The notes below the pieces were generated by a model. That model was not told the DNA's origin, ran no database searches, and saw only the letters and a program-made list of their open reading frames with translations. Source: Polyangiaceae bacterium (GTDB lineage: Bacteria > Myxococcota_A > Polyangia > Polyangiales > Polyangiaceae). From it: a stretch of 64,000 nucleotides of DNA. The stretch spans positions 3,412-67,411 of the forward strand of contig JAICQQ010000018.1 of the NCBI GenBank assembly GCA_025937785.1, given 5' to 3'. The position numbers and the translations under genes are program-made. Positions 1 through 64,000 of the stretch are shown here, one piece after another (the stretch's first letter is position 1; each line of letters starts with the position of its first letter).

Positions 1-1
1 G

Positions 2-1234
2 CCGCCGATTCATCCCATCGGCGAGACGCACCGGAAGGGTAAGAACAACGCGCGCGACGGCGAGCCCGGCGACGTCGGCAGCCCTTGGGCCATCGGCGGC
101 AAGGCGGGTGGGCACACCGCCATCCACCCCGATCTCGGCACGCTCGAAGACTTCCGGCGCCTCTGCAAACGCGCCGAGGACCTCGGTATGGAGATCGCGC
201 TCGACTTCGCCTTGCAGTGCTCGCCCGACCACCCGTGGGTGAAGCAGCACCCGGATTGGTTTCACGTCCGGGTGGACGGGACCATCCGCTACGCGGAGAA
301 TCCACCGAAAAAATACGAAGACATCTATCCGCTCAACTTCTGGTGTGCCGACCGTCAGCGTATGTGGGAAGCGTGTCGCGACGCGATTCTGTTCTGGGTG
401 AGCCACGGCGTGAAGACGTTTCGCGTCGATAACCCCCACACCAAGCCGCTCGCATTCTGGAAATGGGCGATCGCGGACGTGCGCAAGAAGCACCCGGACG
501 TGGTGTTCTTGGCTGAAGCCTTCACGCGCCCGAAGCGCATGAAGGCGCTGGCCAAGCTGGGCTTCGGCCAGAGCTACACCTACTTCACGTGGAAGAACAC
601 GAAGGCGGAGCTGACCGACTACGTGCGCGAACTCGCGGGCGAGATGAGCGAGTATTACCGGCCGAACTTTTTCGCGAACACTCCGGACATTTTGCACGAG
701 TTCTTGCAAAAGGGCGGGCGCCCCGCGTTTCGCTTGCGTTTGGTGCTCGCGGCGACCTTGGCGCCGGTTTATGGCATCTACAGCGGCTACGAGCTGTGCG
801 AGAACGTGCCCGTGCGCGAGGGCAGCGAAGAGTACCTCGACTCGGAAAAGTACCAGATCCGCGTGCGTGATTGGCGGGCGGCCGGGAACATTCGCGATGA
901 TGTGGCGCGCATCAACCGCATTCGCCGTGAAAACCCGGCGCTGCAGCTGCTCAGCAACGTCGAATTCTTGCCCACCGATTCGGAGTACGTGATCGCATAT
1001 CGGCGCTGGCTCGCCGATAACGAACTCATCATTGTTGTCAATCTCGATCCGTCGAACACGCGCGAGACCATGATCGAGGTGCCGCTCGCCCGCATGGGAT
1101 TGGATCCAATACAGACGTTCGAGGTGACTGATTTGTTGGTAGGAATCAGCTACACCTGGCGTGGTGCCCGGAACTACGTACGGCTCGACCCCAACGAGAA
1201 GGTGGCACACGTGTTCCGTGTTTCGCGCGCGTGA
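2..1234 (+). CDS. glgE: alpha-1,4-glucan:maltose-1-phosphate maltosyltransferase GlgE, C-terminal ~410 aa (5' end outside window)
   Basis: Frame 2 is open from the window edge (PPIHPIGETHRKGKNNARDG...). Hallmark GlgE/GH13_3 motifs are present: FRVDNPHTKP, VFLAEAFTRP, YTYFTWKNT, PNFFANTPDIL. It is followed by glgX and glgB. Confidence 0.9.
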   Translation, partial: PPIHPIGETHRKGKNNARDGEPGDVGSPWAIGGKAGGHTAIHPDLGTLEDFRRLCKRAEDLGMEIALDFALQCSPDHPWVKQHPDWFHVRVDGTIRYAENPPKKYEDIYPLNFWCADRQRMWEACRDAILFWVSHGVKTFRVDNPHTKPLAFWKWAIADVRKKHPDVVFLAEAFTRPKRMKALAKLGFGQSYTYFTWKNTKAELTDYVRELAGEMSEYYRPNFFANTPDILHEFLQKGGRPAFRLRLVLAATLAPVYGIYSGYELCENVPVREGSEEYLDSEKYQIRVRDWRAAGNIRDDVARINRIRRENPALQLLSNVEFLPTDSEYVIAYRRWLADNELIIVVNLDPSNTRETMIEVPLARMGLDPIQTFEVTDLLVGISYTWRGARNYVRLDPNEKVAHVFRVSRA

Positions 1235-1300
1235 CGGCGCTCGCTAGGGTATTTTACGCGGATTTGACTAGGCAAAAGACCTTAGGCTGCTGACACACAC

Positions 1301-3414
1301 ATGCGAATTTGGCCTGGAACAGCGCACGACCTGGGAGCCACGTGGGACGGCGAAGGCGTAAACTTCGCCATCTTCTCGGATCATGCCACGGCGGTGGACC
1401 TGTGCTTGTTCGACGCTCCCCGGGCGCCCAAAGAGTTTCTACGGGTTCCGATGCGCGAGCGCACGAATCGCGTATGGCATTGCTACTTGCCCGATGTCAG
1501 GCCCGGTCAGCTCTATGGCTATCGGGTGCACGGTCCTTATTCGCCGAGTCACGGTCATCGCTTCAACCCCCACAAGCTGCTGATCGATCCGTACGCGAAG
1601 GCGATCGCGGGGCACGTACTCGATTGGGCCGATCAGGTCTCCGGCTACGAAGTGGGGCACCCGAGTGCCGACTTGAGCTACAGCGATCAGGACAGCGCGC
1701 CGCTCGTGCCGAAATGCGTGGTCGTCGACACCGCATTTACCTGGGGCGACGACCGTCCGCCGCAGGTTCCGTGGAGCCATACCCTGATCTACGAGGCGCA
1801 CGTCAAGGGCATGACCATGCTGCACCCCGACGTGCCCAGGCACTTGCGGGGCACGTACCTAGGCTTGGCATCCGACGCGATCATCGATCATTTGCTGTCG
1901 CTCAGCGTCACCGCCATCGAACTGCTGCCCGTTCAGCATTTCGAGTCCGAGCGCCGGCTTGCCGACCTGAATCTGACGAACTACTGGGGCTACAACACGA
2001 TCGGCTTCTTCGCCCCCGATCCTCGCTACTCGAGCGGGTCGCGCGGCGAACAGGTGAACGAGTTCAAGACGATGGTGAAAGCGTTCCATCGTGTGGGCAT
2101 CGAGGTCATTCTGGATGTGGTATACAACCACACGGGCGAGGGGAATCACCTGGGGCCGACCCTGTGTCTGCGTGGGGCTGACAATGCATCGTATTACCGG
2201 CTGGTGGAGCACGACCGGCGCTACTATCAAGACTTCACGGGCTGCGGGAACAGCATCAACGTGTTGCATCCTCGATCGCTGCAGCTCGTGCTCGACAGCC
2301 TACGTTACTGGGTCAGGGAGATGCACGTCGACGGCTTCCGTTTCGACTTGGCACCCACGCTCGCGCGCGACCCTTACGAGTTCGACGGGTTCGCTCGTTT
2401 CTTCGCCACTGTGCAGCAGGATCCGGTGCTGCGCAGCGTGAAGCTCATCGCCGAACCTTGGGACGTCGGGCCCGGTGGCTACCGCCTGGGCGGCTTTCCA
2501 CCGGGGTGGGCGGAGTGGAACGGCCGCTACCGCGATTGTGTGCGGCGCTTCTGGCGCACCGACGAAGGGCAGGTCCCCGAGCTGGCTTCGAGGTTGTCGG
2601 GCTCGAGCGACATCTTCAACTCGAACGACCGCGGACCGCACGCCAGCGTCAACTTCGTCGCCTGCCACGATGGCTTCAGCCTGGCCGACCTGGTCAGCTA
2701 CGAAGAGAAGCACAATCGCGACAACGGCGAAGACAATCGCGACGGTGCCAACGACAATTACAGCAAGAACTGGGGCCACGAAGGCGAAACGAACGCAGGC
2801 TGGGTGCTCAGGCTCAGAGACCGCATGCGCAAGAACTTTTTGGCCACGCTTGCGTTCTCACAGGGCGTCCCCATGATCTCTCACGGCGACGAACTCGCGC
2901 GGACCCAGCACGGCAACAACAACGCTTATTGTCAAGACAGTACGCTGAGCTGGGTCAATTGGGAAATGGACCAAGCTCAGAAAGAACTCCTCGACTTCAC
3001 ACGTGAGGTCTTCCGCATCCGACAGACGAACCCCGTGTTCCGGCGGCGCAGGTTTTTCGCGGGGGATCACGTCAAAGACGTCGGAGTCAAAGATGTGTCC
3101 TGGCTCAGGCCCGACGGGCAAGAAATGGCCGACCAGGACTGGTCCGACACGCGCAACAAGGTGCTGGCGATGATGATCCACGGCAATGCTTCGGACGACG
3201 TCGACGAACGCGGTCGCCCGAATTTGGGGAAAACCCTGCTACTTCTGCTCAACTCGAGCCACCGCGCTCGCCATTTTCAGCTGCCTGACGTGCGCGAACG
3301 CGGATTCTGGCACGAAATCGTCAACACGGCGCAGTCGACCCACCGCATCCCCAAGGGCAACGCTCTGAACGTTGCCCCCCACTCGTTGGTCCTGCTCTGC
3401 TATGAGGGCGCTCG

Positions 3415-3418
<4 letters not shown>
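1301..3418 (+). CDS. glgX: glycogen debranching enzyme GlgX (GH13)
   Basis: 705 aa. N-terminal CBM48-like segment (GATWDGEGVNFAIFS) and GH13 conserved regions VILDVVYNHT, DGFRFDLA, LIAEPWD, FVACHDGF. Confidence 0.92.
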
Positions 3419-5637
<2,219 letters not shown>

Positions 5638-5678
5638 CGCCGGCTACCGCCTTGCGAATTTGCTCAAAGCTCGCGTGC

Positions 5679-6641
5679 CTACAACTCGGCGATCTTGATC
5701 GAGGCTACGAAGTCGCCGTGGTTGTTGTCGGGATCGGTGTCGTTGACGAAGAAGGCGAGGCAACCGGCTTCGGTCGCGTCGATCGTGGTTCCGGACTTGG
5801 CGACGGAGACTTGGCCGAAGGCTTTGAAGGCGAGGGCGCCGTGGTTGACCCAGGACAGGCCGTCGTAACGATAGGATCGCCATTTGCCGGCGACGCCGGC
5901 CGGGCCGTATCTGTGGTGGTCGAAGCTGCCGAAGCTGACGCCGCCCCGCACGGACTCGATGGTGGCGCGTTGGCCGGGTAGGAGCATGACGCCTGCGCCG
6001 TGGGGGCCCGCGCACATCTGATCGTCGGACGGCGGAGAGGCGCGGCCGTCGATGTGGACGTCGACGGACCGCTCGCCGCGCGGCAGCTTGGTGACCTCGA
6101 AGGCCACTTCCCCTTCGCCCTGAGCCAGGCTGACGTACTTGTCGGCGAGCAACTCGCAGACATGCACGCGCGCGTAGCCGATGGTGCCGTGGCGGTCGCG
6201 GACGTCGACGCGCACGGCGGGATCGGCCAGCGGGTCGTCGCTCGTGGCCAGCACGAACTCGTCGGTGAAGCCCCCTCGCGTTTCGTCCCACGAGCGCATG
6301 CTGGTGAGCTGCTGCTTGTTGCTTTGGTAGATGCCGAGGCGCGCGTTGGGCCGGTGCGAGACCGGGAAGCTCAGGCTCAGGCCGAACGCGCCGATGCCGA
6401 TGTTCTTCCGCTTGCGCTCCTTGAGCAGCACGTTGGTGGCGCGTAGCGCGTAGTGAGCCTCTGGCTCGACCTTGTCACAGGCGAGTTCGATGCGCTCCGC
6501 CTCGAACTCGTTCTTGGCGGTTTCGGGGATGACGCGCGGACCGCAGCCCGCGAGCGAAATCGCGGAGGCCAGTGTAGTTGTCGCCACCACCACGCTCGCC
6601 ATCCGCCGAGCGCGTCGGAACTCGTGCCGAACGTTGCCCAT
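5679..6641 (-). CDS. lipoprotein with C-terminal PA-IL/LecA-like lectin-type domain (hypothetical)
   Basis: Signal peptide plus lipobox (MASVVVATTTLASAISLAGC). The last ~110 aa (GQRATIESV..YGPAGV..HGALAFKAFG..CLAFFVNDTDPDNNHGDFVASIKI) resemble the LecA pattern (..[21 protein letters not shown]) as I recall it. The start may be M14 (6602). Confidence 0.55.
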   Translation of the reverse strand: MGNVRHEFRRARRMASVVVATTTLASAISLAGCGPRVIPETAKNEFEAERIELACDKVEPEAHYALRATNVLLKERKRKNIGIGAFGLSLSFPVSHRPNARLGIYQSNKQQLTSMRSWDETRGGFTDEFVLATSDDPLADPAVRVDVRDRHGTIGYARVHVCELLADKYVSLAQGEGEVAFEVTKLPRGERSVDVHIDGRASPPSDDQMCAGPHGAGVMLLPGQRATIESVRGGVSFGSFDHHRYGPAGVAGKWRSYRYDGLSWVNHGALAFKAFGQVSVAKSGTTIDATEAGCLAFFVNDTDPDNNHGDFVASIKIAEL

Positions 6642-6714
6642 CTCGAAAGCATAGCTGACCGACCGCGCGTCGCCCAGCAGAGCGGGCTACGAGAGCTTTC
6701 GGGTGCTTGCGGGC

Positions 6715-8133
6715 TTACGCCACTGCTCGCGCGGGCTCAGCCGCAGGGGCTGGCTCGCTAGGCGGCCGCTCGGGTGCTGGCGCGAGCGGACGGCGCGGTG
6801 CCTTGCCGCGGCCCCAACGGCGACGGGCGAACATGCGCCGGTAGAACTGCACCGCGAGCACGATGAACACACAGTCGTAGGGCAGGCGATAGCGCGCCTC
6901 GCCGGTCGCGATGAACACACCCAACATCACACCGAACAGGACCGAGAGGATCGCGAACTCGATGGATCGGAAGAGGCCGACCACTCCGCTCGAACGGACG
7001 ATGTCGAACAAGAGCAAGCACGCGGGGTAGGCGGCGACCATCACGAAGATGTAGCTGACGGCCTGAGCGAACGGCCACTCTGGGGTCCAGATGGTGGGCC
7101 ACGGCGCGTTCGGTGTCATCAGGTCGAAGATGTGCTGCACGGACAGCACGAGCGCCTTGTCCGGCGCGCCGGTGACCCAATCCCAGGCCGTCTGGAAGTT
7201 CTGTTCGCTGTCGGTGATCGAGAACCAGACTTGCGGCACGTGCTCGTAGCCGTGCTGCTGCGAAGCGGGGCTGCCGAACTGAGAATCGGTCCACTTGAGC
7301 GAGTGGATGCGATCGTAGTGGCCGAGCAGGAAATCGGCTGCAGTCTTGTTCGACCCCAGGCAGAACTTGTTGCGGTTGGCGAGCGTGCAGCGTTGGCTGA
7401 TCAGGTAGATGCCCGGTACGGTTGCGGCGCACATGGTCGCCAAGGCCGCGCTCTTGACGCGCAAGCTCGGACCACGTGTGAGCAGCCAGTGCACTGCACA
7501 GAAGCCGAACACGGCGGGCGCTGCCACGGTCTTGAAGGCGATGGCCACGAACAACACGATGCCGGTGAGCGCCGCCCACGCGATCGTGGCGGGCAATGTC
7601 TTCGCTCGCACCGCGACCAGGTACAAGGCCATGATCAACGGAATCAAGAACATCATGTAGATTTCGGAGAGAAAGAAGCCGGCGTACTCGACGTAGTAGT
7701 AATAGCCGCTGCTGGCGGCGATCGACCACGCAGCGCTCTTCTGATCGAAGGCGACCCACGCCAAGAAGCCGACCGCGAGTGGAATCAGCGCCGCGATCAG
7801 CAGCTGAAACTGCATCAACGTGTAGAAGGATGAGTCTGCCAGATAGAACTGTGAGAACAGCCACGACGTCGCAGGCGGGTGCGTGACGTCGATAGGCACC
7901 ATCTTGTAACCTTCGTTGGAGATCCGCCGCGCAGTCGAGATGTACACGTGCATGTCGGAGTACACGGTCGACCTGGGGTCGTGGGTGTTGTAGACATGCA
8001 GGACACGCCAGACCACGCCAGCCACGTAGGCTGGCAGCGCGGCAATGAGGGGGAAGCGACCCAACAGCTGCAGGAACTTCTGCCAGCCCGAGGTCGACGC
8101 TGTCTCTGTGCTCACGCGCCCGTTGTCGAGCAA
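6715..8133 (-). CDS. polytopic inner-membrane protein, GT-C-like (ArnT/PMT-type glycosyltransferase-like), function uncertain
   Basis: 472 aa with at least 9 hydrophobic helices and non-biased composition. The two overlapping ORFs (6703..7833 +, 6758..8203 -) are Arg/Ala/Gly/Pro-rich shadows. The layout (early loop, central soluble loop, C-terminal TM bundle) is GT-C-like but unproven. Pro/Ala-rich C-terminal tail. Confidence 0.5.
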   Translation of the reverse strand: MLDNGRVSTETASTSGWQKFLQLLGRFPLIAALPAYVAGVVWRVLHVYNTHDPRSTVYSDMHVYISTARRISNEGYKMVPIDVTHPPATSWLFSQFYLADSSFYTLMQFQLLIAALIPLAVGFLAWVAFDQKSAAWSIAASSGYYYYVEYAGFFLSEIYMMFLIPLIMALYLVAVRAKTLPATIAWAALTGIVLFVAIAFKTVAAPAVFGFCAVHWLLTRGPSLRVKSAALATMCAATVPGIYLISQRCTLANRNKFCLGSNKTAADFLLGHYDRIHSLKWTDSQFGSPASQQHGYEHVPQVWFSITDSEQNFQTAWDWVTGAPDKALVLSVQHIFDLMTPNAPWPTIWTPEWPFAQAVSYIFVMVAAYPACLLLFDIVRSSGVVGLFRSIEFAILSVLFGVMLGVFIATGEARYRLPYDCVFIVLAVQFYRRMFARRRWGRGKAPRRPLAPAPERPPSEPAPAAEPARAVA

Positions 8134-8215
8134 TTTCGCGCGCTAGGCAAGTCCGAGCGATGGAAAAGCGCTCCCTGGCCCGGGCGAGCGCGGCGGCCTG
8201 CAAAACGACGTTGCG

Positions 8216-9217
8216 TTACGCGCGCCGGCGCCGCGCGAAGGCGACCAAGCCGAGTGCGAGTGCGCCCGCCCAACCCCATGTGGGACCTCGCGGTGCGACG
8301 CGCGCGGCGTCGCAGTTCACCGCCGGGTACTGCTTCGGGAGGGCGTCCTTGTACAGACGTCCCATCGTCTGGCGGTCCCCATCCGAGACGTCGCGCTTGT
8401 GAGTTTCACAGGCGCTGGTGCAGCTGTACATCGTCGCGGTCCGATCTTCGCGGTCTTCGCCCAGGCCGTAGAAATGACCGACTTCGTGCGTCATAACGTT
8501 CTGCAGGTCGTAGCGGTAGTCGCACACGCTGGCCTGACTGGTCCCGTCGCAGGAGGTGCTCGGAGCGCCGGGTATCGGCGAGTTCAGGTGCGAGTAGGCA
8601 TGTCGGGAGTTGATGATGATGTCGGCTTCGGTGATCTCGCCGGTCTCTTCGTCAGAGAAGCCGATCGTGATGGCGAGGTCGTCTTCGTGACCGGGGAACT
8701 CGATGGGAGCGTAAACGACTGCGTTCACTCCGTCGGGGTCGAGCCTGGGCTTCAAGCCTCGGCCGTGTTCGATATTGAGTTCGGGGAGGTTCGGGCTCGC
8801 CGACAGCCAGGCGCCAAACGCTTGCACGATGGCCTGCTCTGCCTCGGGCGTGATCGCGTGCACGGACTCGTCGATGACGACCTGCACGTCAGGCACCATC
8901 CAACGCTGGGACGTCGCCAGCCTGGCGTCGGTCTCCGCGTGCTCCGCCGCGGTCGGCCGGGACGAGTGCTCGATGGCCTGGGTTTCGCTGTCCAGGGTGT
9001 CGAAGGCCAGGGTCGAGCTGATACAGCCGAGGGCGGCCGAGAGGGTGACGATGGGCCAGCGGGGGGCCCGCCGCGAGCGCAGCGGTGGGGTCGCTGGGAG
9101 TGCGTGTCCTACACGTGTGACGCTCTCTTGCGGCGTGTCGTCGGCACTGAACGGTATGCTCCCCGGAGGCGGCCGACTTGGCGTCGGGTTCGGAGACTCG
9201 GGAGCAACGGGGTTCAC
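8216..9217 (-). CDS. secreted metzincin-like zinc metalloprotease with MYXO-CTERM-type tail
   Basis: HEVGHFYGLGED (HExxHxxGxxE) followed by a Met-turn candidate (TATMYS). N-terminal TM/signal segment (WPIVTLSAALGC). The C-terminus CDAARVAPRGPTWGWAGALALGLVAFARRRRA matches the MYXO-CTERM pattern. Confidence 0.75.
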   Translation of the reverse strand: MNPVAPESPNPTPSRPPPGSIPFSADDTPQESVTRVGHALPATPPLRSRRAPRWPIVTLSAALGCISSTLAFDTLDSETQAIEHSSRPTAAEHAETDARLATSQRWMVPDVQVVIDESVHAITPEAEQAIVQAFGAWLSASPNLPELNIEHGRGLKPRLDPDGVNAVVYAPIEFPGHEDDLAITIGFSDEETGEITEADIIINSRHAYSHLNSPIPGAPSTSCDGTSQASVCDYRYDLQNVMTHEVGHFYGLGEDREDRTATMYSCTSACETHKRDVSDGDRQTMGRLYKDALPKQYPAVNCDAARVAPRGPTWGWAGALALGLVAFARRRRA

Positions 9218-9445
9218 TCATCCATCAATACGGTTTCATAACGGCATGAATTAAGCGAAGCGCCGCCTTCGGCACGCATCGAAACGCTGCTGCGTTCGCG
9301 CGCTCCCGGCATCTATGCTTGGCCCTGACGAGCGACGCGTCGGCTTTCAGAATTGAAACGCGGTCGGGCGTTCGCGCCTTTCCGCATCCGGTGGCGACCC
9401 GGTGCGAACCCGAGGAAGCAGGCGCGAGTTTCCGCCGGTTTCGCG

Positions 9446-10879
9446 ATGGGGTATGACGGAGACATGAGCCTCCTCGAGCAGGTGCCCAATGTTTCGGCAC
9501 CGCTGGATCCTGACTTCAGGCCGGCAGCTCTGGGTCATCGCGCGTTTGCCCGACACGTCGCCGGCTACGGCGGCGAAACGGTGCTCGACGTTGCCCTCGA
9601 GCGGGACTTGGGCCAGGTGACCCGCGCCCGAGTCGCGTTATCGCCGACGGCGTCGGATACGGCGGTGAACCAGCGGTTCAGCGAGCGCTGGCTCAAGTTT
9701 CTGCTGTGGCAGTACGGCGCTTGGCGCGTTCAACTGTCGGGACCGGAGTCGGTGACCCGCTACCTGGAGCGGGCTTACGCCCGCGCCGGAATGCGCGAGT
9801 TCGACGCCGAGTTCATGGCTCAGGTGTACCGGCAGCCCCACTTCGAAGTGGTGACCCGGCGCGTCGACGAGCTGCCGGCACCGTCGGCGATCGAACGGCG
9901 GCTCGGGCGACACCTGGACGGGTGTCGCATCGGGTTCGACGCCGGGGGCAGCGATCGCAAGGTCGCGGCCGTCATCGACGGCCGGCAGGTCTTTGCGGCC
10001 GAGACCCCCTGGCAACCCAAACTCGAAGCGGATCCGAGCTACCACTACCAGGGCATCAAGGATTCGATCCGCCAGGCGCGCGCGCACCTGCCGCGCCTCG
10101 ACGGCATTGGTGTGAGCTCGGCGGGCATCTTCATCGACGACGAGACGCGCGTCGCGTCGTTGTTTCGGAAAGTGCCGCCAGATCTGTTCGAGGCACGCAT
10201 CCGGCGCGTCTACCTGGATGTTGCCGCAGAGCTGGGCGTGCCAGTGGCGGTCGCGAATGACGGCGACGTCGCGGCGCTCGCCGGTTCTATGGAACTCGAC
10301 GACGCACCCGTGCTGGGCCTCGCGCTGGGCACGAGTCTGGCCGCAGGCTACGTGAACGCGTCGGGAGCCATCAGTGGACAGCTGAACGAACTGGCGTTCG
10401 CCCCGCTCGACTATGCGGCGCGCGCGGTGCGCGACGAAGAGTGGTCGCGGGACCTCGGGGTCGGCGTCAACTACCTGTCGCAAGACGCCGCCATCCGTCT
10501 GGCAGCAACGGCCGGGATCGAGCTGCCACCCACCGCGACCCCAGCCGAAAGATTGGCCGAACTTCAGCGAAAACAAGCAGACGGAGACGAACGCGCCGGC
10601 GCCGTCTTCGACACCATTGGCGCTTACCTGGGCTACGCGGTGCTGTTGTACTCGGACTTCTACGCACTCAAGCACGTGCTCGTGATGGGTCGAGTGCTGT
10701 CGGGCAGTGGTGGTGAACGCATCGTGAAGATTGCCCGGCGTGTGTTGCAATTCGAAGCGCCCGAGCTCGCCCGGGAGATTACGCTGAGCCTCCCGGAAGA
10801 AGCCGCGAGGCGGGTGGGGCAGTCGGTGGCCGCCGCGAGCCTCGTCGCATTGAACCGAAGCGATCGCCATGATGTTTAG
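9446..10879 (+). CDS. ROK-family sugar kinase-like protein with ~170-aa N-terminal extension
   Basis: ROK/ASKHA motifs: IGFDAGGSDRKVA (phosphate-1), VAVANDGDVAALAG, LGLALGTSLAAGYV. The ORF opens at 9353; ATG 9446 or 9464 is the more likely start. Confidence 0.7.
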   Translation: MGYDGDMSLLEQVPNVSAPLDPDFRPAALGHRAFARHVAGYGGETVLDVALERDLGQVTRARVALSPTASDTAVNQRFSERWLKFLLWQYGAWRVQLSGPESVTRYLERAYARAGMREFDAEFMAQVYRQPHFEVVTRRVDELPAPSAIERRLGRHLDGCRIGFDAGGSDRKVAAVIDGRQVFAAETPWQPKLEADPSYHYQGIKDSIRQARAHLPRLDGIGVSSAGIFIDDETRVASLFRKVPPDLFEARIRRVYLDVAAELGVPVAVANDGDVAALAGSMELDDAPVLGLALGTSLAAGYVNASGAISGQLNELAFAPLDYAARAVRDEEWSRDLGVGVNYLSQDAAIRLAATAGIELPPTATPAERLAELQRKQADGDERAGAVFDTIGAYLGYAVLLYSDFYALKHVLVMGRVLSGSGGERIVKIARRVLQFEAPELAREITLSLPEEAARRVGQSVAAASLVALNRSDRHDV

Positions 10880-11726
10880 CTGTTCCCAACCTACTGCAGA
10901 AACTTTCGTACCCGATCATACCGAGCTGATGGGTGCGCTGGCCCGCACTACACACCTGGGCATCGGTGCCCACCCGGACGATCTCGAGATCTTCGCGATC
11001 GAGGGCATCTTGGAGTGCTTTCAGCAGGACGACGCCTGGTTTTCCGGGGTCGTGGTCACCGATGGCGCCGGCAGCCCGCGCCACGGGCGCTACCGCGGCC
11101 ACACCGACGAGCGCATGCGGCAGGTCCGGCGGCGCGAGCAGAAGAAGGCTGCCGTGCTCGGTGACTATTCCGCGCAGGTGTTGCTCGATCACAGCAGCAA
11201 GGCGGTGAAAGTAGCCGACCGGGTCGTGGTCGAGGACCTGAAGCGAGTGCTCGAAGCCACCCAACCGAAGGTCGTGTATACGCACAGCCTGGCGGACAAA
11301 CACGACACGCACGTGGCGGTCGCGCTGCGAGTGGTGCAGGCGTTCCGCGAGCTTGCCACCGATCAACGCCCCGCGCGCGTGCTCGGTTGTGAAGTGTGGC
11401 GCGATCTCGATTGGCTTTCGGACGAGCACAAGGTGGAGATGAAGCTGAACGGTCAGGAGCACCTGCAGCAGGCGCTGCTCGGCGTCTTCGATTCGCAGAT
11501 AGCCGGCGGCAAACGCTATGATCGGGCAGCGCTTGGAAGGCGCCGCGCCCACGCGACCTTCGCGCAAACCCACGCCGTCGACGACGCCGGCGGGCGTGTT
11601 TACGCGATGGACCTCACGCCGCTCGTAGCGGACAAGCAGCTCGATCCCGCCCGCTACTGCGTCGAGTTGATCGACGGCTTTCGGGCCGAGGTCGAGCAGC
11701 GAATATCGCGGTTGGGGCAGCCGTAG
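10869..11726 (+). CDS. PIG-L/LmbE-family N-acetylglucosaminyl deacetylase
   Basis: GIGAHPDDLEIF (AHPDDxE) and a downstream HDTH motif. It overlaps the ROK gene stop by 11 nt, which suggests an operon. Confidence 0.8.
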   Translation: MMFSCSQPTAETFVPDHTELMGALARTTHLGIGAHPDDLEIFAIEGILECFQQDDAWFSGVVVTDGAGSPRHGRYRGHTDERMRQVRRREQKKAAVLGDYSAQVLLDHSSKAVKVADRVVVEDLKRVLEATQPKVVYTHSLADKHDTHVAVALRVVQAFRELATDQRPARVLGCEVWRDLDWLSDEHKVEMKLNGQEHLQQALLGVFDSQIAGGKRYDRAALGRRRAHATFAQTHAVDDAGGRVYAMDLTPLVADKQLDPARYCVELIDGFRAEVEQRISRLGQP

Positions 11727-11772
11727 CCGGCGCGCTTTGAGCCGGCTGCGAGGACCTGATATAGGAGCCTCG

Positions 11773-12348
11773 ATGTCGAACGCGGCTCGTCTAGCTGTTC
11801 TGATCGTGCTCGGTGGCGCCGCCGCCTGCGGCGCGAGAAACAACGCGCAACCCCTCAAGGACGGCAGCTGGGAGGTCAAGTGCGAGGATCAGGTCGATCG
11901 CTGTGTACGCGAAGCACAGCGCGTGTGCGGTGACGAGCCGTATCACGTGATCTCCGGCAGGAAAGAGGAGGAGGTCTACGGCGGCCAATCCGGCTATCAG
12001 ACGGGTGTCGAGGTGCACGTCCTCGAGTTCCGTTGTGGCTCCGATCCCGCCGTCTGGAAGCTCGAACGGAAGGACGAGCCGGCGCCCGACGAGCCCGAGC
12101 CCGAGGTGGCACCTCAGCCGCAGAAAACGCTATGCACGCCGGGTAGTACGCAGCGCTGTGTAGGTCCGGGCGCGTGTGACGGGGGCCAGAGCTGCAATGC
12201 CGAGGGTACGGGCTACTCGTCGTGCGATTGCGGCGCGCCAAGTCCGGAGGCCCCCGCCAGCTCTGCCGCGCCCGCCAGCTCTGCCGCGCCCGCCAGCTCT
12301 GCTGCGCCAGTCCCCGCGAGCTCCGTGCCGGCCCCGCCCGCTCCGTGA
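11773..12348 (+). CDS. lipoprotein, hypothetical (Cys-rich core, Ala/Ser/Pro repeat tail)
   Basis: AGGAG Shine-Dalgarno at 11763-11767 and ATG at 11773. Signal peptide plus lipobox (LIVLGGAAAC). The C-terminus carries 3 x APASSA encoded by an 18-bp tandem repeat. Confidence 0.6.
   Translation: MSNAARLAVLIVLGGAAACGARNNAQPLKDGSWEVKCEDQVDRCVREAQRVCGDEPYHVISGRKEEEVYGGQSGYQTGVEVHVLEFRCGSDPAVWKLERKDEPAPDEPEPEVAPQPQKTLCTPGSTQRCVGPGACDGGQSCNAEGTGYSSCDCGAPSPEAPASSAAPASSAAPASSAAPVPASSVPAPPAP
12253..12306 (+). repeat. 3 x 18-bp tandem repeat (cccgccagctctgccgcg) inside CDS, encoding APASSA x3
   Basis: Read directly. Copies 1 and 2 are identical; copy 3 has one change (gcc to gct). Confidence 0.9.
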
Positions 12349-13634
12349 TGCGGCTTCGCGCTTTCGGTCGGGGCGCGCTAGGCTTTCGGAGAGTGAGTCC
12401 TCGTGGCATCACCGCCCTGATGCTGGCCGCAGCGGTCGCGGCAGCCTGCAATGACACCGACCGCGATAGCCGCGAGTCCGCGCGTCCGGCGCCGAGCGCG
12501 CCCTCGACGCAAGCGTCCGCTCCCGCCACCGCGTCTGGAGGGGTGCCGCAAGCGTCGGCGAGCGCGCCGCCCGCCAGCACTGCCGCGCCAGAACCTGCCC
12601 CAGGTCCCGCCCCGGAGTTCGTGATCGTCGCCGGCGGTGACGTGAACCTCGGACGCGAGACCGGGCAGACCATCCTGAAGGACCCCAACTACAACCCGCT
12701 GCTTCAGCTCACCCCCATCTTCAAAGGGGCGGACTATCGCTTCGTCAACCTCGAGTCACAACTGAGCGACCAGGGCGGGGAAACCCAATCGAAGCTCAAT
12801 CGCCTGATTTTTACAGGCCCCCCCGGAGGCGGTCGCATGCTCGCGAACGCCTCGATCGATGTGGTGAGCATCGCGAACAACCACGCTTGGGACTACGGCA
12901 AGTCGGCGTTCCTGGAGACTCTCAGGCATCTGGAAGAGGCGGGGGTCGGCTTCGCCGGCGCGAGCGCCGCCCCGAACCAGCAGTACAAGCCGCATATCTT
13001 TCGCGCCAAGGGCTGGAGCGTCGCCACCTTTGCGGTGACCCATATCTGGAACCAAGGCGAGATCAGCAAACACCCTGGTCAGGCGCACGTGGCGTGGGCC
13101 CGCTACGACCTTTTGCACAACGCCATCAAGCGCGCGAAGCGCGAGCACGATCTGGTGCTCGTGAGCTATCACGGCGGCGGCGAATACATCGACGTGCCGC
13201 TGGTCATGACGCGCGAGTTCGTGCGCGCGGTGATGAACGCCGGCGTGGACGTGCTCATCGGGCACCACCCCCACGTGGTGCACGGTGTCAGCTGGTACGA
13301 CACGCGGCCCGCCTTTTACAGTCTGGGTAATCTGGTCTTCAACATGCACAAGGACTACGAGTGGACGGGCACGGGATTTCTCGCGCGACTCAGCTTTCGC
13401 CGTGATGCGCCCCCCAAGGTGCACGCCTGCCCGTACCATATCTTGGGCCACACCCCGACGCTCTACGACGGCCCCGGCAAGGCACAACTCGAACGCGCTT
13501 TTGCCCAGCGTCTGAAGCAGGTCTCCCTCACTGTGGGTGGCACCAGCGTGGGCGAACCCGCCGAATACAGCTGCATGGAACTGACCCCTCCGGAGAAGAA
13601 GGAGCCCGCCAAGCCCAAGCAGCGACGTCGCTGA
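12348..13634 (+). CDS. CapA-family (PGA_cap) metallophosphatase-like lipoprotein
   Basis: TGATG overlap with the upstream gene. Lipobox (AAAVAAAC). CapA motifs: VIVAGGDVNLG, FVNLES, IANNHAWDYG, SYHGGGEY, GHHPHVVHG. Confidence 0.8.
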   Translation: MRLRAFGRGALGFRRVSPRGITALMLAAAVAAACNDTDRDSRESARPAPSAPSTQASAPATASGGVPQASASAPPASTAAPEPAPGPAPEFVIVAGGDVNLGRETGQTILKDPNYNPLLQLTPIFKGADYRFVNLESQLSDQGGETQSKLNRLIFTGPPGGGRMLANASIDVVSIANNHAWDYGKSAFLETLRHLEEAGVGFAGASAAPNQQYKPHIFRAKGWSVATFAVTHIWNQGEISKHPGQAHVAWARYDLLHNAIKRAKREHDLVLVSYHGGGEYIDVPLVMTREFVRAVMNAGVDVLIGHHPHVVHGVSWYDTRPAFYSLGNLVFNMHKDYEWTGTGFLARLSFRRDAPPKVHACPYHILGHTPTLYDGPGKAQLERAFAQRLKQVSLTVGGTSVGEPAEYSCMELTPPEKKEPAKPKQRRR

Positions 13635-13775
13635 GGCTCAACCTGTGCCAAAAGACCCTGATCGGCGTGCCCGGGCTCAGGGGCTGTCCGACGCTCCGCG
13701 ACTGGTGAAATCGCAGGTGGTCTGATACTTGCTGATCAAATGGTGGCGCTGGCGCGACCAGCCTCGGAGGACTGC

Positions 13776-14852
13776 ATGACTTCAATTTTTGCGGGTGGTT
13801 GGTCGGGTCTCGCTGCGGGTGTCGTAGCTCTGAGCTGGGCGGTTCCCGCGTCGGCTGCTGAGTGTGCGGGCGACGCTGACTGCCCCAAGGGGTTCACGTG
13901 CGAGGTCTCGGAATCCGTGGCCTGCCCCGACGTGCCCGCGTGCGAAGACGGCGAGAGTTGTGAAGACAAAGCCGCCGACTGTGTCGCCGAAGAGTACCGC
14001 TCCTGTGTGTCGATCGACTGCAGCGCGGACAGCGACTGCGCCGACGGCATGGTGTGTGAAACGATCCAACACGAGCGCTGCTCCACGCCAGGTGCTCCAG
14101 CCGCCGATCCCGGCACCGAGCCGGACTCCGACGCGGATCCGCTCCCCCCTGACGCAGCGCCTCCGGAGAGCAGCTGTGAGGTCGAAGAGCGCAACTACTG
14201 CGTGCCGAAGTATCTACTGCCGTGCGAAGCGGCAGTGGACTGCGGTGCTGGCTTCACCTGTGAAATGACGCTCGAGCAGTGCTCGTGCAGTTCACCTTCT
14301 GCAAGCACGTCTGGCGGCAGCGGCAGCATGCCCGGTGGTGAAGGTTCCGGTGGCAATGCCGGCGACTCTGAGCGCCCCGCGTCGCCGCCTCCGGATGGCG
14401 AAGACGACGGCGCTAACGACGGCTGTGTGTGTGAACCCGTGGACGGTCCCGCGTACTGTGAGCTCGTGGTCACCGAATGCTCGGCGAACTCCGATTGCCC
14501 GTCGGGTATGAGCTGCGAGGACAACCCCGAGGGCTCGTGCTCGAGCACCCCCGAAGGCGGTGTCGAGTGCACGGCCGATCCCGAGAAGATCTGCCTGCCG
14601 CCGTACGTCGATTACGCGGGCGGTGTGATCGAAGAAGATGGCTTGGGGTCGGATCCCACGTCGAATCCCGAGGAACCACCACGCGGCGAGGATGACGACA
14701 GCAACGACGCCGACGGTTCCTCGGATGAGTCCTCGGAATCGGGTGACGGGTGTTCGGTCGCTGCCGTGGGCGTGCCCGCGGGTGCCTGGGCGAGCTTGGG
14801 CCTGATGCTGGGTGCGGCGCTCCTCGGCCGCCGCCGGCGTTCAGCTCGCTGA
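13776..14852 (+). CDS. secreted Cys-rich repeat protein with MYXO-CTERM tail
   Basis: GGAGG before ATG 13776 and a signal peptide (..ALSWAVPASA). Four CxxDxDCxxG[FM]xCE-type repeats separated by acidic linkers. C-terminus GCSVAAVGVPAGAWASLGLMLGAALLGRRRRSAR. Paralog of 58264..59175. Confidence 0.72.
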   Translation: MTSIFAGGWSGLAAGVVALSWAVPASAAECAGDADCPKGFTCEVSESVACPDVPACEDGESCEDKAADCVAEEYRSCVSIDCSADSDCADGMVCETIQHERCSTPGAPAADPGTEPDSDADPLPPDAAPPESSCEVEERNYCVPKYLLPCEAAVDCGAGFTCEMTLEQCSCSSPSASTSGGSGSMPGGEGSGGNAGDSERPASPPPDGEDDGANDGCVCEPVDGPAYCELVVTECSANSDCPSGMSCEDNPEGSCSSTPEGGVECTADPEKICLPPYVDYAGGVIEEDGLGSDPTSNPEEPPRGEDDDSNDADGSSDESSESGDGCSVAAVGVPAGAWASLGLMLGAALLGRRRRSAR

Positions 14853-15956
14853 CTCGATTAGGATCCGGAGCATGCGGCGCAGGGGCTCCGCCGCACCCCA
14901 GAGCAGCTGATCGCCGGTCGTGAACAGCGACAGGTACTGATCGCCCATCTTCAGCTTGCGCAAGCGCCCGACGGCGACCGTCAGCGTGCCCGAGACGTGC
15001 GCGGGGGTGAGCCGGGTGATGGTGGCCTGCTTGTCGTTCGGGACCAGCTCGACCCATTCATGCGCGCCGCCGAGTACCCCGGCGATCTCGTCGAGCGGGA
15101 TCGACTGGTTGAGCTTGATGGTCAGGGCCTGGCTGTGGCTGCGCATCGCGCCCACGCGCACGCACACGCCGTCGACCGGCACGTCCGGGGCGAGCCCGAG
15201 GATCTTGTTGGTCTCGACGTGCCCCTTCCACTCCTCGCGCGTCTGTCCGGCGTCGACCGCGCTGTCGATCCACGGGAGCAAGCTTGCCGCGAGTGGCGCT
15301 CCGAAGTTCTCCGTGGGGAACGAGGCCTGGCCGAGCTCGCGCTGCACGCTGCGATCGATGGCGAGGATGGCACCGGCAGGGTCGTCGAGCTCAGCGCCCG
15401 CCGCGGTCGCCAGTTGCCGCATCTGCAGCAACAACTCGCGCATGTGACGCGCGCCAGCGCCGGACGCCGCTTGATAGGTGGCGGCGTTGATCCACTCGAC
15501 CCAACCGTTCGCGAGGAGCGGCGCCATGCCCATCAGCATCAGGCTGACGGTGCAATTGCCCCCGATGAAGTCCTTGCGCTCGGCCTCGAGGGCGCGGTCG
15601 ATCTGCTTCCGGTTCACGGGATCGAGGATGATGGTGGCCGCTGGGTCCATGCGCAGCGACGAGGCGGCGTCGATCCAGTAACCGCGCCAGCCCGCCTGGC
15701 GCAGCGCGGGGTGGATTTGCTTGGTGTAGTCGCCGCCCTGGCAGCTGATGATGGCGTCGAGTTTCGACAGGGCGGCTACGTCGTTCGCGTCGCCGAGCGG
15801 AGTGCTGCCCTTGCCCAGATCGGGGCCCTCGGCACCGGCCTGCGACGTGGAGAAGAAGTGGGGTTCGAACAGGTCGAAGTCCTTCTCGGTGCGCATGCGC
15901 TCGAGCAACACCGAACCAACCATTCCTCGCCAACCAACGATACCGACGTGTCTCAT
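14841..15956 (-). CDS. asd: aspartate-semialdehyde dehydrogenase
   Basis: 371 aa. VGIVGWRGMVGSV NAD(P) motif, active-site GGNCTVSLM, full-length resemblance to gamma-proteobacterial-type Asd. Confidence 0.95.
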   Translation of the reverse strand: MRHVGIVGWRGMVGSVLLERMRTEKDFDLFEPHFFSTSQAGAEGPDLGKGSTPLGDANDVAALSKLDAIISCQGGDYTKQIHPALRQAGWRGYWIDAASSLRMDPAATIILDPVNRKQIDRALEAERKDFIGGNCTVSLMLMGMAPLLANGWVEWINAATYQAASGAGARHMRELLLQMRQLATAAGAELDDPAGAILAIDRSVQRELGQASFPTENFGAPLAASLLPWIDSAVDAGQTREEWKGHVETNKILGLAPDVPVDGVCVRVGAMRSHSQALTIKLNQSIPLDEIAGVLGGAHEWVELVPNDKQATITRLTPAHVSGTLTVAVGRLRKLKMGDQYLSLFTTGDQLLWGAAEPLRRMLRILIESAS

Positions 15957-16044
15957 GTGTGGACCTTTGACAGGGTGCGGCGCACGCCGCGCGCGGACAT
16001 ATACGACGACATCCCGCTCCAGGCGAGGAATTGTTGGCCGCGTT

Positions 16045-16851
16045 TCAGCGGCGGTTGGTCAGCTCGTGGCGGATCCAGAGCGCGACGAGCACGACCGCGC
16101 CCACCCCGGCGTGCCCGAAAAGCCAATGGGGTGCCGTGGGGATAGCGCAGTGCAGTTGCAAACCGAGCGTGGCGACGACGGCCCCCGCCATGCCCGCCGT
16201 CAGCGCTCCGAGCCCCGACCCGAGCGATCGGCGGTCGAGGGCACGGAAGCCGAGCCAGACTAGGGCCGCCAGTGTGAGGCCGTGCACGAGACACCTGCCG
16301 AAACCCGCGTCGAGGCCTATGGGGTGCCCCGTTTCTGGCTGTACGAACGACAAGCCCACCGGCACCGCCAGGCACAGCCCGAGCAAACCCAGCTCGAGCC
16401 AACGCGGAAGGGCGCCGCGAAACAGCGGGCGCAGCGCGACCCACGCCGCCGCCGCCGCCAGTACTCCCAGCACCGCGATCAGCGCGGCCAGGTGCCCCCT
16501 GGGAACCAGCGACATGTCGGCGCGCGCCAGCAGGGTGCCTTCGACCACCGCGATCACCACCATCAGCGCGAGGGCGAGCATGAGGCGCGTCCGAGTGGGC
16601 AAGCTCTTGAGCCGCGCGAGTGTTCCGGTCTCGTGCGCAAGATCGGCGCGTAGTGCGTGCTGCAATTGGCTCAGATTCGCCAACGGTTCGGGGTCCGGCG
16701 CGCAGAGTGCTTCCGCCACGGTCCGGGTCGCCAAGAGCTCGTGGCAAGCGCTGCACTCTGCCGCGTGGGCTCGCACCTCGGGCGCGTCGGCGACGTTGCT
16801 TTCTAGCAGGCGCCCCTGCAGCAGGCGGTCTCGCAGTTGCTCGCAGTTCAC
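16045..16851 (-). CDS. membrane anti-sigma factor (zf-HC2 N-terminus, multi-TM C-terminus)
   Basis: HAAECSACH (HxxxCxxC) near the N-terminus, then ~6 hydrophobic helices. It lies directly downstream of the ECF sigma gene. Confidence 0.7.
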   Translation of the reverse strand: MNCEQLRDRLLQGRLLESNVADAPEVRAHAAECSACHELLATRTVAEALCAPDPEPLANLSQLQHALRADLAHETGTLARLKSLPTRTRLMLALALMVVIAVVEGTLLARADMSLVPRGHLAALIAVLGVLAAAAAWVALRPLFRGALPRWLELGLLGLCLAVPVGLSFVQPETGHPIGLDAGFGRCLVHGLTLAALVWLGFRALDRRSLGSGLGALTAGMAGAVVATLGLQLHCAIPTAPHWLFGHAGVGAVVLVALWIRHELTNRR

Positions 16852-16885
16852 GGGTTATCTCGCGTACGGTGGGGTTGCCAAAGGG

Positions 16886-17419
16886 TTACTCGGGACCATC
16901 CTGGAGGATTTCTCGAAGCGCGGTGTAGCCACGGTGAGCTCGCACCTTGACCGCGCTCACCGAAGCTCCCAAAAGCTCAGCGATTTCCAAGAACGAAAGC
17001 TGGGCGAGCCAGTGCAGCTCGATCACCTCGCGGTAGCTCGGGTGCAGCTTTTCGAGAGCGAACTGCAGGGTTCGAGCTGCCTCGAGCCGACCTGCCTCGG
17101 AGCGCACCTTCGGATCGCTTCGCCCGTCCAATGTCAGCTCCGTTTCGGGACGTCGCTTGAGCCGGCGCAGGTGCTCGCGTTTCAGGTTCAACGCGATCGT
17201 GAACAGCCATGGGCGTAGCTTCGCATCGGTCCGAAAATCGTGACGCGCGCGGTGAAGTTGCAGGAATGTTTGCTGCACCAAGTCGCTGGCCTCTTCTTGC
17301 GAGTGCAGCTGCTGTCGCATGACGCGAAGTAAGATAGGGGCGTAGCGTGCGAACAACTCGTCGAATGCGCCCGCGTCGCCGGCAACGTACGCCTCCATCA
17401 GTGCTTCGTCGCTCTTCAA
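16886..17419 (-). CDS. ECF-family RNA polymerase sigma factor
   Basis: Region 2 (DLVQQTFLQLHRARHDF..RPWLFTIALN) and region 4 HTH (SYREVIELHWLAQLSFLEIAELLGASVSAVKVRAHRG). Confidence 0.9.
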   Translation of the reverse strand: MKSDEALMEAYVAGDAGAFDELFARYAPILLRVMRQQLHSQEEASDLVQQTFLQLHRARHDFRTDAKLRPWLFTIALNLKREHLRRLKRRPETELTLDGRSDPKVRSEAGRLEAARTLQFALEKLHPSYREVIELHWLAQLSFLEIAELLGASVSAVKVRAHRGYTALREILQDGPE

Positions 17420-17532
17420 ACCGCGTGAGTCTAACCCGCAACCTCCCGCGATTCGCCGCGAAAAGTCGTGACCGCCAGGCCGTTTTCCGGGGTCCGGTTG
17501 CGTTCGGAGGCGTTGGGCTCTAACCCCGAGCC

Positions 17533-20500
17533 ATGGATCATCCGCGGCGCCGCCGGCCGAATCGCCTGGCTCGAGAGACGAGTCCCTATCTCTTGCAGCA
17601 CGCCGAAAACCCGGTCGACTGGTACCCTTGGGGCCCGGAAGCGCTCGAACGGGCTCGCAGCACCGATCGCCCCATTCTGCTCAGCATCGGATACGCGGCG
17701 TGTCACTGGTGTCACGTGATGGAGCGCGAGAGCTTCGAAGACGAGGCGATCGCCGCGCTGATGAACGAGCGCTTCGTCTGCATCAAGGTCGACCGCGAAG
17801 AACGCCCCGATCTAGACGACATTTACATGGCCGCCACCGTGGGGCTGAGCGGCAGCGGCGGCTGGCCGATGACCGTGTTCCTCACGCCCGATCAGCGGCC
17901 TTTTTTCGCGGGGACGTATTTTCCACCCGAGGATCGTTACGGGCGCCCGGGGCTCAAGAGCTTGCTAGCCAAGATCGCGGAGGCCTGGCAACACGATCGC
18001 GACGACCTATCGAAGCAGGCGGATCAGCTCACGCACCACGTACGGTCTCAGAGTCGCGCGCCCGAGCCGCTGTCGGTCGGCCGCGACGCCATGGCGCACG
18101 CCGCAGAGGCGCTCTGGCAAAGCTTCGATCGCAAGTACGGCGGTTTCGGCGGAGCCCCGAAGTTCCCCCCTGCCGCGACGCTCTCGTTCCTGCTCGCGTA
18201 CTACCGGCAAACCGCTGATATGCGCGCGCTCGAGATGGTGGTCAGTACGCTGAACGGCATGCAGAACGGCGGCATGTACGATCACCTCGGAGGTGGCTTC
18301 GCTCGGTACTCGACCGACGAGCGCTGGCTCGTGCCCCACTTCGAGAAGATGTTGTACGACAATGCGCAGCTGGCACACGTGTACCTCGAAGCCTACCTGG
18401 TGACGGGACGCGCCGAGTACGCGCGCGTCGCAAGCGAGACGCTCGACTACGTCATGCGCGAGATGCAGGGGCCCGAAGGCGGGTACTTTTCGGCGACGGA
18501 CGCTGACAGCGAGGGCGAGGAGGGTAAGTTCTTCGTCTGGACCCCGGATCAAGTGGGCGAGGTGCTCGACACCGAGGCCGCGGCGCACTTCTGTGCCTTC
18601 TACGACGTGACACCGGAAGGCAACTGGGAGGGAAAGAGCGTGTTGAACACGCCGCGCTCCCTGGCCGCGGTGGCCGGCGAGCTCGGTGTCGACCCGGCCG
18701 TCTTGGCCGAAAGCCTAGAACGCTCGCTGCCGCTGTTGTACCAGGCGCGTCAGCGGCGCGTGCCGCCGCTGCTCGACGACAAGATCCTCTGCGCGCACAA
18801 TGGCCTGATGCTGGGCGCCATGGCGTTCGGTTACCAGGTGCTGCAGAACCCGGCCTATCTGAGTTCGGCGCGGCGCGCCGCCGACTACGCATGGAACGAG
18901 TTACGCCGCCCCGATGGTGGGCTGTTTCGCACGGCGCGCTCAGGGAAGGCACACCTGCCAGCCTACCTCGAGGACTACGCGTATCTCGCCGACGGCCTCG
19001 TTACCCTGTACGAAGCGGGCGGCGATGCAACCATACTCGCCCGCGCGCTCGAGCTCGGTGAGCGGCTGTTGGCTGACTTCGGGGACGAGAGCGGGGGTGC
19101 CTTCTACTTCACCGCGCACGACCACGAAGCGTTGATCGCCCGTACACGCGAGGGCCACGACGGCGCGCTCCCCAATCCTAACTCGATCGCGGCACGCGCC
19201 CTGTTGCGTCTCGGTCGTCACTTCGGGCGCGACGCGCTGGTCGATCGCGCCGTGGGGGCGCTGGTGGCCTACGGTCGCCAGATCGCCAGGCTCCCGCGTG
19301 GGTTCGTGAGCGCGCTCTCGGTGATCGATGCGTGCCTCGAGCCGCCGCTCGAAATCGTCACCGCCGGCAGCGCGGACGATCCGCGCACCGAGGCGCTGAA
19401 CGCCGTGATCGGCGAAATCTACGCTCCCAACAAGATCCAAGCGCACGTCGATCCGGACCAACCGGCGACGTTCGACACCCCGCTGACCGCGCACAAGGGG
19501 CTAGTGAACGGGGCGCCCGCGGTCTACGTGTGCCGGCAGTTCGTGTGCCGGGCGCCCGTCTCCGATCCGGAAGCGCTGCGCGAGGAGCTCGACGCGGCGG
19601 AGCAGCAGCGCCGAGCGTTGAGTCAGACCGAGCTCACGCGTCAGAAGCTCGCTGGCAGAGCTTCCGTCGAAGGCACCGAGCGGTTCCGGTCGCGTTCCGA
19701 CTTCAGGCCTTCCGACTACGGCGAGCTCGGGGTTACGGGGCTCTGGGTGAGCCGCATCGGCTTCGGGGGCTACCGCTTGACCGCGAGCGACCCCGATCAC
19801 GCTGCGGCGTTGCGCCACGCCGTGGAGCTCGGGGTCAATCTCATCGACACCGCCCCGAGCTACCAAGGTGGCGACAGCGAGCGCGTCATCGGCCAAGCGC
19901 TGGCGGCTCTCGTCGAGCAGAAGACGATCCAGCGTGACATGGTCGTCGTCGTGACCAAGCTCGGCTTGCTGCAGGGGGCGACGCTACAGGAACACAAGCT
20001 GCGCGAGCAGAAGGGTCGAGGCGCCGCCGAGATGGTCAAGGTCTCGAACGAACTCTGGCAGTGCCTGGACCCGGAGTTCCTCGAGCAGGAACTCGCGCGA
20101 TCGCTCGAACGCCTGGGTCTCATGGTGGTTGACGTGTGCCTGCTGCACAACCCCGAGCACTTCCTCGAAGCCGAATCCAGCCAGAGCCTTGCGCTCGCCG
20201 AACGGCGTGCGGAGTACTACCGGCGCATCGAGGGCGCGTTTCGGGTGCTCGAGGGCGCCGCGCGGTCTGGCAGCATCGGCTGCTACGGTGTCTCGAGCAA
20301 CACCTTGGGGCGACCCGCGGAGGACCCACTCGCGACCGACGCAGCGTCGTTGCTGCGAGCCGCCGAACGAGCCGGCGGCCCTCAGCATCATTTCAGGGTG
20401 CTCGAGGCCCCGATCAATCTGCTGGAACCCGCGGTTGCCGTCTTGAAGAACACGGGCCCGGGTGCGTCGCAGAGCGCGCTCGAGTTTGCGCGCGCCGAGG

Positions 20501-21165
20501 GCTTGGCGCTGCTCGCCAACCGCCCGTTGCAGGCATTCCTGCCGCGAGGCGTGCTGAGGTTGGTCGACACCGAGATTCCGCCGACCGCCGTGCCCGTCGA
20601 CCGAGCGCTCGAGAACGTCGCCGGGCTCGAACAGCGCTTCGCAGAAACTCTGGCTCCCCTGATCCGTGTTCCGGAAGGCGCGCTGCCTGCGAACCAGCTC
20701 TTCGCCTGGGCACGCAAGTTGGCACCCATAGCTCCCGATTTGGTCAGCCTGACGCAGTTCGAAGAGCTCGAAGGCGCGCTGGTGTTGCCCCGTGTCGAAG
20801 ACGCCCTCGGCAGCCTGAATCGCGCCTTCGGCGCTTCGCATCCGACCTGGTCGGGTTGGCGCGACGCGTACGCGCAAGCGATCGCACAACTGCTCGCGAG
20901 TCTGCGCCACGTGGCCGCCACACGCAGCGCCAGCGCCCTCGCAGAAATCCAGAGTTCCCTCGCGCCCCACCTCCTCATTCGACCCGATCCAGAGTTGGCG
21001 TTCGTCGAGCTGGCGCTGGCCGCTGTGCGACAGCTGCCTGGGGTCAGCTCGGTGCTGGTCGGCATGCGAAGCCGCCGCTACGTCGACGACGCGGTCGCCA
21101 GCCTCCGGCGCGAGCCGCTTTCGGACCCCGGCGCTGCCTTTACGCAGCTGTTGGCGCGTGCCTAA
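17533..21165 (+). CDS. fusion protein: thioredoxin-like DUF255/YyaL (six-hairpin) module + aldo/keto reductase module + ~190-aa C-terminal extension
   Basis: N-terminal part: [69 protein letters not shown]. From about residue 700: [36 protein letters not shown] (AKR-like). Confidence 0.85.
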
Positions 21166-21232
21166 GTTCTAGACACGTGGCGAGCGCGCCGCTATAGCCG
21201 GCAAGCTCCCCCGAGTTCGAGGAAAAGGCTCT

Positions 21233-23326
<2,094 letters not shown>

Positions 23327-23339
23327 CGCGGAGCACAGC

Positions 23340-24101
23340 GTGCGGCTGGGGGATGTCTTCGTAGTTCCGCTCCGCGTCGGCAAGTTCGGGGCCGCCATCG
23401 TCGTCCACACGAACGGCGGTCACAGCTTTGTCGTCATCGACGGATTCTGGGACGCGCCGCCCCGCGCCGAAGAGCTTCGAGACTTTCGGGCGATGCCCCC
23501 GCCCTTCGGTGAAACGCCGTTTCCCGGTCGCGCGCACGTTTTCAAGGGTTGGTTCGACGGCGACATCCCGCCAAACTTCCAGGTCGTGCTGAGCGGGCCG
23601 CTCACTCCCGAGCAAGAGTCGATGAGCGGCTATCAAGGCACCATGATCTTTCAGAGCGCTCGCGACTTCGCACGGACGCTGTCCGACCAGTGGCGCTGGC
23701 TCCACGACCACGAGGCCTACATGCAGGAGCTCGACCAGCGCTCCGCCCGCGTCGAGCGCGCGCGTGAGGCGCGCCAAAAGAGCCTCTCGCTCGAGTCGAT
23801 GCTGAACGAAACGTTCTTCGCCAGCTGGGCCGATACCTGGCCCGAGGACCGCCTGGCCGAGGCGCGGCAAATCTTCACCGACGCGACGGCGAAGCTGATC
23901 GCGCTTCGAGCGAACGGGACGCCGCGGAAGCGAGCCGCGGAGCTCCGGAAGATCGTCGACGCCTTCAATCGGCTCTACGACGAAACAGGCTTGGTCGAAT
24001 CGGTCGAACGTGACCTCATCGTCGATCGCATCACCGAGCTCGCGAGTCTCGTGGGGCTCGACAACGCTGGCGAGAAGCTGACCCGGCGGCGCACGTGGTA
24101 G
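23340..24101 (+). CDS. hypothetical protein
   Basis: GTG start 13 nt after the hppA stop. Normal composition and good third-position GC. No motif I can name with confidence. Confidence 0.5.
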   Translation: MRLGDVFVVPLRVGKFGAAIVVHTNGGHSFVVIDGFWDAPPRAEELRDFRAMPPPFGETPFPGRAHVFKGWFDGDIPPNFQVVLSGPLTPEQESMSGYQGTMIFQSARDFARTLSDQWRWLHDHEAYMQELDQRSARVERAREARQKSLSLESMLNETFFASWADTWPEDRLAEARQIFTDATAKLIALRANGTPRKRAAELRKIVDAFNRLYDETGLVESVERDLIVDRITELASLVGLDNAGEKLTRRRTW

Positions 24102-24515
24102 ACATCATCATCGACGGCGAGTTCCTCGGACGGTAGCTTCGAGGGGTCGTGGCGCGTATGAGCACCGCGTGGGTCGTGCAAACGAACGTCGACGCGGAAT
24201 CGACCTGGCCGGAAGAACGGCGTCGGCATCCGTTTCCTCTGTGCCCTCGGCAGAGACCGCGCCGCAAGGCAAGAAGCGCGCACATGGTCCGCGCCAGCGC
24301 GGGCCTGCGGTGGTGCGGCGTGAGGTACGCTTGACTGGGTGAAATCAAACCGACGAATTCGTCGCGTTATGTGCAGGACTCGAGCGCGATACTTCGGTAC
24401 AACCGAAGGCAACGCCGGTCTTTCACAGCAAGACTGAGGATTTCTAACGCAAGTGGCATGCAGGCTGTTCGACCCGTTTTGTAGTCGGGCAACCTACCTT
24501 TGGGCTGATCCGAAG

Positions 24516-24929
24516 TTACTTGGGATCGCCGGACGTGCTCTCGGGATACGTGTCGCGGAGCACGCGTTTGAGCTCCGCGAACTCTTGCTGAATCGCGGGC
24601 AGCAGGTCCGAGGCACGGGCGCTCGGACAGTACTCGATGACGCGCGCCAGCTCGGCCATGCGCTCGGCGCCGAGGTTGGCGCAAGAGCCCTTGATGCTGT
24701 GCGAGACGCGTTCCCGCTCGACGTCGTTGCTTTCCTGAATGGACTTGGCCAGGTCGCGCATGCGGGCTTCGACGTCGCCCAAGAAGAGTCCGACGAGTTC
24801 GTAGACGATCGCGTTGGAGCCCGCCTGCTGGGCGATTTCCTCCATGCGCGACGGGTTGAAGCGTGCGAACTCGAGCTCGCTGTGGGAACCCTGCGAAGGG
24901 TGCTCCGTCATGGCGTCGGATCCATGCAT
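24516..24929 (-). CDS. histidine phosphotransfer (HPt) domain protein
   Basis: VSHSIKGSCANLGAERMAELA is the HPt phosphorylatable-His motif (HxxKG). The gene lies 23 nt downstream of the NtrC-type regulator. The start could be 24911. Confidence 0.75.
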   Translation of the reverse strand: MHGSDAMTEHPSQGSHSELEFARFNPSRMEEIAQQAGSNAIVYELVGLFLGDVEARMRDLAKSIQESNDVERERVSHSIKGSCANLGAERMAELARVIEYCPSARASDLLPAIQQEFAELKRVLRDTYPESTSGDPK

Positions 24930-24952
24930 GTGGTTTACCCGCGAACCTGGGG

Positions 24953-26389
24953 CTACGCGACGTCTTGCGAAAGTTCGAGGCTGGCGATGCGACGGTACAG
25001 TGTCGCCCGGCCGATGCCCAGCAGCTTGGCTGCTTTGCTCACGCTGCCCCGCGTGACTCGGAGCGCGCGTTGGATGGCTCTGCGCTCGAGCTCACGCAAG
25101 GGGATCACTTCGTCTTCGGGACCCTCGAGCACGCTGAGCGCGTCGCCCGATTTGGCGGGCCGTGGCGGAATCGTGGGCAGCGCCAGGCGATAGATGTCGG
25201 GGGGCAAGTCGGACAACGTGATGGTTTCGCCGCGGCAGGCGAGCAAGCTGCGGTGCACGACGTTTTGAAGCTCGCGGACATTGCCGGGCCAGTGGTGACG
25301 GCTCAGCGCTTCGAGCGCCTCGGGCGCGATGCTCTTCACCTCGCGGCCGACGTCTTCACTGAGTCGCTGCAGGAAGTTGCCGACCAGGAGCGGGATGTCC
25401 TCTTTTCGGTCCCTCAGCGGCGGCAGCATGATGGGATACACCACCAGCCGAAAGTACAGATCTTCGCGGAAGCGCCCAGCTTCGACCTCGGCCTTCAGGT
25501 TGCGATGCGTGGCGCACACGATGCGCACGTCGACCGGGATATCGCTGGAACCACCAACGCGCCGAATCGTCTTTTCTTGGAGGGTTCTGAGCAACGACGC
25601 CTGCGTTGCCAGGCTCATTTCGCCCAGCTCGTCCAGCAGCAGCGTGCCCCCGTGTGCCTGCTCGAAGCGGCCGCGACGCATGTGAGTCGCGCCGGTGAAG
25701 GCACCGCGTTCGTGACCGAACAGCTCCGACTCTTGCAGGGATTCTGGGATACCCGCACAGTTGATGGCGACGAAGGGTTGGCGCCTGCGGGAGCCGCCGG
25801 AGTGGATAGCGCGCGCGACGAGTTCTTTCCCGGTGCCGCTCTCACCGAAGACACACACGGCGACATCGCTTTCGAGGACGCGCTCGACTTGATGCGCGAG
25901 CTCGCGCATCGCGGGGCTGTGCCCGATGATGGATCCGAGCACGTCGCGTTCCGTGAGCGCGCTTTCGAGTCGATGGACGTTGCGCACCAGCTCGCGGCGT
26001 TCGCTCGCCCGATGGATAGCGTGGAGCAGCCGGTTGCCGTCGAGTGGCTTGGTGACGTAGTCGTAGGCACCCGCCCGCATGGCTTCGACGGCGGTCTCGA
26101 CTTCGCGCTGTGCGGTGACCACGATCAGGGGTAGCTCGGCGTCACGAGCGTGCAGATGTTGGAGTACTTTCAGCCCGGGCACGTCCCCCAGACCGAGATC
26201 GACGCACGCGATCGCGGGAACCTCGCCGTCGTCCTCCAGAACCTCGCGCCCCCCGCAGTACTCTTTGGCCCTGTAGCCTGCCTGCTCGAGCCAGAACCGC
26301 ATCATGCGTCGAGCCGCCGGGTCGTCCTCGACGATCGCTATGGGGCCCATTTGGGAGGGAGATAACTTAGGGTGCGCCAGGTCGCCCAT
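24953..26389 (-). CDS. sigma-54-dependent response regulator (NtrC family: REC + AAA+ + Fis-type HTH)
   Basis: REC (IAIVEDDP..ACVDLGLGD), Walker A FGESGTGKE, sigma-54 contact loop ERGAFTGA, C-terminal HTH AAKLLGIGRATLYRRI. A GAGGAAA-like SD precedes ATG 26389. Confidence 0.9.
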   Translation of the reverse strand: MGDLAHPKLSPSQMGPIAIVEDDPAARRMMRFWLEQAGYRAKEYCGGREVLEDDGEVPAIACVDLGLGDVPGLKVLQHLHARDAELPLIVVTAQREVETAVEAMRAGAYDYVTKPLDGNRLLHAIHRASERRELVRNVHRLESALTERDVLGSIIGHSPAMRELAHQVERVLESDVAVCVFGESGTGKELVARAIHSGGSRRRQPFVAINCAGIPESLQESELFGHERGAFTGATHMRRGRFEQAHGGTLLLDELGEMSLATQASLLRTLQEKTIRRVGGSSDIPVDVRIVCATHRNLKAEVEAGRFREDLYFRLVVYPIMLPPLRDRKEDIPLLVGNFLQRLSEDVGREVKSIAPEALEALSRHHWPGNVRELQNVVHRSLLACRGETITLSDLPPDIYRLALPTIPPRPAKSGDALSVLEGPEDEVIPLRELERRAIQRALRVTRGSVSKAAKLLGIGRATLYRRIASLELSQDVA

Positions 26390-26613
26390 CTTGTCTTTCC
26401 TCAGTAACGCCCACTTGCCTGTGCACTTTAGGCTCCAGCCCAACCGGAAAACCCGGGAACTGGCGCGTTCGTAGGCCAGGGACCGAAGCTACGCAAGAGT
26501 CGAGGTAGGGGAAGGGGGAACGCCCGGCCGCTGACCAGCGCGGAACGGCCGTACATTCCGCAGATTCTGCCCGTGGATTCTGCGGCAGCGAACGTGTAGC
26601 TTAGTATCTTACC

Positions 26614-27147
26614 ATGAATGTCAAGACCCAAACCATAGCGCGTTTGCGCGATGCCTTGCTGGAGAGCGGGCGTCGCCCCAGCACGGTTTTGAGCAGCGCC
26701 TACGAGGCTTTGACGCGTGCAGCTCTGCTCAGCCCCGAAGAGATGGCAGCCCTCAATCGCGTCGATCCACTCGCCGAGACGATGTTCTTGATGATGGCCG
26801 TGGACGGCAAGGTAGCAGAGATCGAACGCGACGCGGTGCGTGGTGCGATCCGCGGCCTGACCGACAACGTGCTCCGCACGGGCACGATCAACGTGATGCT
26901 CGAAACCTACGCGGAACGACTCGCGGCACAGGGGCGCGACCAAAGGCTCCACGAAATCGCGGAAGACATCGCGGACGCGCCGAGCGAGGCCGAAGGAGCC
27001 TTCGCGCTCGCCGCGGCGGTGGCGTACGCAGACGACGAGATCGACGCGTCAGAGAACGAATTCATCAATCAACTCGCCGACTGGTTGGGTATTTCGCCCG
27101 CCCGTGCCGAACAAATTCTCGATCAGCTGGAGCAAGACCAGCCTTAG
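26614..27147 (+). CDS. TerB-like (tellurite-resistance/DjlA-N fold) protein
   Basis: Two TerB-like half sites: MMAVDGKVAEIERD and AVAYADDEIDASENEFINQLA. 177 aa, acidic. Confidence 0.55.
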   Translation: MNVKTQTIARLRDALLESGRRPSTVLSSAYEALTRAALLSPEEMAALNRVDPLAETMFLMMAVDGKVAEIERDAVRGAIRGLTDNVLRTGTINVMLETYAERLAAQGRDQRLHEIAEDIADAPSEAEGAFALAAAVAYADDEIDASENEFINQLADWLGISPARAEQILDQLEQDQP

Positions 27148-27155
27148 CCAGGCGG

Positions 27156-28244
27156 TCAGCGGCTGACCCGCTCGAGCAGCAGCAGGTGCTCGCTGCGGCC
27201 GCGCGCGCGGTAGGCCTGACGGCTCTGCTCGTGAAAATTCGGGCGCTCTTGGGACGCGGTCATCACTAGCTTCAGGGGTAGCTCCCCCGTCCATTCGGCG
27301 ATGAGCCGATCCGCGCGCAGCGCTTGACCCGCCACGGCACTGTCAGCGACGATCAAGACCGCCTGGCCGCCTGGGCGCAGCACGCGGCCCATCTCGCGCA
27401 GGCAGGGGACGAACTCCGAGCGCCAGCGGGCCTTCGCCGCGCCGAAGTCGAGCGCTTCGTAGTTGCGGCGCGCACCGATTTCCCGAGTCCGGAAGGTCGC
27501 GCCGTCCAGCTCCAAGAACTTCAGTCTCAGTCGGTGGTGCTCGAGGTAGTCGAACACGCCTGGGTATGGCGGAGAGGTGACGACCAGATCCACGCTGCCG
27601 TCGCCGAGCACCGACAGCTGGCGAGCGTCGCGCTCGTAGAACTTCGGCTTGGGTGCGCTCGCGGGTAAGGTGCGCTCGTACTCGAGGATCTGTTGGGTAA
27701 GCTCGCTGACTTTCTTGCCGAACAGGTCGATGGTGAACCCGGAGCGCAAGCGCGGGGCCACGACCTTCTTCGACGTGTCGCTCTCTTGGTTGCTGACCTT
27801 GGTGAGCAACGACGAGAACACCAAGAGCAGGGCACGGCGCACCCGGGTATCCCCGACCGCCTGCACCGCTTGTCGCAAGCTGTCGAGCTCGAGCAGCACG
27901 TGGATGGGAAAGGCCCGACGCGTCGCCTGCGGATAGGACTGCAGCGGCCCGGCCTTGGCGAGACGCCGGTCTTCTGCGTACTCGACGGCGCCCGCGGCCG
28001 TGGCGCGCAAAGCCTCGAGAAAATCCCGGGGGGGGGCCAGCGTCTTCAGCCAACACAGCTCGAGGGCGAGCGGGTTCAAGTCGGAGCCAATGCCGCGACG
28101 TCCCAGCCGGCGCGCTTCTACCAGCGATGTGCCGCTGCCGCAGAAAGGGTCGAGCACTACCGCGCCCGGCTGCGATAGGCCCTCGATCACGCTCGCGGCG
28201 GTGATCGGATGCAGGCGCGCAGGGTAGCTGTGGAAGCCGTGCAC
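27156..28244 (-). CDS. SAM-dependent DNA methyltransferase-like protein (N6-adenine/N4-cytosine type motifs), no restriction partner visible
   Basis: Motif I DPFCGSGTSLVEARRLGRRGIGSDLNP, and about 190 aa later motif IV VVTSPPYPGVFDY. The ORF extends to 28568, but that part overlaps gdh. The first usable start after the gdh stop is GTG 28244 (VHGFHSYPARLHP). The start is uncertain. Confidence 0.65.
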   Translation of the reverse strand: MHGFHSYPARLHPITAASVIEGLSQPGAVVLDPFCGSGTSLVEARRLGRRGIGSDLNPLALELCWLKTLAPPRDFLEALRATAAGAVEYAEDRRLAKAGPLQSYPQATRRAFPIHVLLELDSLRQAVQAVGDTRVRRALLLVFSSLLTKVSNQESDTSKKVVAPRLRSGFTIDLFGKKVSELTQQILEYERTLPASAPKPKFYERDARQLSVLGDGSVDLVVTSPPYPGVFDYLEHHRLRLKFLELDGATFRTREIGARRNYEALDFGAAKARWRSEFVPCLREMGRVLRPGGQAVLIVADSAVAGQALRADRLIAEWTGELPLKLVMTASQERPNFHEQSRQAYRARGRSEHLLLLERVSR

Positions 28245-28357
28245 GTGCGGCCGAGCTCCGCGCGGATCGACGCGCAGAGCTTGCGTGGCGACGGCCTGTT
28301 CCGCAGGCGAGCCACCGGTAAAGCGAACGACCCCGCCGACGTGGGTGAGGGCGCGCC

Positions 28358-29593
28358 TCAGCCGAGCCCCCGCAGGTCGGTGGCGTTCTTTACCCGGCGC
28401 ACCCCGAGGGCGAACGCTGCCGTCCGCATCGAACAGCGGAACTCTTCCTGAAGTTTGACCACGGCTCGATGGGCATCGACCATGTGGCGCTCGAGCGATG
28501 TGTTGACTTGCTCTTCGCTCCACGTGGTCTTCTGCGTGTTCTGTGTCCACTCCATGTAGCTCACGCACACGCCGCCGGCGTTGGCGTAGATGTCCGGGAT
28601 GCAGACGATGCCGCGTTCGTTGAAGATCTCGTCGGCCTCGAAGGTGGTCGGGCCGTTGGCGGCCTCGAGGATGTACTTGGCGCGCACGTCACGTGCGTTC
28701 TGTTGCGTCAAGACGTGCCCGAGTGCGGCTGGGACGAGGACGTCGCAGTCGGTCGTGAGCAGCGCTTCGTTCGAGATGGGCTCGGTGCCCGGCATGCCCA
28801 CGACACTGCCCGTCTCTGCGACGTGGTCGTTCACTCGAGGAATGTCGAGGCCGTCCCCGTTGAAGATGCCGCCCTTGACGTCGCTGACCGCGATCACCTT
28901 GGCGCCTTGCTCGAACAGCAACTTGGCGAGCCAGCCGCCGACATTGCCGAACCCCTGAATCGCAAAGCGCATTCCCGTCAAAGTGGCGCCCGCGAGGTGC
29001 AACACCTCACGGATGGCGAACAGGCAGCCGCGGCCGGTAGCCGCGTCTCGCCCCAGCGAGCCGTGCAAGTCGACGGGCTTGCCCGTCACGACCGCGGGCG
29101 AAAACCCGTGGTACTTGCTGTACTCGTCGAACATCCAACTCATTACCCTGGCGTTCGTGTTCATGTCCGGCGCCGGGATGTCCAAATCGGGGCCGATCGC
29201 GATCATCACGCTCTGCGTGAAACATCGAGTGAGGCGCTGCAGCTCGCGTTGCGAAAGCTGATTTGGATCGACCTGGATGCCGCCCTTGGCACCACCGAAC
29301 GGCACGTTGACGACCGCGGTCTTCCAGGTCATCAGGCTCGCCAGCGATCGCACCTCGTCGAGGTCGACGTCGGGGTGGTAGCGCAGCCCGCCTTTGAACG
29401 GACCTCGCGAATCGTCGTGTTGCACGCGGTAGCCGATGTAGTTTCCGATGGTACCGTCATCCATCTGGATCACCAGCTCGACCCTGAGTTCGCGAGAGGG
29501 TGTCCAGAGCAGCGTCTTGTAGCTGTGGTCGAGCCGAAGGACGTCGAAGGCTAGCTGTAGATATCGGTTGGTCGTTTCGTATGCCCCTGCCAT
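28358..29593 (-). CDS. gdhA: NAD(P)-dependent glutamate dehydrogenase
   Basis: 411 aa. VPFGGAKGGI catalytic-Lys motif, GFGNVG Rossmann motif, typical ~45-kDa Glu/Leu/Phe/Val dehydrogenase length. Confidence 0.93.
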   Translation of the reverse strand: MAGAYETTNRYLQLAFDVLRLDHSYKTLLWTPSRELRVELVIQMDDGTIGNYIGYRVQHDDSRGPFKGGLRYHPDVDLDEVRSLASLMTWKTAVVNVPFGGAKGGIQVDPNQLSQRELQRLTRCFTQSVMIAIGPDLDIPAPDMNTNARVMSWMFDEYSKYHGFSPAVVTGKPVDLHGSLGRDAATGRGCLFAIREVLHLAGATLTGMRFAIQGFGNVGGWLAKLLFEQGAKVIAVSDVKGGIFNGDGLDIPRVNDHVAETGSVVGMPGTEPISNEALLTTDCDVLVPAALGHVLTQQNARDVRAKYILEAANGPTTFEADEIFNERGIVCIPDIYANAGGVCVSYMEWTQNTQKTTWSEEQVNTSLERHMVDAHRAVVKLQEEFRCSMRTAAFALGVRRVKNATDLRGLG

Positions 29594-29834
29594 GGAAGCT
29601 CCTCTGCTCTGGTTTCTGGGTGCTCGAGTCGAGCGTGCACGGACGCGCCGGAGTACCGCCTCTAGCGTTGCCCTGCACGCTGGCGCATGGCTAGCTGAAA
29701 ATGTTGCAAGTGTTCGGCCGGAGCCGAAATTCGGTCCGGCAGCGAATCCGGCTTCCCCCTTCCTGTGCCGGTCGAGCGCTCGTTCCGCCCGAAGATCCGG
29801 GGCAACTCGCGAAGTTCGGTGCTAGAACGGCGGC

Positions 29835-30491
29835 GTGAAACCCGCGGTCCTCGCTCAACTCGGCTTCATCGTCCTTGCGGCCTTCGCCGTGTATGCGTTC
29901 GTCGCCACCGCGCGCGATGGTGAAGGACGCCGTGCTTGCACACCTTTGTGCACCATGCGCCCGAACTACGCAGGCAACAACCGGCTGGCGCCGGACTTCG
30001 AGCTCGCGAACCTCGAAGGCAAGAAGGTGCGGCTCAGCGACTACCGCGGGGAGGTCGTGATCCTGAACTTCTGGACCAAGACTTGCCGGCCTTGCCTCGA
30101 AGAGCTCCCGTCGCTCGGGGATCTGGCGAAGGTGCTGAAACGTCAGAAGGGCATGCACCTCGTCACGATTTGCACCGACGAGACAGCGGCTGACGCGAAA
30201 GAAACCTTGAAATCGGTGATGGGCGCTGACGTGCCGTTCGAAGTGCTGATGGATCCCGACTCGAAGGTCGTGTCCGACAAGTACGGCACCACCCTCTACC
30301 CGGAGACCTGGTTCATCGATCCACAGGGGGTGATCCGGGCCCGCATCGACGGTCAGCGAGACTGGGCGACCGCCTTGACGATCGACCTCGCCAAGAGCTT
30401 GGCCAATCCGCTGGCGTGCGACATCTCGTTCACGAAGGGTGTCGCGAGCGGTTCACAATCGGCATTCTGCGACGAGTTGAATCCGAGCTAA
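29835..30491 (+). CDS. TlpA-like thiol:disulfide oxidoreductase (redoxin)
   Basis: N-terminal membrane anchor, then VILNFWTKTCRPCLEELP (CxxC thioredoxin fold). Confidence 0.85.
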   Translation: MKPAVLAQLGFIVLAAFAVYAFVATARDGEGRRACTPLCTMRPNYAGNNRLAPDFELANLEGKKVRLSDYRGEVVILNFWTKTCRPCLEELPSLGDLAKVLKRQKGMHLVTICTDETAADAKETLKSVMGADVPFEVLMDPDSKVVSDKYGTTLYPETWFIDPQGVIRARIDGQRDWATALTIDLAKSLANPLACDISFTKGVASGSQSAFCDELNPS

Positions 30492-30557
30492 CACGCTCTC
30501 CGCTCGTTCGAAGCTTTCGCCGGTGACTAATACCCAGCGAACGGGCACGATCCGCCA

Positions 30558-32090
30558 ATGCGTAGCAGACACGGTTGGGCGGCAATCGGGGTCGTTGCGA
30601 CCCTAGTGGCTTGCGGCGGCGGCTCAGGCGGCGGCGGCTCGCGGAGCAGCGAGGGAGCGGGCGGTTCGCGCGCCGACGGCGGCAGCGGCGGCGGCGGTAC
30701 GCACGCTAGCGGTGAAGCGGGCACGGCGGGGGCTAGCGAGAGCAGTGCTGGTGGGAGCACTGGTGCCGGTGGCAGTGGCGTTGGTGGCGGAGGAGCCGGC
30801 GGGAGCACTGGAGGTGGTGGAGCTGATGGCTCTGGAGGTGGAGGCGCTGGGGGCTCTGGAGGTGGAGGCGTAGGCGGCACTGGCGGCGGTGCAGGCACTG
30901 GCGGCGGTGCAGGCACTGGCGGCGGTGCAGGCACTGGCGGCGGTGCAGGCACTGGCGGCGTGGCGGCCGGTGGCGCTGGCGGCAACGGTGGTGCTGGCGG
31001 TACCGATAGTTGCACGAGCCCCGGCCGCGAGCCGTGCGAATGGGACGCGTTCGCCGGGCTCGCCTGCGACGCGCCCAGCTGTTGCGGCGAAGTGAGCTGC
31101 GTCGAAGAGCGTTGCCTCGACGTCTGCGGCACCGACACGACGGGGCTCGATACGCTCGCGCCCGACTTCCATGTGCTCGCCCAGTTCTGCGGCGTCACTG
31201 GTTCGGTGAGCATCGTGCGGGGCGACGCAGGCTGTGAGCGACCCGCGGTGTATCGGCTCGAGTCGTTCTACAACCTCGACGAGGATAGTTTCCCCGTAAC
31301 CATTACCCGCTTCGAACCGTCGGTGCGAAGCACGCGCCTCCCGGGCGAAGTCGTTCAGAGCCTCACCTGGCCGTCGCCGGGTGGACCCGGAAACATCTCG
31401 CCTGCCACGTTCGCGGTCAGTCCCAGCGAAACCAAGGCGCTCCTCACCCTGACGCTCGACAACTACGACAGCACCTCGATCGAGCTCGACCTCGACACCG
31501 GCGCCACGCGCACGCTCGAAGGGCACCTGACCGATCGCGTCCTGTGGCTCGACGACGAGCACTACTTGACCTGCTCGGTCGCCTTGGGTACGCCCGCCCC
31601 GACTTCATCCGAGGGGATCTACTACGTGGATGCGAGCGGAGCCGAGCTCGTGCCCACGTTCGTCGCCGGGCGTCTGCAGTGCTTGGCGCTCGGTATGGTC
31701 GACGATCATGTGATCGTCGGCGGCTCTCCGATCGTGGGCGGCACCGACCCGGCACTAGCGGTGGTTCCCCTCGGGCTGATCGACGATGTGGTTTCGGGCA
31801 ATCGCGACCCCATCGATCTCTACACCGACGCCGGCGTCCAGCGCATTGCTCGCGAGGTTTGGGAGCTTCAAGGCCACTTTCCAGCGGGGCGTTGGTTCGT
31901 CTCGCCGGCTAACCCGGACTACACCGAGTATCGCATCGAAGCGTTGAGCCTCGAAGCCGGTGAGCTCGCCTTCGGACCCGCGACGCAGCTCGGCGTGCCC
32001 GGCCTCGCCGGCTTCACGCCACTGGATGCCGGCAGCGATCGGCTGATGATGGTGGACTACACGGCGGCGTACCTCGTCGACTTCAAGTGA
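30558..32090 (+). CDS. lipoprotein, hypothetical (150-aa Gly-rich linker, Cys-rich knot, C-terminal beta-rich domain)
   Basis: Lipobox VATLVACGGG. Long GGxGG low-complexity region including 4 x GTGGGA. The antisense Pro-rich ORF (30527..31213) is its shadow. Confidence 0.6.
   Translation: MRSRHGWAAIGVVATLVACGGGSGGGGSRSSEGAGGSRADGGSGGGGTHASGEAGTAGASESSAGGSTGAGGSGVGGGGAGGSTGGGGADGSGGGGAGGSGGGGVGGTGGGAGTGGGAGTGGGAGTGGGAGTGGVAAGGAGGNGGAGGTDSCTSPGREPCEWDAFAGLACDAPSCCGEVSCVEERCLDVCGTDTTGLDTLAPDFHVLAQFCGVTGSVSIVRGDAGCERPAVYRLESFYNLDEDSFPVTITRFEPSVRSTRLPGEVVQSLTWPSPGGPGNISPATFAVSPSETKALLTLTLDNYDSTSIELDLDTGATRTLEGHLTDRVLWLDDEHYLTCSVALGTPAPTSSEGIYYVDASGAELVPTFVAGRLQCLALGMVDDHVIVGGSPIVGGTDPALAVVPLGLIDDVVSGNRDPIDLYTDAGVQRIAREVWELQGHFPAGRWFVSPANPDYTEYRIEALSLEAGELAFGPATQLGVPGLAGFTPLDAGSDRLMMVDYTAAYLVDFK
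30876..30960 (+). repeat. 4.7 x 18-bp perfect tandem repeat (ggcactggcggcggtgca) inside CDS, encoding GTGGGA units
   Basis: Read directly. Four identical units plus a partial fifth. Confidence 0.9.
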
Positions 32091-32476
32091 GTTCTCCTCC
32101 CAAAAATTCCCGCGTCTTACAAGCTTCCACCCGAATTCGAGGATGACCGTGCGGCGTGCGTTTTGACAGCGGTGCAGCAGGCCCTCGGAGAGCTGTGTGA
32201 GTCGCTGGCAAGCCTGGAGCGGCAGCGTGCGCTCGCCTTCGAAGTGGGCGGTGTGCGGCTCGCCGAGATCGAGATGCGCTTGGCGCAGGCCCACACGCGT
32301 TGAGTCGTGCGCTCGTTGAATCCACCTCGGCCCCAGACCCTTCGACTGCGACCGCGGCGAGTTCGTGACCCCAAGCAAATACTACTTCGCGACAGGAGCC
32401 CGACTTTCTCATCCACTTCGCCAAGAAAATGCACGTGAGCCCGCACCGGGCTCGTCGGTGAGCTCGTGGCGGTGCG

Positions 32477-33607
32477 CTAGCTGACGTCGGAGAGCAGGGG
32501 GAACCGAATGGTAGCCACCGTTCCTCCTCCGGGCCGGGGAGCGAGGTCCAATGTGCCCCCGTGCTTGTGAACGATCGAGTGCGCGATGCTCAACCCCAAT
32601 CCAGTCCCTTCACCGATGGGCTTGGTAGTGAAGAACGGTTCGCGCACGCGGTCGCGCAGATCCGCGGGGATACCGTGCCCTGAGTCAGCCACCGTGATGA
32701 CGAAGTCCCCCACGTCGCGCGCGGTCGTAAGCCAGATCGTGCCGGATTCGTGGATCGCGTCCATGGCGTTCGCGACGAGGTTCATCACCGCCTGATTGAT
32801 GAGGCTTGGATAACAATCGACGAGGTCCGGCTCGCCAAATTCCGCTAGGATGTCGATTCTGCCCAAGCAGCGGTGTTCGACGATTGTGAGGACGGATTGA
32901 ATGGATTCGCGCATGCTGACGACCTTCCGCTCACCCTCGTCGAGGCGGGAAAAGGTTCTCAGTTTCACGACCAGGTGTTTGATCCGCTGTGCCCCGAGCT
33001 CACTTTCGTGGAGCCGGTTCATTGCTCGGTCAAGCAATTCTGCGGCGGCTACTGTGACGGTCGTCCCAAGTTCCGTGCGGGCGCGCGACAGACACTTTTC
33101 GATGGTCTTGAGGTGCGAGATGATGAAGGCAAGAGGGTTGTTGATCTCGTGAGCGATGCCGGCGACGAGCTCGCCCAGCGAAGCCATCTTGGCCGCCTGG
33201 ATGAGCTGCGTCTGCTTCTGCTTCAGCTCGGTGTTGGTCGTCGCGAGCACTTCGTTCAAGCGCAAGAGCTCGAGGTTGGCCTCCCGGTACCCACGGAAAG
33301 ACATTTCGAAAGGGGACAGGAACTCGCGGTAGAAGTTGGTGATCGCAAGCGCAACGACGGATTGCTCGGCCGGCGACGCCGTCAATACGGCGTCACGAAA
33401 CGCGGCGTCATACAGCAGCAGGACGTCTAGGATGCCGAAGTCCGCGGCGAGCGCTTGCCGGCCGAGATCGTAGGCTCGGCTGAGCGACTCTTCTGTTTCC
33501 TCGTTCAGATGCTCGGCCAGGGCCTGCCTGTAGGCGTGGTCCAAGTTATCGTTCATCGCAGCCCACCATCCGGTATGACGGACGCTTTCCTTCTGCGGGC
33601 CGCTCAC
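32477..33607 (-). CDS. cytoplasmic sensor histidine kinase
   Basis: H-box [17 protein letters not shown]-box [11 protein letters not shown]1 DSGHGIP, G2 GTGLGLSI. No TM segment. The start may be 33556. Confidence 0.9.
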
Positions 33608-33637
33608 GAACTCTGTCGCGCGGACCTTCTTGACGGC

Positions 33638-34057
33638 TCATTGCGACCATTTCTTCATCGTGACCGTGGTTCCAACGCCACATTTCGATTCGAGCTCGAA
33701 CTCATCGACCAGGCGCTTTGCCCCCGGTAGTCCGAGTCCCAATCCGGTGCCGGTCGAATAGCCGTCGCGCATCGCGGCCGCGGGGTCTTCGATCCCCGGC
33801 CCGTGATCTTCGGCGGAGATCAGCAGACCGCGCCGCCCCCCTTCATCGAGGCCACGCAGCAACACCGTACCCTTCTGAGCGTAAATCACGATATTGCGAG
33901 CCACCTCCGAAATCGCCGTCGCCAAAAGCGCCTGATCGGTACTCGAGAATCCCAGCATTCGGGCCAACTCGCGTCCTCGCTGCCGAGCGATGACGATGTC
34001 CCGCTCGCTTTCGATCGGAACGTTGACCTCCGCTGACAGGGACGGTGTCAGCGCCAC
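33638..34057 (-). CDS. anti-sigma regulatory factor-type Ser/Thr kinase (RsbW/SpoIIAB-like HATPase)
   Basis: ISEVARNIVIYA (N-box-like), ISAEDHGPGIED, GTGLGLGLPGAKRLVDEF. 139 aa. Lies 30 nt upstream of the histidine kinase. Confidence 0.8.
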   Translation of the reverse strand: MALTPSLSAEVNVPIESERDIVIARQRGRELARMLGFSSTDQALLATAISEVARNIVIYAQKGTVLLRGLDEGGRRGLLISAEDHGPGIEDPAAAMRDGYSTGTGLGLGLPGAKRLVDEFELESKCGVGTTVTMKKWSQ

Positions 34058-34181
34058 CTAGCGCGCTCTCCGTTACCAATTGGTCCCCCTCCAACCTCCT
34101 TCATGGAAGCATCCCCGCTGTTCATCCAGTGACAGGGACTAGCGTAGCGTGGCCATGCGCCAGCTCACAAGCGCATGGTCT

Positions 34182-34235
34182 CAATCGTCGGGTTTGAATC
34201 GCCGGGCCTCAACCGCCCGGACGTCAATCGCCGGG
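34182..34235. promoter_or_regulatory. three copies of (C/G)AATCG(T/C)CGGG in the long intergenic region upstream of the RsbW-like/HK operon
   Basis: caatcgtcggg (34182), gaatcgccggg (34196), caatcgccggg (34225). A CCGGGC/GCCCGG hairpin lies between copies 2 and 3. Confidence 0.3.
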
Positions 34236-34804
34236 CGTCGCCGTCGTGGATGCTTCAGAAACTTTAGAGCATCTTGACTGCGATCGTCCACCGCGAGGCT
34301 TTCTGCACCGGGGTCGAGTGGCGACATCCGCCAGGTTGGTCCGTGGGCTACAGCGTGTTCACAGTTTTGGTAGAACACCGCCCCTCTCGGGCGTTACCGA
34401 AGTCCTCGCTACTTCATAGAAGACAGTTTCACGCACGCTCCATGCGGAGCTTGCGCTAGCGCTTTCCTCTCCACAGAGGTTGTGCGTGTCCACGTGCTTC
34501 GCGGCGACGTGAGGCCGGTACCGCACGATGCGGACCTTATGGCGTGCACACAGCCGGCGATGCCGGCTGAGCTGTACACCGAGACCCGCGCGCGCGATCA
34601 GCGTGCCAGCGAAGCTGGAATCGGGTCCAGCGTGCACGAGGCCCCCTTCGAATGGAGTGCGAGCACGCTTCCGGCGAGGCAGCTCAGCTGCGCCCACGCG
34701 ACCGATGACCGAAGCTCACGGAAACCGCCACGTGATGAAGCGGCCGGTTCGACCCTTTAGCAACGTGGCGCCTGACCGTTAGCGCGACAGGAGGGAGAAT
34801 ACCG

Positions 34805-36007
34805 ATGAGAATCGTACCTGGAGCCTTGGGCTCAGTGGCCTTTGTTTACGCGACGACGGTCGGCGCAACGGTAGAACCACCGGCCGTTTCGGACGCACGC
34901 AGCGCGGCCCTGGGCAGTACTGGCGTCGCCTACTCCGACAGCGCTGCCGCCGTGTATCACAACCCGGCCGCCCTTTCGGGCGTCGAGCGCGGGCTGGTGA
35001 CGTTGTCCGTGTCACCATTCTTTCCGAAACTCCGCGCCCCGATTGGAGGTACCGAAGAGGACAGCGACCGGGGTTTCTTTCCTATGTTCCTGGCAGGGGG
35101 CGCCTATCGACTGACCGATGAGTTGGTGCTGGGCGTGGCCGCGTACCCGGTGCTGGGCTTTGGCGGCGAATACTCGAATCTCAGCGCCCTGGGGGGTGAA
35201 AGCCTGTCCGTGGCAGCCGCGACCTTCGAAGCGTCACCTGCGGTCTCTTACGCCATCACGGACAGGGTTTCACTCGGGCTCGGTTATCGAGTGACCTACA
35301 TGACTCAGGATGTGCATCAGGTCACCCCCGCGATGGGCCCAGGTGGTGACCCCGTCCTCGTCGCGTCCGACGTGAGCCTCTCCGGTATGAATTTCCTCGG
35401 CGTTCACGCTGGCGTCTTGGCCCACGTTGCCGACGGAACACGCCTGGGGTTGACCTACCGCAACAAGGTGACCATCGACTTGGAAGGAGAGTTCGAGTCT
35501 GCAGGCACCGAGCTCGACGCGAGCTCGGAGTTCGCAGCACCGCACACGTTCAAACTCGGCTTGGCGCAAGAACTCTTGGATGCGCAGCTGATGCTGGCCG
35601 TCGACTTGAAGTACGCGCTGTATGCAGAGTCCAGCGAAACGACATCGACCACCATCGAAGGGATCGGGACCACCGAAACGCCCCTCGATTGGAACAATTC
35701 GCTCGCAGCCGGGCTTGGCGTTGAATACCGATTGGCGAACGACGGGCCTCGGCTTCGACTGGGCTACGGCGCCACGCAAAGCGCCACGTCCGAGGACTAC
35801 CCTCAGCCCTTCCTGGCTCCCCCAGGTTTCATCCATTCCGTGCACGCTGGGGCCGGAGTGCAGCTCTCGGCGTTGGAGCTCGACCTCGGCGGGTTCTACA
35901 TGTGGAGCGGCAGCGAAGTAGAACCTGCCGCGGATTCGGGCGCCGAAGCAGGCGAGTACGCGATCAACGCCTACGTCTTCGCGGTCTCTGCGACCTACCG
36001 CATGTGA
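34805..36007 (+). CDS. FadL/OmpP1/TodX-family outer-membrane channel for hydrophobic compounds
   Basis: GGAGGGA SD. N-terminus ..SAALGSTGVAYSDSAAAVYHNPAAL matches the family signature (G.GGA..A..DA.A...NPAGL). Alternating beta-strand pattern through to the C-terminus. Confidence 0.7.
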   Translation: MRIVPGALGSVAFVYATTVGATVEPPAVSDARSAALGSTGVAYSDSAAAVYHNPAALSGVERGLVTLSVSPFFPKLRAPIGGTEEDSDRGFFPMFLAGGAYRLTDELVLGVAAYPVLGFGGEYSNLSALGGESLSVAAATFEASPAVSYAITDRVSLGLGYRVTYMTQDVHQVTPAMGPGGDPVLVASDVSLSGMNFLGVHAGVLAHVADGTRLGLTYRNKVTIDLEGEFESAGTELDASSEFAAPHTFKLGLAQELLDAQLMLAVDLKYALYAESSETTSTTIEGIGTTETPLDWNNSLAAGLGVEYRLANDGPRLRLGYGATQSATSEDYPQPFLAPPGFIHSVHAGAGVQLSALELDLGGFYMWSGSEVEPAADSGAEAGEYAINAYVFAVSATYRM

Positions 36008-36057
36008 CGGCATGGGTAGGGCGTCTTTTCGCGCCTGCGCAAGGTCGAGGCCATTTC

Positions 36058-37167
36058 GTGAGCCAGCAGCAGATCAAAGGCCAGCGGGTGCGGGTCCTCA
36101 TCGTCGACGATTCAGCCACGGCACGCGTGGCCTTGCGCGGCGCGCTCGGATGCGACCCCAGCATCGAGATCGTGGGCGAAGTCCAGCGCGCCGAGTCGGT
36201 GCTCGCGATGGTCGAGCGGCTGAGACCCGACTTGGTGACGATGGACTTGTATCTGGGTGCTCACAGTGGCGTGGATGTCGCCCGCGAGATCATGCAGACC
36301 CTTCCGACGCCAATCATAATGGTCACGGGGGGCGATCCGAGACACCCAACCCTGGTCTACGATGCGCTCCGAGCCGGAGTGATGGAGGTCGCGGGAAAAC
36401 CTCCGTCGCCTCACCACGCCGACTACGAACACAGCCGCCAAGCCCTCGCGCGCACCGTCAGGACCCTCGCTCGAGTCCCGGTGATTGCCAGACGAAGTGC
36501 ACGGTACCCTGGCGCCCGCGAGTCAACCGACACCTCTGCACCAAAGTGGTCCAGACCGAGCGCGCTGCCAAGCCGGCACCGAGTTCGATCGGACGCGACC
36601 CGGCGTCCCACTCCGCGGCTCATGGTACTCGGCGCCTCGACGGGCGGGCCGCCCGTCCTTTGCCAGATTCTGAGAGGAGTTCCGCGCGGTACTGCCGTGC
36701 CGATCGTCCTGGTGCAACACCTCGCCACGGGGTTCACGGACGGGTTCGCGCGCTGGATGGAGGCTCAGACCGGCTTGAGCGCCGTAGTCGTGCGCGAGCG
36801 TACCCGTCTCGAGGGGGGGCGTATTCACATCGCCGGTGAAGAGCGTCACCTGCAGGTCACCTCGCAAATGTACGTCGAGCCCGACGAAGGCCCCGCCGTG
36901 AACTTTCATCGGCCGGCGATCGACGTACTGTTTCGATCGGCGGCGCGACATTTCGCCGGCGATGTGCTCGCGGTTCTGTGTACGGGCCTCGGCGCCGACG
37001 GGGCCGAGGGCATGCGGGCCCTGTTCGACGCCGGCGCGCGGACGATCGCTCAAAGCTTGGAGAGCTGCGCCGTCGCCAGCATGCCGCGACGCGCCTTGCA
37101 GCTCGGCGCGGTGAAGCGCTGCCTCGCGCCCGAAGAAATCGCCGCCGAGCTCAGGAGCCTTGCCTGA
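36058..37167 (+). CDS. cheB: chemotaxis protein-glutamate methylesterase CheB (REC + methylesterase)
   Basis: REC VRVLIVDDSATARVAL..LVTMDLYLG. Catalytic Ser/His/Asp motifs VLGASTGGPPVL, VLVQHLATGF, TGLGADGAEGM. GTG 36058 avoids overlap with the FadL-like gene. Confidence 0.9.
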   Translation: MSQQQIKGQRVRVLIVDDSATARVALRGALGCDPSIEIVGEVQRAESVLAMVERLRPDLVTMDLYLGAHSGVDVAREIMQTLPTPIIMVTGGDPRHPTLVYDALRAGVMEVAGKPPSPHHADYEHSRQALARTVRTLARVPVIARRSARYPGARESTDTSAPKWSRPSALPSRHRVRSDATRRPTPRLMVLGASTGGPPVLCQILRGVPRGTAVPIVLVQHLATGFTDGFARWMEAQTGLSAVVVRERTRLEGGRIHIAGEERHLQVTSQMYVEPDEGPAVNFHRPAIDVLFRSAARHFAGDVLAVLCTGLGADGAEGMRALFDAGARTIAQSLESCAVASMPRRALQLGAVKRCLAPEEIAAELRSLA

Positions 37168-37206
37168 GCTCGGTTCCGCAGCGCCGCCCTGTGTCCGAAG
37201 ATCTGC

Positions 37207-38184
37207 TCAGCGCTTACCGCGAATGTAGGTCTGCAACGCGTCTGCGGTGTCACGCAGCGAAAGGACGGCCTGCTCTACCTGCCCTGTCGCGGCAGCGGAC
37301 GCTTGGCCTCCCTCCGCCACGTTCATCAAGGCTTCGGAGATCTGTTCGATGCCAGCCGATTGCTGACCAACGGTAGCGGAGATCTGCCGTGCATTGTCCA
37401 CGTTCGTTCCCAGTAGCTGGAGCAGGTCCTTCATTCTCGTGGAGGCCTCGTCCAGGGCGCGCCTGCCCCCCTCGGCACGCCCGACGGCTTTCCAGATGCG
37501 TTGAGCCGACTCGCGACTTTGCTCAGCGAGGCTGCGGATCTCGGAGGCTACGACGGCAAACCCACGGCCGTGCTCGCCCGCCTTGGCCGCCTCGACTCGA
37601 GCGTTGACTGCCAACAGGTTCGATTGGTTTGCGAAGTCGCGAACCGACTCTACGATTTCACCTACTTGACTGATGAGCTCCAAAACCGCACGCGCGTCTT
37701 CGACTGCTTGCATGCCCTGTTCGCCCTTGGTCTGAACGTCCGAGCTCGTGCCCATGACCTCTTGAGCGAAGGCGGCCGCAGCGTTGCTGGTCTCGGTCAA
37801 TTCTCTGATGGTCGCGCTGATCTCGGTGACGGTTGCCGACTGCTGTGCCGCCGTCGCGGCCGTTTCCTTGGCCGTGCCGGACAACTCCACCGTGCTGGCC
37901 AGGATCGCCTCTGCGTGTTTCTCCACGCGGGTCACCACGGTGCGGTACAGCATGAACAGGATGGGTACCGTCACGACAGCGCCCAGGCCGGCTAGACCGA
38001 GCATCGTGCGCAGATCGCCCTCGGCCCCCATGATGAACGTCAAGAGGCAGTTGAAGGCAATCAACGACAGGACGATGCTGAAGAGCCGTGTGGCGAGACC
38101 GCTCCGGAAACGCAGGTACACCCCCCCAACGACGGCTACGAGACAACCAAGCAGGACAACCACGAAGACTGTGTAAGAACCCAT
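37207..38184 (-). CDS. methyl-accepting chemotaxis protein, membrane-embedded minimal type (no periplasmic or HAMP domain evident)
   Basis: AAGGAGA SD before ATG 38184. About 95 aa of closely spaced hydrophobic helices, then a signalling domain with hairpin-tip motif NLLAVNARVEAAKAGEHGRGFAVVASEIRSLAEQS. Confidence 0.9.
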   Translation of the reverse strand: MGSYTVFVVVLLGCLVAVVGGVYLRFRSGLATRLFSIVLSLIAFNCLLTFIMGAEGDLRTMLGLAGLGAVVTVPILFMLYRTVVTRVEKHAEAILASTVELSGTAKETAATAAQQSATVTEISATIRELTETSNAAAAFAQEVMGTSSDVQTKGEQGMQAVEDARAVLELISQVGEIVESVRDFANQSNLLAVNARVEAAKAGEHGRGFAVVASEIRSLAEQSRESAQRIWKAVGRAEGGRRALDEASTRMKDLLQLLGTNVDNARQISATVGQQSAGIEQISEALMNVAEGGQASAAATGQVEQAVLSLRDTADALQTYIRGKR

Positions 38185-38227
38185 ATCAATGTTCTCCTTG
38201 ATGGTCGCCGAGCGACCCGCGGGGCGC

Positions 38228-39724
38228 TCAGCCCGCTCCCCAGAACCGATCGTGCAATGCGACGGTCGCCACACGGTTTCCTTCGAGCACCGAGTCCAGA
38301 AACTGGACGTGCCGTTCGATGCCCGCTCCGCGGACGGTGAATCGCAGTAAACACGCGCGCTCCTCGACGTAGGCCCCGACGGCCTGTTCTAGACGCTGGT
38401 GCGCATGCTCCAGGGCCGTGGCTCGCGGACAGCCTTCCTCCTGGGCGATGCACTCCACCAGGTTGATCTTGCCTTTTCTGGCGTCGCGTTCGGTGGAAAG
38501 AATGTCATTCACCCAGAATATCACGCGAGTGTTCGCCGCCTCGACCCGCTCCAGGGCCTCCCAAGCCTCGGGTCCTTCGATCTCTGCGCCTTCGGTCAAG
38601 CGCCAGAGCTCGATGTAAGGAAAATGGGCGATCAGGTGCTCGCGCTGGACCAGGTACTCGTCGAGCGCCGGAACCCCTCGACCCCGCTGGAGCCACTCTG
38701 CCTCCCATTCGAAGGCATCGAACATGGCCAGCATACGGCGCCGGAATCGATCGAGGGCCACGCCAGGCAGCTCTGCAGCGAGGCGAGTCAGGAAGTTCTG
38801 GGTCGCTCTCGACTCCGGCCGCGGCAAAGGGTCGTTCCCCTGACAAACGCCGCGAACGTCGCGTAGAGTCGATCGCTTGTAGTCGTCAGAAGGAAGATCG
38901 TTGAGGCACAAAAACCAAGCCAGATACTCCGTCGCGAGCTCTATGCCTCGTCGTGTCGGCTTCGGCGCTGAGCAATAACGCGCGTACTCCGCCGCCACCT
39001 GGACATAGCTCCTCCGAGCGAAGCCAGTTTCTTCTACCCAACGCGAAAGGGTACGATTCACGACCTCCATCTCTTCGGTACCCAAAGAGTACAAACGGAA
39101 AGGCAAGGCGCGCACGCCTCTGTCGTCGTCTGTCGTGCTCGGTGAACAGTCAGCGTTATCTCGTTCCTTCATGGCGAACTCCGTATCGTTGGTACTCCAG
39201 CACTCCGCAGCCAGCTTCGAGACTTCGACGAGCGGAAGCGACCCTCCCGGTTCTTGGACGACCGCGACGAGGAATTTCGCAAAGCACACGCCGGCCGCTG
39301 GCTCGTCGACATCCTCGAGGTTCACCGTCAAAACATCGACGACCTCGTCGACTAGGAGGCCCACTCGCCCCCACGCGGTGCCGCAAATCACGATCAGCTC
39401 ACTTGAGGCGATCACATGAGGCTCGCCCTCGAACCGCTGCCGGACGTCGACCACGACAATGCTCGTTCCATGATGGTTCAGTGCGCCGACGACCCACGGC
39501 GCCGACTCCGGAAGCGGCGCGAGCTCGGCTACCGGCACGACCACGTCGACGGATTGGATCGGCAAACCGAACCTCTGCTGCTCCGCGCGGCATACCAGGA
39601 GCGTGATCTTCGTGTCTCCTAGCTGGGTGCGGCCGATCCTAGTCACTAGCTCTCGGCGCAGCCCGACGAGCTCTGCCTGCAAGCTGCCCAGTCGCGCCAG
39701 CAACGCGGCTACTTCTTGCGCCAT
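38228..39724 (-). CDS. CheW domain fused to class-I terpene-synthase-like domain (variant metal-binding motifs)
   Basis: Residues ~38-175: CheW-like (LLVCRAEQQRFGLPIQSVDVVVPV..PWVVGALNHHGTSIVVVDVRQRF..VGLLVDEV). Residues ~205-498 align by eye with bacterial sesquiterpene synthases: LATEYLAWFLCLNDLPSDD vs ..MSWFFLFDDLFD.., DEYLVQREHLIAHFP vs ..YLAMRRHTIG.., VIFWVNDILSTERDARKGKINLV vs ..LLLNDIASLEKEEARGE.N.V. The start overlaps the cheA stop by 16 nt. Confidence 0.75.
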   Translation of the reverse strand: MAQEVAALLARLGSLQAELVGLRRELVTRIGRTQLGDTKITLLVCRAEQQRFGLPIQSVDVVVPVAELAPLPESAPWVVGALNHHGTSIVVVDVRQRFEGEPHVIASSELIVICGTAWGRVGLLVDEVVDVLTVNLEDVDEPAAGVCFAKFLVAVVQEPGGSLPLVEVSKLAAECWSTNDTEFAMKERDNADCSPSTTDDDRGVRALPFRLYSLGTEEMEVVNRTLSRWVEETGFARRSYVQVAAEYARYCSAPKPTRRGIELATEYLAWFLCLNDLPSDDYKRSTLRDVRGVCQGNDPLPRPESRATQNFLTRLAAELPGVALDRFRRRMLAMFDAFEWEAEWLQRGRGVPALDEYLVQREHLIAHFPYIELWRLTEGAEIEGPEAWEALERVEAANTRVIFWVNDILSTERDARKGKINLVECIAQEEGCPRATALEHAHQRLEQAVGAYVEERACLLRFTVRGAGIERHVQFLDSVLEGNRVATVALHDRFWGAG

Positions 39725-41940
39725 CGCTCTCCCCTTCCGTAGAGATGCCGCTCCACCGCGAGCAGCAGCTTGTCATGGTCGAACTGTCCCTTGACCAGGT
39801 ACTCGTCTGCACCCGCCGCCGCCCCCGCCTGAATATCGCTCTCGCGGCCGCGGCTCGTGACGAGCACGATGGGCAGGCCCTTACGCAGGGGGTCCGTGCG
39901 TATGCGGCGCGTCAACTCGAGGCCGTCCATGCCCGGCATTTCGATGTCGCTCAGCAACAGGTCGAACTGCTTTTGCCGTAGCTTGTCCCACGCTTCGACG
40001 CCGTCCACGGCGACCTCGACAGCGTAGCCGGCGGAGGTCAGGATGTTACGCTGCAGCGTTCGCTGGGTGAGCGAATCGTCGACGACGAGAATGCGTAGCG
40101 AGGTCGAAGTAAGTCGGCTGCGCCCGGCCTGACTCGGCGTGGTGGCGGTATTCAGGAACCTCTTGCGCAGCAGAAAGCCGATCTCCAGCGCGATCGCCAG
40201 CGAGCCGTCGTCCAAAACCACCACGCCGTGCATCCCCTGGATGCGCCGAATGTTCCATGGGAGGCGGCGGGTCACGCATTCCTGCTGCTCCAGCACTTCA
40301 TCGACGACCAAGGCCATGCGCTCGCCGGCGCAGTCGAGCACCACCACGTCGAGGTGTCCATGCACGTCCCGGATACGCGGGTCGTCGTCACGCAGTGCCA
40401 ACACAGCGATCGGTTCGGGATCGTTTCCCTCCAGTACGGGAAAGCCGTTGAAGGAGCGCACCTCACTGCGATTCACGCGTAGCGCTCGCTCCACGTAGAT
40501 GGTCGGCAGCATGTAGACCGTGCCATCGACCTTTACCAGCAGGCCCGTTGTCGCCAGTACGCTGACCGGGACCTCGAATCGAAAGCAGGTTCCCATGCCG
40601 CTGCCCGCGGAGCTGAGCGTGCACGTACCTCCGACGGAGGCTAGCTCCTCTCGTACGGCAGCGAGACCAACACCCCGGCCACTGATCGAACTCAGCTCCT
40701 TCGCCGTAGAGAAGCCGTCGAGAAAGAGCAAGTCCAACTTCTCTTGGCTCGTCATGCGCTCGCTTGCTTCTTTGCTCACGATGCCGCGTTCCACCGCTGC
40801 TTTCGCCACCTCGTCGGCGATCGAGCCTTTGCCGTCGTCCCTGATCTCGATAGCGACTCCGCCGCCCGACATGCGGGCGACGATGGACACGGAACCGGCA
40901 TCGGGCTTACCGAGCAAGTGTCGCTCTTGCCAGGGTTCCACGCCATGGTCGACTGCGTTACGTAGCACGTGAACGATTGGGTCGCGGATGTGTTCGAGCA
41001 CGCGCTTGTCCACCGCGGTGTCGCCCACGTCCAGCGTAAGGCGTACCTTCTTGCCCAACGTTTCAGCCGCTTCGCGTACGACCCTGCGCCATTGCGGAGC
41101 GATGGTGGACAGCGCCACCGTGCGAATCTTGTGAATCTCGAGCGTCAGATCGTCGACCACGCGCGCCATGGCGGAGTGCGCTGCGCGCCCGCTGGTCAAG
41201 GCGTGACGCAACATACGCCCAGTAGCTTCGTCGGTGTCGTGACCGCGCGCGACTTCCGTGAGCGATTCGACGTGCTTGCCCCACGCTCCGCGAAGCCTCA
41301 GCAGTTCATCGAGGTGATTGGCGAGCGCGTCCAGGCGCTCGGTGCTTACCCGCAGGTAGTTGTTCGATTGCTCTTGGGGTCCGGGAGCGCTCTCATGGGG
41401 TTCAGCCGCAGGAGACGAAGCATCGGCGCCCGCGAGCGCGGAAGCGTCCGCGGCGGTTCCGCGCTCAGTGCTCGAGGCGCTCCCGCTCTGCCCGCCACCA
41501 TGGTCTCCTACTGGGCCACTGGATCCGTGCATCGACACGGCGGCGTCGCTCTCCTGCGCCACCGACTCGAGTCGTTCTATCAGACGGCTGACCGTCGAAG
41601 CATCGCTCACGCGCGTCTGCTCCGCGAGGCTTTGCATGGCAATCACGGCAGCTTCGAGCACGCGGATCTGCTCTGGATTCGGCAGGGCCGCGCGATGTTG
41701 CAGCAGGGCCAGCACGCTCTCGAAGGCGTGAGCAACCTGGGACAGCTCATTCAAGCCTACTGAGCCGCTCGCGCCTTTCAGATTGTGGGCCAGGCGCATC
41801 GCAGCTCGAATCGTCTCACTCAACCTGGGCCCTTGCGCGCTCGGCAGCTCGGCGATCAAGCTTGCCAGACCATCGAAGAGCTCCCCGACCTCGGAGCGAA
41901 ATGCTTCGATGAGCTCTCGCATCAGGTCGTCGTCTGACAA
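39709..41940 (-). CDS. cheA: hybrid CheA histidine kinase with C-terminal receiver domain
   Basis: HPt (AHNLKGASGSVGL), N-box HVLRNAVDHGVE, G-boxes DDGKG / GRGVGLAAV, CheW-like P5 domain, C-terminal REC (LRILVVDDS..LLLSDIEMPGMDG..LVTS..K). GGAGG precedes TTG 41940. Confidence 0.92.
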   Translation of the reverse strand: MSDDDLMRELIEAFRSEVGELFDGLASLIAELPSAQGPRLSETIRAAMRLAHNLKGASGSVGLNELSQVAHAFESVLALLQHRAALPNPEQIRVLEAAVIAMQSLAEQTRVSDASTVSRLIERLESVAQESDAAVSMHGSSGPVGDHGGGQSGSASSTERGTAADASALAGADASSPAAEPHESAPGPQEQSNNYLRVSTERLDALANHLDELLRLRGAWGKHVESLTEVARGHDTDEATGRMLRHALTSGRAAHSAMARVVDDLTLEIHKIRTVALSTIAPQWRRVVREAAETLGKKVRLTLDVGDTAVDKRVLEHIRDPIVHVLRNAVDHGVEPWQERHLLGKPDAGSVSIVARMSGGGVAIEIRDDGKGSIADEVAKAAVERGIVSKEASERMTSQEKLDLLFLDGFSTAKELSSISGRGVGLAAVREELASVGGTCTLSSAGSGMGTCFRFEVPVSVLATTGLLVKVDGTVYMLPTIYVERALRVNRSEVRSFNGFPVLEGNDPEPIAVLALRDDDPRIRDVHGHLDVVVLDCAGERMALVVDEVLEQQECVTRRLPWNIRRIQGMHGVVVLDDGSLAIALEIGFLLRKRFLNTATTPSQAGRSRLTSTSLRILVVDDSLTQRTLQRNILTSAGYAVEVAVDGVEAWDKLRQKQFDLLLSDIEMPGMDGLELTRRIRTDPLRKGLPIVLVTSRGRESDIQAGAAAGADEYLVKGQFDHDKLLLAVERHLYGRGERWRKK

Positions 41941-42036
41941 TCGACCTCCGCCCTCGCGTCCGGCGTGCCCGCTCCGCGCATTCGATTCACTGCTTCCGTC
42001 ACGCGCCAGGTCTCCGACAGCAGCAGCAACGCGCTG

Positions 42037-42585
42037 CTAAACCTCTGCCCGATCATCCACTATGAGACGTGGATCTTCCAAGAAGCGCTTCGCGTCCAAG
42101 ATGGAAACCAGATCGCTCGAGACGGCTGCGATGGGCCTGCCGGTAGATCCGAGCGTCGCGGCTAGCTCGTGGCTCAACTGATCCTGGCGAAAATCGACGA
42201 ACCCGAGCACCTCGTCCACGAGGACCCCGAGCAAGCCACGAGGTCCCTCCAAGACAGCCAGGGCGCCGGACTCGGCGACGTACGGTGCGTCGAACCAGTG
42301 ACCCAGTTGCGCCACGGAGATCAGCTCTCCACGCACCTGTGCCAGGCCAGCCAACCATCGGGGCGCCTGCGGCACGGGCGTCAGCTTGACGTTGTAAAAC
42401 GCACCCCACAGTGACTCTATCGGAAGTCCGATTCGCTCGGCGCCCAATCGAACCACCACGAATGATAGCACCACCTGGTCCCGATCGAGCGTCAGGGGGC
42501 GAGCGAGTGCCTCGGCGCGACAACGGAGCACCGACGCGTCGCCTTCGGTCAACTTACTCCTTTTCATTCCTGCCAACGGTACCAC
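42037..42585 (-). CDS. cheW: CheW coupling protein
   Basis: 182 aa. FVVVRLGAERIGLPIESL..RWLAGLAQVRGELISV..LGVLVDEVLGFVDF is typical CheW. Confidence 0.85.
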   Translation of the reverse strand: MVPLAGMKRSKLTEGDASVLRCRAEALARPLTLDRDQVVLSFVVVRLGAERIGLPIESLWGAFYNVKLTPVPQAPRWLAGLAQVRGELISVAQLGHWFDAPYVAESGALAVLEGPRGLLGVLVDEVLGFVDFRQDQLSHELAATLGSTGRPIAAVSSDLVSILDAKRFLEDPRLIVDDRAEV

Positions 42586-42658
42586 CTTCGCGCTGCGTGC
42601 GTACGCTCGAATCTCCAGCGCGCCCGAGTCTCACGGAGCAGTCACCGGACTTTGACCA

Positions 42659-43729
42659 CTACTTCGCAATTGCGCCGAGCTGACTTGCGAGCGATGCATT
42701 CACGGAGCATGTACCGAGCGAGGCTGCGCTCGCCAACGCTTGCGCCCCTACCACGGTGCTCAACGCCTCACTGCCGAAGTAGCGCGGTGTTCGGCCATAT
42801 CGAAAGAACGGTGAGATCGCCCACGAGCCGTCCTCGCGGCGTGCGCTCGCGACCACCAAAAGGTCTTCCCCCGCTTGCAGGCCGACGTTGGCACATGCGG
42901 CGACGCGCAGCGCCCGATCGAAGCAGGGCGTATCGGCTCCTTGGCGGTCGAGGAGGCGCTGGCAGAGGGGTTCGAGCAAGGCAGCGCGAGGTCCGGGAAA
43001 GTCACGCGCCAGCCTTGAAACGAAGTACAAGAAGACATCGGGCGAAGGGTAATAGCGTGTCCCGAACAGATACGCGTCGGACTTCAGAAACTCGGTGAGA
43101 CATCGCCACGAAGGCGCCGCTTCTTCGAAGCGCTGAAGTTGACAGAGAAGGTACATGACGTTGGCTAGAACACAGTGGTCGATTCTGCCGCGGTGTTCGG
43201 GGCTCGCTCGATAATACACCTCCAGGATCCCGGCTTCGTTGGTGTTGGTCAGCATGGCGTCTACGCTTTGGCTGACTCTAGTTTCACCGGTGCCGAGTCG
43301 GAGACACAGCGAATGCGCCACCGCGGTGCAATCGAGGTCTGCGTCCAGGAGCGCCCGGTCCTGAAAGAAATGAACGAAGCCTTCTTCGTTGAACGCTCGT
43401 CGCATCAGCTGCAGACAGTTCTCGAGAGTGTCACTCGTGGCACCGGCGTCCATCAGACATTGCGCGATGATCCCCGTCGTAAACACTTCGGGCGGACTGC
43501 GGTACGGTCGAGAGAAGTCTCGATAGTCGGAGAGATAGCTGGGGAATCCAGTCTCCGCGTCGAACTGCCTCTGAATGAATGCCAGCGACTGTTCGAAGTC
43601 TTGCAGGGCGGCGTCATGGCGCGCCGGAACCACCACGCTGTGCTTCGGAGTACCCCGCATTTCCAGCCCCGACATGTAGTACATGATACTCGAGGCGCGC
43701 CTGGCGCGCAGGTCAACAATTCTTGACAT
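42659..43729 (-). CDS. alpha/alpha-toroid (prenyltransferase/squalene-cyclase-repeat, class-II terpene-cyclase-like) protein, tentative
   Basis: LLDADLDCTAVAHSL echoes the class-II cyclase DxDDTA motif. Helix-pair patterns are present (TTGIIAQCLMDAG, CVLANVMYLLCQL, RVAACANVGL), and a repeat-like REDGSWAISPFF lies near the C-terminus. Codons visibly use more A/T at third positions than neighbouring genes. The ORF opens with TTG at 43768; ATG 43729 is the alternative start. Confidence 0.45.
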   Translation of the reverse strand: MSRIVDLRARRASSIMYYMSGLEMRGTPKHSVVVPARHDAALQDFEQSLAFIQRQFDAETGFPSYLSDYRDFSRPYRSPPEVFTTGIIAQCLMDAGATSDTLENCLQLMRRAFNEEGFVHFFQDRALLDADLDCTAVAHSLCLRLGTGETRVSQSVDAMLTNTNEAGILEVYYRASPEHRGRIDHCVLANVMYLLCQLQRFEEAAPSWRCLTEFLKSDAYLFGTRYYPSPDVFLYFVSRLARDFPGPRAALLEPLCQRLLDRQGADTPCFDRALRVAACANVGLQAGEDLLVVASARREDGSWAISPFFRYGRTPRYFGSEALSTVVGAQALASAASLGTCSVNASLASQLGAIAK

Positions 43730-43776
43730 CGCGTGTGCTAGGGCAAGCGTCGTTAGGACTGTCAGCAATGTAGCGG

Positions 43777-43799
43777 CGGTATCCGTTAACGGTATCCGT
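43777..43799. promoter_or_regulatory. candidate operator: direct repeat CGGTATCCGT-TAA-CGGTATCCGT containing the palindrome CCGTTAACGG, in the divergent Che promoter region
   Basis: Two perfect 10-bp repeats with a 3-bp spacer, read directly. They lie between the minus-strand Che operon start (43768/43729) and cheY (43966). Confidence 0.35.
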
Positions 43800-43965
43800 C
43801 ACTCTCGTGCAGCCCGGCAGGCGAAGCTCCAAAAGTCGAACTGGCGCGCGCCAGCGCATGGCGACTCGCTCGCGCGCGCATGAGGTTGGCACCCTAGAGC
43901 CTGCAGAACCAACTTCGTCGCTCTTCACGAAGGCGAAGGGGTGGCCGTTAACCGAGCCAGTAGCC

Positions 43966-44328
43966 ATGGCTCAGGTACTCGTAATCGACGACGATCCGCT
44001 GTTTGCTGCGCTGGTGAAGATTCGACTCACCGCGGCGGGGCACGAAGTCATGTACAACGAGGGCCCCTTCGGTGCGCTCACGGCAGCGCGACACGGAGCC
44101 TACGAGTTGATACTGATCGACGTTCAGATGCCAGGCATAGAGGGCCCTCAGCTCGTCGATTGCTTTCGAAGCAGGGGGAACCCCGGCTTGAGAATCGTCC
44201 TCATGAGCAGCTTACCCGAGCAACAAGTGATTGGGCTGGCGGCGAAGTCTGGCGCGGATGCTGCGTTCTGCAAGACCACCGGTCTCGAGAAGCTCGCGGG
44301 CATCGTCCAGTCGGTTCTCGACAATTGA
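43966..44328 (+). CDS. cheY: single-domain CheY-like response regulator
   Basis: MAQVLVIDDDP...LILIDVQMPGIEG...VLMSS...K. 120 aa. Divergent from the Che operon. Confidence 0.85.
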   Translation: MAQVLVIDDDPLFAALVKIRLTAAGHEVMYNEGPFGALTAARHGAYELILIDVQMPGIEGPQLVDCFRSRGNPGLRIVLMSSLPEQQVIGLAAKSGADAAFCKTTGLEKLAGIVQSVLDN

Positions 44329-44377
44329 GCTCTACGACGCACCTACCATCCTCGGTCAGGGTCCAACGAGACGTGCG

Positions 44378-45655
44378 ATGACTCTATCCACGATGTTGCA
44401 GAGCGCCATCACCAAGCGATTCGGACTGAGACCGAGACACGACTGGGCCAAGAGCATCGAGCAGGCCATCTCGCAGCTGGCGGACGAACGGCAGCTACCG
44501 CGTGCTCGAGTCGAACGTGACCTCCCCGACGATCCAAACCTGCTGCGCGCGGTCGCCGGCAAGCTCACCGTGGAGGAGACGTTCTTCTTCCGCTTTCCGG
44601 TACAGATCGAGCAGGTGGTCGACCACGTGGCTCAGCTCTTGCCCCATCGCCCCCGCGCAGCCGTCACGGTGTGGTCAGCAGGCTGCGCTTCTGGAGAAGA
44701 GCCGTATAGCGTGGCCATGGGGCTTCACGGGCGGCTGGGCGCATTGCCGGACAACCTAGCGATTGTCGGCTGCGACATCAGCGCGGTCGCCATCGAACGC
44801 GCGCGTCGTGGAATCTTCGGGAACTGGTCGTTCCGCGGGGTTTCCGAGCAGATTCGACAGCTCTACTTCGAAAGCTTGCCTGCCGACAAATCCCGCATCG
44901 CGGCGGTTTTTCGTAGCTCGGTGCGCTTCGAGCACCTCGCAATTCACGAGATGGCGCACAGGCTCGGACCGACCAGCGTCGATGTGGTGTTGTTCAGGAA
45001 CGTGGGTGTCTACTTCGATGAGGCTAGCCTCGCGCGCTGCTTCAAGCAGTATCATCGGGCGCTTGCCCCGGACGGTCTGTTGGTGTTGGCCGCCACCGAT
45101 CCGACGCCGCCACCGGAGTTGTTCAAGCGTGTGCGCTCGGATAGCATCGGAATTTATCGTCGCGCCGAGCAGTCCGAAGTCACGAAGTCCCGTACGAAGG
45201 CGCGCACGGTTCCGAGGCCAGCGCCCGATCCGGTCGGGAGGCGTGACGCTATCAGGACATTGCGACCACCACCGGTCGTCGAAGCCTTGGCGCTCGGTGA
45301 TCGCGGCCAGCTCAGCCAGGCGATCGAGGCGGCCGATCGGGCCGTAGCCGGGCACGTCGACGACCCTCACGGTTTCTTCGTGCGCGGGCAGCTGCTGCTG
45401 GCTAGCGGACAGCCGGTCGCGGCCATCGAAGACTTCAGGCGGGTCTTGTTTCTGCGAGCTGATGACAGGCTCGCTAGGTATTGGTACATCGTCGCTCTCC
45501 ATGGGGCACGCGAGGTGGGGCGCCTGGGACCCCAAATAGCCGAACTGCGCCGCCAGCTCGCCGGCGCTCTCGAGGACGAGATCTTGGAGGACGGACGCAC
45601 CTCGGCGAGCGAGTTACGCGCGGCTCTGATCACCTTCGAAGGGCTTTGCGAATAG
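44378..45655 (+). CDS. cheR: chemotaxis protein methyltransferase CheR with C-terminal TPR-like extension
   Basis: CheR N-domain, SAM site VTVWSAGCASGEEPYSVAM, VVLFRNVGVYF. The C-terminal ~130 aa are helical-repeat-like. Confidence 0.9.
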   Translation: MTLSTMLQSAITKRFGLRPRHDWAKSIEQAISQLADERQLPRARVERDLPDDPNLLRAVAGKLTVEETFFFRFPVQIEQVVDHVAQLLPHRPRAAVTVWSAGCASGEEPYSVAMGLHGRLGALPDNLAIVGCDISAVAIERARRGIFGNWSFRGVSEQIRQLYFESLPADKSRIAAVFRSSVRFEHLAIHEMAHRLGPTSVDVVLFRNVGVYFDEASLARCFKQYHRALAPDGLLVLAATDPTPPPELFKRVRSDSIGIYRRAEQSEVTKSRTKARTVPRPAPDPVGRRDAIRTLRPPPVVEALALGDRGQLSQAIEAADRAVAGHVDDPHGFFVRGQLLLASGQPVAAIEDFRRVLFLRADDRLARYWYIVALHGAREVGRLGPQIAELRRQLAGALEDEILEDGRTSASELRAALITFEGLCE

Positions 45656-45697
45656 CCTTGGAGACTCGGCGCGGCCTACCTCGTCGACTGAACGTAA

Positions 45698-47080
45698 TCA
45701 GTCGTCCTCGGGTCCCTTGCCGATCCAACCTCGGCGCCAGAAGTAGATCAGCATCACGGCGGCGATCGCCAGCATGATCACCAGCAGAGCCGGGTAAGCC
45801 CACGGCACCTTGAGCTCCGGGATGTGCTGGAAGTTCATGCCGTAGACGCCCGCCAGGAATGTCAGCGGAATGAAGATGCTGGTCATGACCGTCAACAGCT
45901 TCATGACCTCGTTCATGCGGTTGCTGCTGACGGACAGGTAGGTGTTGGTGAGCTCCCCCACGAGGTCGCGATACGATTCGATCACTTCGGCAATCTGTAC
46001 GGTGTGGTCGTGCACGTCGCGCAAGAACACCTTGGTTTCTTCCTGAATCAGCGGTGCCGGGTGGCGCAGCACCGCGGCGAGTGCCTCGCGCTGGGGCCAC
46101 ACGGCTCGCCGCAACAACAGCAGGTTACGCTTGTGGCGCTGGAGCTGTTTCAGGCGTGAGGCGGCGGGGCGCTCGATGATCTCGTCTTCGAGCGCCTCCA
46201 GCTCTTCGGCGATCCGCTCCAGCACTGGGTAGTACCCGTCGACCACGGTGTCGAGCAGCGCATAGGCGAGGTAGTCAGCGCCGAAGCGGCGCAACCGGCC
46301 CTCTGCCGGCTGTATGCGCTTTCGCACTGGCTTCAGCGGATCGTGATGGTTCTCGAGGAACGTCAGCACGAACCCGGCGCCCAGGACCACACTGAGCTGT
46401 TCCACGCTGAGGTCGCCGGCTTCGTCGAACGCCACCAGACGAAAGACGAACAGATACTGCAGCTCCTTCTCCTGATCGTGAAGCTGCTCGTAGACCTCCG
46501 CTTTGGGGCGCTGCGGAACATTGACCACGTCTTCCAGCGCGAGTGGGTGGACGCGAAAATGCGTGCCGATGCTCTGCAACAGGTCGACGTCCGCCAAGCC
46601 GCGCACGTCCAACCAGAGCTTGTCGTCCCCGCCAGGGCTGGGGAGCTCGTCCCCGTCTTCGAGAGCGTGCTCCAAGAGCCCCTGCAGGCCGAAGCGGATG
46701 ACGTGCACCTCCGTGGGCTCTGCCTCTTCGGACGCGGCCAGCGTTCCCGGGCTTGCACCCACGGGAGCACGGCGTTTTTTTCTGAAGAGCAACACTGACG
46801 GGCGGGAAGCGTACTCCAGCCGGCGGCGGGTCGGTATGGGCATCAACCCTGGCGGCGAGCCGGTAGGGGTATCGTCTCTCGCGGCGGATGCGGCTCCCTC
46901 TATGTCTGCCAGCAGGGCCGAAGCCGGCGGCCGAAGGCTGCGATCCCGCGGAGCAATTGCAGCCCGAGGATTCGTGTCGCCGTTCGCGGCGGGCGTGGAG
47001 CCACCCGTTGGCGAGCTGGTGCTGGTCGTGGCGCTGCTGGTGATCGCGAGGTCGCGCTTCACTGCTTCTGGATCGGGCAT
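45698..47080 (-). CDS. corA: CorA-family magnesium/cobalt transporter (with Ser/Thr/Pro-rich N-terminal extension)
   Basis: C-terminal FLAGVYGMNF (GMN motif) flanked by two TM helices. Cytoplasmic domain WLDVRGL..HPLALEDV. ATG 47080 keeps high third-position GC; ATG 46843 is a shorter alternative. The ORF part above 47080 is rejected. Confidence 0.8.
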   Translation of the reverse strand: MPDPEAVKRDLAITSSATTSTSSPTGGSTPAANGDTNPRAAIAPRDRSLRPPASALLADIEGAASAARDDTPTGSPPGLMPIPTRRRLEYASRPSVLLFRKKRRAPVGASPGTLAASEEAEPTEVHVIRFGLQGLLEHALEDGDELPSPGGDDKLWLDVRGLADVDLLQSIGTHFRVHPLALEDVVNVPQRPKAEVYEQLHDQEKELQYLFVFRLVAFDEAGDLSVEQLSVVLGAGFVLTFLENHHDPLKPVRKRIQPAEGRLRRFGADYLAYALLDTVVDGYYPVLERIAEELEALEDEIIERPAASRLKQLQRHKRNLLLLRRAVWPQREALAAVLRHPAPLIQEETKVFLRDVHDHTVQIAEVIESYRDLVGELTNTYLSVSSNRMNEVMKLLTVMTSIFIPLTFLAGVYGMNFQHIPELKVPWAYPALLVIMLAIAAVMLIYFWRRGWIGKGPEDD

Positions 47081-47429
47081 GGGCAACTGAAAGGACGCCA
47101 CCACCGGCGACGAAGCAGCCGACGGAACGCTGACAGTCCGAAGCTCGCCACGAATTGCTGGCGCAAGCGGGCACTCGCCACGATTCACGTTCGATGAAGC
47201 TGGGTCACCACGCTGACCCTCGTGGTACTCCACGGCTCTCGAGAATACCGAGACATTCAGATTGCTTCCGCCATGGACGATGGCATTCGGACCTCGTGAA
47301 CCGCCTCGAGGACGGCGTGCGTGGACTGTGAGCGAGCGTGGTCTCGACGTTCGTCGGCTAGCGAGGGTGGTCGCGTGCCGTCTCGTAGGGATTTGTGTCT
47401 GCGCTTGAATCAGGTACGCTTGCCGTGGG

Positions 47430-50400
47430 GTGTTCGACGACGACTTCGCCTTCCTAACCTCTCGCGGGGACACGATTCGCGTGCGCGTTGTCGGCGGGAG
47501 CACGGCAGCGTCCACGCGCGAGGACCGCGCCCGCGCCCGTGAAGCACTCCGAGAGCTGCGTCTCGGCATCTTGTGGAACTTCGGACCCGTACTGAGAGCG
47601 ATCGAACAACTGCATCGAGCGCTTCGCGGCAGGAGCACCGACTTTTCGTCGCTTCAACTGGATGCTGGTCTAGCGCGCGAAGCAACGTACTCGCAGCTCT
47701 TGAACGACATCGAGGAAGAGTTCGAGCTGGGCCGGCTCGTGGTCAGCGAGGGCGCGTTTCCGTTGCTGGAGGTTCCACCAGAGTTCGAGCTCGGCGTCCG
47801 GGAGCGCGCTCTGGACATCGAAGTCCCGCCGCCGCTGGCGCGGCGCGCGGAAGCCAACGAAAACCTGACTCTCTTCGACGTGCGCTTCGTGGACGAGGTC
47901 GGACAGCCCATTAGCGGCGTAGCCGTCGAGATAGAGGCCGGCGATCGCCTGGAAAAGTTGACGACCAACGGTGCCGGGGTGGCGCTGCTCGAAGATGTCA
48001 CGTCCATGTCGGCTTCGGTGCGTCTCGTCGACGTTGCAGCGCTCGAGGCCATCCTGGACCCGCGCTGGGAAACTGAGCGAAGCGGTTCGGCACCGAGCGG
48101 CGCCAACACCACTTCCGTGGTCTTCACCGGTGCCGGGCTTGGCGCCGTGTCCCTGAAACCAGCGGTGCCGAACACGGTGGTGATCCAGCCACCGCTAGGC
48201 AAGCTGTTCGTCGAGCTGTGGGACAAGAATGGCCGCGTCCTCCACGTTGGCCAGGACTACGAGATATCCGGTCCCGCCAGTCTTTCTGGAACCACCGACG
48301 AGCAAGGGCGATTGCTTCACGAAGAACTCTTGCCCGGCGACTACGAGCTCGCACTCTCGATCAAGCTCGACCCGGGCGACGGCAGCGAGGTCGTCGACAC
48401 GGAGACGGCCAAGCTGGTGGTGTTGGCACCCGCCGCCGCGGCTCCCCAGATACGCATGCTCGGGGTCGTGCCCCACGTCGAGATGGTTCGATTGCGCGGG
48501 ATGCTGTTCGACACCAACAAGTCTTTCTTGTTGCCGAGCGCCATCGAGCCGTTTCGGACGGTACGCGACTTCTACCGGCAGAGTAATCCGAGTGACCTCT
48601 TGATCGTCGGCCACACGAATGCCACTGGCGAACCTGACATCAACGATCCTTTGTCCGAAGAGCGCGCCGAGAGCGCACGCGCCTACTTGATGGACGACGT
48701 GGACGCGTGGCTCGGCAATTACGATCTCTCCGGTAGCAAACGCTGGGGTTCCCGCGAAGACGGCCTCATGCTCCGGTCGCTGCCCGACTTCGGCACGAAG
48801 GGCGAGGCTGAAGACAGCGTCACCTGGTTCCAAAGAACGCGCAGTCTCGGGGTCGACGGCGTGGCCGGGCCCGAGACTCGTCGCCAGCTCATCACCGAGT
48901 ACATGGCGCTCGACGGGAGCCCGTTCAGCGAAGAGCCCGATCTGGTCGTTCTCGTGCAGATCCACGGCGCCGGCGAAAACTTCCCGCTGAAGGACACGGG
49001 CTTCGAGCTCGACACCCAGGCCGCAGGGTCACATCCAGACGCGTTCGATCGGCGAGTCGAGTTCTTCTTCTTCGAACCCGAGTTCGGCATCTTGCCGGCA
49101 CCCGCTGCCCCCAACGGCAAAGAGTACCTCAATTGGCGTGAGCGCTCGGACCTGGATCTCGACCTGATCGCAGGTCAGGTGGCACCGACGGAGGCTACGG
49201 TGATCGAGGTGGAAGACGTCTTCTTCCGGACGGACAGCGCCGTGGTTCACCACAGCCTGAAGTGCGCGAGCGCTTTCGCGCTGGCGCTGATCTTCGCCGA
49301 TACGAAGCGGGATCACCGGCTCTTGATCGCCGGTCACACCGATACCCGTGCGCCAGATTCGTTCAACCAACCGCTCTCCGAAGAGCGCGCGGAAAACTCG
49401 CTGGCCGTGCTGGAGGGCAACCGCGCCCGCTTCGTCGAACTCAGCGAGGCGCGCAACAAGGTCGGCGATCACAAGCAGATCTTGCGGTTCTTGACGGAGC
49501 AGCTGGCCTTCGACTGCGACCCGAGTCAAATCGACGACAACGCCTTCACGGCGGTGGCTGCGGTCAAGCAGTTCCAGGAGCAGTACAACGCGAGGAGGGC
49601 CGCGCTCGGCGTCCCCGATGCGACCGAGATCGGCGTGGACGGCAGTGTCGGTCCAGAAACCTGGGGTGCTTTCTTCGACTGTTACGAGGCATTTCTTGCC
49701 GGGCAAGTCTCGTCGGCGAGCGATGTGCCGGGGCAACTGGAAGATCTGAAGGAGCTGCGCACGAGTCTCGCTTTCGTCGATGACGAGAAAAAGACCCTGG
49801 GGTTCGGCGAGCGCTTCCCTGAAGAGCGTCCGGGCGTCGACAACGTTGCGAGTGCTACGAATCGCAGGGTCGAGCTGTTGTTCTTCCCTGTAGACGACGT
49901 CCCGAACCTGGAGGGCTCACTCGACGACTCGGAGATCTACCTGCCGGGGCGCTTCAAAAAGCAACAGATCGACCCCTGCGAGGAGCCGCCGCCACCGCCA
50001 CCCCCACCGCCGCCGCCGGTCGGGGCCACGAAGGGAAAAATCTTCGTGCGCGTCGTGCAGGCCGACGGGAGCCGCGTTACCGACGTGGCAGTCTTCTTGT
50101 TCGATCGCCGGGTCGGGCGCTCGCAGATCGACTTCTCCGAGACGTCGACGGGTGAGGTCGATTTCGGAGAGCGTGATCCCGGCACCTACGAGGTCGACGT
50201 CTCGAAGGACGGCTTCCAGGGAAACTCTCAGGTCTTCGACGTCGTGGCGGGAGAAACCAGTGTCGTTACGGTGTTGGTCACGCGCATCGGACAGTCAGAA
50301 GAGGGACGCATCGTGACCGAAAACGTGACGACGGTGTTCAGGACGGTCGCGCGACAGGACGTCTCGCCGTTCGTGGGGCCGTTCTTCGTCGTGGGCCCCC

Positions 50401-50687
50401 CTTCGGTCGCGGGCGAATTCAGAAACCCCTCGGACTTTGGCCCCGTTCGCGACGCGCAGGCCAAACTCGAGCACGAGGCCGCGGTCGCAAACAGAATTGC
50501 CGAGCTGAAGGCCCAGAACGGCGACAACCTGATCCGGACGGAGCAGGTCCCTTTGAAGCCGGTCCTGCTCCAAGACTTCACGGTGGAGGACGAGAGAACC
50601 TCTCAAGAGCGGGTCGTGCGCGCCACCATCATCTTCACCGATAGCGTGACGAGCCGAACCGTTCTGATCAACACGTTAGCCAAATGA
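47430..50687 (+). CDS. large multidomain protein: two OmpA/MotB-like modules each interrupted by a PG_binding_1-like insert, poly-Pro linker, carboxypeptidase-regulatory-like beta-sandwich domains
   Basis: OmpA-like: MLFDTNKSFLLPSA..LLIVGHTNATGEPDINDPLSEERAESARAYL..FDRRVEFFFF, and FFRTDSAVV..LLIAGHTDTRAPDSFNQPLSEERAEN..NRRVELLFF. Inserts: SLGVDGVAGPETRRQL and EIGVDGSVGPETWGAF. 11 x Pro run. GKIFVRVVQADGS..DPGTYEVDVSKDGF. No N-terminal signal peptide visible. Confidence 0.75.
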   Translation: MFDDDFAFLTSRGDTIRVRVVGGSTAASTREDRARAREALRELRLGILWNFGPVLRAIEQLHRALRGRSTDFSSLQLDAGLAREATYSQLLNDIEEEFELGRLVVSEGAFPLLEVPPEFELGVRERALDIEVPPPLARRAEANENLTLFDVRFVDEVGQPISGVAVEIEAGDRLEKLTTNGAGVALLEDVTSMSASVRLVDVAALEAILDPRWETERSGSAPSGANTTSVVFTGAGLGAVSLKPAVPNTVVIQPPLGKLFVELWDKNGRVLHVGQDYEISGPASLSGTTDEQGRLLHEELLPGDYELALSIKLDPGDGSEVVDTETAKLVVLAPAAAAPQIRMLGVVPHVEMVRLRGMLFDTNKSFLLPSAIEPFRTVRDFYRQSNPSDLLIVGHTNATGEPDINDPLSEERAESARAYLMDDVDAWLGNYDLSGSKRWGSREDGLMLRSLPDFGTKGEAEDSVTWFQRTRSLGVDGVAGPETRRQLITEYMALDGSPFSEEPDLVVLVQIHGAGENFPLKDTGFELDTQAAGSHPDAFDRRVEFFFFEPEFGILPAPAAPNGKEYLNWRERSDLDLDLIAGQVAPTEATVIEVEDVFFRTDSAVVHHSLKCASAFALALIFADTKRDHRLLIAGHTDTRAPDSFNQPLSEERAENSLAVLEGNRARFVELSEARNKVGDHKQILRFLTEQLAFDCDPSQIDDNAFTAVAAVKQFQEQYNARRAALGVPDATEIGVDGSVGPETWGAFFDCYEAFLAGQVSSASDVPGQLEDLKELRTSLAFVDDEKKTLGFGERFPEERPGVDNVASATNRRVELLFFPVDDVPNLEGSLDDSEIYLPGRFKKQQIDPCEEPPPPPPPPPPPVGATKGKIFVRVVQADGSRVTDVAVFLFDRRVGRSQIDFSETSTGEVDFGERDPGTYEVDVSKDGFQGNSQVFDVVAGETSVVTVLVTRIGQSEEGRIVTENVTTVFRTVARQDVSPFVGPFFVVGPPSVAGEFRNPSDFGPVRDAQAKLEHEAAVANRIAELKAQNGDNLIRTEQVPLKPVLLQDFTVEDERTSQERVVRATIIFTDSVTSRTVLINTLAK

Positions 50688-51841
50688 CGGACGCTCCCTC
50701 AATTCGCAATCGCGGGGCCATTGCGGTATCGCTGCTCGCTGTCGTGCTGGCGGGGCTGTTGGACGTGACGGGACCAGGGGTTTTCATCCGCGACGCCGCG
50801 CTGCTACAGCACTACGCGTCCCTGCGCGCCACGCTGAGCACCATGGATCAGCTCGGTCTCGTGCTCGCGAGCGTCTTGACCAGCATGTTCTCGGTGCGTC
50901 CGCTCGCAGCGCTCTTCGGTGGCTGTTACGTGGCGCTGATGGCTCTTGGGGTGGTGGCCGGTTCACTGGCGTCGTGGATGCTCTCGGGGCTGGCCGCGGT
51001 CGGCGCCGCGCTCGGGCTCTGCGCGTGGGTGCAACTGATCCGGCACGCGCTCCTGCTGCCGCGCCAGCTTCGTCACGCAGTCGCCGTGCTAGCGCTGGCC
51101 GCTTCCAGTTTGATGACCGTCGGTACAGCGGGGCTCTTGACGCCGCTGCTCCTCGCGGGCCCCCCTGGGCTCGCCCTCGTCGTGAGTGGGGCCTCGGCGT
51201 TCGTCGTGGTACTCTCGCTCGCGTCTCTCCGTGCCCCAGAGCATCGATCGGTGCCCGCCGAGCATTCCTGGCTGCAGCCGGCGCTCGGTCTATTGGCGGT
51301 GAGCGTGGTGGTGTCGATCGCCGTGCTGGTGTTGACGGATAGCTTCGTCGACCCCCATGAGCTGCCGGCCGATAGGCCCTGGATCCAGGCGCTCGGCGCC
51401 GTCTTGGCGGAGCTTTTCCTGCTCGGTTCGTGCCTCTGGGTATTGCGACGGAAGCCAGAGACTCCCAGTCTGCGCTTGATGGCGCTGATCCTGGCCACCA
51501 GCGCGGTGCTCGCGCCTGCGGGTGCGCTGGTGTTGAACGCTCGTTGGGGTACAGCTCCGGGGTTGGTCGCCGCATTCGCCGGTGGCCTCGCGTCCGTCTG
51601 CGTCACGCTGCTCATGGTCGTGGCCGCGGCACGCGCGCCCGAGCGCTTCGTCGGAGCAGTAGTCGGCGCCTGGTTCGTGTCGGGAACCTTGACCTTCCGA
51701 ATCTCGAGCAGCCTGGTCGACGACGCCAGAACAAGCGGCGTGTTTACTGCCGGCGTGGCGCTGGTGGTGCCCTGCTTGTTCGGGGCGTGTGCTTGGGTCC
51801 TCATGAGGTTCAGCCGTTCTGCGAACGAAAGCGGTGGGTGA
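50684..51841 (+). CDS. polytopic membrane protein, hypothetical
   Basis: ATGA overlap with the upstream gene. About 10-11 hydrophobic helices. No recognisable motif. Confidence 0.65.
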   Translation: MTDAPSIRNRGAIAVSLLAVVLAGLLDVTGPGVFIRDAALLQHYASLRATLSTMDQLGLVLASVLTSMFSVRPLAALFGGCYVALMALGVVAGSLASWMLSGLAAVGAALGLCAWVQLIRHALLLPRQLRHAVAVLALAASSLMTVGTAGLLTPLLLAGPPGLALVVSGASAFVVVLSLASLRAPEHRSVPAEHSWLQPALGLLAVSVVVSIAVLVLTDSFVDPHELPADRPWIQALGAVLAELFLLGSCLWVLRRKPETPSLRLMALILATSAVLAPAGALVLNARWGTAPGLVAAFAGGLASVCVTLLMVVAAARAPERFVGAVVGAWFVSGTLTFRISSSLVDDARTSGVFTAGVALVVPCLFGACAWVLMRFSRSANESGG

Positions 51842-51844
51842 AGC

Positions 51845-53752
51845 GTGGCCAAGACACTCCGTGTGAGACTCGATCCCGTCCCAACCGCGGCAGCTGGCTC
51901 CGCGGGCTTCATCGAAGGCGTGACGCTGGGGCTGACGAGTTTGGGCAAGGGCAAGTCCCAGCTGAAACCGGATGCGTCGCTGTCCGCCAAGATCACCTTT
52001 CGGCTGGCGCTCAGGAAGGAGATCCGCAGCGGAGAAGAACCGGGCCGCGAGCTGCTCGGGAGCCTGAGCGGAGAGATCAGCTTGGAGGGCGGCCCCGTGT
52101 TCACGACGGCCGAGGCCCTGGAGGAGGCCCTGACCCTCGAGTTCGGGGACGCCCTCGAGGGCAAGGCGGAAGCCGGCGAGAGCGACGAACCCTCGCCGCA
52201 TCGGCCGAGGCCGCGGGTGTTGCCGCTCGAGCTCGACCCCGCGAGCTTCCGCTCCTCACTGAAGCAGTTGCGGCTCGCGATCCCGAGCGAAAAGCTTAGC
52301 GGTTTTCGCTTTTTCGAACTCGAAAGCGAGCTCGAACTCGGGGGCTCGGTGGAAGCGTCGTTCGAACAGAACGACGTGCTCGACGGCAGGATCACCGCCG
52401 AGAGTCCTCCACCGTTGCCCTGCTACGACGTGCTCTTGATCGACGACGTGGGCCAGCCGCTCGCCGATGTCGCGCTCAGCGTCGACGACGCCGGCAACGA
52501 GACCGAGCTCGTCACGGATGCGAGCGGCTTCGCGCGCTTGGTGACCCAAGCACCGGGAACCGCCACGGTCGGCGTGGCTGACGTGGCGGCGCTCCGGAGT
52601 CGGTTGAAACCCGAATGGAACAAGCCAGATAGAGGCAAACGAGGCCGCGCTCCGGAGTTCTCCGTCGAAACGACGGTCTTCACCCTGCGCGGCGAAGAGT
52701 CCCCGAGCGCCGTCCTCGAGAGCGGCAGGGCCCACGTGATCTGCGTTCGCCCCTACGTATTCTTGGCGCGCCTGAAAGGCGTGTTCTTCGACTTGAACAA
52801 GACCTTCTTGCTGAAAACCGCGATCGGCGGCATGAAGGACTTGCGTGCGATCTACCAGGACAATAGCCCTGGGAAACTGCTCGTCGTGGGTCACACGGAC
52901 ACTTCCGGGGCCCCGTCGACCAACGACCCGCTCTCGCTCGAGCGGGCGCGTTCGGTCGCAGCATACCTCAGCGATGACGTAGCGGTCTGGGAGAAGCAGT
53001 ACCAGACCAGCGTTCCGGAATCTCGCCGCTGGGGGGCACCCGAAGACGAGCAGATGATCGAAGCGCTGCTCGACTTCGAGACGGGCCGTCAGCCGGGGGA
53101 AAGTACGGTCGCGTTCTTTCGACGCACCCGCGGCTTCCCTGAGGCGGCGTCGCTGGGCGAAGGCGAGCGCAAGCAGCTCATCACCGAGTACATGGCGCTC
53201 GATGGCGCCAACGTGAAGGACGAAGGCCTGGACATCGCAGTGGTCACCCACGGCTGCGGTGAGAACTTTCCCCTGGACGAGACCGGTGAAAACCTCGACC
53301 GCTCTCCTGACGATGGTCAGCGTGAGCAGCTCGATCGACGCGTCGAGCTCTTCTTCTTCGACAAGGAGCTCGGCGTCCAGCCCCCCGTCACCGACGGATC
53401 GAGCTCGAAGCCAGGCAGCCTCGAGTATCCGGAGTGGCGGCGGCGCGCTACGGAAATACAGGAAATCGACGCCAACGGTCGCCCGCGCGATCGGCACATC
53501 TCGGTCATCTTGCTGAGCAACTCGGGTAACCTTCCCTTGGCTGATCGCAAACTGACCCTCAACGTCGATGGGGACCCGCCCTTCGAGGGCAGCACGGATG
53601 CGGACGGAGCCTTCGAGAAGCTCAATTTACCCGCTGGTGACCATCTCCTCACCGTCGACGGCGTCGAGGTGTTCGTGTCGGCGACGCCTACGGACATCGT
53701 CAAACGGCCGCACGTGGTAGTAGGTCACGTGCTCATCACGGAGGACACGTAG
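51845..53752 (+). CDS. OmpA/MotB-like protein with PG-binding-type insert (paralog of 47430..50687)
   Basis: VFFDLNKTFLLKTA..LLVVGHTDTSGAPSTNDPLSLERARSVAAYL..KQLITEYMALDG..HGCGENFPLDETG..LDRRVELFFF. Shares a 29-nt identical DNA stretch with the paralog. GTG start 3 nt after the upstream stop. Confidence 0.75.
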   Translation: MAKTLRVRLDPVPTAAAGSAGFIEGVTLGLTSLGKGKSQLKPDASLSAKITFRLALRKEIRSGEEPGRELLGSLSGEISLEGGPVFTTAEALEEALTLEFGDALEGKAEAGESDEPSPHRPRPRVLPLELDPASFRSSLKQLRLAIPSEKLSGFRFFELESELELGGSVEASFEQNDVLDGRITAESPPPLPCYDVLLIDDVGQPLADVALSVDDAGNETELVTDASGFARLVTQAPGTATVGVADVAALRSRLKPEWNKPDRGKRGRAPEFSVETTVFTLRGEESPSAVLESGRAHVICVRPYVFLARLKGVFFDLNKTFLLKTAIGGMKDLRAIYQDNSPGKLLVVGHTDTSGAPSTNDPLSLERARSVAAYLSDDVAVWEKQYQTSVPESRRWGAPEDEQMIEALLDFETGRQPGESTVAFFRRTRGFPEAASLGEGERKQLITEYMALDGANVKDEGLDIAVVTHGCGENFPLDETGENLDRSPDDGQREQLDRRVELFFFDKELGVQPPVTDGSSSKPGSLEYPEWRRRATEIQEIDANGRPRDRHISVILLSNSGNLPLADRKLTLNVDGDPPFEGSTDADGAFEKLNLPAGDHLLTVDGVEVFVSATPTDIVKRPHVVVGHVLITEDT

Positions 53753-53755
53753 ATC

Positions 53756-55663
53756 ATGGCAGCCCCCCAAATCGCCTTCGCATTGGCAGGCAAGAACGTG
53801 GTGGACGCGGGGACCGACGCCGATCCGCCGAAAGAGGTGGCCGAGGTCGTCTACAGCGGCAACGTGGCCGAACAAAAGGACGTGACGATCGAACTGTTCG
53901 AGGTCGACCTTGGTGAGGGCACCGGCAAGCCGAGGCAGCCACTCAAGCTCGCCACGTTCAAGGCTGACATCGTTCCGGTGCCGAGCCCCAAACAGGGCAG
54001 CCCCCCGGGCGCGCTCAAGTTGACACAGAAGCCGAGCCCCCCCATCGACAAGGCGTTACCGCGTTTCAAACTCGAGATCGGCGGTGAGACCTTCGACATC
54101 GGCCTCACGGGCCTGGACGCGGAAGGCGGTCGTCGCTTCGAGATTCAGATCAAGGCCGCGGCCAAGGGCAAACGCGGACAGCTCAAGTTCGAGAGCAAGG
54201 CCTTTCTCTTTGCGCGCTTCGGGCATTTCGCCAAAGAGCCGCGAGCCCCCGTCATCGCCTTCATCACCGGGGGGGAGGACGATGCCTTCTTCAAGACGGG
54301 AACGGTGTTTTGGCAGCAGCACGCGGACGTGGTGATCGAGCAGGACGGGATGAGTCTCGAAGAGATCGTAGCTTTCCTTGCCAAACACAGCGCCCGCATC
54401 AAGAAAGAAACCGGCGACAAGGGCTGGGGCGAAGTCAACATCGTCGCCCACGGCAATCCCATTTCCGCCAAGATCAAGATCCTCAAGAGTTCGCCGGAGC
54501 CCAACTTGCGGATCGTTCAGCTCGACGTGGCCTTGAAGCAGAAACCGTCGGCTTTCAAAGTGACGGATCTCGGCCTGCGGGACACGTCGCGCGTCGTGTT
54601 CAGGTCCTGCAACATCGGCCGTCGTGCCGATCTGTTGAAGCGCGTGAAGAAGGACGTGTTCGCCGACAAGTGCGAGGTGAAAGCCCCGAAGTTCCTGCAA
54701 CAGTATGCGACGGCCGCAGGCTCGGCCTCCACACGCAAGGCTACCGAGGGCTTCGTCGAAGACGTGACCATTCACCTGCCGCAGGCCACCGAACCTTCGG
54801 ATGCGCAGAAGCTGGCCGCGATCAAGGCGCGCTTCGAGGAACTGGAGAAAAAGAGACCCACCGCCCAGCGTCAAACGTTCGAGAAGGAGAAGAACACCTT
54901 CACCATCAAGAAGGCCAAGCTCGTCGAAAATTCGGTGCCATTTCCTGGTGGTGGTCTGAAGGAACACGAAGCTGCGTTGCACATGAAGGAGAACAAGCAG
55001 AGGACGACGCCGGAAGCGCGCCTCGCCGCCGCCATCGACGCCGACAACCAGACGGACAACTTCGATTTTACCGTCAAGGAGCAGTGGAAGCGGGGGAGCG
55101 TCACGATCCTTACCGAGCAGGCCGCCAAAGAACTCGAGGTGCAAGCCTCTTCCGCAGATGCGCTGCCGCCCCGCGCCATTGCGCCGGTGGGTGGTACCGT
55201 CGTGATCGGGAACAATTCGACTCTCAAATCGTCGATCGAAGGGTCGAGTAACCGCTTCGTCAACGCCATCCACTCACCGGCATCCGGCCTCAGCTCGGAC
55301 CAGTTCATCGACATCAAGGTCGTCGATGCAAAGAAGGTCAAGGTGACCACGACCGGAGGAGCTACGTTCGTGTTCAACGGCTCCACGGAGACCGAGCGCA
55401 GCGCGACGTTGACGGGTAAGGGTCAGCTGAAGTTGGGCGTTGGGGGCGAGACGTTGACGGTGCGCCGTTCCCAACTGGTGACAGCCGAACTGCCGATCAA
55501 GCGATTTTCGGTGAGCTTCCGGCGCAAGCTGCGCAAGAGCGATCCCAAACTCGACTTTGCGAAAAGACCCGCGATCGTCCCGGACATCGACGACCCAGGG
55601 CACTACGGTTCCAGCAATGACCCTGACCCCAGCCCGAGCGAGCTCGCGGAACTCGGAAAGTAG
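53756..55663 (+). CDS. Lys-rich hypothetical protein with caspase/CHAT- or DUF4347-like His...Cys strand pattern
   Basis: ATG 3 nt after the upstream stop. Central alpha/beta region: VIAFITGG, VVIEQDG, EVNIVAHGNP (His232), RVVFRSCNIGRR (Cys285), CEVKAPKF. Confidence 0.6.
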   Translation: MAAPQIAFALAGKNVVDAGTDADPPKEVAEVVYSGNVAEQKDVTIELFEVDLGEGTGKPRQPLKLATFKADIVPVPSPKQGSPPGALKLTQKPSPPIDKALPRFKLEIGGETFDIGLTGLDAEGGRRFEIQIKAAAKGKRGQLKFESKAFLFARFGHFAKEPRAPVIAFITGGEDDAFFKTGTVFWQQHADVVIEQDGMSLEEIVAFLAKHSARIKKETGDKGWGEVNIVAHGNPISAKIKILKSSPEPNLRIVQLDVALKQKPSAFKVTDLGLRDTSRVVFRSCNIGRRADLLKRVKKDVFADKCEVKAPKFLQQYATAAGSASTRKATEGFVEDVTIHLPQATEPSDAQKLAAIKARFEELEKKRPTAQRQTFEKEKNTFTIKKAKLVENSVPFPGGGLKEHEAALHMKENKQRTTPEARLAAAIDADNQTDNFDFTVKEQWKRGSVTILTEQAAKELEVQASSADALPPRAIAPVGGTVVIGNNSTLKSSIEGSSNRFVNAIHSPASGLSSDQFIDIKVVDAKKVKVTTTGGATFVFNGSTETERSATLTGKGQLKLGVGGETLTVRRSQLVTAELPIKRFSVSFRRKLRKSDPKLDFAKRPAIVPDIDDPGHYGSSNDPDPSPSELAELGK

Positions 55664-55664
55664 C

Positions 55665-57323
55665 TTGGCCGTCGCGCCGCGGCTCCCAGCTCGGGGCGCG
55701 CTGGCTCGGGCCGTGCTGGCTGGGGTGGCGCTCGTATGGGTGCCCGTGAGCTGCGCGCCTCGCGCGACCCCGCTGTCGCCGAGCGAGCCCGGCGAGGCTT
55801 CGGGGCATACCGGGGTCGCGCCCACGCCTTCGGCTTCGGCCTCACAGAGTACCCCCGCCACCGTTCTCCGAGACGCTAGCGCGGTCGTGCGAGAGCAGCT
55901 CACTCGCGGAGCGGCCTTCTACGGCTGGACCGTGACCGAAGGGGGTCCTGTCTGTTCGGACGAGTCTTTCCTGGGCGCGACAGCGGACGCTGCTCTGGTC
56001 CGCTTTCGCCCAGACGAGTGGATGTTCCTCCACAGCGGATCGTTCCAGACCACGCGCACCTTGGGCCAAGTGCACGAGTTCCACGGCTACTCCTCGGCGT
56101 CCGTGCTCGATGCCGGGCACGAACTGTTCTTCTCGCTCGAAGCGTGCCGGCGCGGCGACATGCGCTACGCGCCGCGTCGGGGCTCGGCAGCAGGCCAACG
56201 CCTTCCAGATCTCGGAACGAGTTGGCTCCTGTCCGGTGACTGGCGTGCCACGCTCGAACACGATTTCGTGAGCGTGTCGCGGCGTGATGAGCGCCTTCTC
56301 TACCAGGTGCGCTTCTACTTCGATGCGGGCCTCGTCTATCTGCGGGGTCCCCTTGCCGGGGCCGCTGCCCCGCCCGGCGCCACTCCCGTCGCGCGGGGGG
56401 TGTATCGACTTGCCGAGGGCCAGGCCTACCTCCAGATGGGCGGCTGGCGTTTTTGTTCGGAGGAGCTCGAGGGCGAGTCACTCGCGCGCTGCCTCGAAGC
56501 CGGTGCCCGACTCGGGCCCCCGCTCTACCCAGTGCTCGACACCGCGCCACCTATGGCCGACTTTGCCGAAGAGTTCTGGAGCTACGAGGCGCCGCTCTAC
56601 GTGCCGGTGCTGGGGGCTGCTGCGGTGAGCTGTGCGCCGCTCGAGCGCCAGGCCTCGAGCCACGGCCTACCCGTGTACCGCGTGAACAGCGAGGGGCTCG
56701 AACTCAGCATCGCCCTGGTGCGCACGGTTGCCGGGTTCGACCCGTTCCTGGCAGCCCCTGACACGCCGTCGCGCTTCTTGCATGGCAAGCTGTCGCGCAG
56801 CGAGCCTCGGTTAGTGGTGCATGGCAAGAATGCGAAGTCCTTCTGGATTAATGGTTCCCCGTGGTTCCTGCGGCAAGCGGACTGTCTGAAAGAGCTGCCT
56901 CACGCCAAGCCCGTCAACTTCGGGCTGGCCGCGCGCGCTGCCGCTCGCGCAGCGGAAACCCATCCACCCGCCAGCCCGCGCGTCCAACGCACGAGCACCC
57001 TCGAGAGCGAGTACTATGCGCTCGAGTCGACCTGTGCTCGTGTGGCTCTGACACCACTGGTCGACCCGATGGGGCGTCTCGTGGTCGAACGCCCTGGCGG
57101 CAGCGCTGCGTACGACTACGACTACTACCCCATCGCGGGTGCGCTGTGGCTCAGTCGCATCGGCAGCGCACCCGCCCAGCCAAGCGATCCGCTCGCGGGG
57201 CGCCTGCTCCGGGTCGAACCGTTCGGTGCGGGCCTTCAGGTAGGCGGAGCGGCTTGGTATGCGACGCGGGCGGCTTGCGAGATGGCGCTGAAGGAGCCTC
57301 CGGGAGGAGACGCGGCGAAGTAG
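55665..57323 (+). CDS. lipoprotein, hypothetical
   Basis: TTG 55665 (1 nt after the upstream stop) gives ..RGALARAVLAGVALVWVPVSC (signal peptide plus lipobox). ATG 55617 is an overlapping alternative. No known motif. Confidence 0.55.
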   Translation: MAVAPRLPARGALARAVLAGVALVWVPVSCAPRATPLSPSEPGEASGHTGVAPTPSASASQSTPATVLRDASAVVREQLTRGAAFYGWTVTEGGPVCSDESFLGATADAALVRFRPDEWMFLHSGSFQTTRTLGQVHEFHGYSSASVLDAGHELFFSLEACRRGDMRYAPRRGSAAGQRLPDLGTSWLLSGDWRATLEHDFVSVSRRDERLLYQVRFYFDAGLVYLRGPLAGAAAPPGATPVARGVYRLAEGQAYLQMGGWRFCSEELEGESLARCLEAGARLGPPLYPVLDTAPPMADFAEEFWSYEAPLYVPVLGAAAVSCAPLERQASSHGLPVYRVNSEGLELSIALVRTVAGFDPFLAAPDTPSRFLHGKLSRSEPRLVVHGKNAKSFWINGSPWFLRQADCLKELPHAKPVNFGLAARAAARAAETHPPASPRVQRTSTLESEYYALESTCARVALTPLVDPMGRLVVERPGGSAAYDYDYYPIAGALWLSRIGSAPAQPSDPLAGRLLRVEPFGAGLQVGGAAWYATRAACEMALKEPPGGDAAK

Positions 57324-57372
57324 GACTTCGCCCGGCAATTCGGTTGACGTCACGGGCCGGTGCCGTTGCCAC

Positions 57373-57987
57373 TTACTTCGCGACCTTCTTGACGGTGTCC
57401 CAGGTGCGCGTGGTGATGTCCTTGCCGAACGTTTTTTCGATCAGCCTCATGAATAGCGGTCCCCGCGGCCCCGGCACGTAGGCGCTGAAGGCCTCGCTCC
57501 CCACGACGCACAGGATGCGGGCGCTCTCGAAGGTGAGCGGTGTCGGTAGTTTCGCTTTCGGCGCCCGCTTGAAGAACGTCACCACGCGTTTGACGTCGCG
57601 GGCCAGCCGAAACTGGGCGAAAGGATCCGCCTCGAGCATGGCCTGTAGCGCTGCTACGGGGCGCACGATGGTCGCGAAGCTGTGACCGAGTTCCGTCTGC
57701 ATGGCAGCTTCGGCGCGTGCTGCCAGCGACGCCGCGGAGGCAGCGGGCGCACTGAAGACGACGTTGCCGCTGCCGAGCACGGTCTTGACGTCCGTGAAGC
57801 CAGCGGCTTCGAAACATCGCTTCAGCTCCGGCATCTTCGCGTTCAGCGGGCTCACCCCGCGCAGGAATGCGGCATACCGCCGGACTCGGGTGCGTTTCAG
57901 CGCGCCCGAGTTCCGCTCGCCTGGCCGAGGTGCCTTCTTGGTTGGCCGAGATGCCTTCTTGGTTGCCGGTGGCGTTTTCATACGCAT
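57373..57987 (-). CDS. DUF1697-family protein
   Basis: YAAFLRGVSPLNAKMPELKRCFEAAGFTDVKTVLGSGNVVF is the characteristic DUF1697 N-terminus, preceded by a Lys/Pro-rich extension. Confidence 0.75.
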   Translation of the reverse strand: MRMKTPPATKKASRPTKKAPRPGERNSGALKRTRVRRYAAFLRGVSPLNAKMPELKRCFEAAGFTDVKTVLGSGNVVFSAPAASAASLAARAEAAMQTELGHSFATIVRPVAALQAMLEADPFAQFRLARDVKRVVTFFKRAPKAKLPTPLTFESARILCVVGSEAFSAYVPGPRGPLFMRLIEKTFGKDITTRTWDTVKKVAK

Positions 57988-58263
57988 CGGCGTGATTCAG
58001 TGTGACTGGTGGGCCGGCGTCTATAAAAAAAGATTCGGAAAATGTCGCGAGCGTGATCAATCGGCCGTGGCCCTGGCCATGGTGTGCCTGTTCCCGGGAG
58101 GAGTGAGAGTAATGCAAGCACCTGTGCCAGTCGGCTCGCCAGCTCGAGACCGTGCGACGCAACGCTCGACCGTCTCGGGTCCTGCGGAGAACGGGCGCTG
58201 TCGCTCCGTGGGAGCTCGTGCCAGCAAAAGCGTCGCGAAAAGGAATGGGGTTCAGGAGGAACT

Positions 58264-59175
58264 ATGTTCAATCATCGACAAATCCAGTCAGGCAGCAGCG
58301 GTCGTCCAGGGTGGGGCTTTTCGAGAGGGGTCCCCGTAGCGTTGGGGCTGGCGGCGGCACTGGGCGCTTCCACCGCGCGCGCGCAAGACTGCCAGAGTGA
58401 CGCGGACTGTGGCTTTGGCTTTCGCTGCCATCAGGAGGTCATCAGCACGACATCGACGAGCGGGGGCAGCGTGACCACCGTGACCGGTGGGACAACCACG
58501 ACTGGCTTTCCAAGCGAGCCGGACTGCGGCAACAGCATGTGTGAAGAAACCGAGGACCCGGAGAGCTGCCCCGACGATTGCGGAATCTACAGCTATTGCG
58601 TAGGCGTCAGCTGTGAATCGGATTCAGATTGCGCCGAGGATTACTCCTGCCAACCGGAAGGCGGGATCTATTCGACGACGACGACGGGGAGCGATGGTCC
58701 CGTGTGTGGTGACTACGCATGCGACTCGGCAGAAAGCGAGGAGTCGTGCTGGACGGATTGCAGCACGGCAGCCACCTGCCAAGTGACTCGCTGTGAAACT
58801 GACGCGGATTGCAACGAGGGCTTCTATTGCGATCCAAAAGGTGGCTCCGCTGTTTCGAGCGCTACTTCGGGCGGTGGCACCGACGGCTCGTCCTACAGCA
58901 TCGAACTCTACCTCAGTGACTGTCTACCGCTGCCGACCGATGGGGCCGGGGGGAATGGCTCGGGAGCCGGTGGCACCCACGGTAACGGTAACGGCAATGG
59001 CAACGGCAACGGCAACGGTAGCGGCACCGACGGCGGGCATGGGTGGCCCTGGCCGCACGGGCCCCACGGTGGGTGCGCGGTCGCCGCAGCGCCTTCTAGC
59101 GGAAGTTCATTCTTCGCTGCACTGGCGGGCTTGATTGCCTGCGGTTTCGTGCAGCGGCGTCGCCGCCAGCAGTAG
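58264..59175 (+). CDS. secreted Cys-rich repeat protein with (GN)n tract and MYXO-CTERM tail
   Basis: GGAGGA SD at 58255-58260. Signal peptide (..GASTARA). Repeats CQSDADCGFGFRC, CESDSDCAEDYSC, CETDADCNEGFYC. GNGNGNGNGNGNG tract. C-terminus GCAVAAAPSSGSSFFAALAGLIACGFVQRRRRQQ. Confidence 0.78.
   Translation: MFNHRQIQSGSSGRPGWGFSRGVPVALGLAAALGASTARAQDCQSDADCGFGFRCHQEVISTTSTSGGSVTTVTGGTTTTGFPSEPDCGNSMCEETEDPESCPDDCGIYSYCVGVSCESDSDCAEDYSCQPEGGIYSTTTTGSDGPVCGDYACDSAESEESCWTDCSTAATCQVTRCETDADCNEGFYCDPKGGSAVSSATSGGGTDGSSYSIELYLSDCLPLPTDGAGGNGSGAGGTHGNGNGNGNGNGNGSGTDGGHGWPWPHGPHGGCAVAAAPSSGSSFFAALAGLIACGFVQRRRRQQ
58981..59016 (+). repeat. hexanucleotide (GGYAAY)6 microsatellite encoding (GN)6
   Basis: ggtaac ggtaac ggcaat ggcaac ggcaac ggcaac, read directly. 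Confidence 0.9.
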
Positions 59176-59194
59176 CAAGCAGACGGGGACTCCC

Positions 59195-59235
59195 GCGAGC
59201 CGGCGCCGCGCCCGAAGGTGCCAGCGCCGGCTCGC
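59195..59235 (+). terminator. GC-rich stem-loop (12-bp perfect stem, 17-nt loop) 20 nt after the stop of 58264..59175
   Basis: GCGAGCCGGCGC (59195-59206) pairs with GCGCCGGCTCGC (59224-59235). It is followed by a C-run, not a T-run, so intrinsic-terminator function is uncertain. Confidence 0.4.
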
Positions 59236-59378
59236 TCCCCCCACCCGTCCCCCCAGGCCCAGGCCCCGTTAGCGCGCTCCCAACAGCGATCGAATCTGCT
59301 GCGAAACGTGGCGGAAAGGGGGCTGTCAGGTCCGCAGCTCAGAGCCTAAGCTAGACGACTCACTGCAAGGAGGACCCC

Positions 59379-59870
59379 ATGGCATCAGCTCGCAAGGCAA
59401 AGATCTTTCCTTTTCTCTGGTACGCGAAGGACGCCGAAGAGGCAGCCAGGTTCTATGCCTCGATCTTCCCCGACTCCAGCGTGGACGCGGTCACGCCGAT
59501 GATGAGCGAATCACCGAGCGGGCCACCCGGTTCGGTGAAGGTCGTGGACTTCACCCTGTTCGGACAGCGCTTTCAGGCAATGACCGCCGGCCCTCATCAC
59601 GACTTCAACGACGCCATCTCACTGACAGTCGAGTGTGAGGACCAGGCGGAGCTCGACCGCTACTGGAATGCGTTGCTCGAGGGTGGGGGCAAAACACAGG
59701 CATGCGGCTGGCTCATCGATCGCTTCGGTGTGCGCTGGCAGATAGTACCCGCCGTGCTCAACGAGATGATGGCCGACAAAGATCCGGTGCGTTCGAAGCG
59801 CGCGAGCGATGCAATGCTCCAGATGATCAAGCTCGACATCGCCGCCCTGCAGAAAGCATACCGCGGGTAG
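59379..59870 (+). CDS. VOC/glyoxalase-fold protein (PhnB / 3-demethylubiquinone-9 methyltransferase-domain family)
   Basis: KIFPFLWY..AEEAARFYASIFPDS..FTLFGQRFQAM..DRYWNAL..ACGWLIDRFGVRWQIVP. AAGGAGGA SD. Confidence 0.8.
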   Translation: MASARKAKIFPFLWYAKDAEEAARFYASIFPDSSVDAVTPMMSESPSGPPGSVKVVDFTLFGQRFQAMTAGPHHDFNDAISLTVECEDQAELDRYWNALLEGGGKTQACGWLIDRFGVRWQIVPAVLNEMMADKDPVRSKRASDAMLQMIKLDIAALQKAYRG

Positions 59871-59940
59871 GAGCTCGCTCCGAACGACGGAAAGATTTTC
59901 GTTTTGCGGACGCGCGGGCGGCCCGTGGTAATGTGCTTCG

Positions 59941-61038
59941 ATGAAGTTCCTTGCCGTCGTGGTCGCCGCGCTCGTACTCATCGCTCCCGCTTTGGCATTC
60001 GCCGCTCCCAAGGCCTGCAGCTGTAAAAACCTCGAGAGCATCCAGCAAGAGCTCGCGAACGCGCTGTACTTGGCGAAGTTCCAGGCGGACTTGGCCACGA
60101 AGGTCAAGCAGGCAGAAGATGACCAACGCGATCTCAGGAAGAAGAATCCAAGCCACCCGTTGGCGAAATACCCTGTGGAAAAAATCTCGCGACAGGAGTG
60201 GGAGAAGTTGCGTGATGACGTGTCGCTGCCTTTCCCTCAGGTCAAGGGCTACACCGGCCCGAACTCGGTGGGCCTCATCGAAGGGGAATGCAAGAATCAG
60301 CCAAACGACCTCAAGGCGCTCGCGGACGGCGCCTCGTGCAAAGAGCTCGGCACTATCACGCTGAAGCACGAACAAGAGCACCGAGACCTTTGCACGCAGA
60401 TGGGCAAAGCCAAGTATTGGAAGCGCCTCTTCTCGGAGATTGCTGCCGAGGAGGCGGATCGCTACACCGCGCAGGCGAAGGCGATCCGCGTACTATTGAA
60501 GAAGGTCATCGATGGTTCCACGGTCAAGGTATCCGAAGAGACCGATCTGAAGATCACTAGCGGGCCGATGGAGTACAACTACCACCTGTCGATGCCGGCG
60601 TTCAAACTCACGGGTAAGAGCTCCCCAGGGAAAGACGCTTGGGAGCTCAAGGGCACGGGGACGCGCACGGTCGCGGTCACCAGCGTCAAGATCCCAGGCA
60701 TGACTTGTACACCCCCGACTCAAAAGCTCCCGAGCAAGGTCACGGGCACCCTCGAGCTCGACGGTCTGAAGATGAAGCTCGACCAATCGAGCGTGACCGA
60801 AGGCGGTAGTTTGACGATGACCTGCAAGATACCGGGGAAGGGCCAAGGCTTCGGCTACGGCGTGGCGCCCCCCGGCGAGCGAGGCTCGGGCGAGGTGTTC
60901 AAGGACGCCGACGTGAAGCTCAAGAGCTCGATGGTCGAGAACGTCGCGCAGACGGTCTGGGGCAAAGCCATCAACCAGACTGGTGTGAGCGCCAGCGGTA
61001 CCAGCACCACCAAGCTGACCATCACCTGCGCCCAATGA
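59941..61038 (+). CDS. secreted Lys-rich hypothetical protein
   Basis: Clear signal peptide MKFLAVVVAALVLIAPALAFA. Helical N-terminal half containing KHEQEHRD, and a beta-rich C-terminal half. Visibly lower GC than its neighbours. Confidence 0.6.
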   Translation: MKFLAVVVAALVLIAPALAFAAPKACSCKNLESIQQELANALYLAKFQADLATKVKQAEDDQRDLRKKNPSHPLAKYPVEKISRQEWEKLRDDVSLPFPQVKGYTGPNSVGLIEGECKNQPNDLKALADGASCKELGTITLKHEQEHRDLCTQMGKAKYWKRLFSEIAAEEADRYTAQAKAIRVLLKKVIDGSTVKVSEETDLKITSGPMEYNYHLSMPAFKLTGKSSPGKDAWELKGTGTRTVAVTSVKIPGMTCTPPTQKLPSKVTGTLELDGLKMKLDQSSVTEGGSLTMTCKIPGKGQGFGYGVAPPGERGSGEVFKDADVKLKSSMVENVAQTVWGKAINQTGVSASGTSTTKLTITCAQ

Positions 61039-61179
61039 CTGCGCTAATGAGTGGGAGCGCAACTTGCGCCCGCGCGGCGCAGGCGCCACGATGCCCGTAG
61101 GTATGGGTCATGCAGCTGCAACTGCCCTCATGCCCTCGCCGTGACAAGCATGTCCGGGTAGGTGGCACGCCTTTGCTTT

Positions 61180-61194
61180 TGGCACGTCGAAAGC
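61180..61194 (+). promoter_or_regulatory. weak sigma-54-type -24/-12 candidate (TGGCACG-N4-AAGC) upstream of the Kunitz lipoprotein gene
   Basis: tggcacgtcgaaagc has correct GG-N10-GC spacing, and the GC lies 53 nt before ATG 61247. The -12 element is AAGC rather than TTGC. Confidence 0.25.
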
Positions 61195-61246
61195 CAGCGG
61201 ACCGTAGCTTCGGCGATTCGGCACGAAAGTTGCTGCCCGATACGCT

Positions 61247-62281
61247 ATGCTGCGAAGCGCTGTCATGTTCTCCCCGTGGAAGGTGGCCGTCCTCGCCGGC
61301 TGCGTCGCGAGCCTTGCGCTCGCCTGCGGCGGCAAGTCCGACTCCGACGTCTTCGATGACGGCGGCAGCGCCGGTACGGGAGGCACCGGGGGGAACTCAC
61401 CCACGAGCGGTTCGAATGGGAACGGCTCGAACGGGAATGGCAATGGTACTGGCGCGACGAACGGCTCGGGCGGCAGCGGCGGCACGCAAAGCACCGGCGG
61501 CAGCGACGGATCGAACGCCTCGACGAACGCCGCCTCCACGGCCAGCGCGTCGACCAACGGCACGAGCACGACCGGGAGTGGGGCGACCGGTAGCGGCACG
61601 ACCGGTAGCGGCACGACTGGTAGCGGCGGTGGGCCTTCGGACGACCGGTGTCTGCTGCCCCTCGAGTCGGGCGAGTGTAACGCCGCGTTCCAAGCCTGGG
61701 GCTACGACATCGAGACCGGGCGCTGCGAGGAGTTTCTTTGGGGCGGTTGCGGAGGCAACGACAACCGCTTCGATAGTTTGGAAGAGTGTCTGGGGGTCTG
61801 CGATCCCAAAGGCGACACCGCTTGCGAAAACAACACCGACTGCGTGATCGACCACGGTTGCTGTGGCTTCTGTGGCATCGACAGCTCCGACGAGCTCGCG
61901 GCTGTCAACGCCGAATACGCGAGCTTCCGAGCGCCGGAGTGCGCGCTGGTCGACTGCGAGTTCTGCCCGATCCCCGAGGATCTCGGCAACTTCGGTGCCC
62001 GTTGCAACGAGGGGACCTGCGAAGTCTACGACGTACGCAAGAGCGACCTGTCTGCCTGCAAGACCAGCGACGACTGCCGCTTACGTGCTGGTTTGAACTG
62101 CTGCGAGGGTTGTGGCGAGACCAATTGGGTGGCGGTGTCCGCCGACCATGAGCGGGTGGAGAAAGAGCTGTGCGGTGACATGCCCGCCTCTTGTCCTCCC
62201 TGCCTACCGATCGAGCCAGAGCGCACCATCGCGACCTGCGACGAGGGCGGGCATTGCCGGGTCGAGAGGTTGCTCCTCTGA
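61247..62281 (+). CDS. lipoprotein with Gly/Ser/Thr/Asn linker, one Kunitz/BPTI-type domain and a duplicated Cys-rich C-terminal module
   Basis: Lipobox LALACGG. CLLPLESGECNAAFQAWGYDIETGRCEEFLWGGCGGNDNRFDSLEECLGVC has the exact Kunitz spacing C-8-C-15-C-7-C-12-C-3-C and the F.[YW]GGC..N.N.F motif. It is followed by CENNTDCVIDHGCCGFCG and CKTSDDCRLRAGLNCCEGCG. Confidence 0.78.
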   Translation: MLRSAVMFSPWKVAVLAGCVASLALACGGKSDSDVFDDGGSAGTGGTGGNSPTSGSNGNGSNGNGNGTGATNGSGGSGGTQSTGGSDGSNASTNAASTASASTNGTSTTGSGATGSGTTGSGTTGSGGGPSDDRCLLPLESGECNAAFQAWGYDIETGRCEEFLWGGCGGNDNRFDSLEECLGVCDPKGDTACENNTDCVIDHGCCGFCGIDSSDELAAVNAEYASFRAPECALVDCEFCPIPEDLGNFGARCNEGTCEVYDVRKSDLSACKTSDDCRLRAGLNCCEGCGETNWVAVSADHERVEKELCGDMPASCPPCLPIEPERTIATCDEGGHCRVERLLL

Positions 62282-62357
62282 CGAAGACCAGGGTCTGCGC
62301 GGATGATCTCCGGGTGGCGCGACGGGATCTCCCCGCGGCACCCGCGTGTGCGTTCGG

Positions 62358-62717
62358 CTAGCCGCGATACTCGCAGCGCGCGTCGCAGGTTTCGTGCACC
62401 GTGACGACCGTGAGCGAGGGGAGCTCGGGCTTGATGCGGTCCCAGAGCCAACGCGCCAAGATCTCGCTGGTCGGGTTCTCGAGTCCTTCGACCTCGTTCA
62501 GGTAGTGGTGGTCGAGCTTTTCGTAAAGGGGTTGCCAGATGTCGTCGATGACGGCGTAGTCGATGAACCAACCGGTCTTTTCGTCGACGGGGCCCTCCAC
62601 GCTCAGCTCGATTCTGAAGCTGTGGCCGTGCAGGCGAAAGCACTTGTGACCTTCGGGAACACGAGGCAGCCGGTGTGCCGCCTCGAAGCGGAGCTCTTTG
62701 ACCAAACGAACGTTCAC
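62358..62717 (-). CDS. queD: 6-carboxy-5,6,7,8-tetrahydropterin synthase QueD
   Basis: 119 aa. [16 protein letters not shown] (zinc His), [12 protein letters not shown]. Typical QueD/PTPS-I. Confidence 0.92.
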
Positions 62718-63028
62718 GGAGCGGGGGAACCTTTCTGGGTGCTCTACTCTGGGGCTCTACCTAGCACACCCCTGGGGCCGGGCGAGCCCGCGTTCTGCCG
62801 GGAGTCGCGTCGCCCCATCGCTTTTGCCACCGCGGACAGAACCGCCGATCGGACGGAATAGTACCAAGCTGCGCCGCCCCGTTGCGAGTCTGCGCGCCCC
62901 GGCAGGTAGCCTCTCGAAGCGCGGACGCGGCAAGTCAAGCTCACGAAGAGCTGGGAGCGAGAAGCGGACTTCAGGTGATTCGCATCGGGCTGGGGACTTC
63001 GAAATGCGATGCGCAGCCAACAAATCGT

Positions 63029-64000
63029 TCAATCGAACTCTAGCCGCCAGCGGATGTCGGCGCCGACGTTGCCGAGGGACGAGCTCGAGATGTCGTTGAC
63101 GTTGCCGTAGGAGCCTTCGACGCTGACCTGGGGATTCATTTGCCAGCGTAGGCTGCTCTCGACTTTGCTGGAGTCGCTGAGGCCGGTGGTGACCTGGGCG
63201 CGGAGCTGTTGGGCGAGGCGCTTTCCGATGGTGATGGTGGGTTCGGTGCGGCCGGACTTGGGGTTGTAGGCGCTGCCCATGGACGCGTTGTCGATGACGG
63301 GGACGGCGTCCTTGACGGCGCGGTCGGCACCGCTGAGCGTGCCCAGGGCTTCGAGGGCGACGCTGCTGCCGACGGCGGCGCTGCGATTCTGGTCGAGCTC
63401 GGCGCGGGTCAGGCCCACGGTGAGCAGCAAAAAGATGTCGTCTTGCGGCAGGTTGGGGGTGCTGGTGAGATCGATCTTCAGGTTCTCGGGGTCGCCGTAG
63501 GCGTGCAGGTTGATGCGCCATTGGCCGCCCATGGAGCTGGACGCGACGTCGCCGGACGAGACGGCGCCGGCGCCGGCGCTTTCGGCGCTGCTGACGTCTT
63601 CGAAGCGCCGGTAGTCGGTGACAGCCGTGACATCGACTTGCGGTTCGATGCGGCTGAGATCGTCGAAACGCACCCAGCCTTGGCGGATCTCGAAGTCGTG
63701 ACTGCGCAGGCGGATCTGCCCGCCTGGTTTGAACTTGAGGCGACCGAGCATGCCGAACCGCTGGTTGGTGCCTTTGAGTCGGAGGCCGGTGTCGTCGACC
63801 ATCAGATCCGTTTCGAGCAAATCGTTTTCGATATGCAGCGGACGTAGTGAACGGAGCTGGATGTCGAACTCCACCACGTCGCGGTCGGGGTCGTAGCTTT
63901 CGACTGCGGTGCGCTGGCCGCGCTGGGCAAGCGTCGTCAGGTCGGCGGTCATGCTCATCGGGCGCGTGTAGTCGAAGGAAGTGACCGTCACCTCGCCGTT
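63029..64000 (-). CDS. tamB: translocation and assembly module protein TamB, C-terminal DUF490 part (5' end outside window)
   Basis: The ORF is open to the window edge. Beta-rich sequence ending ..SSLGNVGADIRWRLEFD is the typical TamB/DUF490 C-terminus. Confidence 0.72.
   Translation of the reverse strand, partial: NGEVTVTSFDYTRPMSMTADLTTLAQRGQRTAVESYDPDRDVVEFDIQLRSLRPLHIENDLLETDLMVDDTGLRLKGTNQRFGMLGRLKFKPGGQIRLRSHDFEIRQGWVRFDDLSRIEPQVDVTAVTDYRRFEDVSSAESAGAGAVSSGDVASSSMGGQWRINLHAYGDPENLKIDLTSTPNLPQDDIFLLLTVGLTRAELDQNRSAAVGSSVALEALGTLSGADRAVKDAVPVIDNASMGSAYNPKSGRTEPTITIGKRLAQQLRAQVTTGLSDSSKVESSLRWQMNPQVSVEGSYGNVNDISSSSLGNVGADIRWRLEFD

Follow-up and report, generated by a model that had tools for sequence, protein, structure and literature searches.

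A terpene cyclase pair and a FadL-family channel within a conserved chemosensory gene cluster of Polyangiaceae

Why would a chemosensory (Che) gene cluster carry two terpene cyclases and an outer-membrane channel? The question is raised by nine genes at positions 34805-45655 of the DNA analysed here (a stretch of 64,000 nucleotides, hereafter the window), encoding a FadL-like porin, CheB, a short MCP, a fusion of CheW with a class I terpene synthase, a CheA-REC kinase, a further CheW, a class II cyclase, CheY and CheR-TPR (Table 1). The source organism is an uncultured soil myxobacterium (Polyangiaceae). A sequence-only reading had claimed nine contiguous genes, recognisable canonical Che parts, two terpene-cyclase-like proteins among them and a flanking outer-membrane protein of a hydrophobic-compound channel family. 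All four claims held: the nine genes were found where that reading had placed them, Pfam recovered CheB, MCPsignal, both CheW proteins, the CheA domains, Response_reg, CheR and Toluene_X, and the terpene-cyclase-like proteins were confirmed by profile and structure searches. That reading would have been refuted by the absence of a terpene-synthase or toroid fold, or by a gene combination unique to this genome. Neither was the case, as both a class I synthase fold and a class II toroid fold were recovered and the combination is kept, through rearrangements, well beyond the window genome.

Table 1. Positions of genes and other features of the cluster in the window, with the supporting evidence.
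Feature	Position	Strand	Evidence
FadL/TodX-family outer-membrane channel for hydrophobic compounds, 400 aa	34805..36007	+	Pfam Toluene_X 4.4e-24 (above cut-off); signal-peptide-like N-terminus
CheB methylesterase/deamidase with REC, 369 aa	36058..37167	+	Pfam CheB_methylest 5e-51 and Response_reg; NCBIfam CheB 2e-83
Short MCP, 325 aa	37207..38184	-	Pfam MCPsignal 3.5e-26; hydropathy
CheW2::synthase fusion ORF, 498 aa	38228-39724	-	Pfam CheW and Terpene_syn_C_2 in one ORF
Class-I-type terpene synthase moiety of fusion, from internal Met185	38228..39172	-	Pfam Terpene_syn_C_2; PDB match; AF2 and Foldseek
Fusion junction ...NDTEFAMKERDN...	39161..39181	-	DNA alignment of window, L003 and L009
CheW2 moiety: N-terminal helix and CheW domain	39173..39724	-	Pfam CheW 2.3e-21, residues 42-172
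Hybrid CheA-REC kinase: Hpt, HATPase_c, CheW-like P5, C-terminal receiver	39709..41940	-	Pfam; NCBIfam CheA
CheW1	42037..42585	-	Pfam CheW 7e-18
Stand-alone β-domain class II terpene cyclase, AstC/drimenol-synthase family, 341 aa	42659..43684	-	PDB phmmer; AF2 and Foldseek; motifs
Divergent intergenic region, astC-like operon (-) versus cheY-cheR (+)	43685..43965	.	Gene coordinates; promoters presumed
Single-domain CheY, 120 aa	43966..44328	+	Pfam Response_reg 1e-14
CheR methyltransferase with C-terminal TPR, ~425 aa	44378..45655	+	Pfam CheR 2.4e-34 and TPR_16 4e-07

The class II cyclase, which consists of a β-domain only, had no match in local Pfam or NCBIfam; its orthologs carry the precomputed PF28380 AstC-like_C. 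Its open reading frame reaches 43768. It matches AsDMS in PDB (phmmer, E=9e-32), and its AF2 model (pLDDT 87) superposes on that enzyme in Foldseek with a TM of 0.80 and an rmsd of 2.2 A. The recognisable motifs are DLDCT (general acid, 116-120), RGRID (165) and GTRYYP (208); D146 (ORF numbering) corresponds to the general acid D323 of AsDMS, equivalents of all four diphosphate-binding residues R368/R370/R415/Y416 are kept, and these catalytic and diphosphate residues are invariant in 15 homologues; the gene has a dN/dS of 0.135. The β-only fold, the DxD(T/C/V)T acid and the Arg/Arg/Arg/Tyr diphosphate site are shared with AsDMS, fungal AstC (HAD-TCβ) and a Sorangium mono-β-domain cyclase, suggesting Mg-independent chemistry. 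Unlike AsDMS and AstC, the window cyclase has no fused HAD phosphatase, its constant neighbour is a class-I-type synthase gene, and in its clade the two genes lie inside a Che cluster. The stand-alone enzyme of Sorangium cellulosum forms a cyclic diphosphate from FPP (bioRxiv 10.1101/2025.09.20.677545). By residues and fold the window enzyme is thus predicted to be catalytically competent, its product being inferred only from the conserved residues and by analogy with this homologue. A class I synthase gene adjoins the stand-alone cyclase in ~25 further loci, which is evidence that the two work as a pair.

The synthase moiety matches Pfam Terpene_syn_C_2 (3.8e-25) and, in PDB, T-muurolol synthase (8e-11), and the AF2 model of this half (pLDDT 85-95), like that of the cyclase, matches known structures, with a TM of 0.80-0.85 relative to the target against bacterial class I synthases in Foldseek. 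Its motifs are NDLPSDD (275), the pyrophosphate-sensor R in QREH (360), NDILSTERD (406) and RF (492); the first metal motif is thus NDLPS rather than DDxxD. As the canonical DDxxD is absent, catalysis by this protein remains unproven and is inferred from sequence alone. The same ND/NSD variant occurs in cyclase-synthase pairs without Che genes (L080, L084), indicating that loss of DDxxD predates the Che linkage and was not created for sensing. At another Che-linked locus (L019), the synthase in the same position is fully canonical (DDVCD, NDLFSFEKE). The synthase has a dN/dS of 0.17. The arrangement resembles labdane-related class II and class I pairs, in which a prenyl diphosphate is first cyclised in a protonation-initiated step and an α-fold enzyme then uses the cyclic diphosphate; it differs in that the class II partner is β-only rather than βγ and the class I partner lacks DDxxD, and chain length and product are unknown.

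The fusion of CheW to the synthase is lineage-specific, being found only in the window organism's own contigs, while relatives have two coupled genes, cheW2 being a separate CheW gene of 181-188 aa. In an 80%-identical relative (L003), the synthase gene begins (ATG) before the cheW2 stop, an overlap of 17 nt; the window junction has one base fewer, in a GGG/GG run, and keeps the synthase ATG with its upstream GGAG. The fusion is a single recent event arising from this 1-nt indel. An identical fusion protein is present on three separately assembled contigs, although the three assemblies may share reads, and no other protein combining CheW and synthase was seen among the 150 best-scoring matches in a search of 1.84 billion representative proteins. 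At its other end, the CheW2 moiety overlaps the cheA stop by 16 nt. As with CheV and other CheW-domain fusions, a C-terminal extra domain on CheW would project from the array baseplate; in place of the receiver of CheV, this domain is a terpene-synthase fold of 35 kDa.

The MCP has three transmembrane (TM) helices (residues 6-24, 34-52 and 61-79 by hydropathy), no HAMP match and no periplasmic domain. The sequence-only reading was therefore right about the missing periplasmic sensor and wrong in calling the receptor mostly membrane helices, since these are confined to residues 6-79 of 325 and the remaining ~245 residues are cytoplasmic coiled coil. Among orthologs the cytoplasmic part is 60-96% identical, and the TM part is variable except for a GLAT(R/K)L loop (dN/dS 0.02 for the gene). 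The QQ methylation-type sites (TAAQQSAT) are invariant, which together with CheB and CheR indicates a working adaptation system. The real start of CheB lies near 36058 (NCBI MAG gene call, L001), its ORF reaching 35902; the CheR-TPR ORF reaches 44231, and its orthologs are 420-426 aa long. CheA-REC orthologs are 48-82% identical, CheY is 98% identical in L003 (dN/dS 0.017), and FadL is kept at 45-88% identity across Che-linked clusters (types A, B and C, below; dN/dS 0.10); none of the 61 AstC-like loci outside Che clusters has it. The divergent intergenic region gave nothing above chance in a sigma-70 consensus scan and no match in an Rfam search.

CheR-TPR is a marker of ACF-type pathways (PMC3447774). 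A hybrid CheA-REC without recognisable P2 or P3 (neither had a Pfam match in the window protein), two CheW proteins of ~180-200 aa with N-terminal extensions, CheR-TPR, CheB and a single-domain CheY are shared with M. xanthus Che4/Che5/Che6-type modules (Moine et al. 2014, PMC3945109) and with ACF pathways such as Pseudomonas Wsp (PMC3447774). In those systems, however, the MCPs have HAMP and/or periplasmic regions and there are no biosynthetic enzymes or outer-membrane channel, whereas the window has a 325-aa, 3-TM MCP and operons with two terpene cyclases and fadL. The M. xanthus Che7 cluster is known for its non-Che accessory genes, encoding the desaturase Des7 and the HEAT-repeat protein Cpc7; the sequence-only reading had named this cluster too. 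It too is a myxobacterial Che cluster with a recruited lipid-modifying enzyme and a non-Che partner, but its enzymes are different, Mcp7 is cytoplasmic, CheA lacks REC, and there is no terpene chemistry, FadL or CheW fusion. No description of a terpene-cyclase-bearing Che cluster was found in the literature searched.

In ~12 Polyangiaceae/Myxococcales lineages the same genes are found together, in one of three orders: type A (window, L003, L009, L013, L017), type B (L014, L022-24, L081) and type C, a minimal astC-TS-mcp (L019, L083). This goes beyond chance juxtaposition, and linkage is retained across AstC identities from 100% to 42%, the Che-linked AstC-like proteins forming one clade. With dN/dS of 0.02-0.25 at a dS of ~0.6, each of the ten genes shows purifying selection, and start/stop overlaps within the operon indicate translational coupling. 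In a second, distant clade, the same two cyclase genes are accompanied in Haliangium-type loci (L062, L065/66, L071) by an orphan MCP whose sensor has 5-6 TM helices; the flanks differ, and CheY, CheA and CheW are absent. Here the association with an MCP recurs independently.

We read the region as a single functional unit conserved in a sub-lineage of Polyangiaceae: an ACF-type chemosensory pathway in which a two-gene terpenoid cassette that already existed was integrated into the Che operons, as was a FadL-type channel. Our main reading of its function, to which we assign a probability of roughly 0.45, is that the cyclase pair makes a hydrophobic terpenoid sensed by the membrane-embedded MCP, FadL being its passage through the outer membrane; ligand, catalysis and sensing are all inferred. 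The β-only cyclase would protonate FPP or a longer prenyl diphosphate to give a bicyclic drimenyl-type diphosphate, as its conserved catalytic residues and the Sorangium homologue suggest, and the adjacent synthase, with its non-canonical ND...P/NSD metal site, would remove or ionise the diphosphate. The resulting terpenoid, the putative cognate signal, would partition into membranes, cross the outer membrane through FadL (by release and/or re-uptake from neighbours) and be perceived by the MCP through its TM-only sensor region. The downstream parts are shown and their function is inferred: the MCP, via CheW1 and CheW2, would set CheA-REC activity, CheY would carry the output to an unknown target, and CheB (QQ deamidation, then demethylation) and CheR-TPR would provide adaptation. 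In the window genome, the fusion would additionally put the enzyme at the signalling array.

The sequence-only reading had offered either sensing of a hydrophobic or isoprenoid molecule or Che control of terpenoid synthesis; this proved the right pair of hypotheses, and the evidence leans to sensing. Signal input is favoured because the MCP gene directly follows the synthase gene in each of the three orders, minimal type C included, and because Haliangium-type loci keep only an MCP with the cyclase pair. The restriction of FadL to Che-linked loci fits a role in perception, for which FadL-mediated uptake of hydrophobic long-chain AHL signals in Sinorhizobium is a precedent (PMC9938287), although there the receptor is LuxR-type rather than an MCP, and the ligand here would be self-made and none has been shown. 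Chemoreceptor genes are also known to sit beside genes metabolising the sensed compound (e.g. NahY), a co-location similar to that seen here. Against the main reading stand the lack of direct evidence for a ligand, the missing canonical DDxxD of the synthase and the fact that every Che-linked example is an uncultured MAG or metagenome contig. A drimenyl-type diphosphate is moreover homoallylic and, by chemical reasoning, a poor substrate for class I ionisation.

The main rival, which remains possible, is a model of output control or homeostasis. Here the Che pathway would respond to some other input, such as membrane state via the TM-only MCP, and would govern the production or export of terpenoid: CheY~P or the array state would act on the two cyclases, and FadL would carry their product to or across the outer membrane. 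The parallel would be M. xanthus Che7, which is paired with a desaturase. As this model predicts, and to the detriment of the main reading, in each of the three orders cheY neighbours astC/fadL or is co-transcribed with them, and in a sister locus (L021) a lone REC gene lies divergently beside astC-TS. The coupling or fusion of CheW2 and synthase would likewise bring the enzyme to a site at which it could respond to kinase state, an arrangement that a simple signal-synthase model does not need. The MCP TM region, the least conserved part of the receptor and without a recognisable ligand domain, fits a physical-state sensor; its variability could reflect the lack of a specific binding site instead of a sensor diversifying along with its ligand. 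The output model is weakened by the Haliangium-type loci, where the cyclases are paired with an input element only, by the known role of FadL-family channels in uptake (PMC7728783, PMC9938287) and by the absence from both enzymes of REC or any other regulatory domain in Pfam.

We consider it unlikely that the class-I-type protein is primarily a co-sensor, that is, a ligand-binding protein of the cytoplasm, held on the array by CheW2, that would bind FPP or the non-ionisable bicyclic diphosphate of the class II cyclase and relay active-site closure to CheA so that the pathway reports isoprenoid metabolic state. In its favour, the first Asp-rich motif is replaced (ND..P) while the diphosphate-binding elements (sensor Arg, N-S-D triad, C-terminal R(F/Y)) are kept, the Rosetta-stone fusion and the overlapping genes of L003 link the protein to CheW2, and a class I site could, by chemical reasoning, bind the diphosphate expected from the cyclase yet hardly ionise it. 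However, the Che-free pairs with the same variant, the canonical synthase of L019 and the single recent origin of the fusion all argue against this, and FadL is left unexplained. Least credible is the absence of any functional link, with the terpene genes and fadL as passengers and the fusion as a sequencing artefact or neutral frameshift. The single-base origin of the fusion, its restriction to one organism's contigs and the possibly shared reads would permit this; the identical protein on three contigs, the linkage surviving three rearranged gene orders, the independent recurrence of the MCP association, the translational coupling and the purifying selection on all genes speak strongly against it. 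If the main reading is true, this Che pathway would make and sense its own terpenoid signal.

Nine adjoining genes make up the cluster, as defined by ORF listing and profile searches. The signalling domain of the MCP, CheA (Hpt, HATPase and CheW-like domains), CheW, CheB and CheR all pass Pfam cut-offs, NCBIfam agrees, and the Hpt HNLKG motif, receiver Asp residues and QQ methylation-type sites are visible in the sequences. Pfam also identified a CheR-TPR fusion (CheR 2.4e-34; TPR_16 4e-07) and a C-terminal Response_reg domain in CheA (9e-28), making the latter a hybrid CheA-REC; both are reported marks of ACF pathways (PMC3447774). The MCP aligns with Tar positions 262-507 across 238 residues and has a 34H/36H-like length, its heptad class being unassigned. 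The FadL-type channel scores 85 bits against Toluene_X (cut-off 29.7), matching profile positions 28-420 of 421, and its hydrophobic N-terminus ends at an AxA-like site, which we read as a signal sequence. This list of Che parts is like that of M. xanthus Che4, Che5, Che6 and further ACF pathways that combine CheR-TPR with CheA-REC (PMC3945109, PMC3447774), but those pathways, unlike the window cluster, are without terpene cyclases or FadL. A literature search for a terpene synthase or cyclase described with CheW, an MCP, a chemosensory pathway or myxobacteria returned nothing relevant. The cluster is thus far without a cultured carrier or biochemical data, and is likely to be new, representing a known Che architecture to which terpene cyclases and FadL have been added.

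Coordinates of the cluster genes, their neighbours and features at compared loci
Feature	Sequence	Positions	Strand	Remark
Che-terpene cluster	window	34805-45655		nine genes
FadL/Toluene_X outer-membrane channel	window		+
CheB	window		+
AstC-like toroid protein	window	42659-43684	-	341 aa; first gene of minus-strand operon
CheW1	window		-	second
Hybrid CheA-REC	window		-	third
CheW::Terpene_syn_C_2	window	38228-39724	-	498 aa; fourth
MCP	window		-	325 aa; fifth
CheY	window		+	divergent from minus-strand operon
CheR-TPR	window		+	divergent from minus-strand operon
ORF without Pfam match	window	30558-32090	+	510 aa
RsbU_N/RsbW-like kinase pair	window	32477-34057	-
CorA	window	45698-47638	-
OmpA/CarboxypepD_reg protein	window	47430-50687	+	1085 aa
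OmpA/CarboxypepD_reg protein	window	51845-53752	+	635 aa
OmpA/CarboxypepD_reg protein	window	53756-55663	+	635 aa
Extra CheR-like gene, type B	L023	7337-8707
Extra CheR-like gene, type B	L022	7264-8667
Extra CheR-like gene, type B	L024			at start of locus
Partial gene upstream of AstC-like gene	L083	3-842		type C
Haliangium-type three-gene unit	L062	6515-10873
Haliangium-type three-gene unit	L071	6310-10909
Haliangium-type three-gene unit	L065	6130-10510
Synthase-like gene with peptide repeat	L071	7715-9310
Cassette beside ABC transporter	L082	980-4866

Spacing within the minus-strand operon, from 16-nt overlaps up to gaps of ~100 nt, is compatible with a single transcription unit, which remains a possibility; promoter and terminator consensus scans and Rfam found nothing better than chance across the cluster. 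The flanks at ~27-34.8 kb and 45.7-53.8 kb of the window are free of genes for flagella or type IV pili, and isoprenoid precursor and tailoring genes are absent from the flanks examined. The neighbours encode instead a Glu dehydrogenase, a peroxiredoxin, an RsbW/RsbU_N-type kinase pair, CorA and OmpA-like proteins. The kinase pair (an RsbU_N+HisKA+HATPase_c kinase and an RsbW-like HATPase_c_2 protein) adjoins fadL; as it also lies beside the cluster of the 58%-identical relative L009 and not beside those of the 80%-identical relative L003 or of locus L013, it is probably outside the module. An ORF lacking a Pfam match separates it from the peroxiredoxin gene. The CorA Mg2+ transporter ORF has a ~330-aa N-terminal extension without a domain match, so that its start may lie later, and a 385-aa ORF without a Pfam match sits among the large OmpA/CarboxypepD_reg-domain genes downstream.

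The toroid protein has no match in the local Pfam-A or NCBIfam collections, and its family was recognised solely through a PDB sequence search and structure. Its AF2 model (pLDDT 87) was matched by Foldseek to the characterised drimenol synthase AsDMS (9m7d/9mhs; E 1.5e-18, TM 0.80, rmsd 2.2 A), with MstE and SsDMS as the next-best matches; on this predicted model the protein is a β-domain α/α-barrel cyclase of the AstC/AsDMS family (PF28380). Its DLDCT motif aligns with the AsDMS general-acid motif DLDTT (D323), and RGRID and GTRYYP align with the AsDMS diphosphate-binding residues R368, R370, R415 and Y416 (PMC12232559); across 15 homologues D116, D118, C119 and T120, as well as G208, R210, Y211 and Y212, are invariant. 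The HAD-like phosphatase domain that defines the bifunctional AsDMS/AstC enzymes has no match in the 341 residues, and the protein is therefore a stand-alone β-domain cyclase, as in the Sorangium type. Conversion of FPP to a drimenyl-type diphosphate has been demonstrated in homologues only (PMC12232559; bioRxiv 10.1101/2025.09.20.677545), including a stand-alone Sorangium cellulosum protein that, in the absence of Mg2+, turns FPP into a cyclic sesquiterpenyl diphosphate, from which the alcohol is obtained only once a phosphatase is added (bioRxiv 10.1101/2025.09.20.677545). By inference from these homologues, and without an enzyme assay, the window cyclase would cyclise FPP or a longer prenyl diphosphate.

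The C-terminal 314 residues of the 498-aa protein are a class I terpene synthase: the Terpene_syn_C_2 profile (PF19086) matches at 3.8e-25, a search of PDB sequences gave T-muurolol synthase at 8e-11, and Foldseek matched the fold to T-muurolol, epi-cubenol and pentalenene synthases (TM 0.75-0.85 relative to target). The sequence-only reading had proposed a Che cluster with terpene cyclases, and that part holds for the folds of both proteins. The metal-binding motifs of the synthase are unusual. The first Asp-rich motif, DDxx(D/E), is missing, NDLPSD aligning with DDQCDE of T-muurolol synthase; N89/D90 are kept and the acid at the fifth position is absent across the synthase clade. The second motif, NDILSTERD against (N,D)Dxx(S,T)xxxE, keeps Asn and Ser and has Asp for the terminal Glu, again invariantly across the clade. 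The pyrophosphate-sensor R175 (QREH) and the C-terminal R307 (DRF/DRY) are invariant in 23 sequences. A canonical first motif occurs at loci L016, L019, L060 and L072, and at L019, which carries one of the Che-linked gene orders (type C), this canonical synthase fills the same slot. The ND/NSD variant also occurs in cyclase-synthase pairs without che genes (L080, L084), and since these pairs share it and the L019 slot is canonical, the odd motif was not invented for signalling. We accordingly rejected, as the main reading, the idea that ND-for-DD marks a sensor pseudoenzyme made for Che, and treat the protein, for which there are no activity data, as an enzyme whose chemistry is uncertain. Classical ionisation of a drimenyl-type diphosphate is unfavourable, the compound being homoallylic; on chemical reasoning alone, either the synthase hydrolyses the cyclic diphosphate or the real substrate is longer, for example GGPP.

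An identical CheW::synthase fusion protein is present in the MAG GCA_036519315.1, in the Logan assembly of SRR25158301 and on an 88.6-kb contig, and the fusion was not found outside this organism's contigs among 5.8 billion clustered proteins. Homologue searches returned four proteins for the full fusion and five for the synthase half alone, which indicates a narrow clade; a smaller synthase alignment used as metagenome query returned only two loci. No second CheW-synthase fusion appeared in the best-scoring 150 matches listed from 1.84 billion representative proteins. The nearest relative (80% identity) has cheW2 and the synthase as separate genes with a 17-nt overlap, and in the next (58%) they are separated by 36 nt. 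In the window a GGG run is one base shorter, bringing the two frames together, and the synthase ATG and upstream GGAG are retained. The fusion is likely to be a recent, lineage-specific event and not the conserved feature, and it gives a hint of physical closeness between CheW2 and the synthase, either tolerated or already in place beforehand. It differs from a CheV-type CheW fusion, in which the partner domain is a receiver, in carrying Terpene_syn_C_2 and no Response_reg. The CheW half of the AF2 fusion model (pLDDT ~30) is uninformative, and no domain-domain geometry can be read from it.

The gene set itself was found in ~12 distinct Polyangiaceae/Myxococcales lineages, counted by looking up gene neighbourhoods, scanning a single genome for each GTDB species and mapping with tblastn and HMMs. 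Three gene orders are represented: type A, that of the window (cheR<-cheY<- / ->astC->cheW1->cheA->cheW2->TS->mcp / <-cheB<-fadL, TS being the synthase); type B (cheY->cheR-like->fadL->astC / <-cheB<-cheR-TPR / ->cheW1->cheA->cheW2->TS->mcp); and type C (astC->TS->mcp), with <-cheW<-cheY<-fadL upstream at L019 and the trio only on the shorter L083 contig. Identity to the window falls as low as 42% for the AstC-like protein, 27% for the synthase and 60% for the MCP, and all Che-linked cyclases form one clade in a rough neighbour-joining tree. All ten coding units have a dN/dS of 0.02-0.25 against the 80%-identical relative (dS ~0.6), with the MCP and CheY under the strongest constraint at 0.02 and the synthase (0.17) and cyclase (0.135) held to a degree close to that of CheA (0.145). 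As side observations, type B loci have an extra divergent CheR-like gene with TPR (Pfam CheR 2e-15) between cheY and fadL, besides the main CheR-TPR gene, and the partial gene upstream of the L083 AstC-like gene has a weak SQHop_cyclase_C match (1e-4) and may encode a second cyclase-like protein.

Synthase-like ORFs also adjoin stand-alone AstC-like genes at ~25 loci without che genes, in Nannocystaceae, Kofleriaceae, many Streptomyces, Kitasatospora and Actinomadura (among them L016, L026, L027, L029, L052, L055-L058, L060, L064, L067, L069, L072, L075, L076, L078, L080, L082 and L084). Because the two are paired at these loci, the cyclase and the α-fold protein constitute a pre-existing two-enzyme unit, with the cyclic diphosphate plausibly being what the α-fold protein acts on. 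In Flavobacteriia the cyclase is fused to HAD instead of being paired with a synthase. The cassette looks uncharacterised and may supply the partner missing from the Sorangium mono-β-domain study. At one locus, L082, an ABC transporter adjoins an AstC-like gene and two genes of synthase type, the first motif of one being DDMPE; this is possibly an export-linked version. A further arrangement, the Haliangium-type three-gene unit, consists of a synthase-like gene with an AstC-like gene after it and an orphan MCP gene transcribed divergently from them. At the loci concerned (L062, L065/66, L071), which belong to a distant clade with a cyclase 28-35% identical, these three are the sole genes common between genomes, no CheA, CheW or CheY gene lies near the units, and the flanks are unrelated between genomes. 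At its N-terminus the orphan MCP carries a domain of 5-6 TM helices, and it is without a periplasmic domain. The synthase is once more the least conserved member (31-38% versus 63-68% for the MCP and AstC-like proteins), and at L071 the synthase-like protein terminates in a tandem (HTGA/HTGE)n peptide repeat.

The sequence-only reading had further proposed that a terpenoid is either sensed by the Che pathway or placed under its control, and this choice is not settled. We slightly prefer the input model, in which the terpenoid is the signal; without ligand or biochemical data, we give it a probability of roughly 0.45. It is favoured because the MCP gene always follows directly on the synthase gene, the minimal type C operon included, and because Haliangium-type units keep the MCP, an input element, beside the enzymes, as expected if the receptor senses their product. 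FadL was found at 0 of 61 non-Che loci, indicating that it came with sensing and not with synthesis; hydrophobic molecules, long-chain AHL signals among them, are known to pass through FadL channels (PMC7728783, PMC9938287). Against the input model, the MCP transmembrane helices are poorly conserved except for the cytoplasmic GLAT(R/K)L loop, and a plain signal-synthase model does not require the CheW2-synthase coupling.

An output or homeostasis model, in which the Che pathway controls terpenoid output, remains possible and is supported by cheY always adjoining astC/fadL and by a lone receiver gene beside astC-TS in the sister locus L021. We regard a docked co-sensor as unlikely. The absence of any functional link is very improbable; chance juxtaposition was rejected on the linkage kept through rearrangement and on dN/dS.

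A bolder form of the input model, which we consider more doubtful than sound at present, is that a cyclic terpenoid made by the cells themselves serves as chemosensory signal in social Polyangiaceae and, independently, in the Haliangium-type lineages, by means of one module. Such a module would encode two-step synthesis, FadL outer-membrane passage, a membrane-embedded MCP receptor and complete CheB/CheR adaptation, and would allow cells to aggregate or communicate with kin by sensing a gradient of the endogenous terpenoid; in the present genome CheW would hold the synthase physically on the receptor array. To our knowledge no chemosensory pathway has previously been genetically tied to terpenoid biosynthesis; if the link is true, the window cluster would be the first, and its receptor would be the first bacterial candidate for sensing a terpenoid that the cell itself produces. 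Stand-alone β-domain class II cyclases would likewise gain a probable native partner, a class-I-type synthase whose metal site is non-canonical, the pairing being seen at ~25 further loci in Myxococcota and Actinomycetota, and the natural CheW-enzyme fusion would offer a handle on how proteins dock to receptor arrays. Synthase pair, channel and receptor are all identified by the one module. If the reading is true, the long-standing question of what bacterial terpenes are for would become testable, as would whether myxobacteria rely on diffusible or lipophilic cues of their own making that their Che pathways sense.

Follow-up and report, generated by a model that had tools for sequence, protein, structure and literature searches.

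A CheW–terpene synthase-fold fusion protein encoded in a myxobacterial chemosensory cluster together with a class II terpene cyclase and a FadL-type channel

Proteins of the CheV (CheW-REC) and ParP types use a CheW-fold scaffold to bring a second domain into the receptor–CheA array. Most Che pathways with an alternative function, notably the many of myxobacteria, have no known inputs. Bacteria also make many terpenes, including geosmin and drimanes, whose function on the side of the producer is mostly obscure, and to our knowledge a bacterial receptor pathway dedicated to a terpene has not been established. The two-step logic of terpene pathways, with a class II enzyme followed by a class I enzyme, is outlined in PMC12232559. 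Among the Polyangiaceae, β cyclases also occur as standalone, active enzymes, and the mono-β cyclase of Sorangium converts farnesyl diphosphate (FPP) into a cyclic diphosphate, for the release of which a separate phosphatase is needed (bioRxiv 10.1101/2025.09.20.677545).

In the window, i.e., the 64,000-nt stretch of a Polyangiaceae genome (contig JAICQQ010000018.1) analysed here, a Che operon whose receptor (MCP) lacks a sensor domain encodes what is predicted to be a complete two-step terpene cassette, along with a channel for hydrophobic compounds, and a natural fusion physically ties the terpene subunit to CheW (Table 1). The locus suggests an apparently undescribed link between terpenoid chemistry and bacterial signalling, which is testable genetically. 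A preliminary description had recognised a CheW domain in the N-terminal part of the fused protein and a synthase-like C-terminal half, and both were recovered in Pfam searches. CheW was matched with an E-value of 2.3e-21 and 76.3 bits (cut-off 23.5) over profile positions 2–134 of 138, and Terpene_syn_C_2 (PF19086) was matched at residues 303–449 with an E-value of 3.8e-25 and 89.2 bits (cut-off 23.7), the latter match covering profile positions 50–197 only. The start of the ORF (39724) overlaps the cheA stop (39709) by 16 nt, as had been described, and the mcp gene starts 43 nt downstream of the ORF. The CheW2 orthologs share a helix of about 40 aa ahead of the CheW domain, as seen in the alignment with the separately encoded CheW2 of two relatives (L001 and L007). 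The only other long CheW match of the first search, P0004, was rejected as a triple-CheW protein without a synthase domain.

The class I character of the C-terminal part (TSα) was indicated by several comparisons. In NCBIfam, a number of bacterial sesquiterpene synthases matched the fused ORF below threshold and no equivalog level was reached, and its sequence matches in the PDB were T-muurolol synthase (4e-11), epi-isozizaene synthase and pentalenene synthase. Modelled with AF2, residues 185–498 had a pLDDT of 90 and a pTM of 0.88, and in Foldseek the model was superimposed with a TM-score of about 0.8 on 9m25 and on T-muurolol, epi-cubenol and pentalenene synthases. The best 50 PDB matches of the model were class I synthases throughout (TM 0.71–0.81, identity 17–24%). 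The pLDDT was below 50 for the first 16 residues, and the fusion linker, of which the model spans residues 185–205 only, is likely flexible. As in CheV and ParP, the second domain of such a protein could modulate or exploit coupling within the array. Unlike in these proteins, the passenger is a class I terpene-synthase fold of about 300 aa and not a receiver or a ParC-binding region, and the fusion is lineage-specific, with two genes in the relatives. No Response_reg domain was detected by Pfam in the 498-aa protein, and it is therefore not of the CheV type (CheW-REC).

Table 1. Positions of the cluster genes and of the domains and motifs of the fused protein in the window.
Feature	Position	Strand	Basis and remarks
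Fused CheW2::TSα ORF, 498 aa	38228..39724	-	ORF, Pfam CheW and Terpene_syn_C_2; stop codon 38228-38230
CheW domain, residues 42-172	39209..39601	-	Pfam PF01584
Linker, residues ~173-205	39110..39208	-	Old CheW2 C-terminus and old TSα N-terminus; junction alignments
TSα, class I terpene-synthase α-fold, residues ~206-498	38231..39109	-	AF2, Foldseek, PDB matches
Ancestral TSα start codon, M185	39170..39172	-	In frame inside fusion; GGAG 6 nt upstream
Variant Asp-rich motif NDLPSDD, residues 275-281	38882..38902	-	N275 replaces first Asp, S279 third
R361, putative pyrophosphate-sensor Arg	38642..38644	-	Aligned to conserved Arg of T-muurolol synthase
Variant NSE triad NDILSTERD, residues 406-414	38483..38509	-	N406, S410, D414 replacing Glu
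R493-F494, in place of C-terminal RY pair	38243..38248	-	Tyr replaced by F494
FadL/TodX-family outer-membrane channel for hydrophobic compounds	34805..36007	+	Pfam Toluene_X, E 4e-24
CheB methylesterase (REC and CheB_methylest)	36058..37167	+	Pfam; annotated start, gene call in L011
MCP, 325 aa, three N-terminal TM helices	37207..38184	-	Pfam MCPsignal, hydropathy
CheA-REC hybrid kinase (Hpt, HATPase_c, CheW-like P5, receiver)	39709..41940	-	Pfam; stop overlaps fused ORF start by 16 nt
CheW1, first CheW paralog	42037..42585	-	Pfam CheW, E 7e-18
TCβ, standalone class II terpene cyclase β domain (AstC-like_C), 341 aa from annotated start	42659..43684	-	Mechanical ORF to 43768
DLDCT motif of TCβ, putative class II general acid	43325..43339	-	Aligns with DLDTT of AsDMS
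CheY-like single-domain response regulator	43966..44328	+	Pfam Response_reg; divergent from operon
CheR-TPR methyltransferase	44231..45655	+	Mechanical ORF; Pfam CheR E 2.4e-34, TPR_16 E 4e-7

The origin of the fusion was traced by comparison with relatives. The cheW and TSα genes are separate in six related lineages, the loci being L001–L006, L007–L010, L013, L015, L016 and L022. The two genes overlap by 17 nt in L001–L006, where the cheW stop of L001 lies 17 nt downstream of the TSα ATG, and by 4 nt in L013. They are 35 nt apart in L007–L010, and in the non-overlapping lineages as a whole the gap, as called, amounts to 35–234 nt. The sequence upstream of the old TSα ATG is ACGGAGTTCGCC-ATG in the window versus ACGGGAGGTCACC-ATG in L001, and the junction reads ACGGAGTTCGCCATG in the window. 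Relative to the separate genes, a net loss of 1 nt at the junction merges the cheW2 and TSα frames. The fusion is a genuine, young and lineage-specific merger of two neighbouring, translationally coupled genes, and TSα may also be made separately from the retained internal start and ribosome-binding site. An identical fused protein is encoded in NCBI Polyangiaceae MAG and Logan assemblies; the NCBI MAG contig (L011) differs from the window by 3 mismatches and the Logan assembly (L012) by 2, both without gaps. All three assemblies, which differ by 2–3 SNPs, carry the same junction, so assembly error does not explain the single frame; the three may come from one environment. The preliminary description had raised the possibility that the two halves are separate genes or an artefact of assembly: here they form a true single ORF, and ancestrally they were two genes.

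The fusion may be considered a frameshift accident with no effect or a mildly deleterious one, or else an error of sequencing or of the consensus, with the terpene genes being mere passengers in the che operon and no coupling between the two. The CheW fusion of TSα was found in one lineage only, none was present among the best 150 of 578 significant relatives, a single net 1-nt change was enough to make it, and the intact internal start and ribosome-binding site would permit separate TSα synthesis. Such an absence of coupling is nevertheless very unlikely, as the che–terpene–FadL gene set is kept in seven lineages at about 30–65% protein identity despite rearrangement of the FadL–TCβ block, two lineages have overlapping cheW2 and TSα genes, three SNP-differing assemblies show the same junction and neither domain is damaged, since the linker was made from two unstructured termini.

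In the seven lineages, TCβ, TSα and the FadL-type channel are encoded in one che cluster comprising CheR-TPR, CheY, CheW, CheA-REC, CheW, TSα, the sensor-less MCP with three TM helices and CheB. The position of CheW2 between cheA and mcp is kept across these lineages, and cheW2, TSα and mcp are contiguous in all of them. The FadL–TCβ block is rearranged between lineages, and FadL overlaps TCβ by 4–8 nt in L016 and L022. Neither hydropathy nor the ortholog alignment revealed a periplasmic, HAMP or PAS domain in the MCP; its signalling domain has methylation motifs of the QQ/EE type and its orthologs are 64–98% identical. The fastest-evolving components of the cluster are TSα and CheW2 (31% and 42% identity in a comparison that gives 64% for the MCP), which is unusual for a structural component of the array. 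The CheY orthologs of L001, L007 and L015 have 120 aa, and the true start of CheR-TPR is probably near 44375. Intergenic terminator and promoter scans of the cluster gave nothing above the shuffled expectation, and a scan of the 26 longest ORFs beyond the cluster yielded no gene for isoprenoid supply.

CheR-TPR is given in PMC3447774 as a marker of alternative-cellular-function (ACF) pathways. The presence of CheR-TPR and of the CheA-REC hybrid, two ACF-type features, suggests that the cluster is of this type, an assignment made on these two proteins. It resembles the myxobacterial ACF clusters (PMC3447774) in having CheA-REC, CheR-TPR, CheB, CheY and non-Che genes within the operon. No report of a terpene cyclase pair and a FadL channel as accessories of a che cluster was found in the literature searched, and the search returned no paper joining CheA, chemosensory and terpene synthase and none on CheW with a terpene synthase.

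The second terpene protein of the cluster, TCβ, whose gene heads the operon, has the features of a class II cyclase. Its AF2 model (pLDDT 89.8) is a single (α/α)6 β-domain fold, which Foldseek aligned with the β domain of the drimenol synthase AsDMS (TMq 0.80, rmsd 2.1 Å, E 3e-18, 28% identity), and its profile matched AsDMS (1.8e-68) and AstC (2.5e-41) in the PDB. The PF28380 domain is carried by P0154 and 33 homologs. The D, D, C and T of the DxDCT motif are invariant in 26 TCβ homologs, and the GTRYYP sequence aligns with the phosphate-binding R415/Y416 of AsDMS; a motif of the DxD(D/T) type has the general-acid role in class II TCβ cyclases (PMC12232559, PMC13244436). TCβ shares the single β-domain fold, the DxD(T/C)T motif and the phosphate-binding RYY with AsDMS, AstC and the mono-β cyclase of Sorangium cellulosum. 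No HAD-like phosphatase domain is present in its 341 aa, which consist of the β domain only, and in this respect it resembles the standalone Sorangium type.

In place of a HAD domain, the diphosphate partner of TCβ, unlike that of the HAD-TCβ proteins AsDMS and AstC, appears to be a class I-fold protein, either separate or fused in the β-α or α-β order. The TCβ and TSα genes are adjacent in L018 and L014, and eight natural TCβ–TSα fusion proteins with both domain orders were identified, matching the TCβ profile with E-values of 1e-70 to 1e-112. These arrangements indicate that the TSα clade partners with standalone TCβ, and the conservation in the TSα cluster of TCβ and FadL, neither of them noticed in the preliminary description, makes a cyclised substrate of TSα likelier than a linear prenyl diphosphate; the substrate of the pair is probably C15. 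The arrangement resembles the labdane-related and αβγ two-step pathways, where a cyclase makes a cyclic diphosphate, an α-fold enzyme acts next and the genes are adjacent or fused. It differs from them in that the β domain of TCβ has no γ domain, TSα has no canonical Asp-rich motif and the pair is split by che genes in seven lineages. No description of a β cyclase with a class I-fold diphosphate partner was found in the terpene-cyclase literature searched, and the TSα-type proteins partnered or fused with single-β-domain class II cyclases appear to be an undescribed family. A synthase encoded near TCβ in L017 (Nannocystaceae) was not counted as such a pair, being an outgroup enzyme with canonical DDxxD and NSE motifs.

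In its α-helical fold, in the sensor Arg and in the first two residues of the NSE triad (N and S), TSα agrees with the bacterial class I synthases 9hqi (T-muurolol synthase), 9m25 (a Streptomyces type I diterpene synthase), 1ps1 (pentalenene synthase) and 3kb9 (epi-isozizaene synthase). Unlike these, it has NDxxS/P-D instead of DDxxD/E, NDxxSxxxD instead of the motif ending in E, and RF instead of RY, and it is partnered with the TCβ cyclase, whereas the known enzymes act alone on a linear substrate. The preliminary description had noticed the Asn in place of the first Asp and the Asp in place of the last Glu, and both readings are correct. Alignment of NDLPSD with DDQCDE of T-muurolol synthase pairs D280 with the Glu, so the third Asp is replaced as well and the N275-D-L-P-S279-D280 sequence does not conform to the DDxx(D/E) of helix D. 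The third NSE ligand, D414, keeps a carboxylate that is one carbon shorter than that of Glu. Of the three Mg2+ ions, two normally have the first Asp of DDxxD as their key ligand, and its replacement means that TSα may be a poor catalyst or no catalyst at all.

The substitutions are not peculiar to one repurposed domain. Both the change of D to N and that of E to D are shared by every che-linked ortholog, and NDLP is invariant in four of these. Orthologs with as little as 41% identity keep ND and NDxxSxxRD unchanged, and so does the 21-sequence family, in the alignment of which the N, D, S, R and D of the NSE region show no variation. ND was found in 21 of the 23 closest cluster representatives, whose C-terminal pair is RF in 7 cases and RY in 16. 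R361 is invariant in the 21-sequence family and an Arg occupies this position in 128 of 129 relatives. Among the relatives, 53 of the 56 whose first motif is not DD have an Asp at the third NSE position, compared with 18 of 73 with DD, a co-variation which points to coordinated remodelling of the site and not to decay. The substitutions are typical of a clade of proteins of about 300 aa sharing ND and NDxxSxxRD. Some of its members lie outside che clusters, where they adjoin a class II cyclase or form one protein with it. The first motif of the TCβ–TSα fusion proteins is more degenerate still (IE, GD, NI). The role of the α domain in this family may not be classical ionisation. The family raises a question for terpene enzymology, namely how a cyclic sesquiterpenyl diphosphate would be processed without a canonical DDxxD motif.

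These data bear on the idea, the main one of the preliminary description, that TSα is a pseudo-enzyme sensor. Without turning it over, TSα would bind either a diphosphate (prenyl or cyclic-terpenyl) or a terpenoid taken up from outside. Its open-to-closed transition would then be relayed through CheW2 to CheA, and the fused protein would act as an adaptor in the manner of CheV, with a domain for ligand binding replacing the receiver. This agrees with the replacement of the first and third Asp of DDxxD while the diphosphate-contacting R361, N406, S410, R413 and R493 are kept, with the change of RY to RF in part of the che-linked clade, with the MCP having no sensor domain of its own, with the unbroken contiguity of cheW2, TSα and mcp, and with FadL, which suggests uptake of a hydrophobic cue. 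However, the same substitutions occur in non-signalling relatives encoded beside TCβ or fused to it, so that the change of D to N and of E to D is by itself no argument for adaptation to sensing. The che-linked TSα proteins have lost no further site residues relative to the clade, except for the change of Y to F in the RY pair of most of them, and the TCβ product needs a partner that removes the diphosphate, for which the cluster holds no other candidate. A sensor of this kind is rather unlikely.

In the mechanism proposed here, TCβ would protonate and cyclise FPP to a cyclic (drimenyl-like) diphosphate, as would be expected of a homolog of drimenol synthase, of AstC and of the Sorangium mono-β cyclase that has been assayed. 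TSα, placed on the array baseplate through CheW2, would bind this product and remove its diphosphate group, a step for which it is the natural candidate. By Rosetta-stone reasoning, the fusion would reveal an interaction that takes place without covalent linkage in the relatives. The cue read by the sensor-less MCP/CheA module would be a lipophilic terpenoid made by TCβ and TSα or the occupancy of TSα by the TCβ product, and FadL would pass the same compound across the outer membrane, so that it could act between cells. That the terpene pair is part of the Che pathway, with TSα docking on the array via the second CheW, is as a whole a matter of even chances. The tethering of the synthase-fold domain to the CheA–receptor array, already suggested in the preliminary description, is a fair reading of the fused protein. 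The data show how the locus is built, how the fusion arose, which traits mark the family, that TSα partners with TCβ and that the cluster is conserved; physical docking in the relatives, catalytic competence and the direction of information flow are inferred. In the most specific form of the proposal, which concerns a dedicated Che pathway of a group of Polyangiaceae-like bacteria, TSα would be an integral array subunit through its own CheW and, together with TCβ and FadL, would make and perceive a self-produced, possibly intercellular, drimane-type sesquiterpenoid; such a terpenoid-gated array is possible, if doubtful. If true, it would be the first case in which an enzyme fold forms part of a chemoreceptor array, and the first in which the producer of a bacterial terpene has a defined receptor pathway for it. 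CheW is estimated to lie about 18 nm from the membrane (based on the cytoplasmic hairpin of about 240 aa), so tethering would bring no obvious advantage of proximity for a membrane ligand.

Information could also run the other way, with the Che pathway controlling terpenoid production, the state of the array gating TSα via CheW2 and FadL exporting the product. Myxobacterial che clusters of the ACF type drive non-motility outputs and can hold genes of accessory enzymes, an example of which is the desaturase of the Myxococcus xanthus Che7 cluster. In the present cluster there is no response regulator with an output domain, and the ORF layout and the terminator scan point to co-transcription of the terpene genes with the che genes. 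On the other hand, known Che outputs act via phosphorylated receiver domains and TSα has none, a CheW relaying the state of the kinase to a fused enzyme is without known precedent, and FadL-family channels have been characterised as uptake or lateral-diffusion channels, all of which make terpenoid production as the output of the pathway clearly unlikely.

The distribution of the family was also surveyed. When the profile of the 21-sequence family was used in a word-index search, only four proteins were retrieved, no relatives were confirmed in the metagenome scan and a single locus, L013, was obtained in the genome scan. In L013, the ORF at 4272–5369 was rejected as TCβ because of its poor alignment; by tblastn, TCβ was placed at 1686–2567 and FadL at 410–1603. 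The sequence of L019 ends right after TCβ. The TCβ homologs of Pirellulales pair with UbiA prenyltransferases and not with TSα or che genes.

The fused ORF joins CheW2, the second CheW of the che operon, to a class I terpene-synthase-fold protein (TSα). In Pfam, residues 42-172 match the CheW domain over nearly its full length (E 2.3e-21) and residues 303-449 match Terpene_syn_C_2 (E 3.8e-25; 89 bits, with a cut-off of 23.7 bits), and several named sesquiterpene synthases of NCBIfam matched the protein, all below threshold. Among PDB sequences, the C-terminal 298 residues resembled T-muurolol synthase (4e-11) and also matched epi-isozizaene, cucumene and pentalenene synthases. The AlphaFold2 model of residues 185-498, built from a 21-sequence family alignment, had a pLDDT of 90 and a pTM of 0.88. 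All 50 of the 50 best PDB matches listed by Foldseek were class I terpene synthases (TM 0.71-0.81); a Streptomyces type I diterpene synthase (9m25) ranked at the top, together with T-muurolol synthase. The architecture read by eye in the preliminary description, an N-terminal CheW and a C-terminal class I terpene-synthase-like part, was thus borne out by profile, PDB sequence and structure comparison, with a significant HMM match and a class I fold. The start codon of the fused ORF lies 16 nt inside cheA (39709..41940), an overlap that had been recognized correctly.

Features of the fused gene and of its class II cyclase partner (nucleotide positions within the window)
Feature	Position	Strand	Remark
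CheW2::TSα ORF	38228..39724	-	498 aa
Ancestral TSα start, M185	39170-39172	-	in frame within the fusion; GGAG 6 nt upstream kept
NDLPSDD	residues 275-281 of fused ORF		variant Asp-rich motif
NDILSTERD	residues 406-414 of fused ORF		variant NSE triad
TCβ gene	42659..43684	-	first of operon; 341 aa from annotated start

The possibility that the two halves are separate genes joined by a frameshift or an assembly artefact had been raised earlier. The junction is common to three assemblies, as an NCBI MAG contig (L011; three substitutions relative to the window, no gaps) and a Logan assembly (L012; two substitutions, no gaps) have it in identical form. Because both differ from the window by substitutions yet carry its junction, an assembly artefact is unlikely. 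The NCBI MAG encodes the identical protein, annotated 'chemotaxis protein CheW [Polyangiaceae bacterium]'. The relatives do keep two separate genes. The closest TSα homologs, P0002 and P0003 (80% and 58% identity, respectively), stand alone as proteins of 314-315 aa, with a separate cheW of 186-187 aa directly upstream and the gene order of the window. In contig L001 the junction reads GATACGGGAGGTCACCATGAAAC and cheW ends 17 nt inside the synthase-like gene; in L007 a 35-nt spacer separates the two genes. The window junction, GATACGGAGTTCGCCATGAAGG, is 1 nt shorter between ACG and ATG than that of L001, which brings the cheW and TSα frames in line. The fusion is real but young, the fused gene itself being a strain-level event. 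The linker (residues ~173-205) consists of the former CheW2 and TSα termini and is predicted to be disordered in its modelled portion (pLDDT <50 over the first 16 model residues). Since the ancestral start and its GGAG survive in frame, separate translation of the synthase-like part is still conceivable.

Both substituted metal-binding motifs were found exactly where they had first been read. The DDQCDE of T-muurolol synthase aligned with N-D-L-P-S-D of TSα, with the first and third Asp both replaced; the pyrophosphate-sensor Arg is retained (putatively R361, by alignment) and the C-terminal RY pair is RF. N-D-L-P, N-D-x-L-S-x-x-R-D and R-F were invariant in four che-linked TSα orthologs, at identities down to 41%. 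A profile search covering 1.84 billion cluster representatives revealed 578 TSα relatives at E<=1e-3, of which 21 reached E<=1e-30; almost all are 290-340 aa in length. In the 23 scorable closest representatives, the first motif was ND in 21 and DD in 2, the triad was N-S-D in 22, the sensor Arg was kept in all 23 and the C-terminal pair was RY in 16 and RF in 7. Across 129 scorable relatives, Asp occupied the third triad position in 53 of 56 with a non-DD first motif vs 18 of 73 with DD. This co-variation looks as if selection had reshaped the metal site in a coordinated way, and not as if a repurposed domain were decaying. The substitutions are a family signature. The earlier interpretation was partly supported and substantially widened. 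In a neighbour-joining tree, che-linked TSα genes were spread over several branches of the core clade, not confined to one tip.

The gene heading the operon encodes TCβ, a standalone class II terpene cyclase β domain. A direct Pfam scan of the protein gave no match; its homologs carry PF28380 'AstC-like_C'. The TCβ model (pLDDT 89.8) superposed on the class II β domain of the drimenol synthase AsDMS (TMq 0.80, rmsd 2.1 Å, 28% identity, E 3e-18), with weaker matches to single-domain squalene-hopene-cyclase-like proteins, MstE and Streptomyces drimenyl diphosphate synthase, and the family profile matched AsDMS at 1.8e-68 and AstC at 2.5e-41. D-x-D-C-T, invariant in 26 TCβ homologs, aligned with the AsDMS motif DLDTT, in which the central Asp acts as general acid (PMC12232559, PMC13244436), and GTRYYP aligned with the phosphate-binding R415/Y416. 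An assayed standalone β-domain cyclase of Sorangium cellulosum (Polyangiaceae) converts FPP to a cyclised diphosphate, visible as the alcohol only after phosphatase treatment (bioRxiv 10.1101/2025.09.20.677545). Given this precedent and the motif and fold homology, TCβ very probably has class II cyclase activity and yields a product that retains the diphosphate. Distant TCβ homologs (36% identity) in L020 (9001-11272) and L021 (2449-4532), one from a Pirellulales MAG, are directly followed by a UbiA-family prenyltransferase in place of a TSα gene, which suggests meroterpenoid-type pairing in that branch.

The operon holds a two-protein class II plus class I-fold terpene module. Outside che clusters, TCβ and TSα genes were immediate neighbours in L018 (343 aa followed by 302 aa) and in L014 (324 aa followed by 299 aa, beside a squalene-hopene cyclase gene). 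Eight TSα relatives are long proteins; all of them are natural TCβ-TSα fusions (five β-α, two α-β and a 1029-aa protein extended by a further N-terminal region), matching the TCβ profile at E 4e-70 to 7e-112, with DVDCT in most. Their first α motif is more variable (IE, GD, NI, ND), and the triad ND..S...D persists. This adjacency, fusion and persistence of the triad support the view that TCβ and TSα belong together. Architectures in the drimenol synthase/AstC literature examined were HAD-β, βγ, α and mono-β, and β+α was not found there; the fusions apparently constitute a didomain terpene synthase family that has not been described. In these proteins (P0029, P0036, P0048, P0052, P0073, P0077, P0113 and P0146), the first α motif is often fully degenerate (IE, GD, NI).

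The full set of FadL/TodX, TCβ, CheB, CheR-TPR, CheW1 (the first CheW paralog), CheA-REC, CheW2, TSα and MCP was present in the window and six further distinct lineages (L001, L007, L013, L015, L016 and L022; seven in all), with a CheY-like regulator where the contig was long enough, except in L016 and L013. The order cheW1-cheA-cheW2-TSα-mcp was constant, with tight or overlapping cheA-cheW2-TSα boundaries. FadL and TCβ flank this core in window-type clusters and form a separate pair in L016 (301-2569), L022 (2403-4729) and L013 (410-2567), with FadL immediately before TCβ. The two genes overlap by 4-8 nt in L016 and L022, which implies that a channel of the outer membrane for hydrophobic compounds and a terpene cyclase of the cytoplasm are co-translated; in L013 the genes lie close together. 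Identity between the window and L022, the most distant lineage, was 64% for MCP, 56% for CheY, 49% for FadL, 48% for CheA, 46% for CheR, 45% for CheW1, 44% for CheB, 42% for TCβ and for CheW2 and 31% for TSα. An absence of functional coupling, or an artefact, is very improbable: the gene set has been conserved across seven lineages despite rearrangement, and the three assemblies agree.

The Che operon in which the terpene module and channel are conservedly embedded has an MCP (325 aa) that lacks a sensor domain. This MCP has three predicted TM helices at its N-terminus, for which the positive-inside rule gives an N-out topology, and contains neither a periplasmic nor a HAMP or PAS domain. Methylation motifs of the AAQQSAT and GQQSAG types occur in its strongly conserved signalling domain. 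In the MCP (37207-38184, -), the three-helix membrane module (N-terminal ~85 residues) differs between lineages and keeps a conserved cytoplasmic loop, GLAT(R/K)L(F/Y), that links TM1 to TM2; the Glu of its short outer loop (E55) is invariant. These features may be determinants of within-membrane sensing. CheR carries a TPR region, described in PMC3447774 as a marker of alternative-cellular-function pathways. Two CheR-TPR genes occur in the L022 cluster (1147-2406 and 5812-7080), one beside a CheY-like regulator and FadL.

The one natural covalent CheW2-TSα fusion keeps both domains intact and, by Rosetta-stone logic, TSα would associate with CheW2, hence with the array, in unfused lineages too. 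TCβ would convert FPP to a cyclic sesquiterpenyl diphosphate, TSα would bind this product and remove the diphosphate, and the lipophilic product or TSα occupancy would be the cue for the 3-TM MCP/CheA module. FadL would provide outer-membrane passage for the terpenoid compound; other hydrophobic signals reportedly enter via FadL homologs. As a composite, this scheme stands about evenly between right and wrong. Within it, TSα as an enzyme with a sensed product is somewhat preferred over TSα as itself the ligand sensor, because the clade keeps its conserved site residues just as well where there is no signalling context, and because the product of TCβ requires a partner. What speaks against fast classical catalysis by TSα is its loss of the main Mg2+-bridging Asp. 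A pure pseudo-enzyme sensor is unlikely. Regulation of terpene output by the Che pathway via CheW2 is more doubtful still, as TSα has no receiver domain and precedent is lacking.

CheW-domain fusions (CheV), class II/class I terpene pairs, mono-β cyclases and accessory enzymes in myxobacterial che clusters are already known. Their combination, the CheW::synthase architecture and the ND/RD TSα family partnered or fused with TCβ appear undescribed: the library searched contained no publication uniting CheA, chemosensory and terpene synthase, and broader searches returned only unrelated work. The strain-level fusion points to a conserved, experimentally testable chemosensory-terpenoid module, of which this search found no description.

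Adjoining the FadL gene, an RsbW-like HATPase_c_2 protein (139 aa) and a HisKA/HATPase sensor kinase (376 aa) are encoded at 32477-34057 (-). This pair also follows FadL in L007 and L011; its link to the che cluster is uncertain because L001 lacks it there. Directly after cheR lies a CorA-like Mg2+ transporter (45698-47638, -) whose N-terminal extension is unusually long (~340 aa) and had no Pfam match. Two large proteins with OmpA-like and CarboxypepD_reg-like domains (47430-50687 and 51845-53752, +) are accompanied by long ORFs without Pfam matches (50684-51841, 53756-55663 and 55557-57323). The GlgE-C/isoamylase/GlgB glucan-metabolism genes (188-5637, +) and a membrane H+-pyrophosphatase (21233-23326, +), gene sets containing no isoprenoid-supply genes, are ordinary housekeeping context.

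Follow-up and report, generated by a model that had tools for sequence, protein, structure and literature searches.

The stretch of DNA analysed here (the window, 64,000 nt from a Polyangiaceae bacterium) carries a chemosensory (Che) gene cluster in which genes of terpenoid type are embedded (Table 1). The preliminary description of this DNA had placed the first gene of a Che operon at 42659-43768, and a 369-aa open reading frame with a TTG start does lie there on the (-) strand. It heads a same-strand run that continues through CheW, CheA-REC, a CheW::terpene synthase fusion and an MCP, with intergenic gaps of 73, 96, -16 and 43 nt. We refer to the product of the first gene as the beta cyclase and to the terpene synthase part of the fusion as the alpha domain. 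The MCP has three N-terminal TM helices and no periplasmic domain, and its loop RF(R/G)(D/S/N)G(L/I)(A/G)T(K/R)L is conserved among the eight orthologues aligned (RFRSGLATRL in the window). CheR-TPR fusions, such as the one encoded on the other side of the beta gene, are a mark of ACF-type pathways (PMC3447774).

Table 1. Genes, motifs and candidate sites of the Che cluster, in window positions
Feature	Position	Strand	Evidence or remark
FadL/TodX-family outer-membrane channel, hydrophobic compounds	34805..36007	+	Pfam Toluene_X; synteny
CheB (REC + methylesterase), 369 aa	36058..37167	+	Pfam; gene call
MCP, 325 aa	37207..38184	-	Pfam MCPsignal; gene call
CheW 2::terpene synthase alpha fusion	38228..39724	-	Pfam CheW + Terpene_syn_C_2
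Alpha domain of fusion, residues ~203-498	38228..39124	-	Pfam Terpene_syn_C_2, E 4e-25
NDILSTERD, NSE-type motif of alpha	38483..38509	-	kept
NDLPSDD, first metal motif of alpha	38882..38902	-	degenerate
Internal ATG of fusion (M185)	39170..39172	-	upstream GGAG
CheA-REC hybrid histidine kinase	39709..41940	-	Hpt, HATPase_c, CheW-like, Response_reg domains
CheW 1	42037..42585	-	Pfam CheW, E 7e-18
Beta-cyclase gene	42659..43768	-	probable start ATG 43675 (M32) or 43684 (M29); extendable to TTG 43768
QW-like REDGSW then FFRYGRTPRYFGS	42770..42838	-	aligned to AsDMS F509, R513, S514, F518
GTRYYP	43046..43063	-	R, Y, Y align with AsDMS R425, Y426, Y427
EVYY...HRGRID	43178..43222	-	first Y = AsDMS Y373; two Arg = R378, R380 (alignment)
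DLDCT general-acid motif	43325..43339	-	D144, D146, C147, T148 (369-aa ORF)
Near-palindrome TCAAGAATTGTTGA	43713-43726		divergent promoter region
13-mer GGTATCCGTTAAC-like, three copies	43778-43790, 43791-43803, 43940-43952		divergent promoter
CheY-like response regulator, divergent, single-domain	43966..44328	+	Pfam
CheR-TPR methyltransferase	44231..45655	+	start probably near 44375

The database gene call for the beta cyclase is 341 aa long and begins at M29, while the ATG of M32 is the sole start kept in close relatives and is also where more distant homologues begin (MSG/MAG), which puts the probable length of the protein at 338-341 aa. Upstream of the gene lies a divergent promoter region of 280 nt. 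The three 13-mers resembling GGTATCCGTTAAC, the first two of which are conserved in relatives, and the near-palindrome TCAAGAATTGTTGA are candidate operator sites. Promoter and terminator scans of positions 36900-44400 gave results at chance level, and are therefore uninformative on operon structure.

Codon usage in the beta gene had been described as atypical beside GC3-saturated neighbours, and as hinting at foreign origin. Four of the codons named are indeed enriched: TAT makes up 58% of Tyr codons (13-22% in other genes), TGT 64% of Cys codons (about 25%), CAA 47% of Gln codons (about 29%) and CGA 31% of Arg codons (10-17%). The share of TTT, also named, is ordinary, and the bias is modest. 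The GC3 of the gene is 0.695, against 0.752 in the other eight Che-cluster genes (z -2.4) and 0.814 in 18 other Pfam-supported genes of the window (z -5.6). To call the neighbours saturated overstates the case, as the immediately adjoining genes have GC3 values of 0.71-0.78 and the Che cluster as a whole lies below the remainder of the window. Since the bias is shared across the cluster, it lends no specific support to a foreign origin of the beta gene, an idea that we reject as unsupported in view of this cluster-wide low GC3 and of the orthologous clusters present in related Polyangia.

By homology, the beta cyclase is a small single-domain class II terpene cyclase with a DxDCT motif, a member of the AstC-like_C/TCbeta family. 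As a single phmmer query against the PDB it retrieves AsDMS (E 9e-32) and AstC (E 6e-15), and a family profile retrieves the same two with E 3.4e-68 (AsDMS chain residues 234-523, the whole beta domain) and E 1e-40; precomputed annotation assigns PF28380 (AstC-like_C). These homologues are isoprenoid enzymes and not members of an unrelated family, the outcome that would have spoken against the preliminary description. Local Pfam-A and NCBIfam, the former in a copy older than PF28380, yielded no match to the protein, the Prenyltrans and SQHop_cyclase_N/C families put forward in the preliminary description included. The single alpha/alpha barrel anticipated there is borne out by the AF2 model, a 12-helix alpha/alpha barrel (pLDDT 90.6, pTM 0.87), for which Foldseek finds AsDMS as the best match (9m7d_B, E 1.5e-18, TM 0.80, rmsd 2.1 A). 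Class II terpene cyclases fill the ten best places, AsDMS ranking ahead of mono-beta cyclases, SsDMS and SHC; the class II matches include the mono-beta structures 8pak/8paj and MstE, and the similarity to SsDMS (E 1e-7) and SHC (E 1e-5) is remote. With one domain, a DxDC motif and a single QW-like motif, the protein falls outside the SQHop and class II diterpene cyclases. The HAD-like N-terminal domain of AstC and AsDMS is absent, the protein being a single domain without a HAD match. At E <= 1e-3 the family profile retrieves 2082 clusters (50% identity), a number that falls to 393 at E <= 1e-30.

The residues DADLDCTA are encoded at exactly 43322-43345, where they had first been noticed as a DxDDTA-like motif with its central Asp replaced by Cys. 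The motif is real, but the Cys takes the place of the last, variable Asp and the catalytic middle residue (D146) is intact. As D144, D146, C147 and T148 (D116, D118, C119 and T120 of the 341-aa call) are invariant across 30 homologues, DLDCT is no chance match. D144, D146 and Y240 correspond in the alignment to AsDMS D331, D333 (the proton donor) and Y427, and all three are invariant or near-invariant; on this alignment the Cys is not the proton donor. Among 173 family members aligned by hmmalign, the first position is D in 169, the next D in 161 and E in eight, and the fourth C in 120, T in 30, D in ten and S in eight, followed by T in 148. DxDCT is thus the commonest state of this large family and no peculiarity of the window gene. 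The fourth position also varies among known enzymes (T in AstC and AsDMS, V in a Sorangium enzyme; DxDD, DxDT and DxDV are known), and the HAD-fused loci of the family (L022, L024 and L025) have DxDTT.

The correspondence with AsDMS extends beyond the general acid. In that enzyme R425 and Y426 bind the diphosphate, as do Y373, R378, R380 and R513, and Y427 is hydrogen-bonded to the general acid (PMC12365925). Counterparts of all six diphosphate ligands are found in the beta cyclase, and R, Y and Y of GTRYYP are invariant in the family. AsDMS mutants of D331, D333, Y427, Y373, Y426 and Y319 are without activity and those of R378 have nearly none (PMC12365925; for the general-acid motif see also PMC9128629). 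Each of these activity-critical residues is identical or conservatively replaced in the beta cyclase, Y319 being F. The aromatic residues F281, F318, F509 and F518 likewise have identical or conservative counterparts, and S514 is replaced by T. AsDMS A511 is Tyr here, and the product therefore need not be drimenyl diphosphate. The C-terminal REDGSW repeat noted earlier is present at 42821-42838 and is QW-like (family consensus QRxDGSW), although it is a single motif only. Given these residues, the DxDCT beta cyclase probably carries out a protonation-initiated cyclisation of a prenyl diphosphate.

The alpha domain is predicted to have the full class I fold, its AF2 model (pLDDT 80-95) matching bacterial class I synthases in Foldseek with a target-normalised TM of about 0.8. 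Besides the NSE-type motif, it has an R..H sensor and a C-terminal R-F/Y pair. Its first metal motif has degenerated: when NDLPSD is aligned to DDQCDE, N stands in place of D1 and S in place of D5, and DDxxD is lost. Such a loss normally cripples class I ionisation, and we count it against the explanation that we favour, as we do the lack of a prenyl diphosphate synthase in the Pfam scan of the window's ORFs.

In the closest relative of the window (L055), CheW2 and alpha are separate genes that overlap by 17 nt, and they have been fused in the window through a 1-nt deletion relative to it. The fusion occurs as an identical 498-aa protein on three contigs from separate assemblies (protein searches with the whole fusion and with the alpha domain alone gave four proteins each) and retains the internal ATG. 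Judged from these comparisons, it is recent and confined to the window's lineage, and it cannot serve as evidence for an ancient physical link. When the fusion was modelled with AF2, neither the CheW domain nor a CheW-alpha interface was confidently predicted, because the MSA lacked CheW homologues.

A survey of the alpha family in the collected loci, with tblastn and a custom-built HMM, places an alpha gene within about 2 kb of the beta gene, or in the same Che cluster, at about 30 of 43 genome loci. The two genes adjoin in Streptomyces and other lineages of several phyla, among them DxDCT Streptomyces pairs without Che genes, and elsewhere they are joined into one protein, with either domain first (beta-alpha and alpha-beta). 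Other family members are beta-phosphatase fusions (HAD, His_Phos_1), and some pair with a UbiA prenyltransferase in place of the alpha synthase. The fusions with alpha and with phosphatases indicate that the beta product would be a diphosphate needing a second step. The suggestion of a class II/class I pair, made from the CheW::Terpene_syn_C_2 protein downstream, is strongly supported by this adjacency and these fusions beyond the window.

A check of co-occurrence, as the preliminary description had proposed, finds beta and alpha genes recurring within Che clusters, together with FadL, in at least eight Polyangia-type genomes, all of them uncultured MAGs or metagenome contigs. The shared set consists of FadL, beta, CheB, CheR-TPR, CheW, CheA-REC, CheW, alpha and MCP, arranged in two gene orders. 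It is complete in seven lineages (the window, L055/L056, L001/L010, L003/L004/L011, L013, L014 and L015), is present with the alpha gene moved in L016, and is partial on short contigs (three counted; L002, L009 and L052-L054 listed). FadL is found in every Che-linked cluster on a long enough contig; the CheY-like regulator occurs only in the window's gene order and is missing from the second. In an NJ tree (without support values) the Che-linked beta genes form one clade. The cluster is of the ACF type, its conserved beta gene being co-oriented with CheA-REC and accompanied by two CheW, CheB, CheR-TPR and an MCP. Literature searches turned up no paper in which a terpene synthase belongs to a Che cluster or is fused to one of its components, and this setting of a beta/alpha pair and FadL appears to be unreported.

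Several known systems resemble parts of this arrangement. The mono-beta enzyme WP_129572421 of Sorangium cellulosum Soce836 converts FPP to a cyclic diphosphate independently of Mg2+ (bioRxiv 10.1101/2025.09.20.677545). Like it, the beta cyclase is a stand-alone beta class II cyclase (~330 aa) of the Polyangiaceae and a homologue of the AsDMS C-domain, with the same D-x-D and YY pair and a similar Arg/Tyr set; the Sorangium motif, however, is DxDVT rather than DxDCT, and its gene is described as isolated, with neither an alpha-synthase partner nor a Che context reported for it. With AsDMS (PDB 9mhs, 9m7d-f) and fungal AstC (PDB 22ty) the window protein shares the PF28380 beta domain, the catalytic and diphosphate residues and the aromatic lining. 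Those enzymes have an N-terminal HAD phosphatase and DxDTT, whereas the window protein has no HAD and DxDCT, so that the second step falls to a phosphatase in the former and would fall to a class I-type alpha domain in the latter. MstE and the monodomain class II cyclases (PDB 6sbb-6sbg, 8pak, 8paj, 6ij1) also consist of a single alpha/alpha barrel with a general-acid Asp and are the next-best structural matches, yet at 13-18% identity and rmsd 4.4-5.4 A, and the substrate of MstE is a prenylated aromatic acid, not a prenyl diphosphate. In the bifunctional class II/class I synthases of plants and bacteria (alpha-beta-gamma, e.g. abietadiene synthase; PMC11469919), a protonation cyclase likewise makes a cyclic diphosphate for an ionising alpha domain. 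Their class II site lies at the beta-gamma interface and has DxDD, whereas the window system has no gamma domain, its beta and alpha are separate genes (didomains in relatives) and the alpha DDxxD is degenerate. ACF-type systems with accessory genes include Wsp of Pseudomonas and Che7 of M. xanthus, with Des7/Cpc7. The window cluster is like these in having CheA-REC, two CheW, CheB, CheR-TPR, one MCP and embedded non-chemotaxis genes; unlike them, it has a split terpene synthase and a FadL channel for accessory genes.

We consider it likely that the beta cyclase and its alpha partner form a terpenoid-making module that is a permanent part of an ACF-type Che cluster in Polyangia. Fold, family, residue conservation, gene linkage and fusions are shown by the data, whereas substrate, product and the direction of coupling to Che are inferred; the mechanism proposed here draws on conserved residues and the AsDMS structures. 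In it, the centre of the barrel would bind an all-trans prenyl diphosphate (FPP being the likeliest), its diphosphate held without Mg2+ by a Tyr/Arg cluster made up of the first Y of EVYY, both Arg of HRGRID, the Arg and first Tyr of GTRYY and the YGR Arg. The proton for the terminal double bond would come from D146, with which the second Tyr of GTRYY forms a hydrogen bond, and the cation would be steered by aromatics (the F of PPEVF, the FF of HFFQD and two F of the C-terminal region) to a bicyclic drimenyl-type diphosphate. This product would be handed to the class I-type alpha partner encoded three genes downstream, which would strip the diphosphate and complete the terpenoid. The most economical reading of the pair would be a synthase-plus-receptor cassette, in which the lipophilic terpenoid is the cue for the membrane-embedded MCP and FadL gives it passage across the outer membrane.

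One alternative, which we regard as unlikely, is control of terpenoid production by the Che pathway: CheW2 would dock the alpha synthase to the signalling array, through fusion or co-translation, and the state of receptor or kinase would gate its class I step, with substrate supplied by the beta cyclase. The invariable position of alpha between CheW2 and MCP (overlapping by 17 nt in L055, fused in the window), the lack of a dedicated output response regulator in the second gene order and the non-motility outputs of pathways marked by CheR-TPR (PMC3447774) all speak for it. Neither enzyme carries a REC or other regulatory domain, however, the fusion arose very recently, by a 1-nt deletion that left the internal start in place, and AF2 gives no usable CheW-alpha interface. 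To our knowledge, there is also no precedent for allosteric control of an enzyme through CheW. It is more improbable still that beta, alpha or both are non-catalytic and serve as cytoplasmic isoprenoid sensors feeding the CheW/CheA array. Both genes do lie inside the Che operon, the alpha domain has lost DDxxD, and a Cys beside the general acid is unusual among characterised enzymes; but the catalytic D/D/Y triad and the diphosphate ligands are the same in Che-linked and non-Che copies, the N-for-D alpha motif also occurs in non-Che beta-alpha fusions (one of them within a mevalonate-pathway cluster), and DxDCT is the family majority, Streptomyces non-Che pairs included.

That the terpenoid and che genes are mere neighbours without common function we hold to be quite improbable. 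The operon is inferred from short gaps only, with promoter and terminator scans at chance, and the ancestral beta-alpha pair works without Che genes in other phyla; against this, the full set persists after rearrangement into two gene orders and at protein identities as low as about 40%, and reading frames overlap between beta and CheW in L001, FadL and beta in L003, and CheW2 and alpha in L055. Slightly less probable again is a different substrate, either a prenylated acceptor (a meroterpenoid, as for MstE) or squalene, to which the replacement of alpha by UbiA in some members might point, as might the structural likeness to MstE and to 8pak/8paj, small proteins entered as 'squalene-hopene cyclase'. 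The Arg/Tyr diphosphate cluster of AsDMS is nevertheless fully conserved, the partner is an alpha domain of diphosphate-ionising type (with phosphatase fusions in other members), and FPP is the substrate of the Sorangium homologue. Least credible of all is an unrelated alpha/alpha toroid, whether a glycoside hydrolase, LanC-like, or prenyltransferase beta-subunit-like with the Cys as Zn ligand, which the phmmer, Foldseek and profile matches to terpene cyclases effectively refute. In Foldseek, GH88/GH105 and RabGGTase beta do appear as weak matches (E 2e-4 to 9e-4), and protein prenyltransferases use a D-x-C Zn site. Those matches, the glycoside-hydrolase toroids being far down the list, fall short of the ones to terpene cyclases by about 14 orders of magnitude, Pfam gives no GH, LanC or Prenyltrans match, and a Zn site is rejected as the 30 homologues have no conserved His to complete it.

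The beta cyclase and alpha partner point to a branch of class II cyclases, large and as yet essentially uncharacterised, that has a single beta domain with DxDCT and would work with a dedicated DDxxD-less alpha domain, as separate genes or as beta-alpha and alpha-beta didomains, an architecture of which no description was found in the literature. The branch is a source of candidate genes for those bacterial type II sesquiterpenoids that are still without known cyclases.

The Che setting suggests that the signalling pathway produces or perceives a terpenoid of its own, and offers a conserved case of a secondary-metabolite synthase within a chemosensory cluster, alongside an outer-membrane channel for hydrophobic molecules. 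More tentatively, it may form a terpenoid-based chemosensory circuit in which the split synthase is integral to, and co-evolves with, the array, the terpenoid is produced at the array or beside it, a dedicated FadL channel lets it pass and the three-TM MCP senses the terpenoid or the FPP flux behind it; if so, a self-produced terpenoid signal would be wired directly to the CheA kinase. In such a circuit the invariant Cys beside the general acid could also make for a redox- or thiol-sensitive cyclase. The cluster makes testable the idea of a self-made terpenoid as a chemosensory cue of myxobacteria.

The ORF carrying DADLDCTA is present on the minus strand (42659..43768, 369 codons), with this peptide encoded at exactly 43322-43345 and DLDCT at 43325-43339. 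As had been proposed, it heads a run of five genes on the same strand, coding in order for the beta protein (a single-domain class II terpene cyclase), CheW, CheA-REC, a CheW::terpene synthase fusion and an MCP, with intergenic gaps of 73, 96, -16 and 43 nt. The database gene call (P0001) has 341 aa and starts at M29, and the length is probably 338-341 aa, as the only ATG conserved in the DNA of two close relatives is M32 (nt 43675), with which the N-termini of more distant homologues (MSG.../MAG...) coincide. A divergent promoter region of 280 nt separates this run from genes for a CheY-like regulator and CheR-TPR, and past the MCP gene the opposite strand carries CheB and a FadL/TodX-type outer-membrane channel. 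The promoter elements listed in the table look like candidate operator sites; the tandem 13-mer pair and the near-palindrome are kept in the relatives L054 and L055, the third 13-mer copy lying outside the stretch aligned with them.

The beta protein has no match in the copies of Pfam and NCBIfam that were searched. A sequence search of the PDB retrieved the cyclase domain of AsDMS, a bacterial HAD-fused drimenol synthase (E 9e-32), and fungal AstC (6e-15), and a profile of 30 homologues matched AsDMS over the whole beta domain (E 3.4e-68); homologues are annotated with the newer Pfam family PF28380 (AstC-like_C). The homologue alignment yielded a confident AF2 model with 12 helices (pLDDT 90.6, pTM 0.87). 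Its ten best Foldseek matches are all AsDMS chains (E 1.5e-18, TM 0.80, rmsd 2.1 A), followed by monodomain class II cyclases (8pak/8paj, 6ij1, MstE), SsDMS and squalene-hopene cyclase, with glycoside-hydrolase toroids only at E about 1e-4. The single alpha/alpha barrel of the preliminary description is thus borne out, and since PDB search, profile, model and Foldseek all point to terpene cyclases, neither a non-toroid structure nor membership of an unrelated family, such as the glycoside hydrolases, was found.

As an enzyme, the beta protein adds a member to a family that is already known and by now defined in Pfam, in which one stand-alone relative has been characterised. That relative, a stand-alone beta domain from Sorangium cellulosum with DxDVT rather than the DxDCT of the window protein, is its nearest known relative by both architecture and taxonomy. 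When expressed, it converted FPP to a cyclic sesquiterpenyl diphosphate without Mg2+ and the alcohol was freed only after phosphatase treatment; its authors found no working second-step partner (2025 preprint, 10.1101/2025.09.20.677545).

Structures and mutagenesis of AsDMS have identified D333 as proton donor, D331 and Y427 as essential, a Mg-independent diphosphate site (Y373, R378, R380, R425, Y426, R513, S514) and an aromatic lining (F281, F318, Y319, F509, F518) (PMC12365925; PMC9128629; PMC12232559). In the alignment all of these residues are matched in the beta protein, identically or conservatively (see table). Across 173 family members the equivalent positions are 85-99% conserved except for those of R378 (13 R and 12 K), R380 (72 R and 32 K) and R513, which is intermediate (R or K in 126); 166 members have F or Y at that of F509. 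The pocket shows one difference, in that the beta protein has Tyr where AsDMS has A511, so the product need not be drimenyl diphosphate. The Cys of DLDCT, which had been thought to replace the central Asp, occupies the fourth motif position and leaves the catalytic middle Asp untouched. This position is C in 120 of the 173 members; 30 have T, 10 have D and 8 have S. SHC and diterpene cyclases have D here, AstC and AsDMS have T, and the one characterised mono-beta enzyme has V. Most family members carry DxDCT, which is no oddity of the window gene: among the fetched loci, DxDC occurs in all stand-alone or alpha-linked copies with a readable motif, and DxDTT in HAD-fused Bacteroidota enzymes.

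Three positions downstream of the beta gene, Pfam places an N-terminal CheW and a C-terminal Terpene_syn_C_2 domain in one ORF (38228-39724). The latter, alpha domain is modelled confidently by AF2 (pLDDT 80-95), and its structural matches are bacterial class I synthases (TM about 0.8, target-normalised). It keeps the NSE-type motif NDILSTERD, the upstream Arg sensor and a C-terminal R-F/Y pair, and its first metal motif is degenerate (38882-38902), NDLPSD aligning with DDQCDE of T-muurolol synthase. Instead of the canonical DDxxD, there is ND, NE or a bare DD and then a deletion in the beta-linked alpha partners examined (window, L001, L003, L006, L008, L013-L015, L017, L020, L031, L033, L038, L043, L046, L049 and L050), which retain NDxxSxxx(D/E), the Arg sensor and the C-terminal R-Y/F pair; the exception is the synthase of L005, which has a canonical DDxxD and lies at a distance of 1.5 kb from the beta gene. 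From these motifs, the beta-linked alphas seem to form a Terpene_syn_C_2 subfamily of their own, perhaps adapted to cyclic diphosphates.

The class II/class I pair that had been suggested is well supported by linkage. The beta gene lies next to the alpha gene, or overlaps it, in Streptomyces (L008 and many others), in Mycobacteriales, in Haliangium and in a metagenomic contig (L006). By profile search, roughly 30 of 43 genome loci have an alpha gene either no more than about 2 kb away or in a Che cluster shared with the beta gene. The two form single proteins in an acidobacterium (L017) and a UBP8 genome (L020), and an exhaustive HMM search added further beta-alpha fusions (P0040, P0048, P0054, P0057, P0059, P0061, P0076), fusions in the reverse order (P0094, P0114, P0132, P0148, P0159), and HAD-beta, beta-histidine-phosphatase and methyltransferase-beta proteins. 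That the beta domain has been fused repeatedly either to a fold that ionises diphosphates or to a phosphatase indicates a beta product that is itself a diphosphate and in need of a second step.

Other associations were also seen. The L017 fusion lies amid ORFs resembling, by eye, mevalonate-pathway kinases and a decarboxylase (5883-12705), and adjoins a canonical DDxxD terpene synthase (7688-8707). Among proteins P0174, P0152, P0157 and P0059, beta domains are joined to a histidine phosphatase (His_Phos_1), to a SAM methyltransferase, and to HAD with DxDCT kept; one protein, of 1029 aa, has a beta-alpha unit preceded by some 350 residues without an assigned domain. In two Pirellulales-type contigs (L007 10001-12272, L018 2401-4500) a UbiA-family prenyltransferase takes the place of the alpha synthase after the DxDCT beta gene, which suggests a putative meroterpenoid branch of the family. 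Many Streptomyces carry DxDCT beta genes (L008, L028, L032-L035, L038, L041-L051), most with an adjoining alpha gene. The rearranged drimanes of S. olindensis require a type II cyclase that is still unidentified (2024, PMC12453296), for which this family is, speculatively, a candidate.

Features of the beta gene and its relatives
Feature	Position	Remarks
Counterparts of AsDMS acid motif	D144, D146 of DLDCT	numbered on the 369-aa ORF
Counterparts in GTRYYP	R, Y, Y
Counterparts in EVYY and HRGRID	first Y of EVYY; both Arg of HRGRID
Counterparts in YGRT	R, T
Aromatic counterparts	F of PPEVF; FF of HFFQD; two F in FFRYGRTPRYFGS
Three 13-mer copies, GGTATCCGTTAAC-like with palindrome CCGTTAACGG	43778-43803 (tandem pair), 43940-43952	divergent promoter, CheY-like gene/cyclase gene
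TCAAGAATTGTTGA near-palindrome	43713-43726	same divergent promoter of cyclase gene
CheW::alpha fusion junction	39150-39200, inside 38228-39724	compared with L055 7430-7610
L017 beta-alpha fusion	9854-11839	661 aa, acidobacterial

Nine genes (FadL, beta, CheB, CheR-TPR, CheW, CheA-REC, CheW, alpha and MCP) are found as a set in other Myxococcales/Polyangiaceae MAGs and in metagenome contigs, even where the beta protein is only about 40% identical to that of the window. Their order takes two different forms, and reading frames overlap at several junctions (beta/CheW in L001, FadL/beta in L003, CheW2/alpha in L055). In a neighbour-joining tree without support values, the Che-linked beta genes form one clade whose two subclades match the two gene orders, its sister being non-Che beta-alpha pairs. 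That the set has been kept through rearrangement argues for a shared function. Fusion of CheR to TPR typically marks pathways that serve alternative cellular functions (PMC3447774). The MCP (37207-38184, 325 aa) has three N-terminal TM helices and essentially no periplasmic loop or domain, and so suits sensing in the membrane or from the cytoplasm; its TM1-TM2 loop, RF(R/G)(D/S/N)G(L/I)(A/G)T(K/R)L, is conserved in orthologues, and its signalling domain is near-identical between otherwise diverged clusters. FadL/TodX proteins serve the outer-membrane passage of hydrophobic molecules. In the literature searched we found no description of a DxDCT branch, of an obligatory pairing or fusion of this branch with an alpha domain lacking DDxxD, or of the conserved insertion of a beta-alpha pair and a FadL channel into a chemosensory cluster.

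The 498-aa CheW::alpha protein is identical on three contigs from separate assemblies. In the closest relative (L055/L056, 80% identity), CheW2 and alpha are separate genes overlapping by 17 nt in different frames. In the window these frames are joined by the loss of one G (GGG to GG) some 10 nt before the alpha ATG. The fusion is real but recent, and the trait that is ancient and conserved is the tight translational coupling of CheW2 and alpha. Since an internal ATG (M185) and its GGAG are retained, the alpha domain might also be translated separately.

The atypical codon usage of the beta gene had been read as a hint of foreign origin or low expression. TAT, TGT, CAA and CGA are indeed enriched, TTT is not, and GC3 is lower (0.695) than in the other eight cluster genes (0.752, z -2.4) and in 18 other Pfam-supported genes (0.814, z -5.6). 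A GC3 below that of the surroundings is common to the whole Che cluster, beta gene included, and gives no evidence for a recent foreign origin of the beta gene; low expression or an older acquisition of the cluster would fit.

Several other features of the window were noted. Beside FadL (32477-34057), a histidine kinase whose N-terminus resembles RsbU_N and an HATPase_c_2 protein resembling RsbW are probably unrelated to the cluster, as they are not kept beside it in L001. Four very large ORFs (1085, 385, 635 and 635 aa) follow one another at 47430-55663, two with OmpA-family, CarboxypepD_reg and peptidoglycan-binding domains, one with a poly-proline stretch, and two without a Pfam match. An ORF at 61247-62281 has a Kunitz/BPTI protease-inhibitor domain (E 8e-19), which is not known to be common in bacteria. 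Alpha-glucan genes (GlgE C-terminal domain, isoamylase-like, GlgB) and a membrane H+-pyrophosphatase (188-5637 and 21233-23326) are consistent with the ordinary housekeeping context of a myxobacterial chromosome.

The analysis shows the fold and family membership, the conserved catalytic and diphosphate residues, the beta-alpha linkage and fusions, and the conserved Che/FadL synteny. Beyond these, the beta protein would bind FPP, protonate it through D146 and release a bicyclic diphosphate, from which the alpha partner would remove the diphosphate. Coupling to the chemosensory genes could run in either direction. Control of terpenoid production by the Che array is the less favoured reading, as neither the beta nor the alpha enzyme has a regulatory domain and the joining of CheW to alpha is a recent accident. 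We therefore prefer a synthase working with a receptor, the direction of the coupling being inferred. The lipophilic terpenoid made by this synthase may then be the cue for the three-TM MCP, with FadL as its route across the outer membrane; taken on its own, a signalling role for the terpenoid seems to us possible rather than probable.
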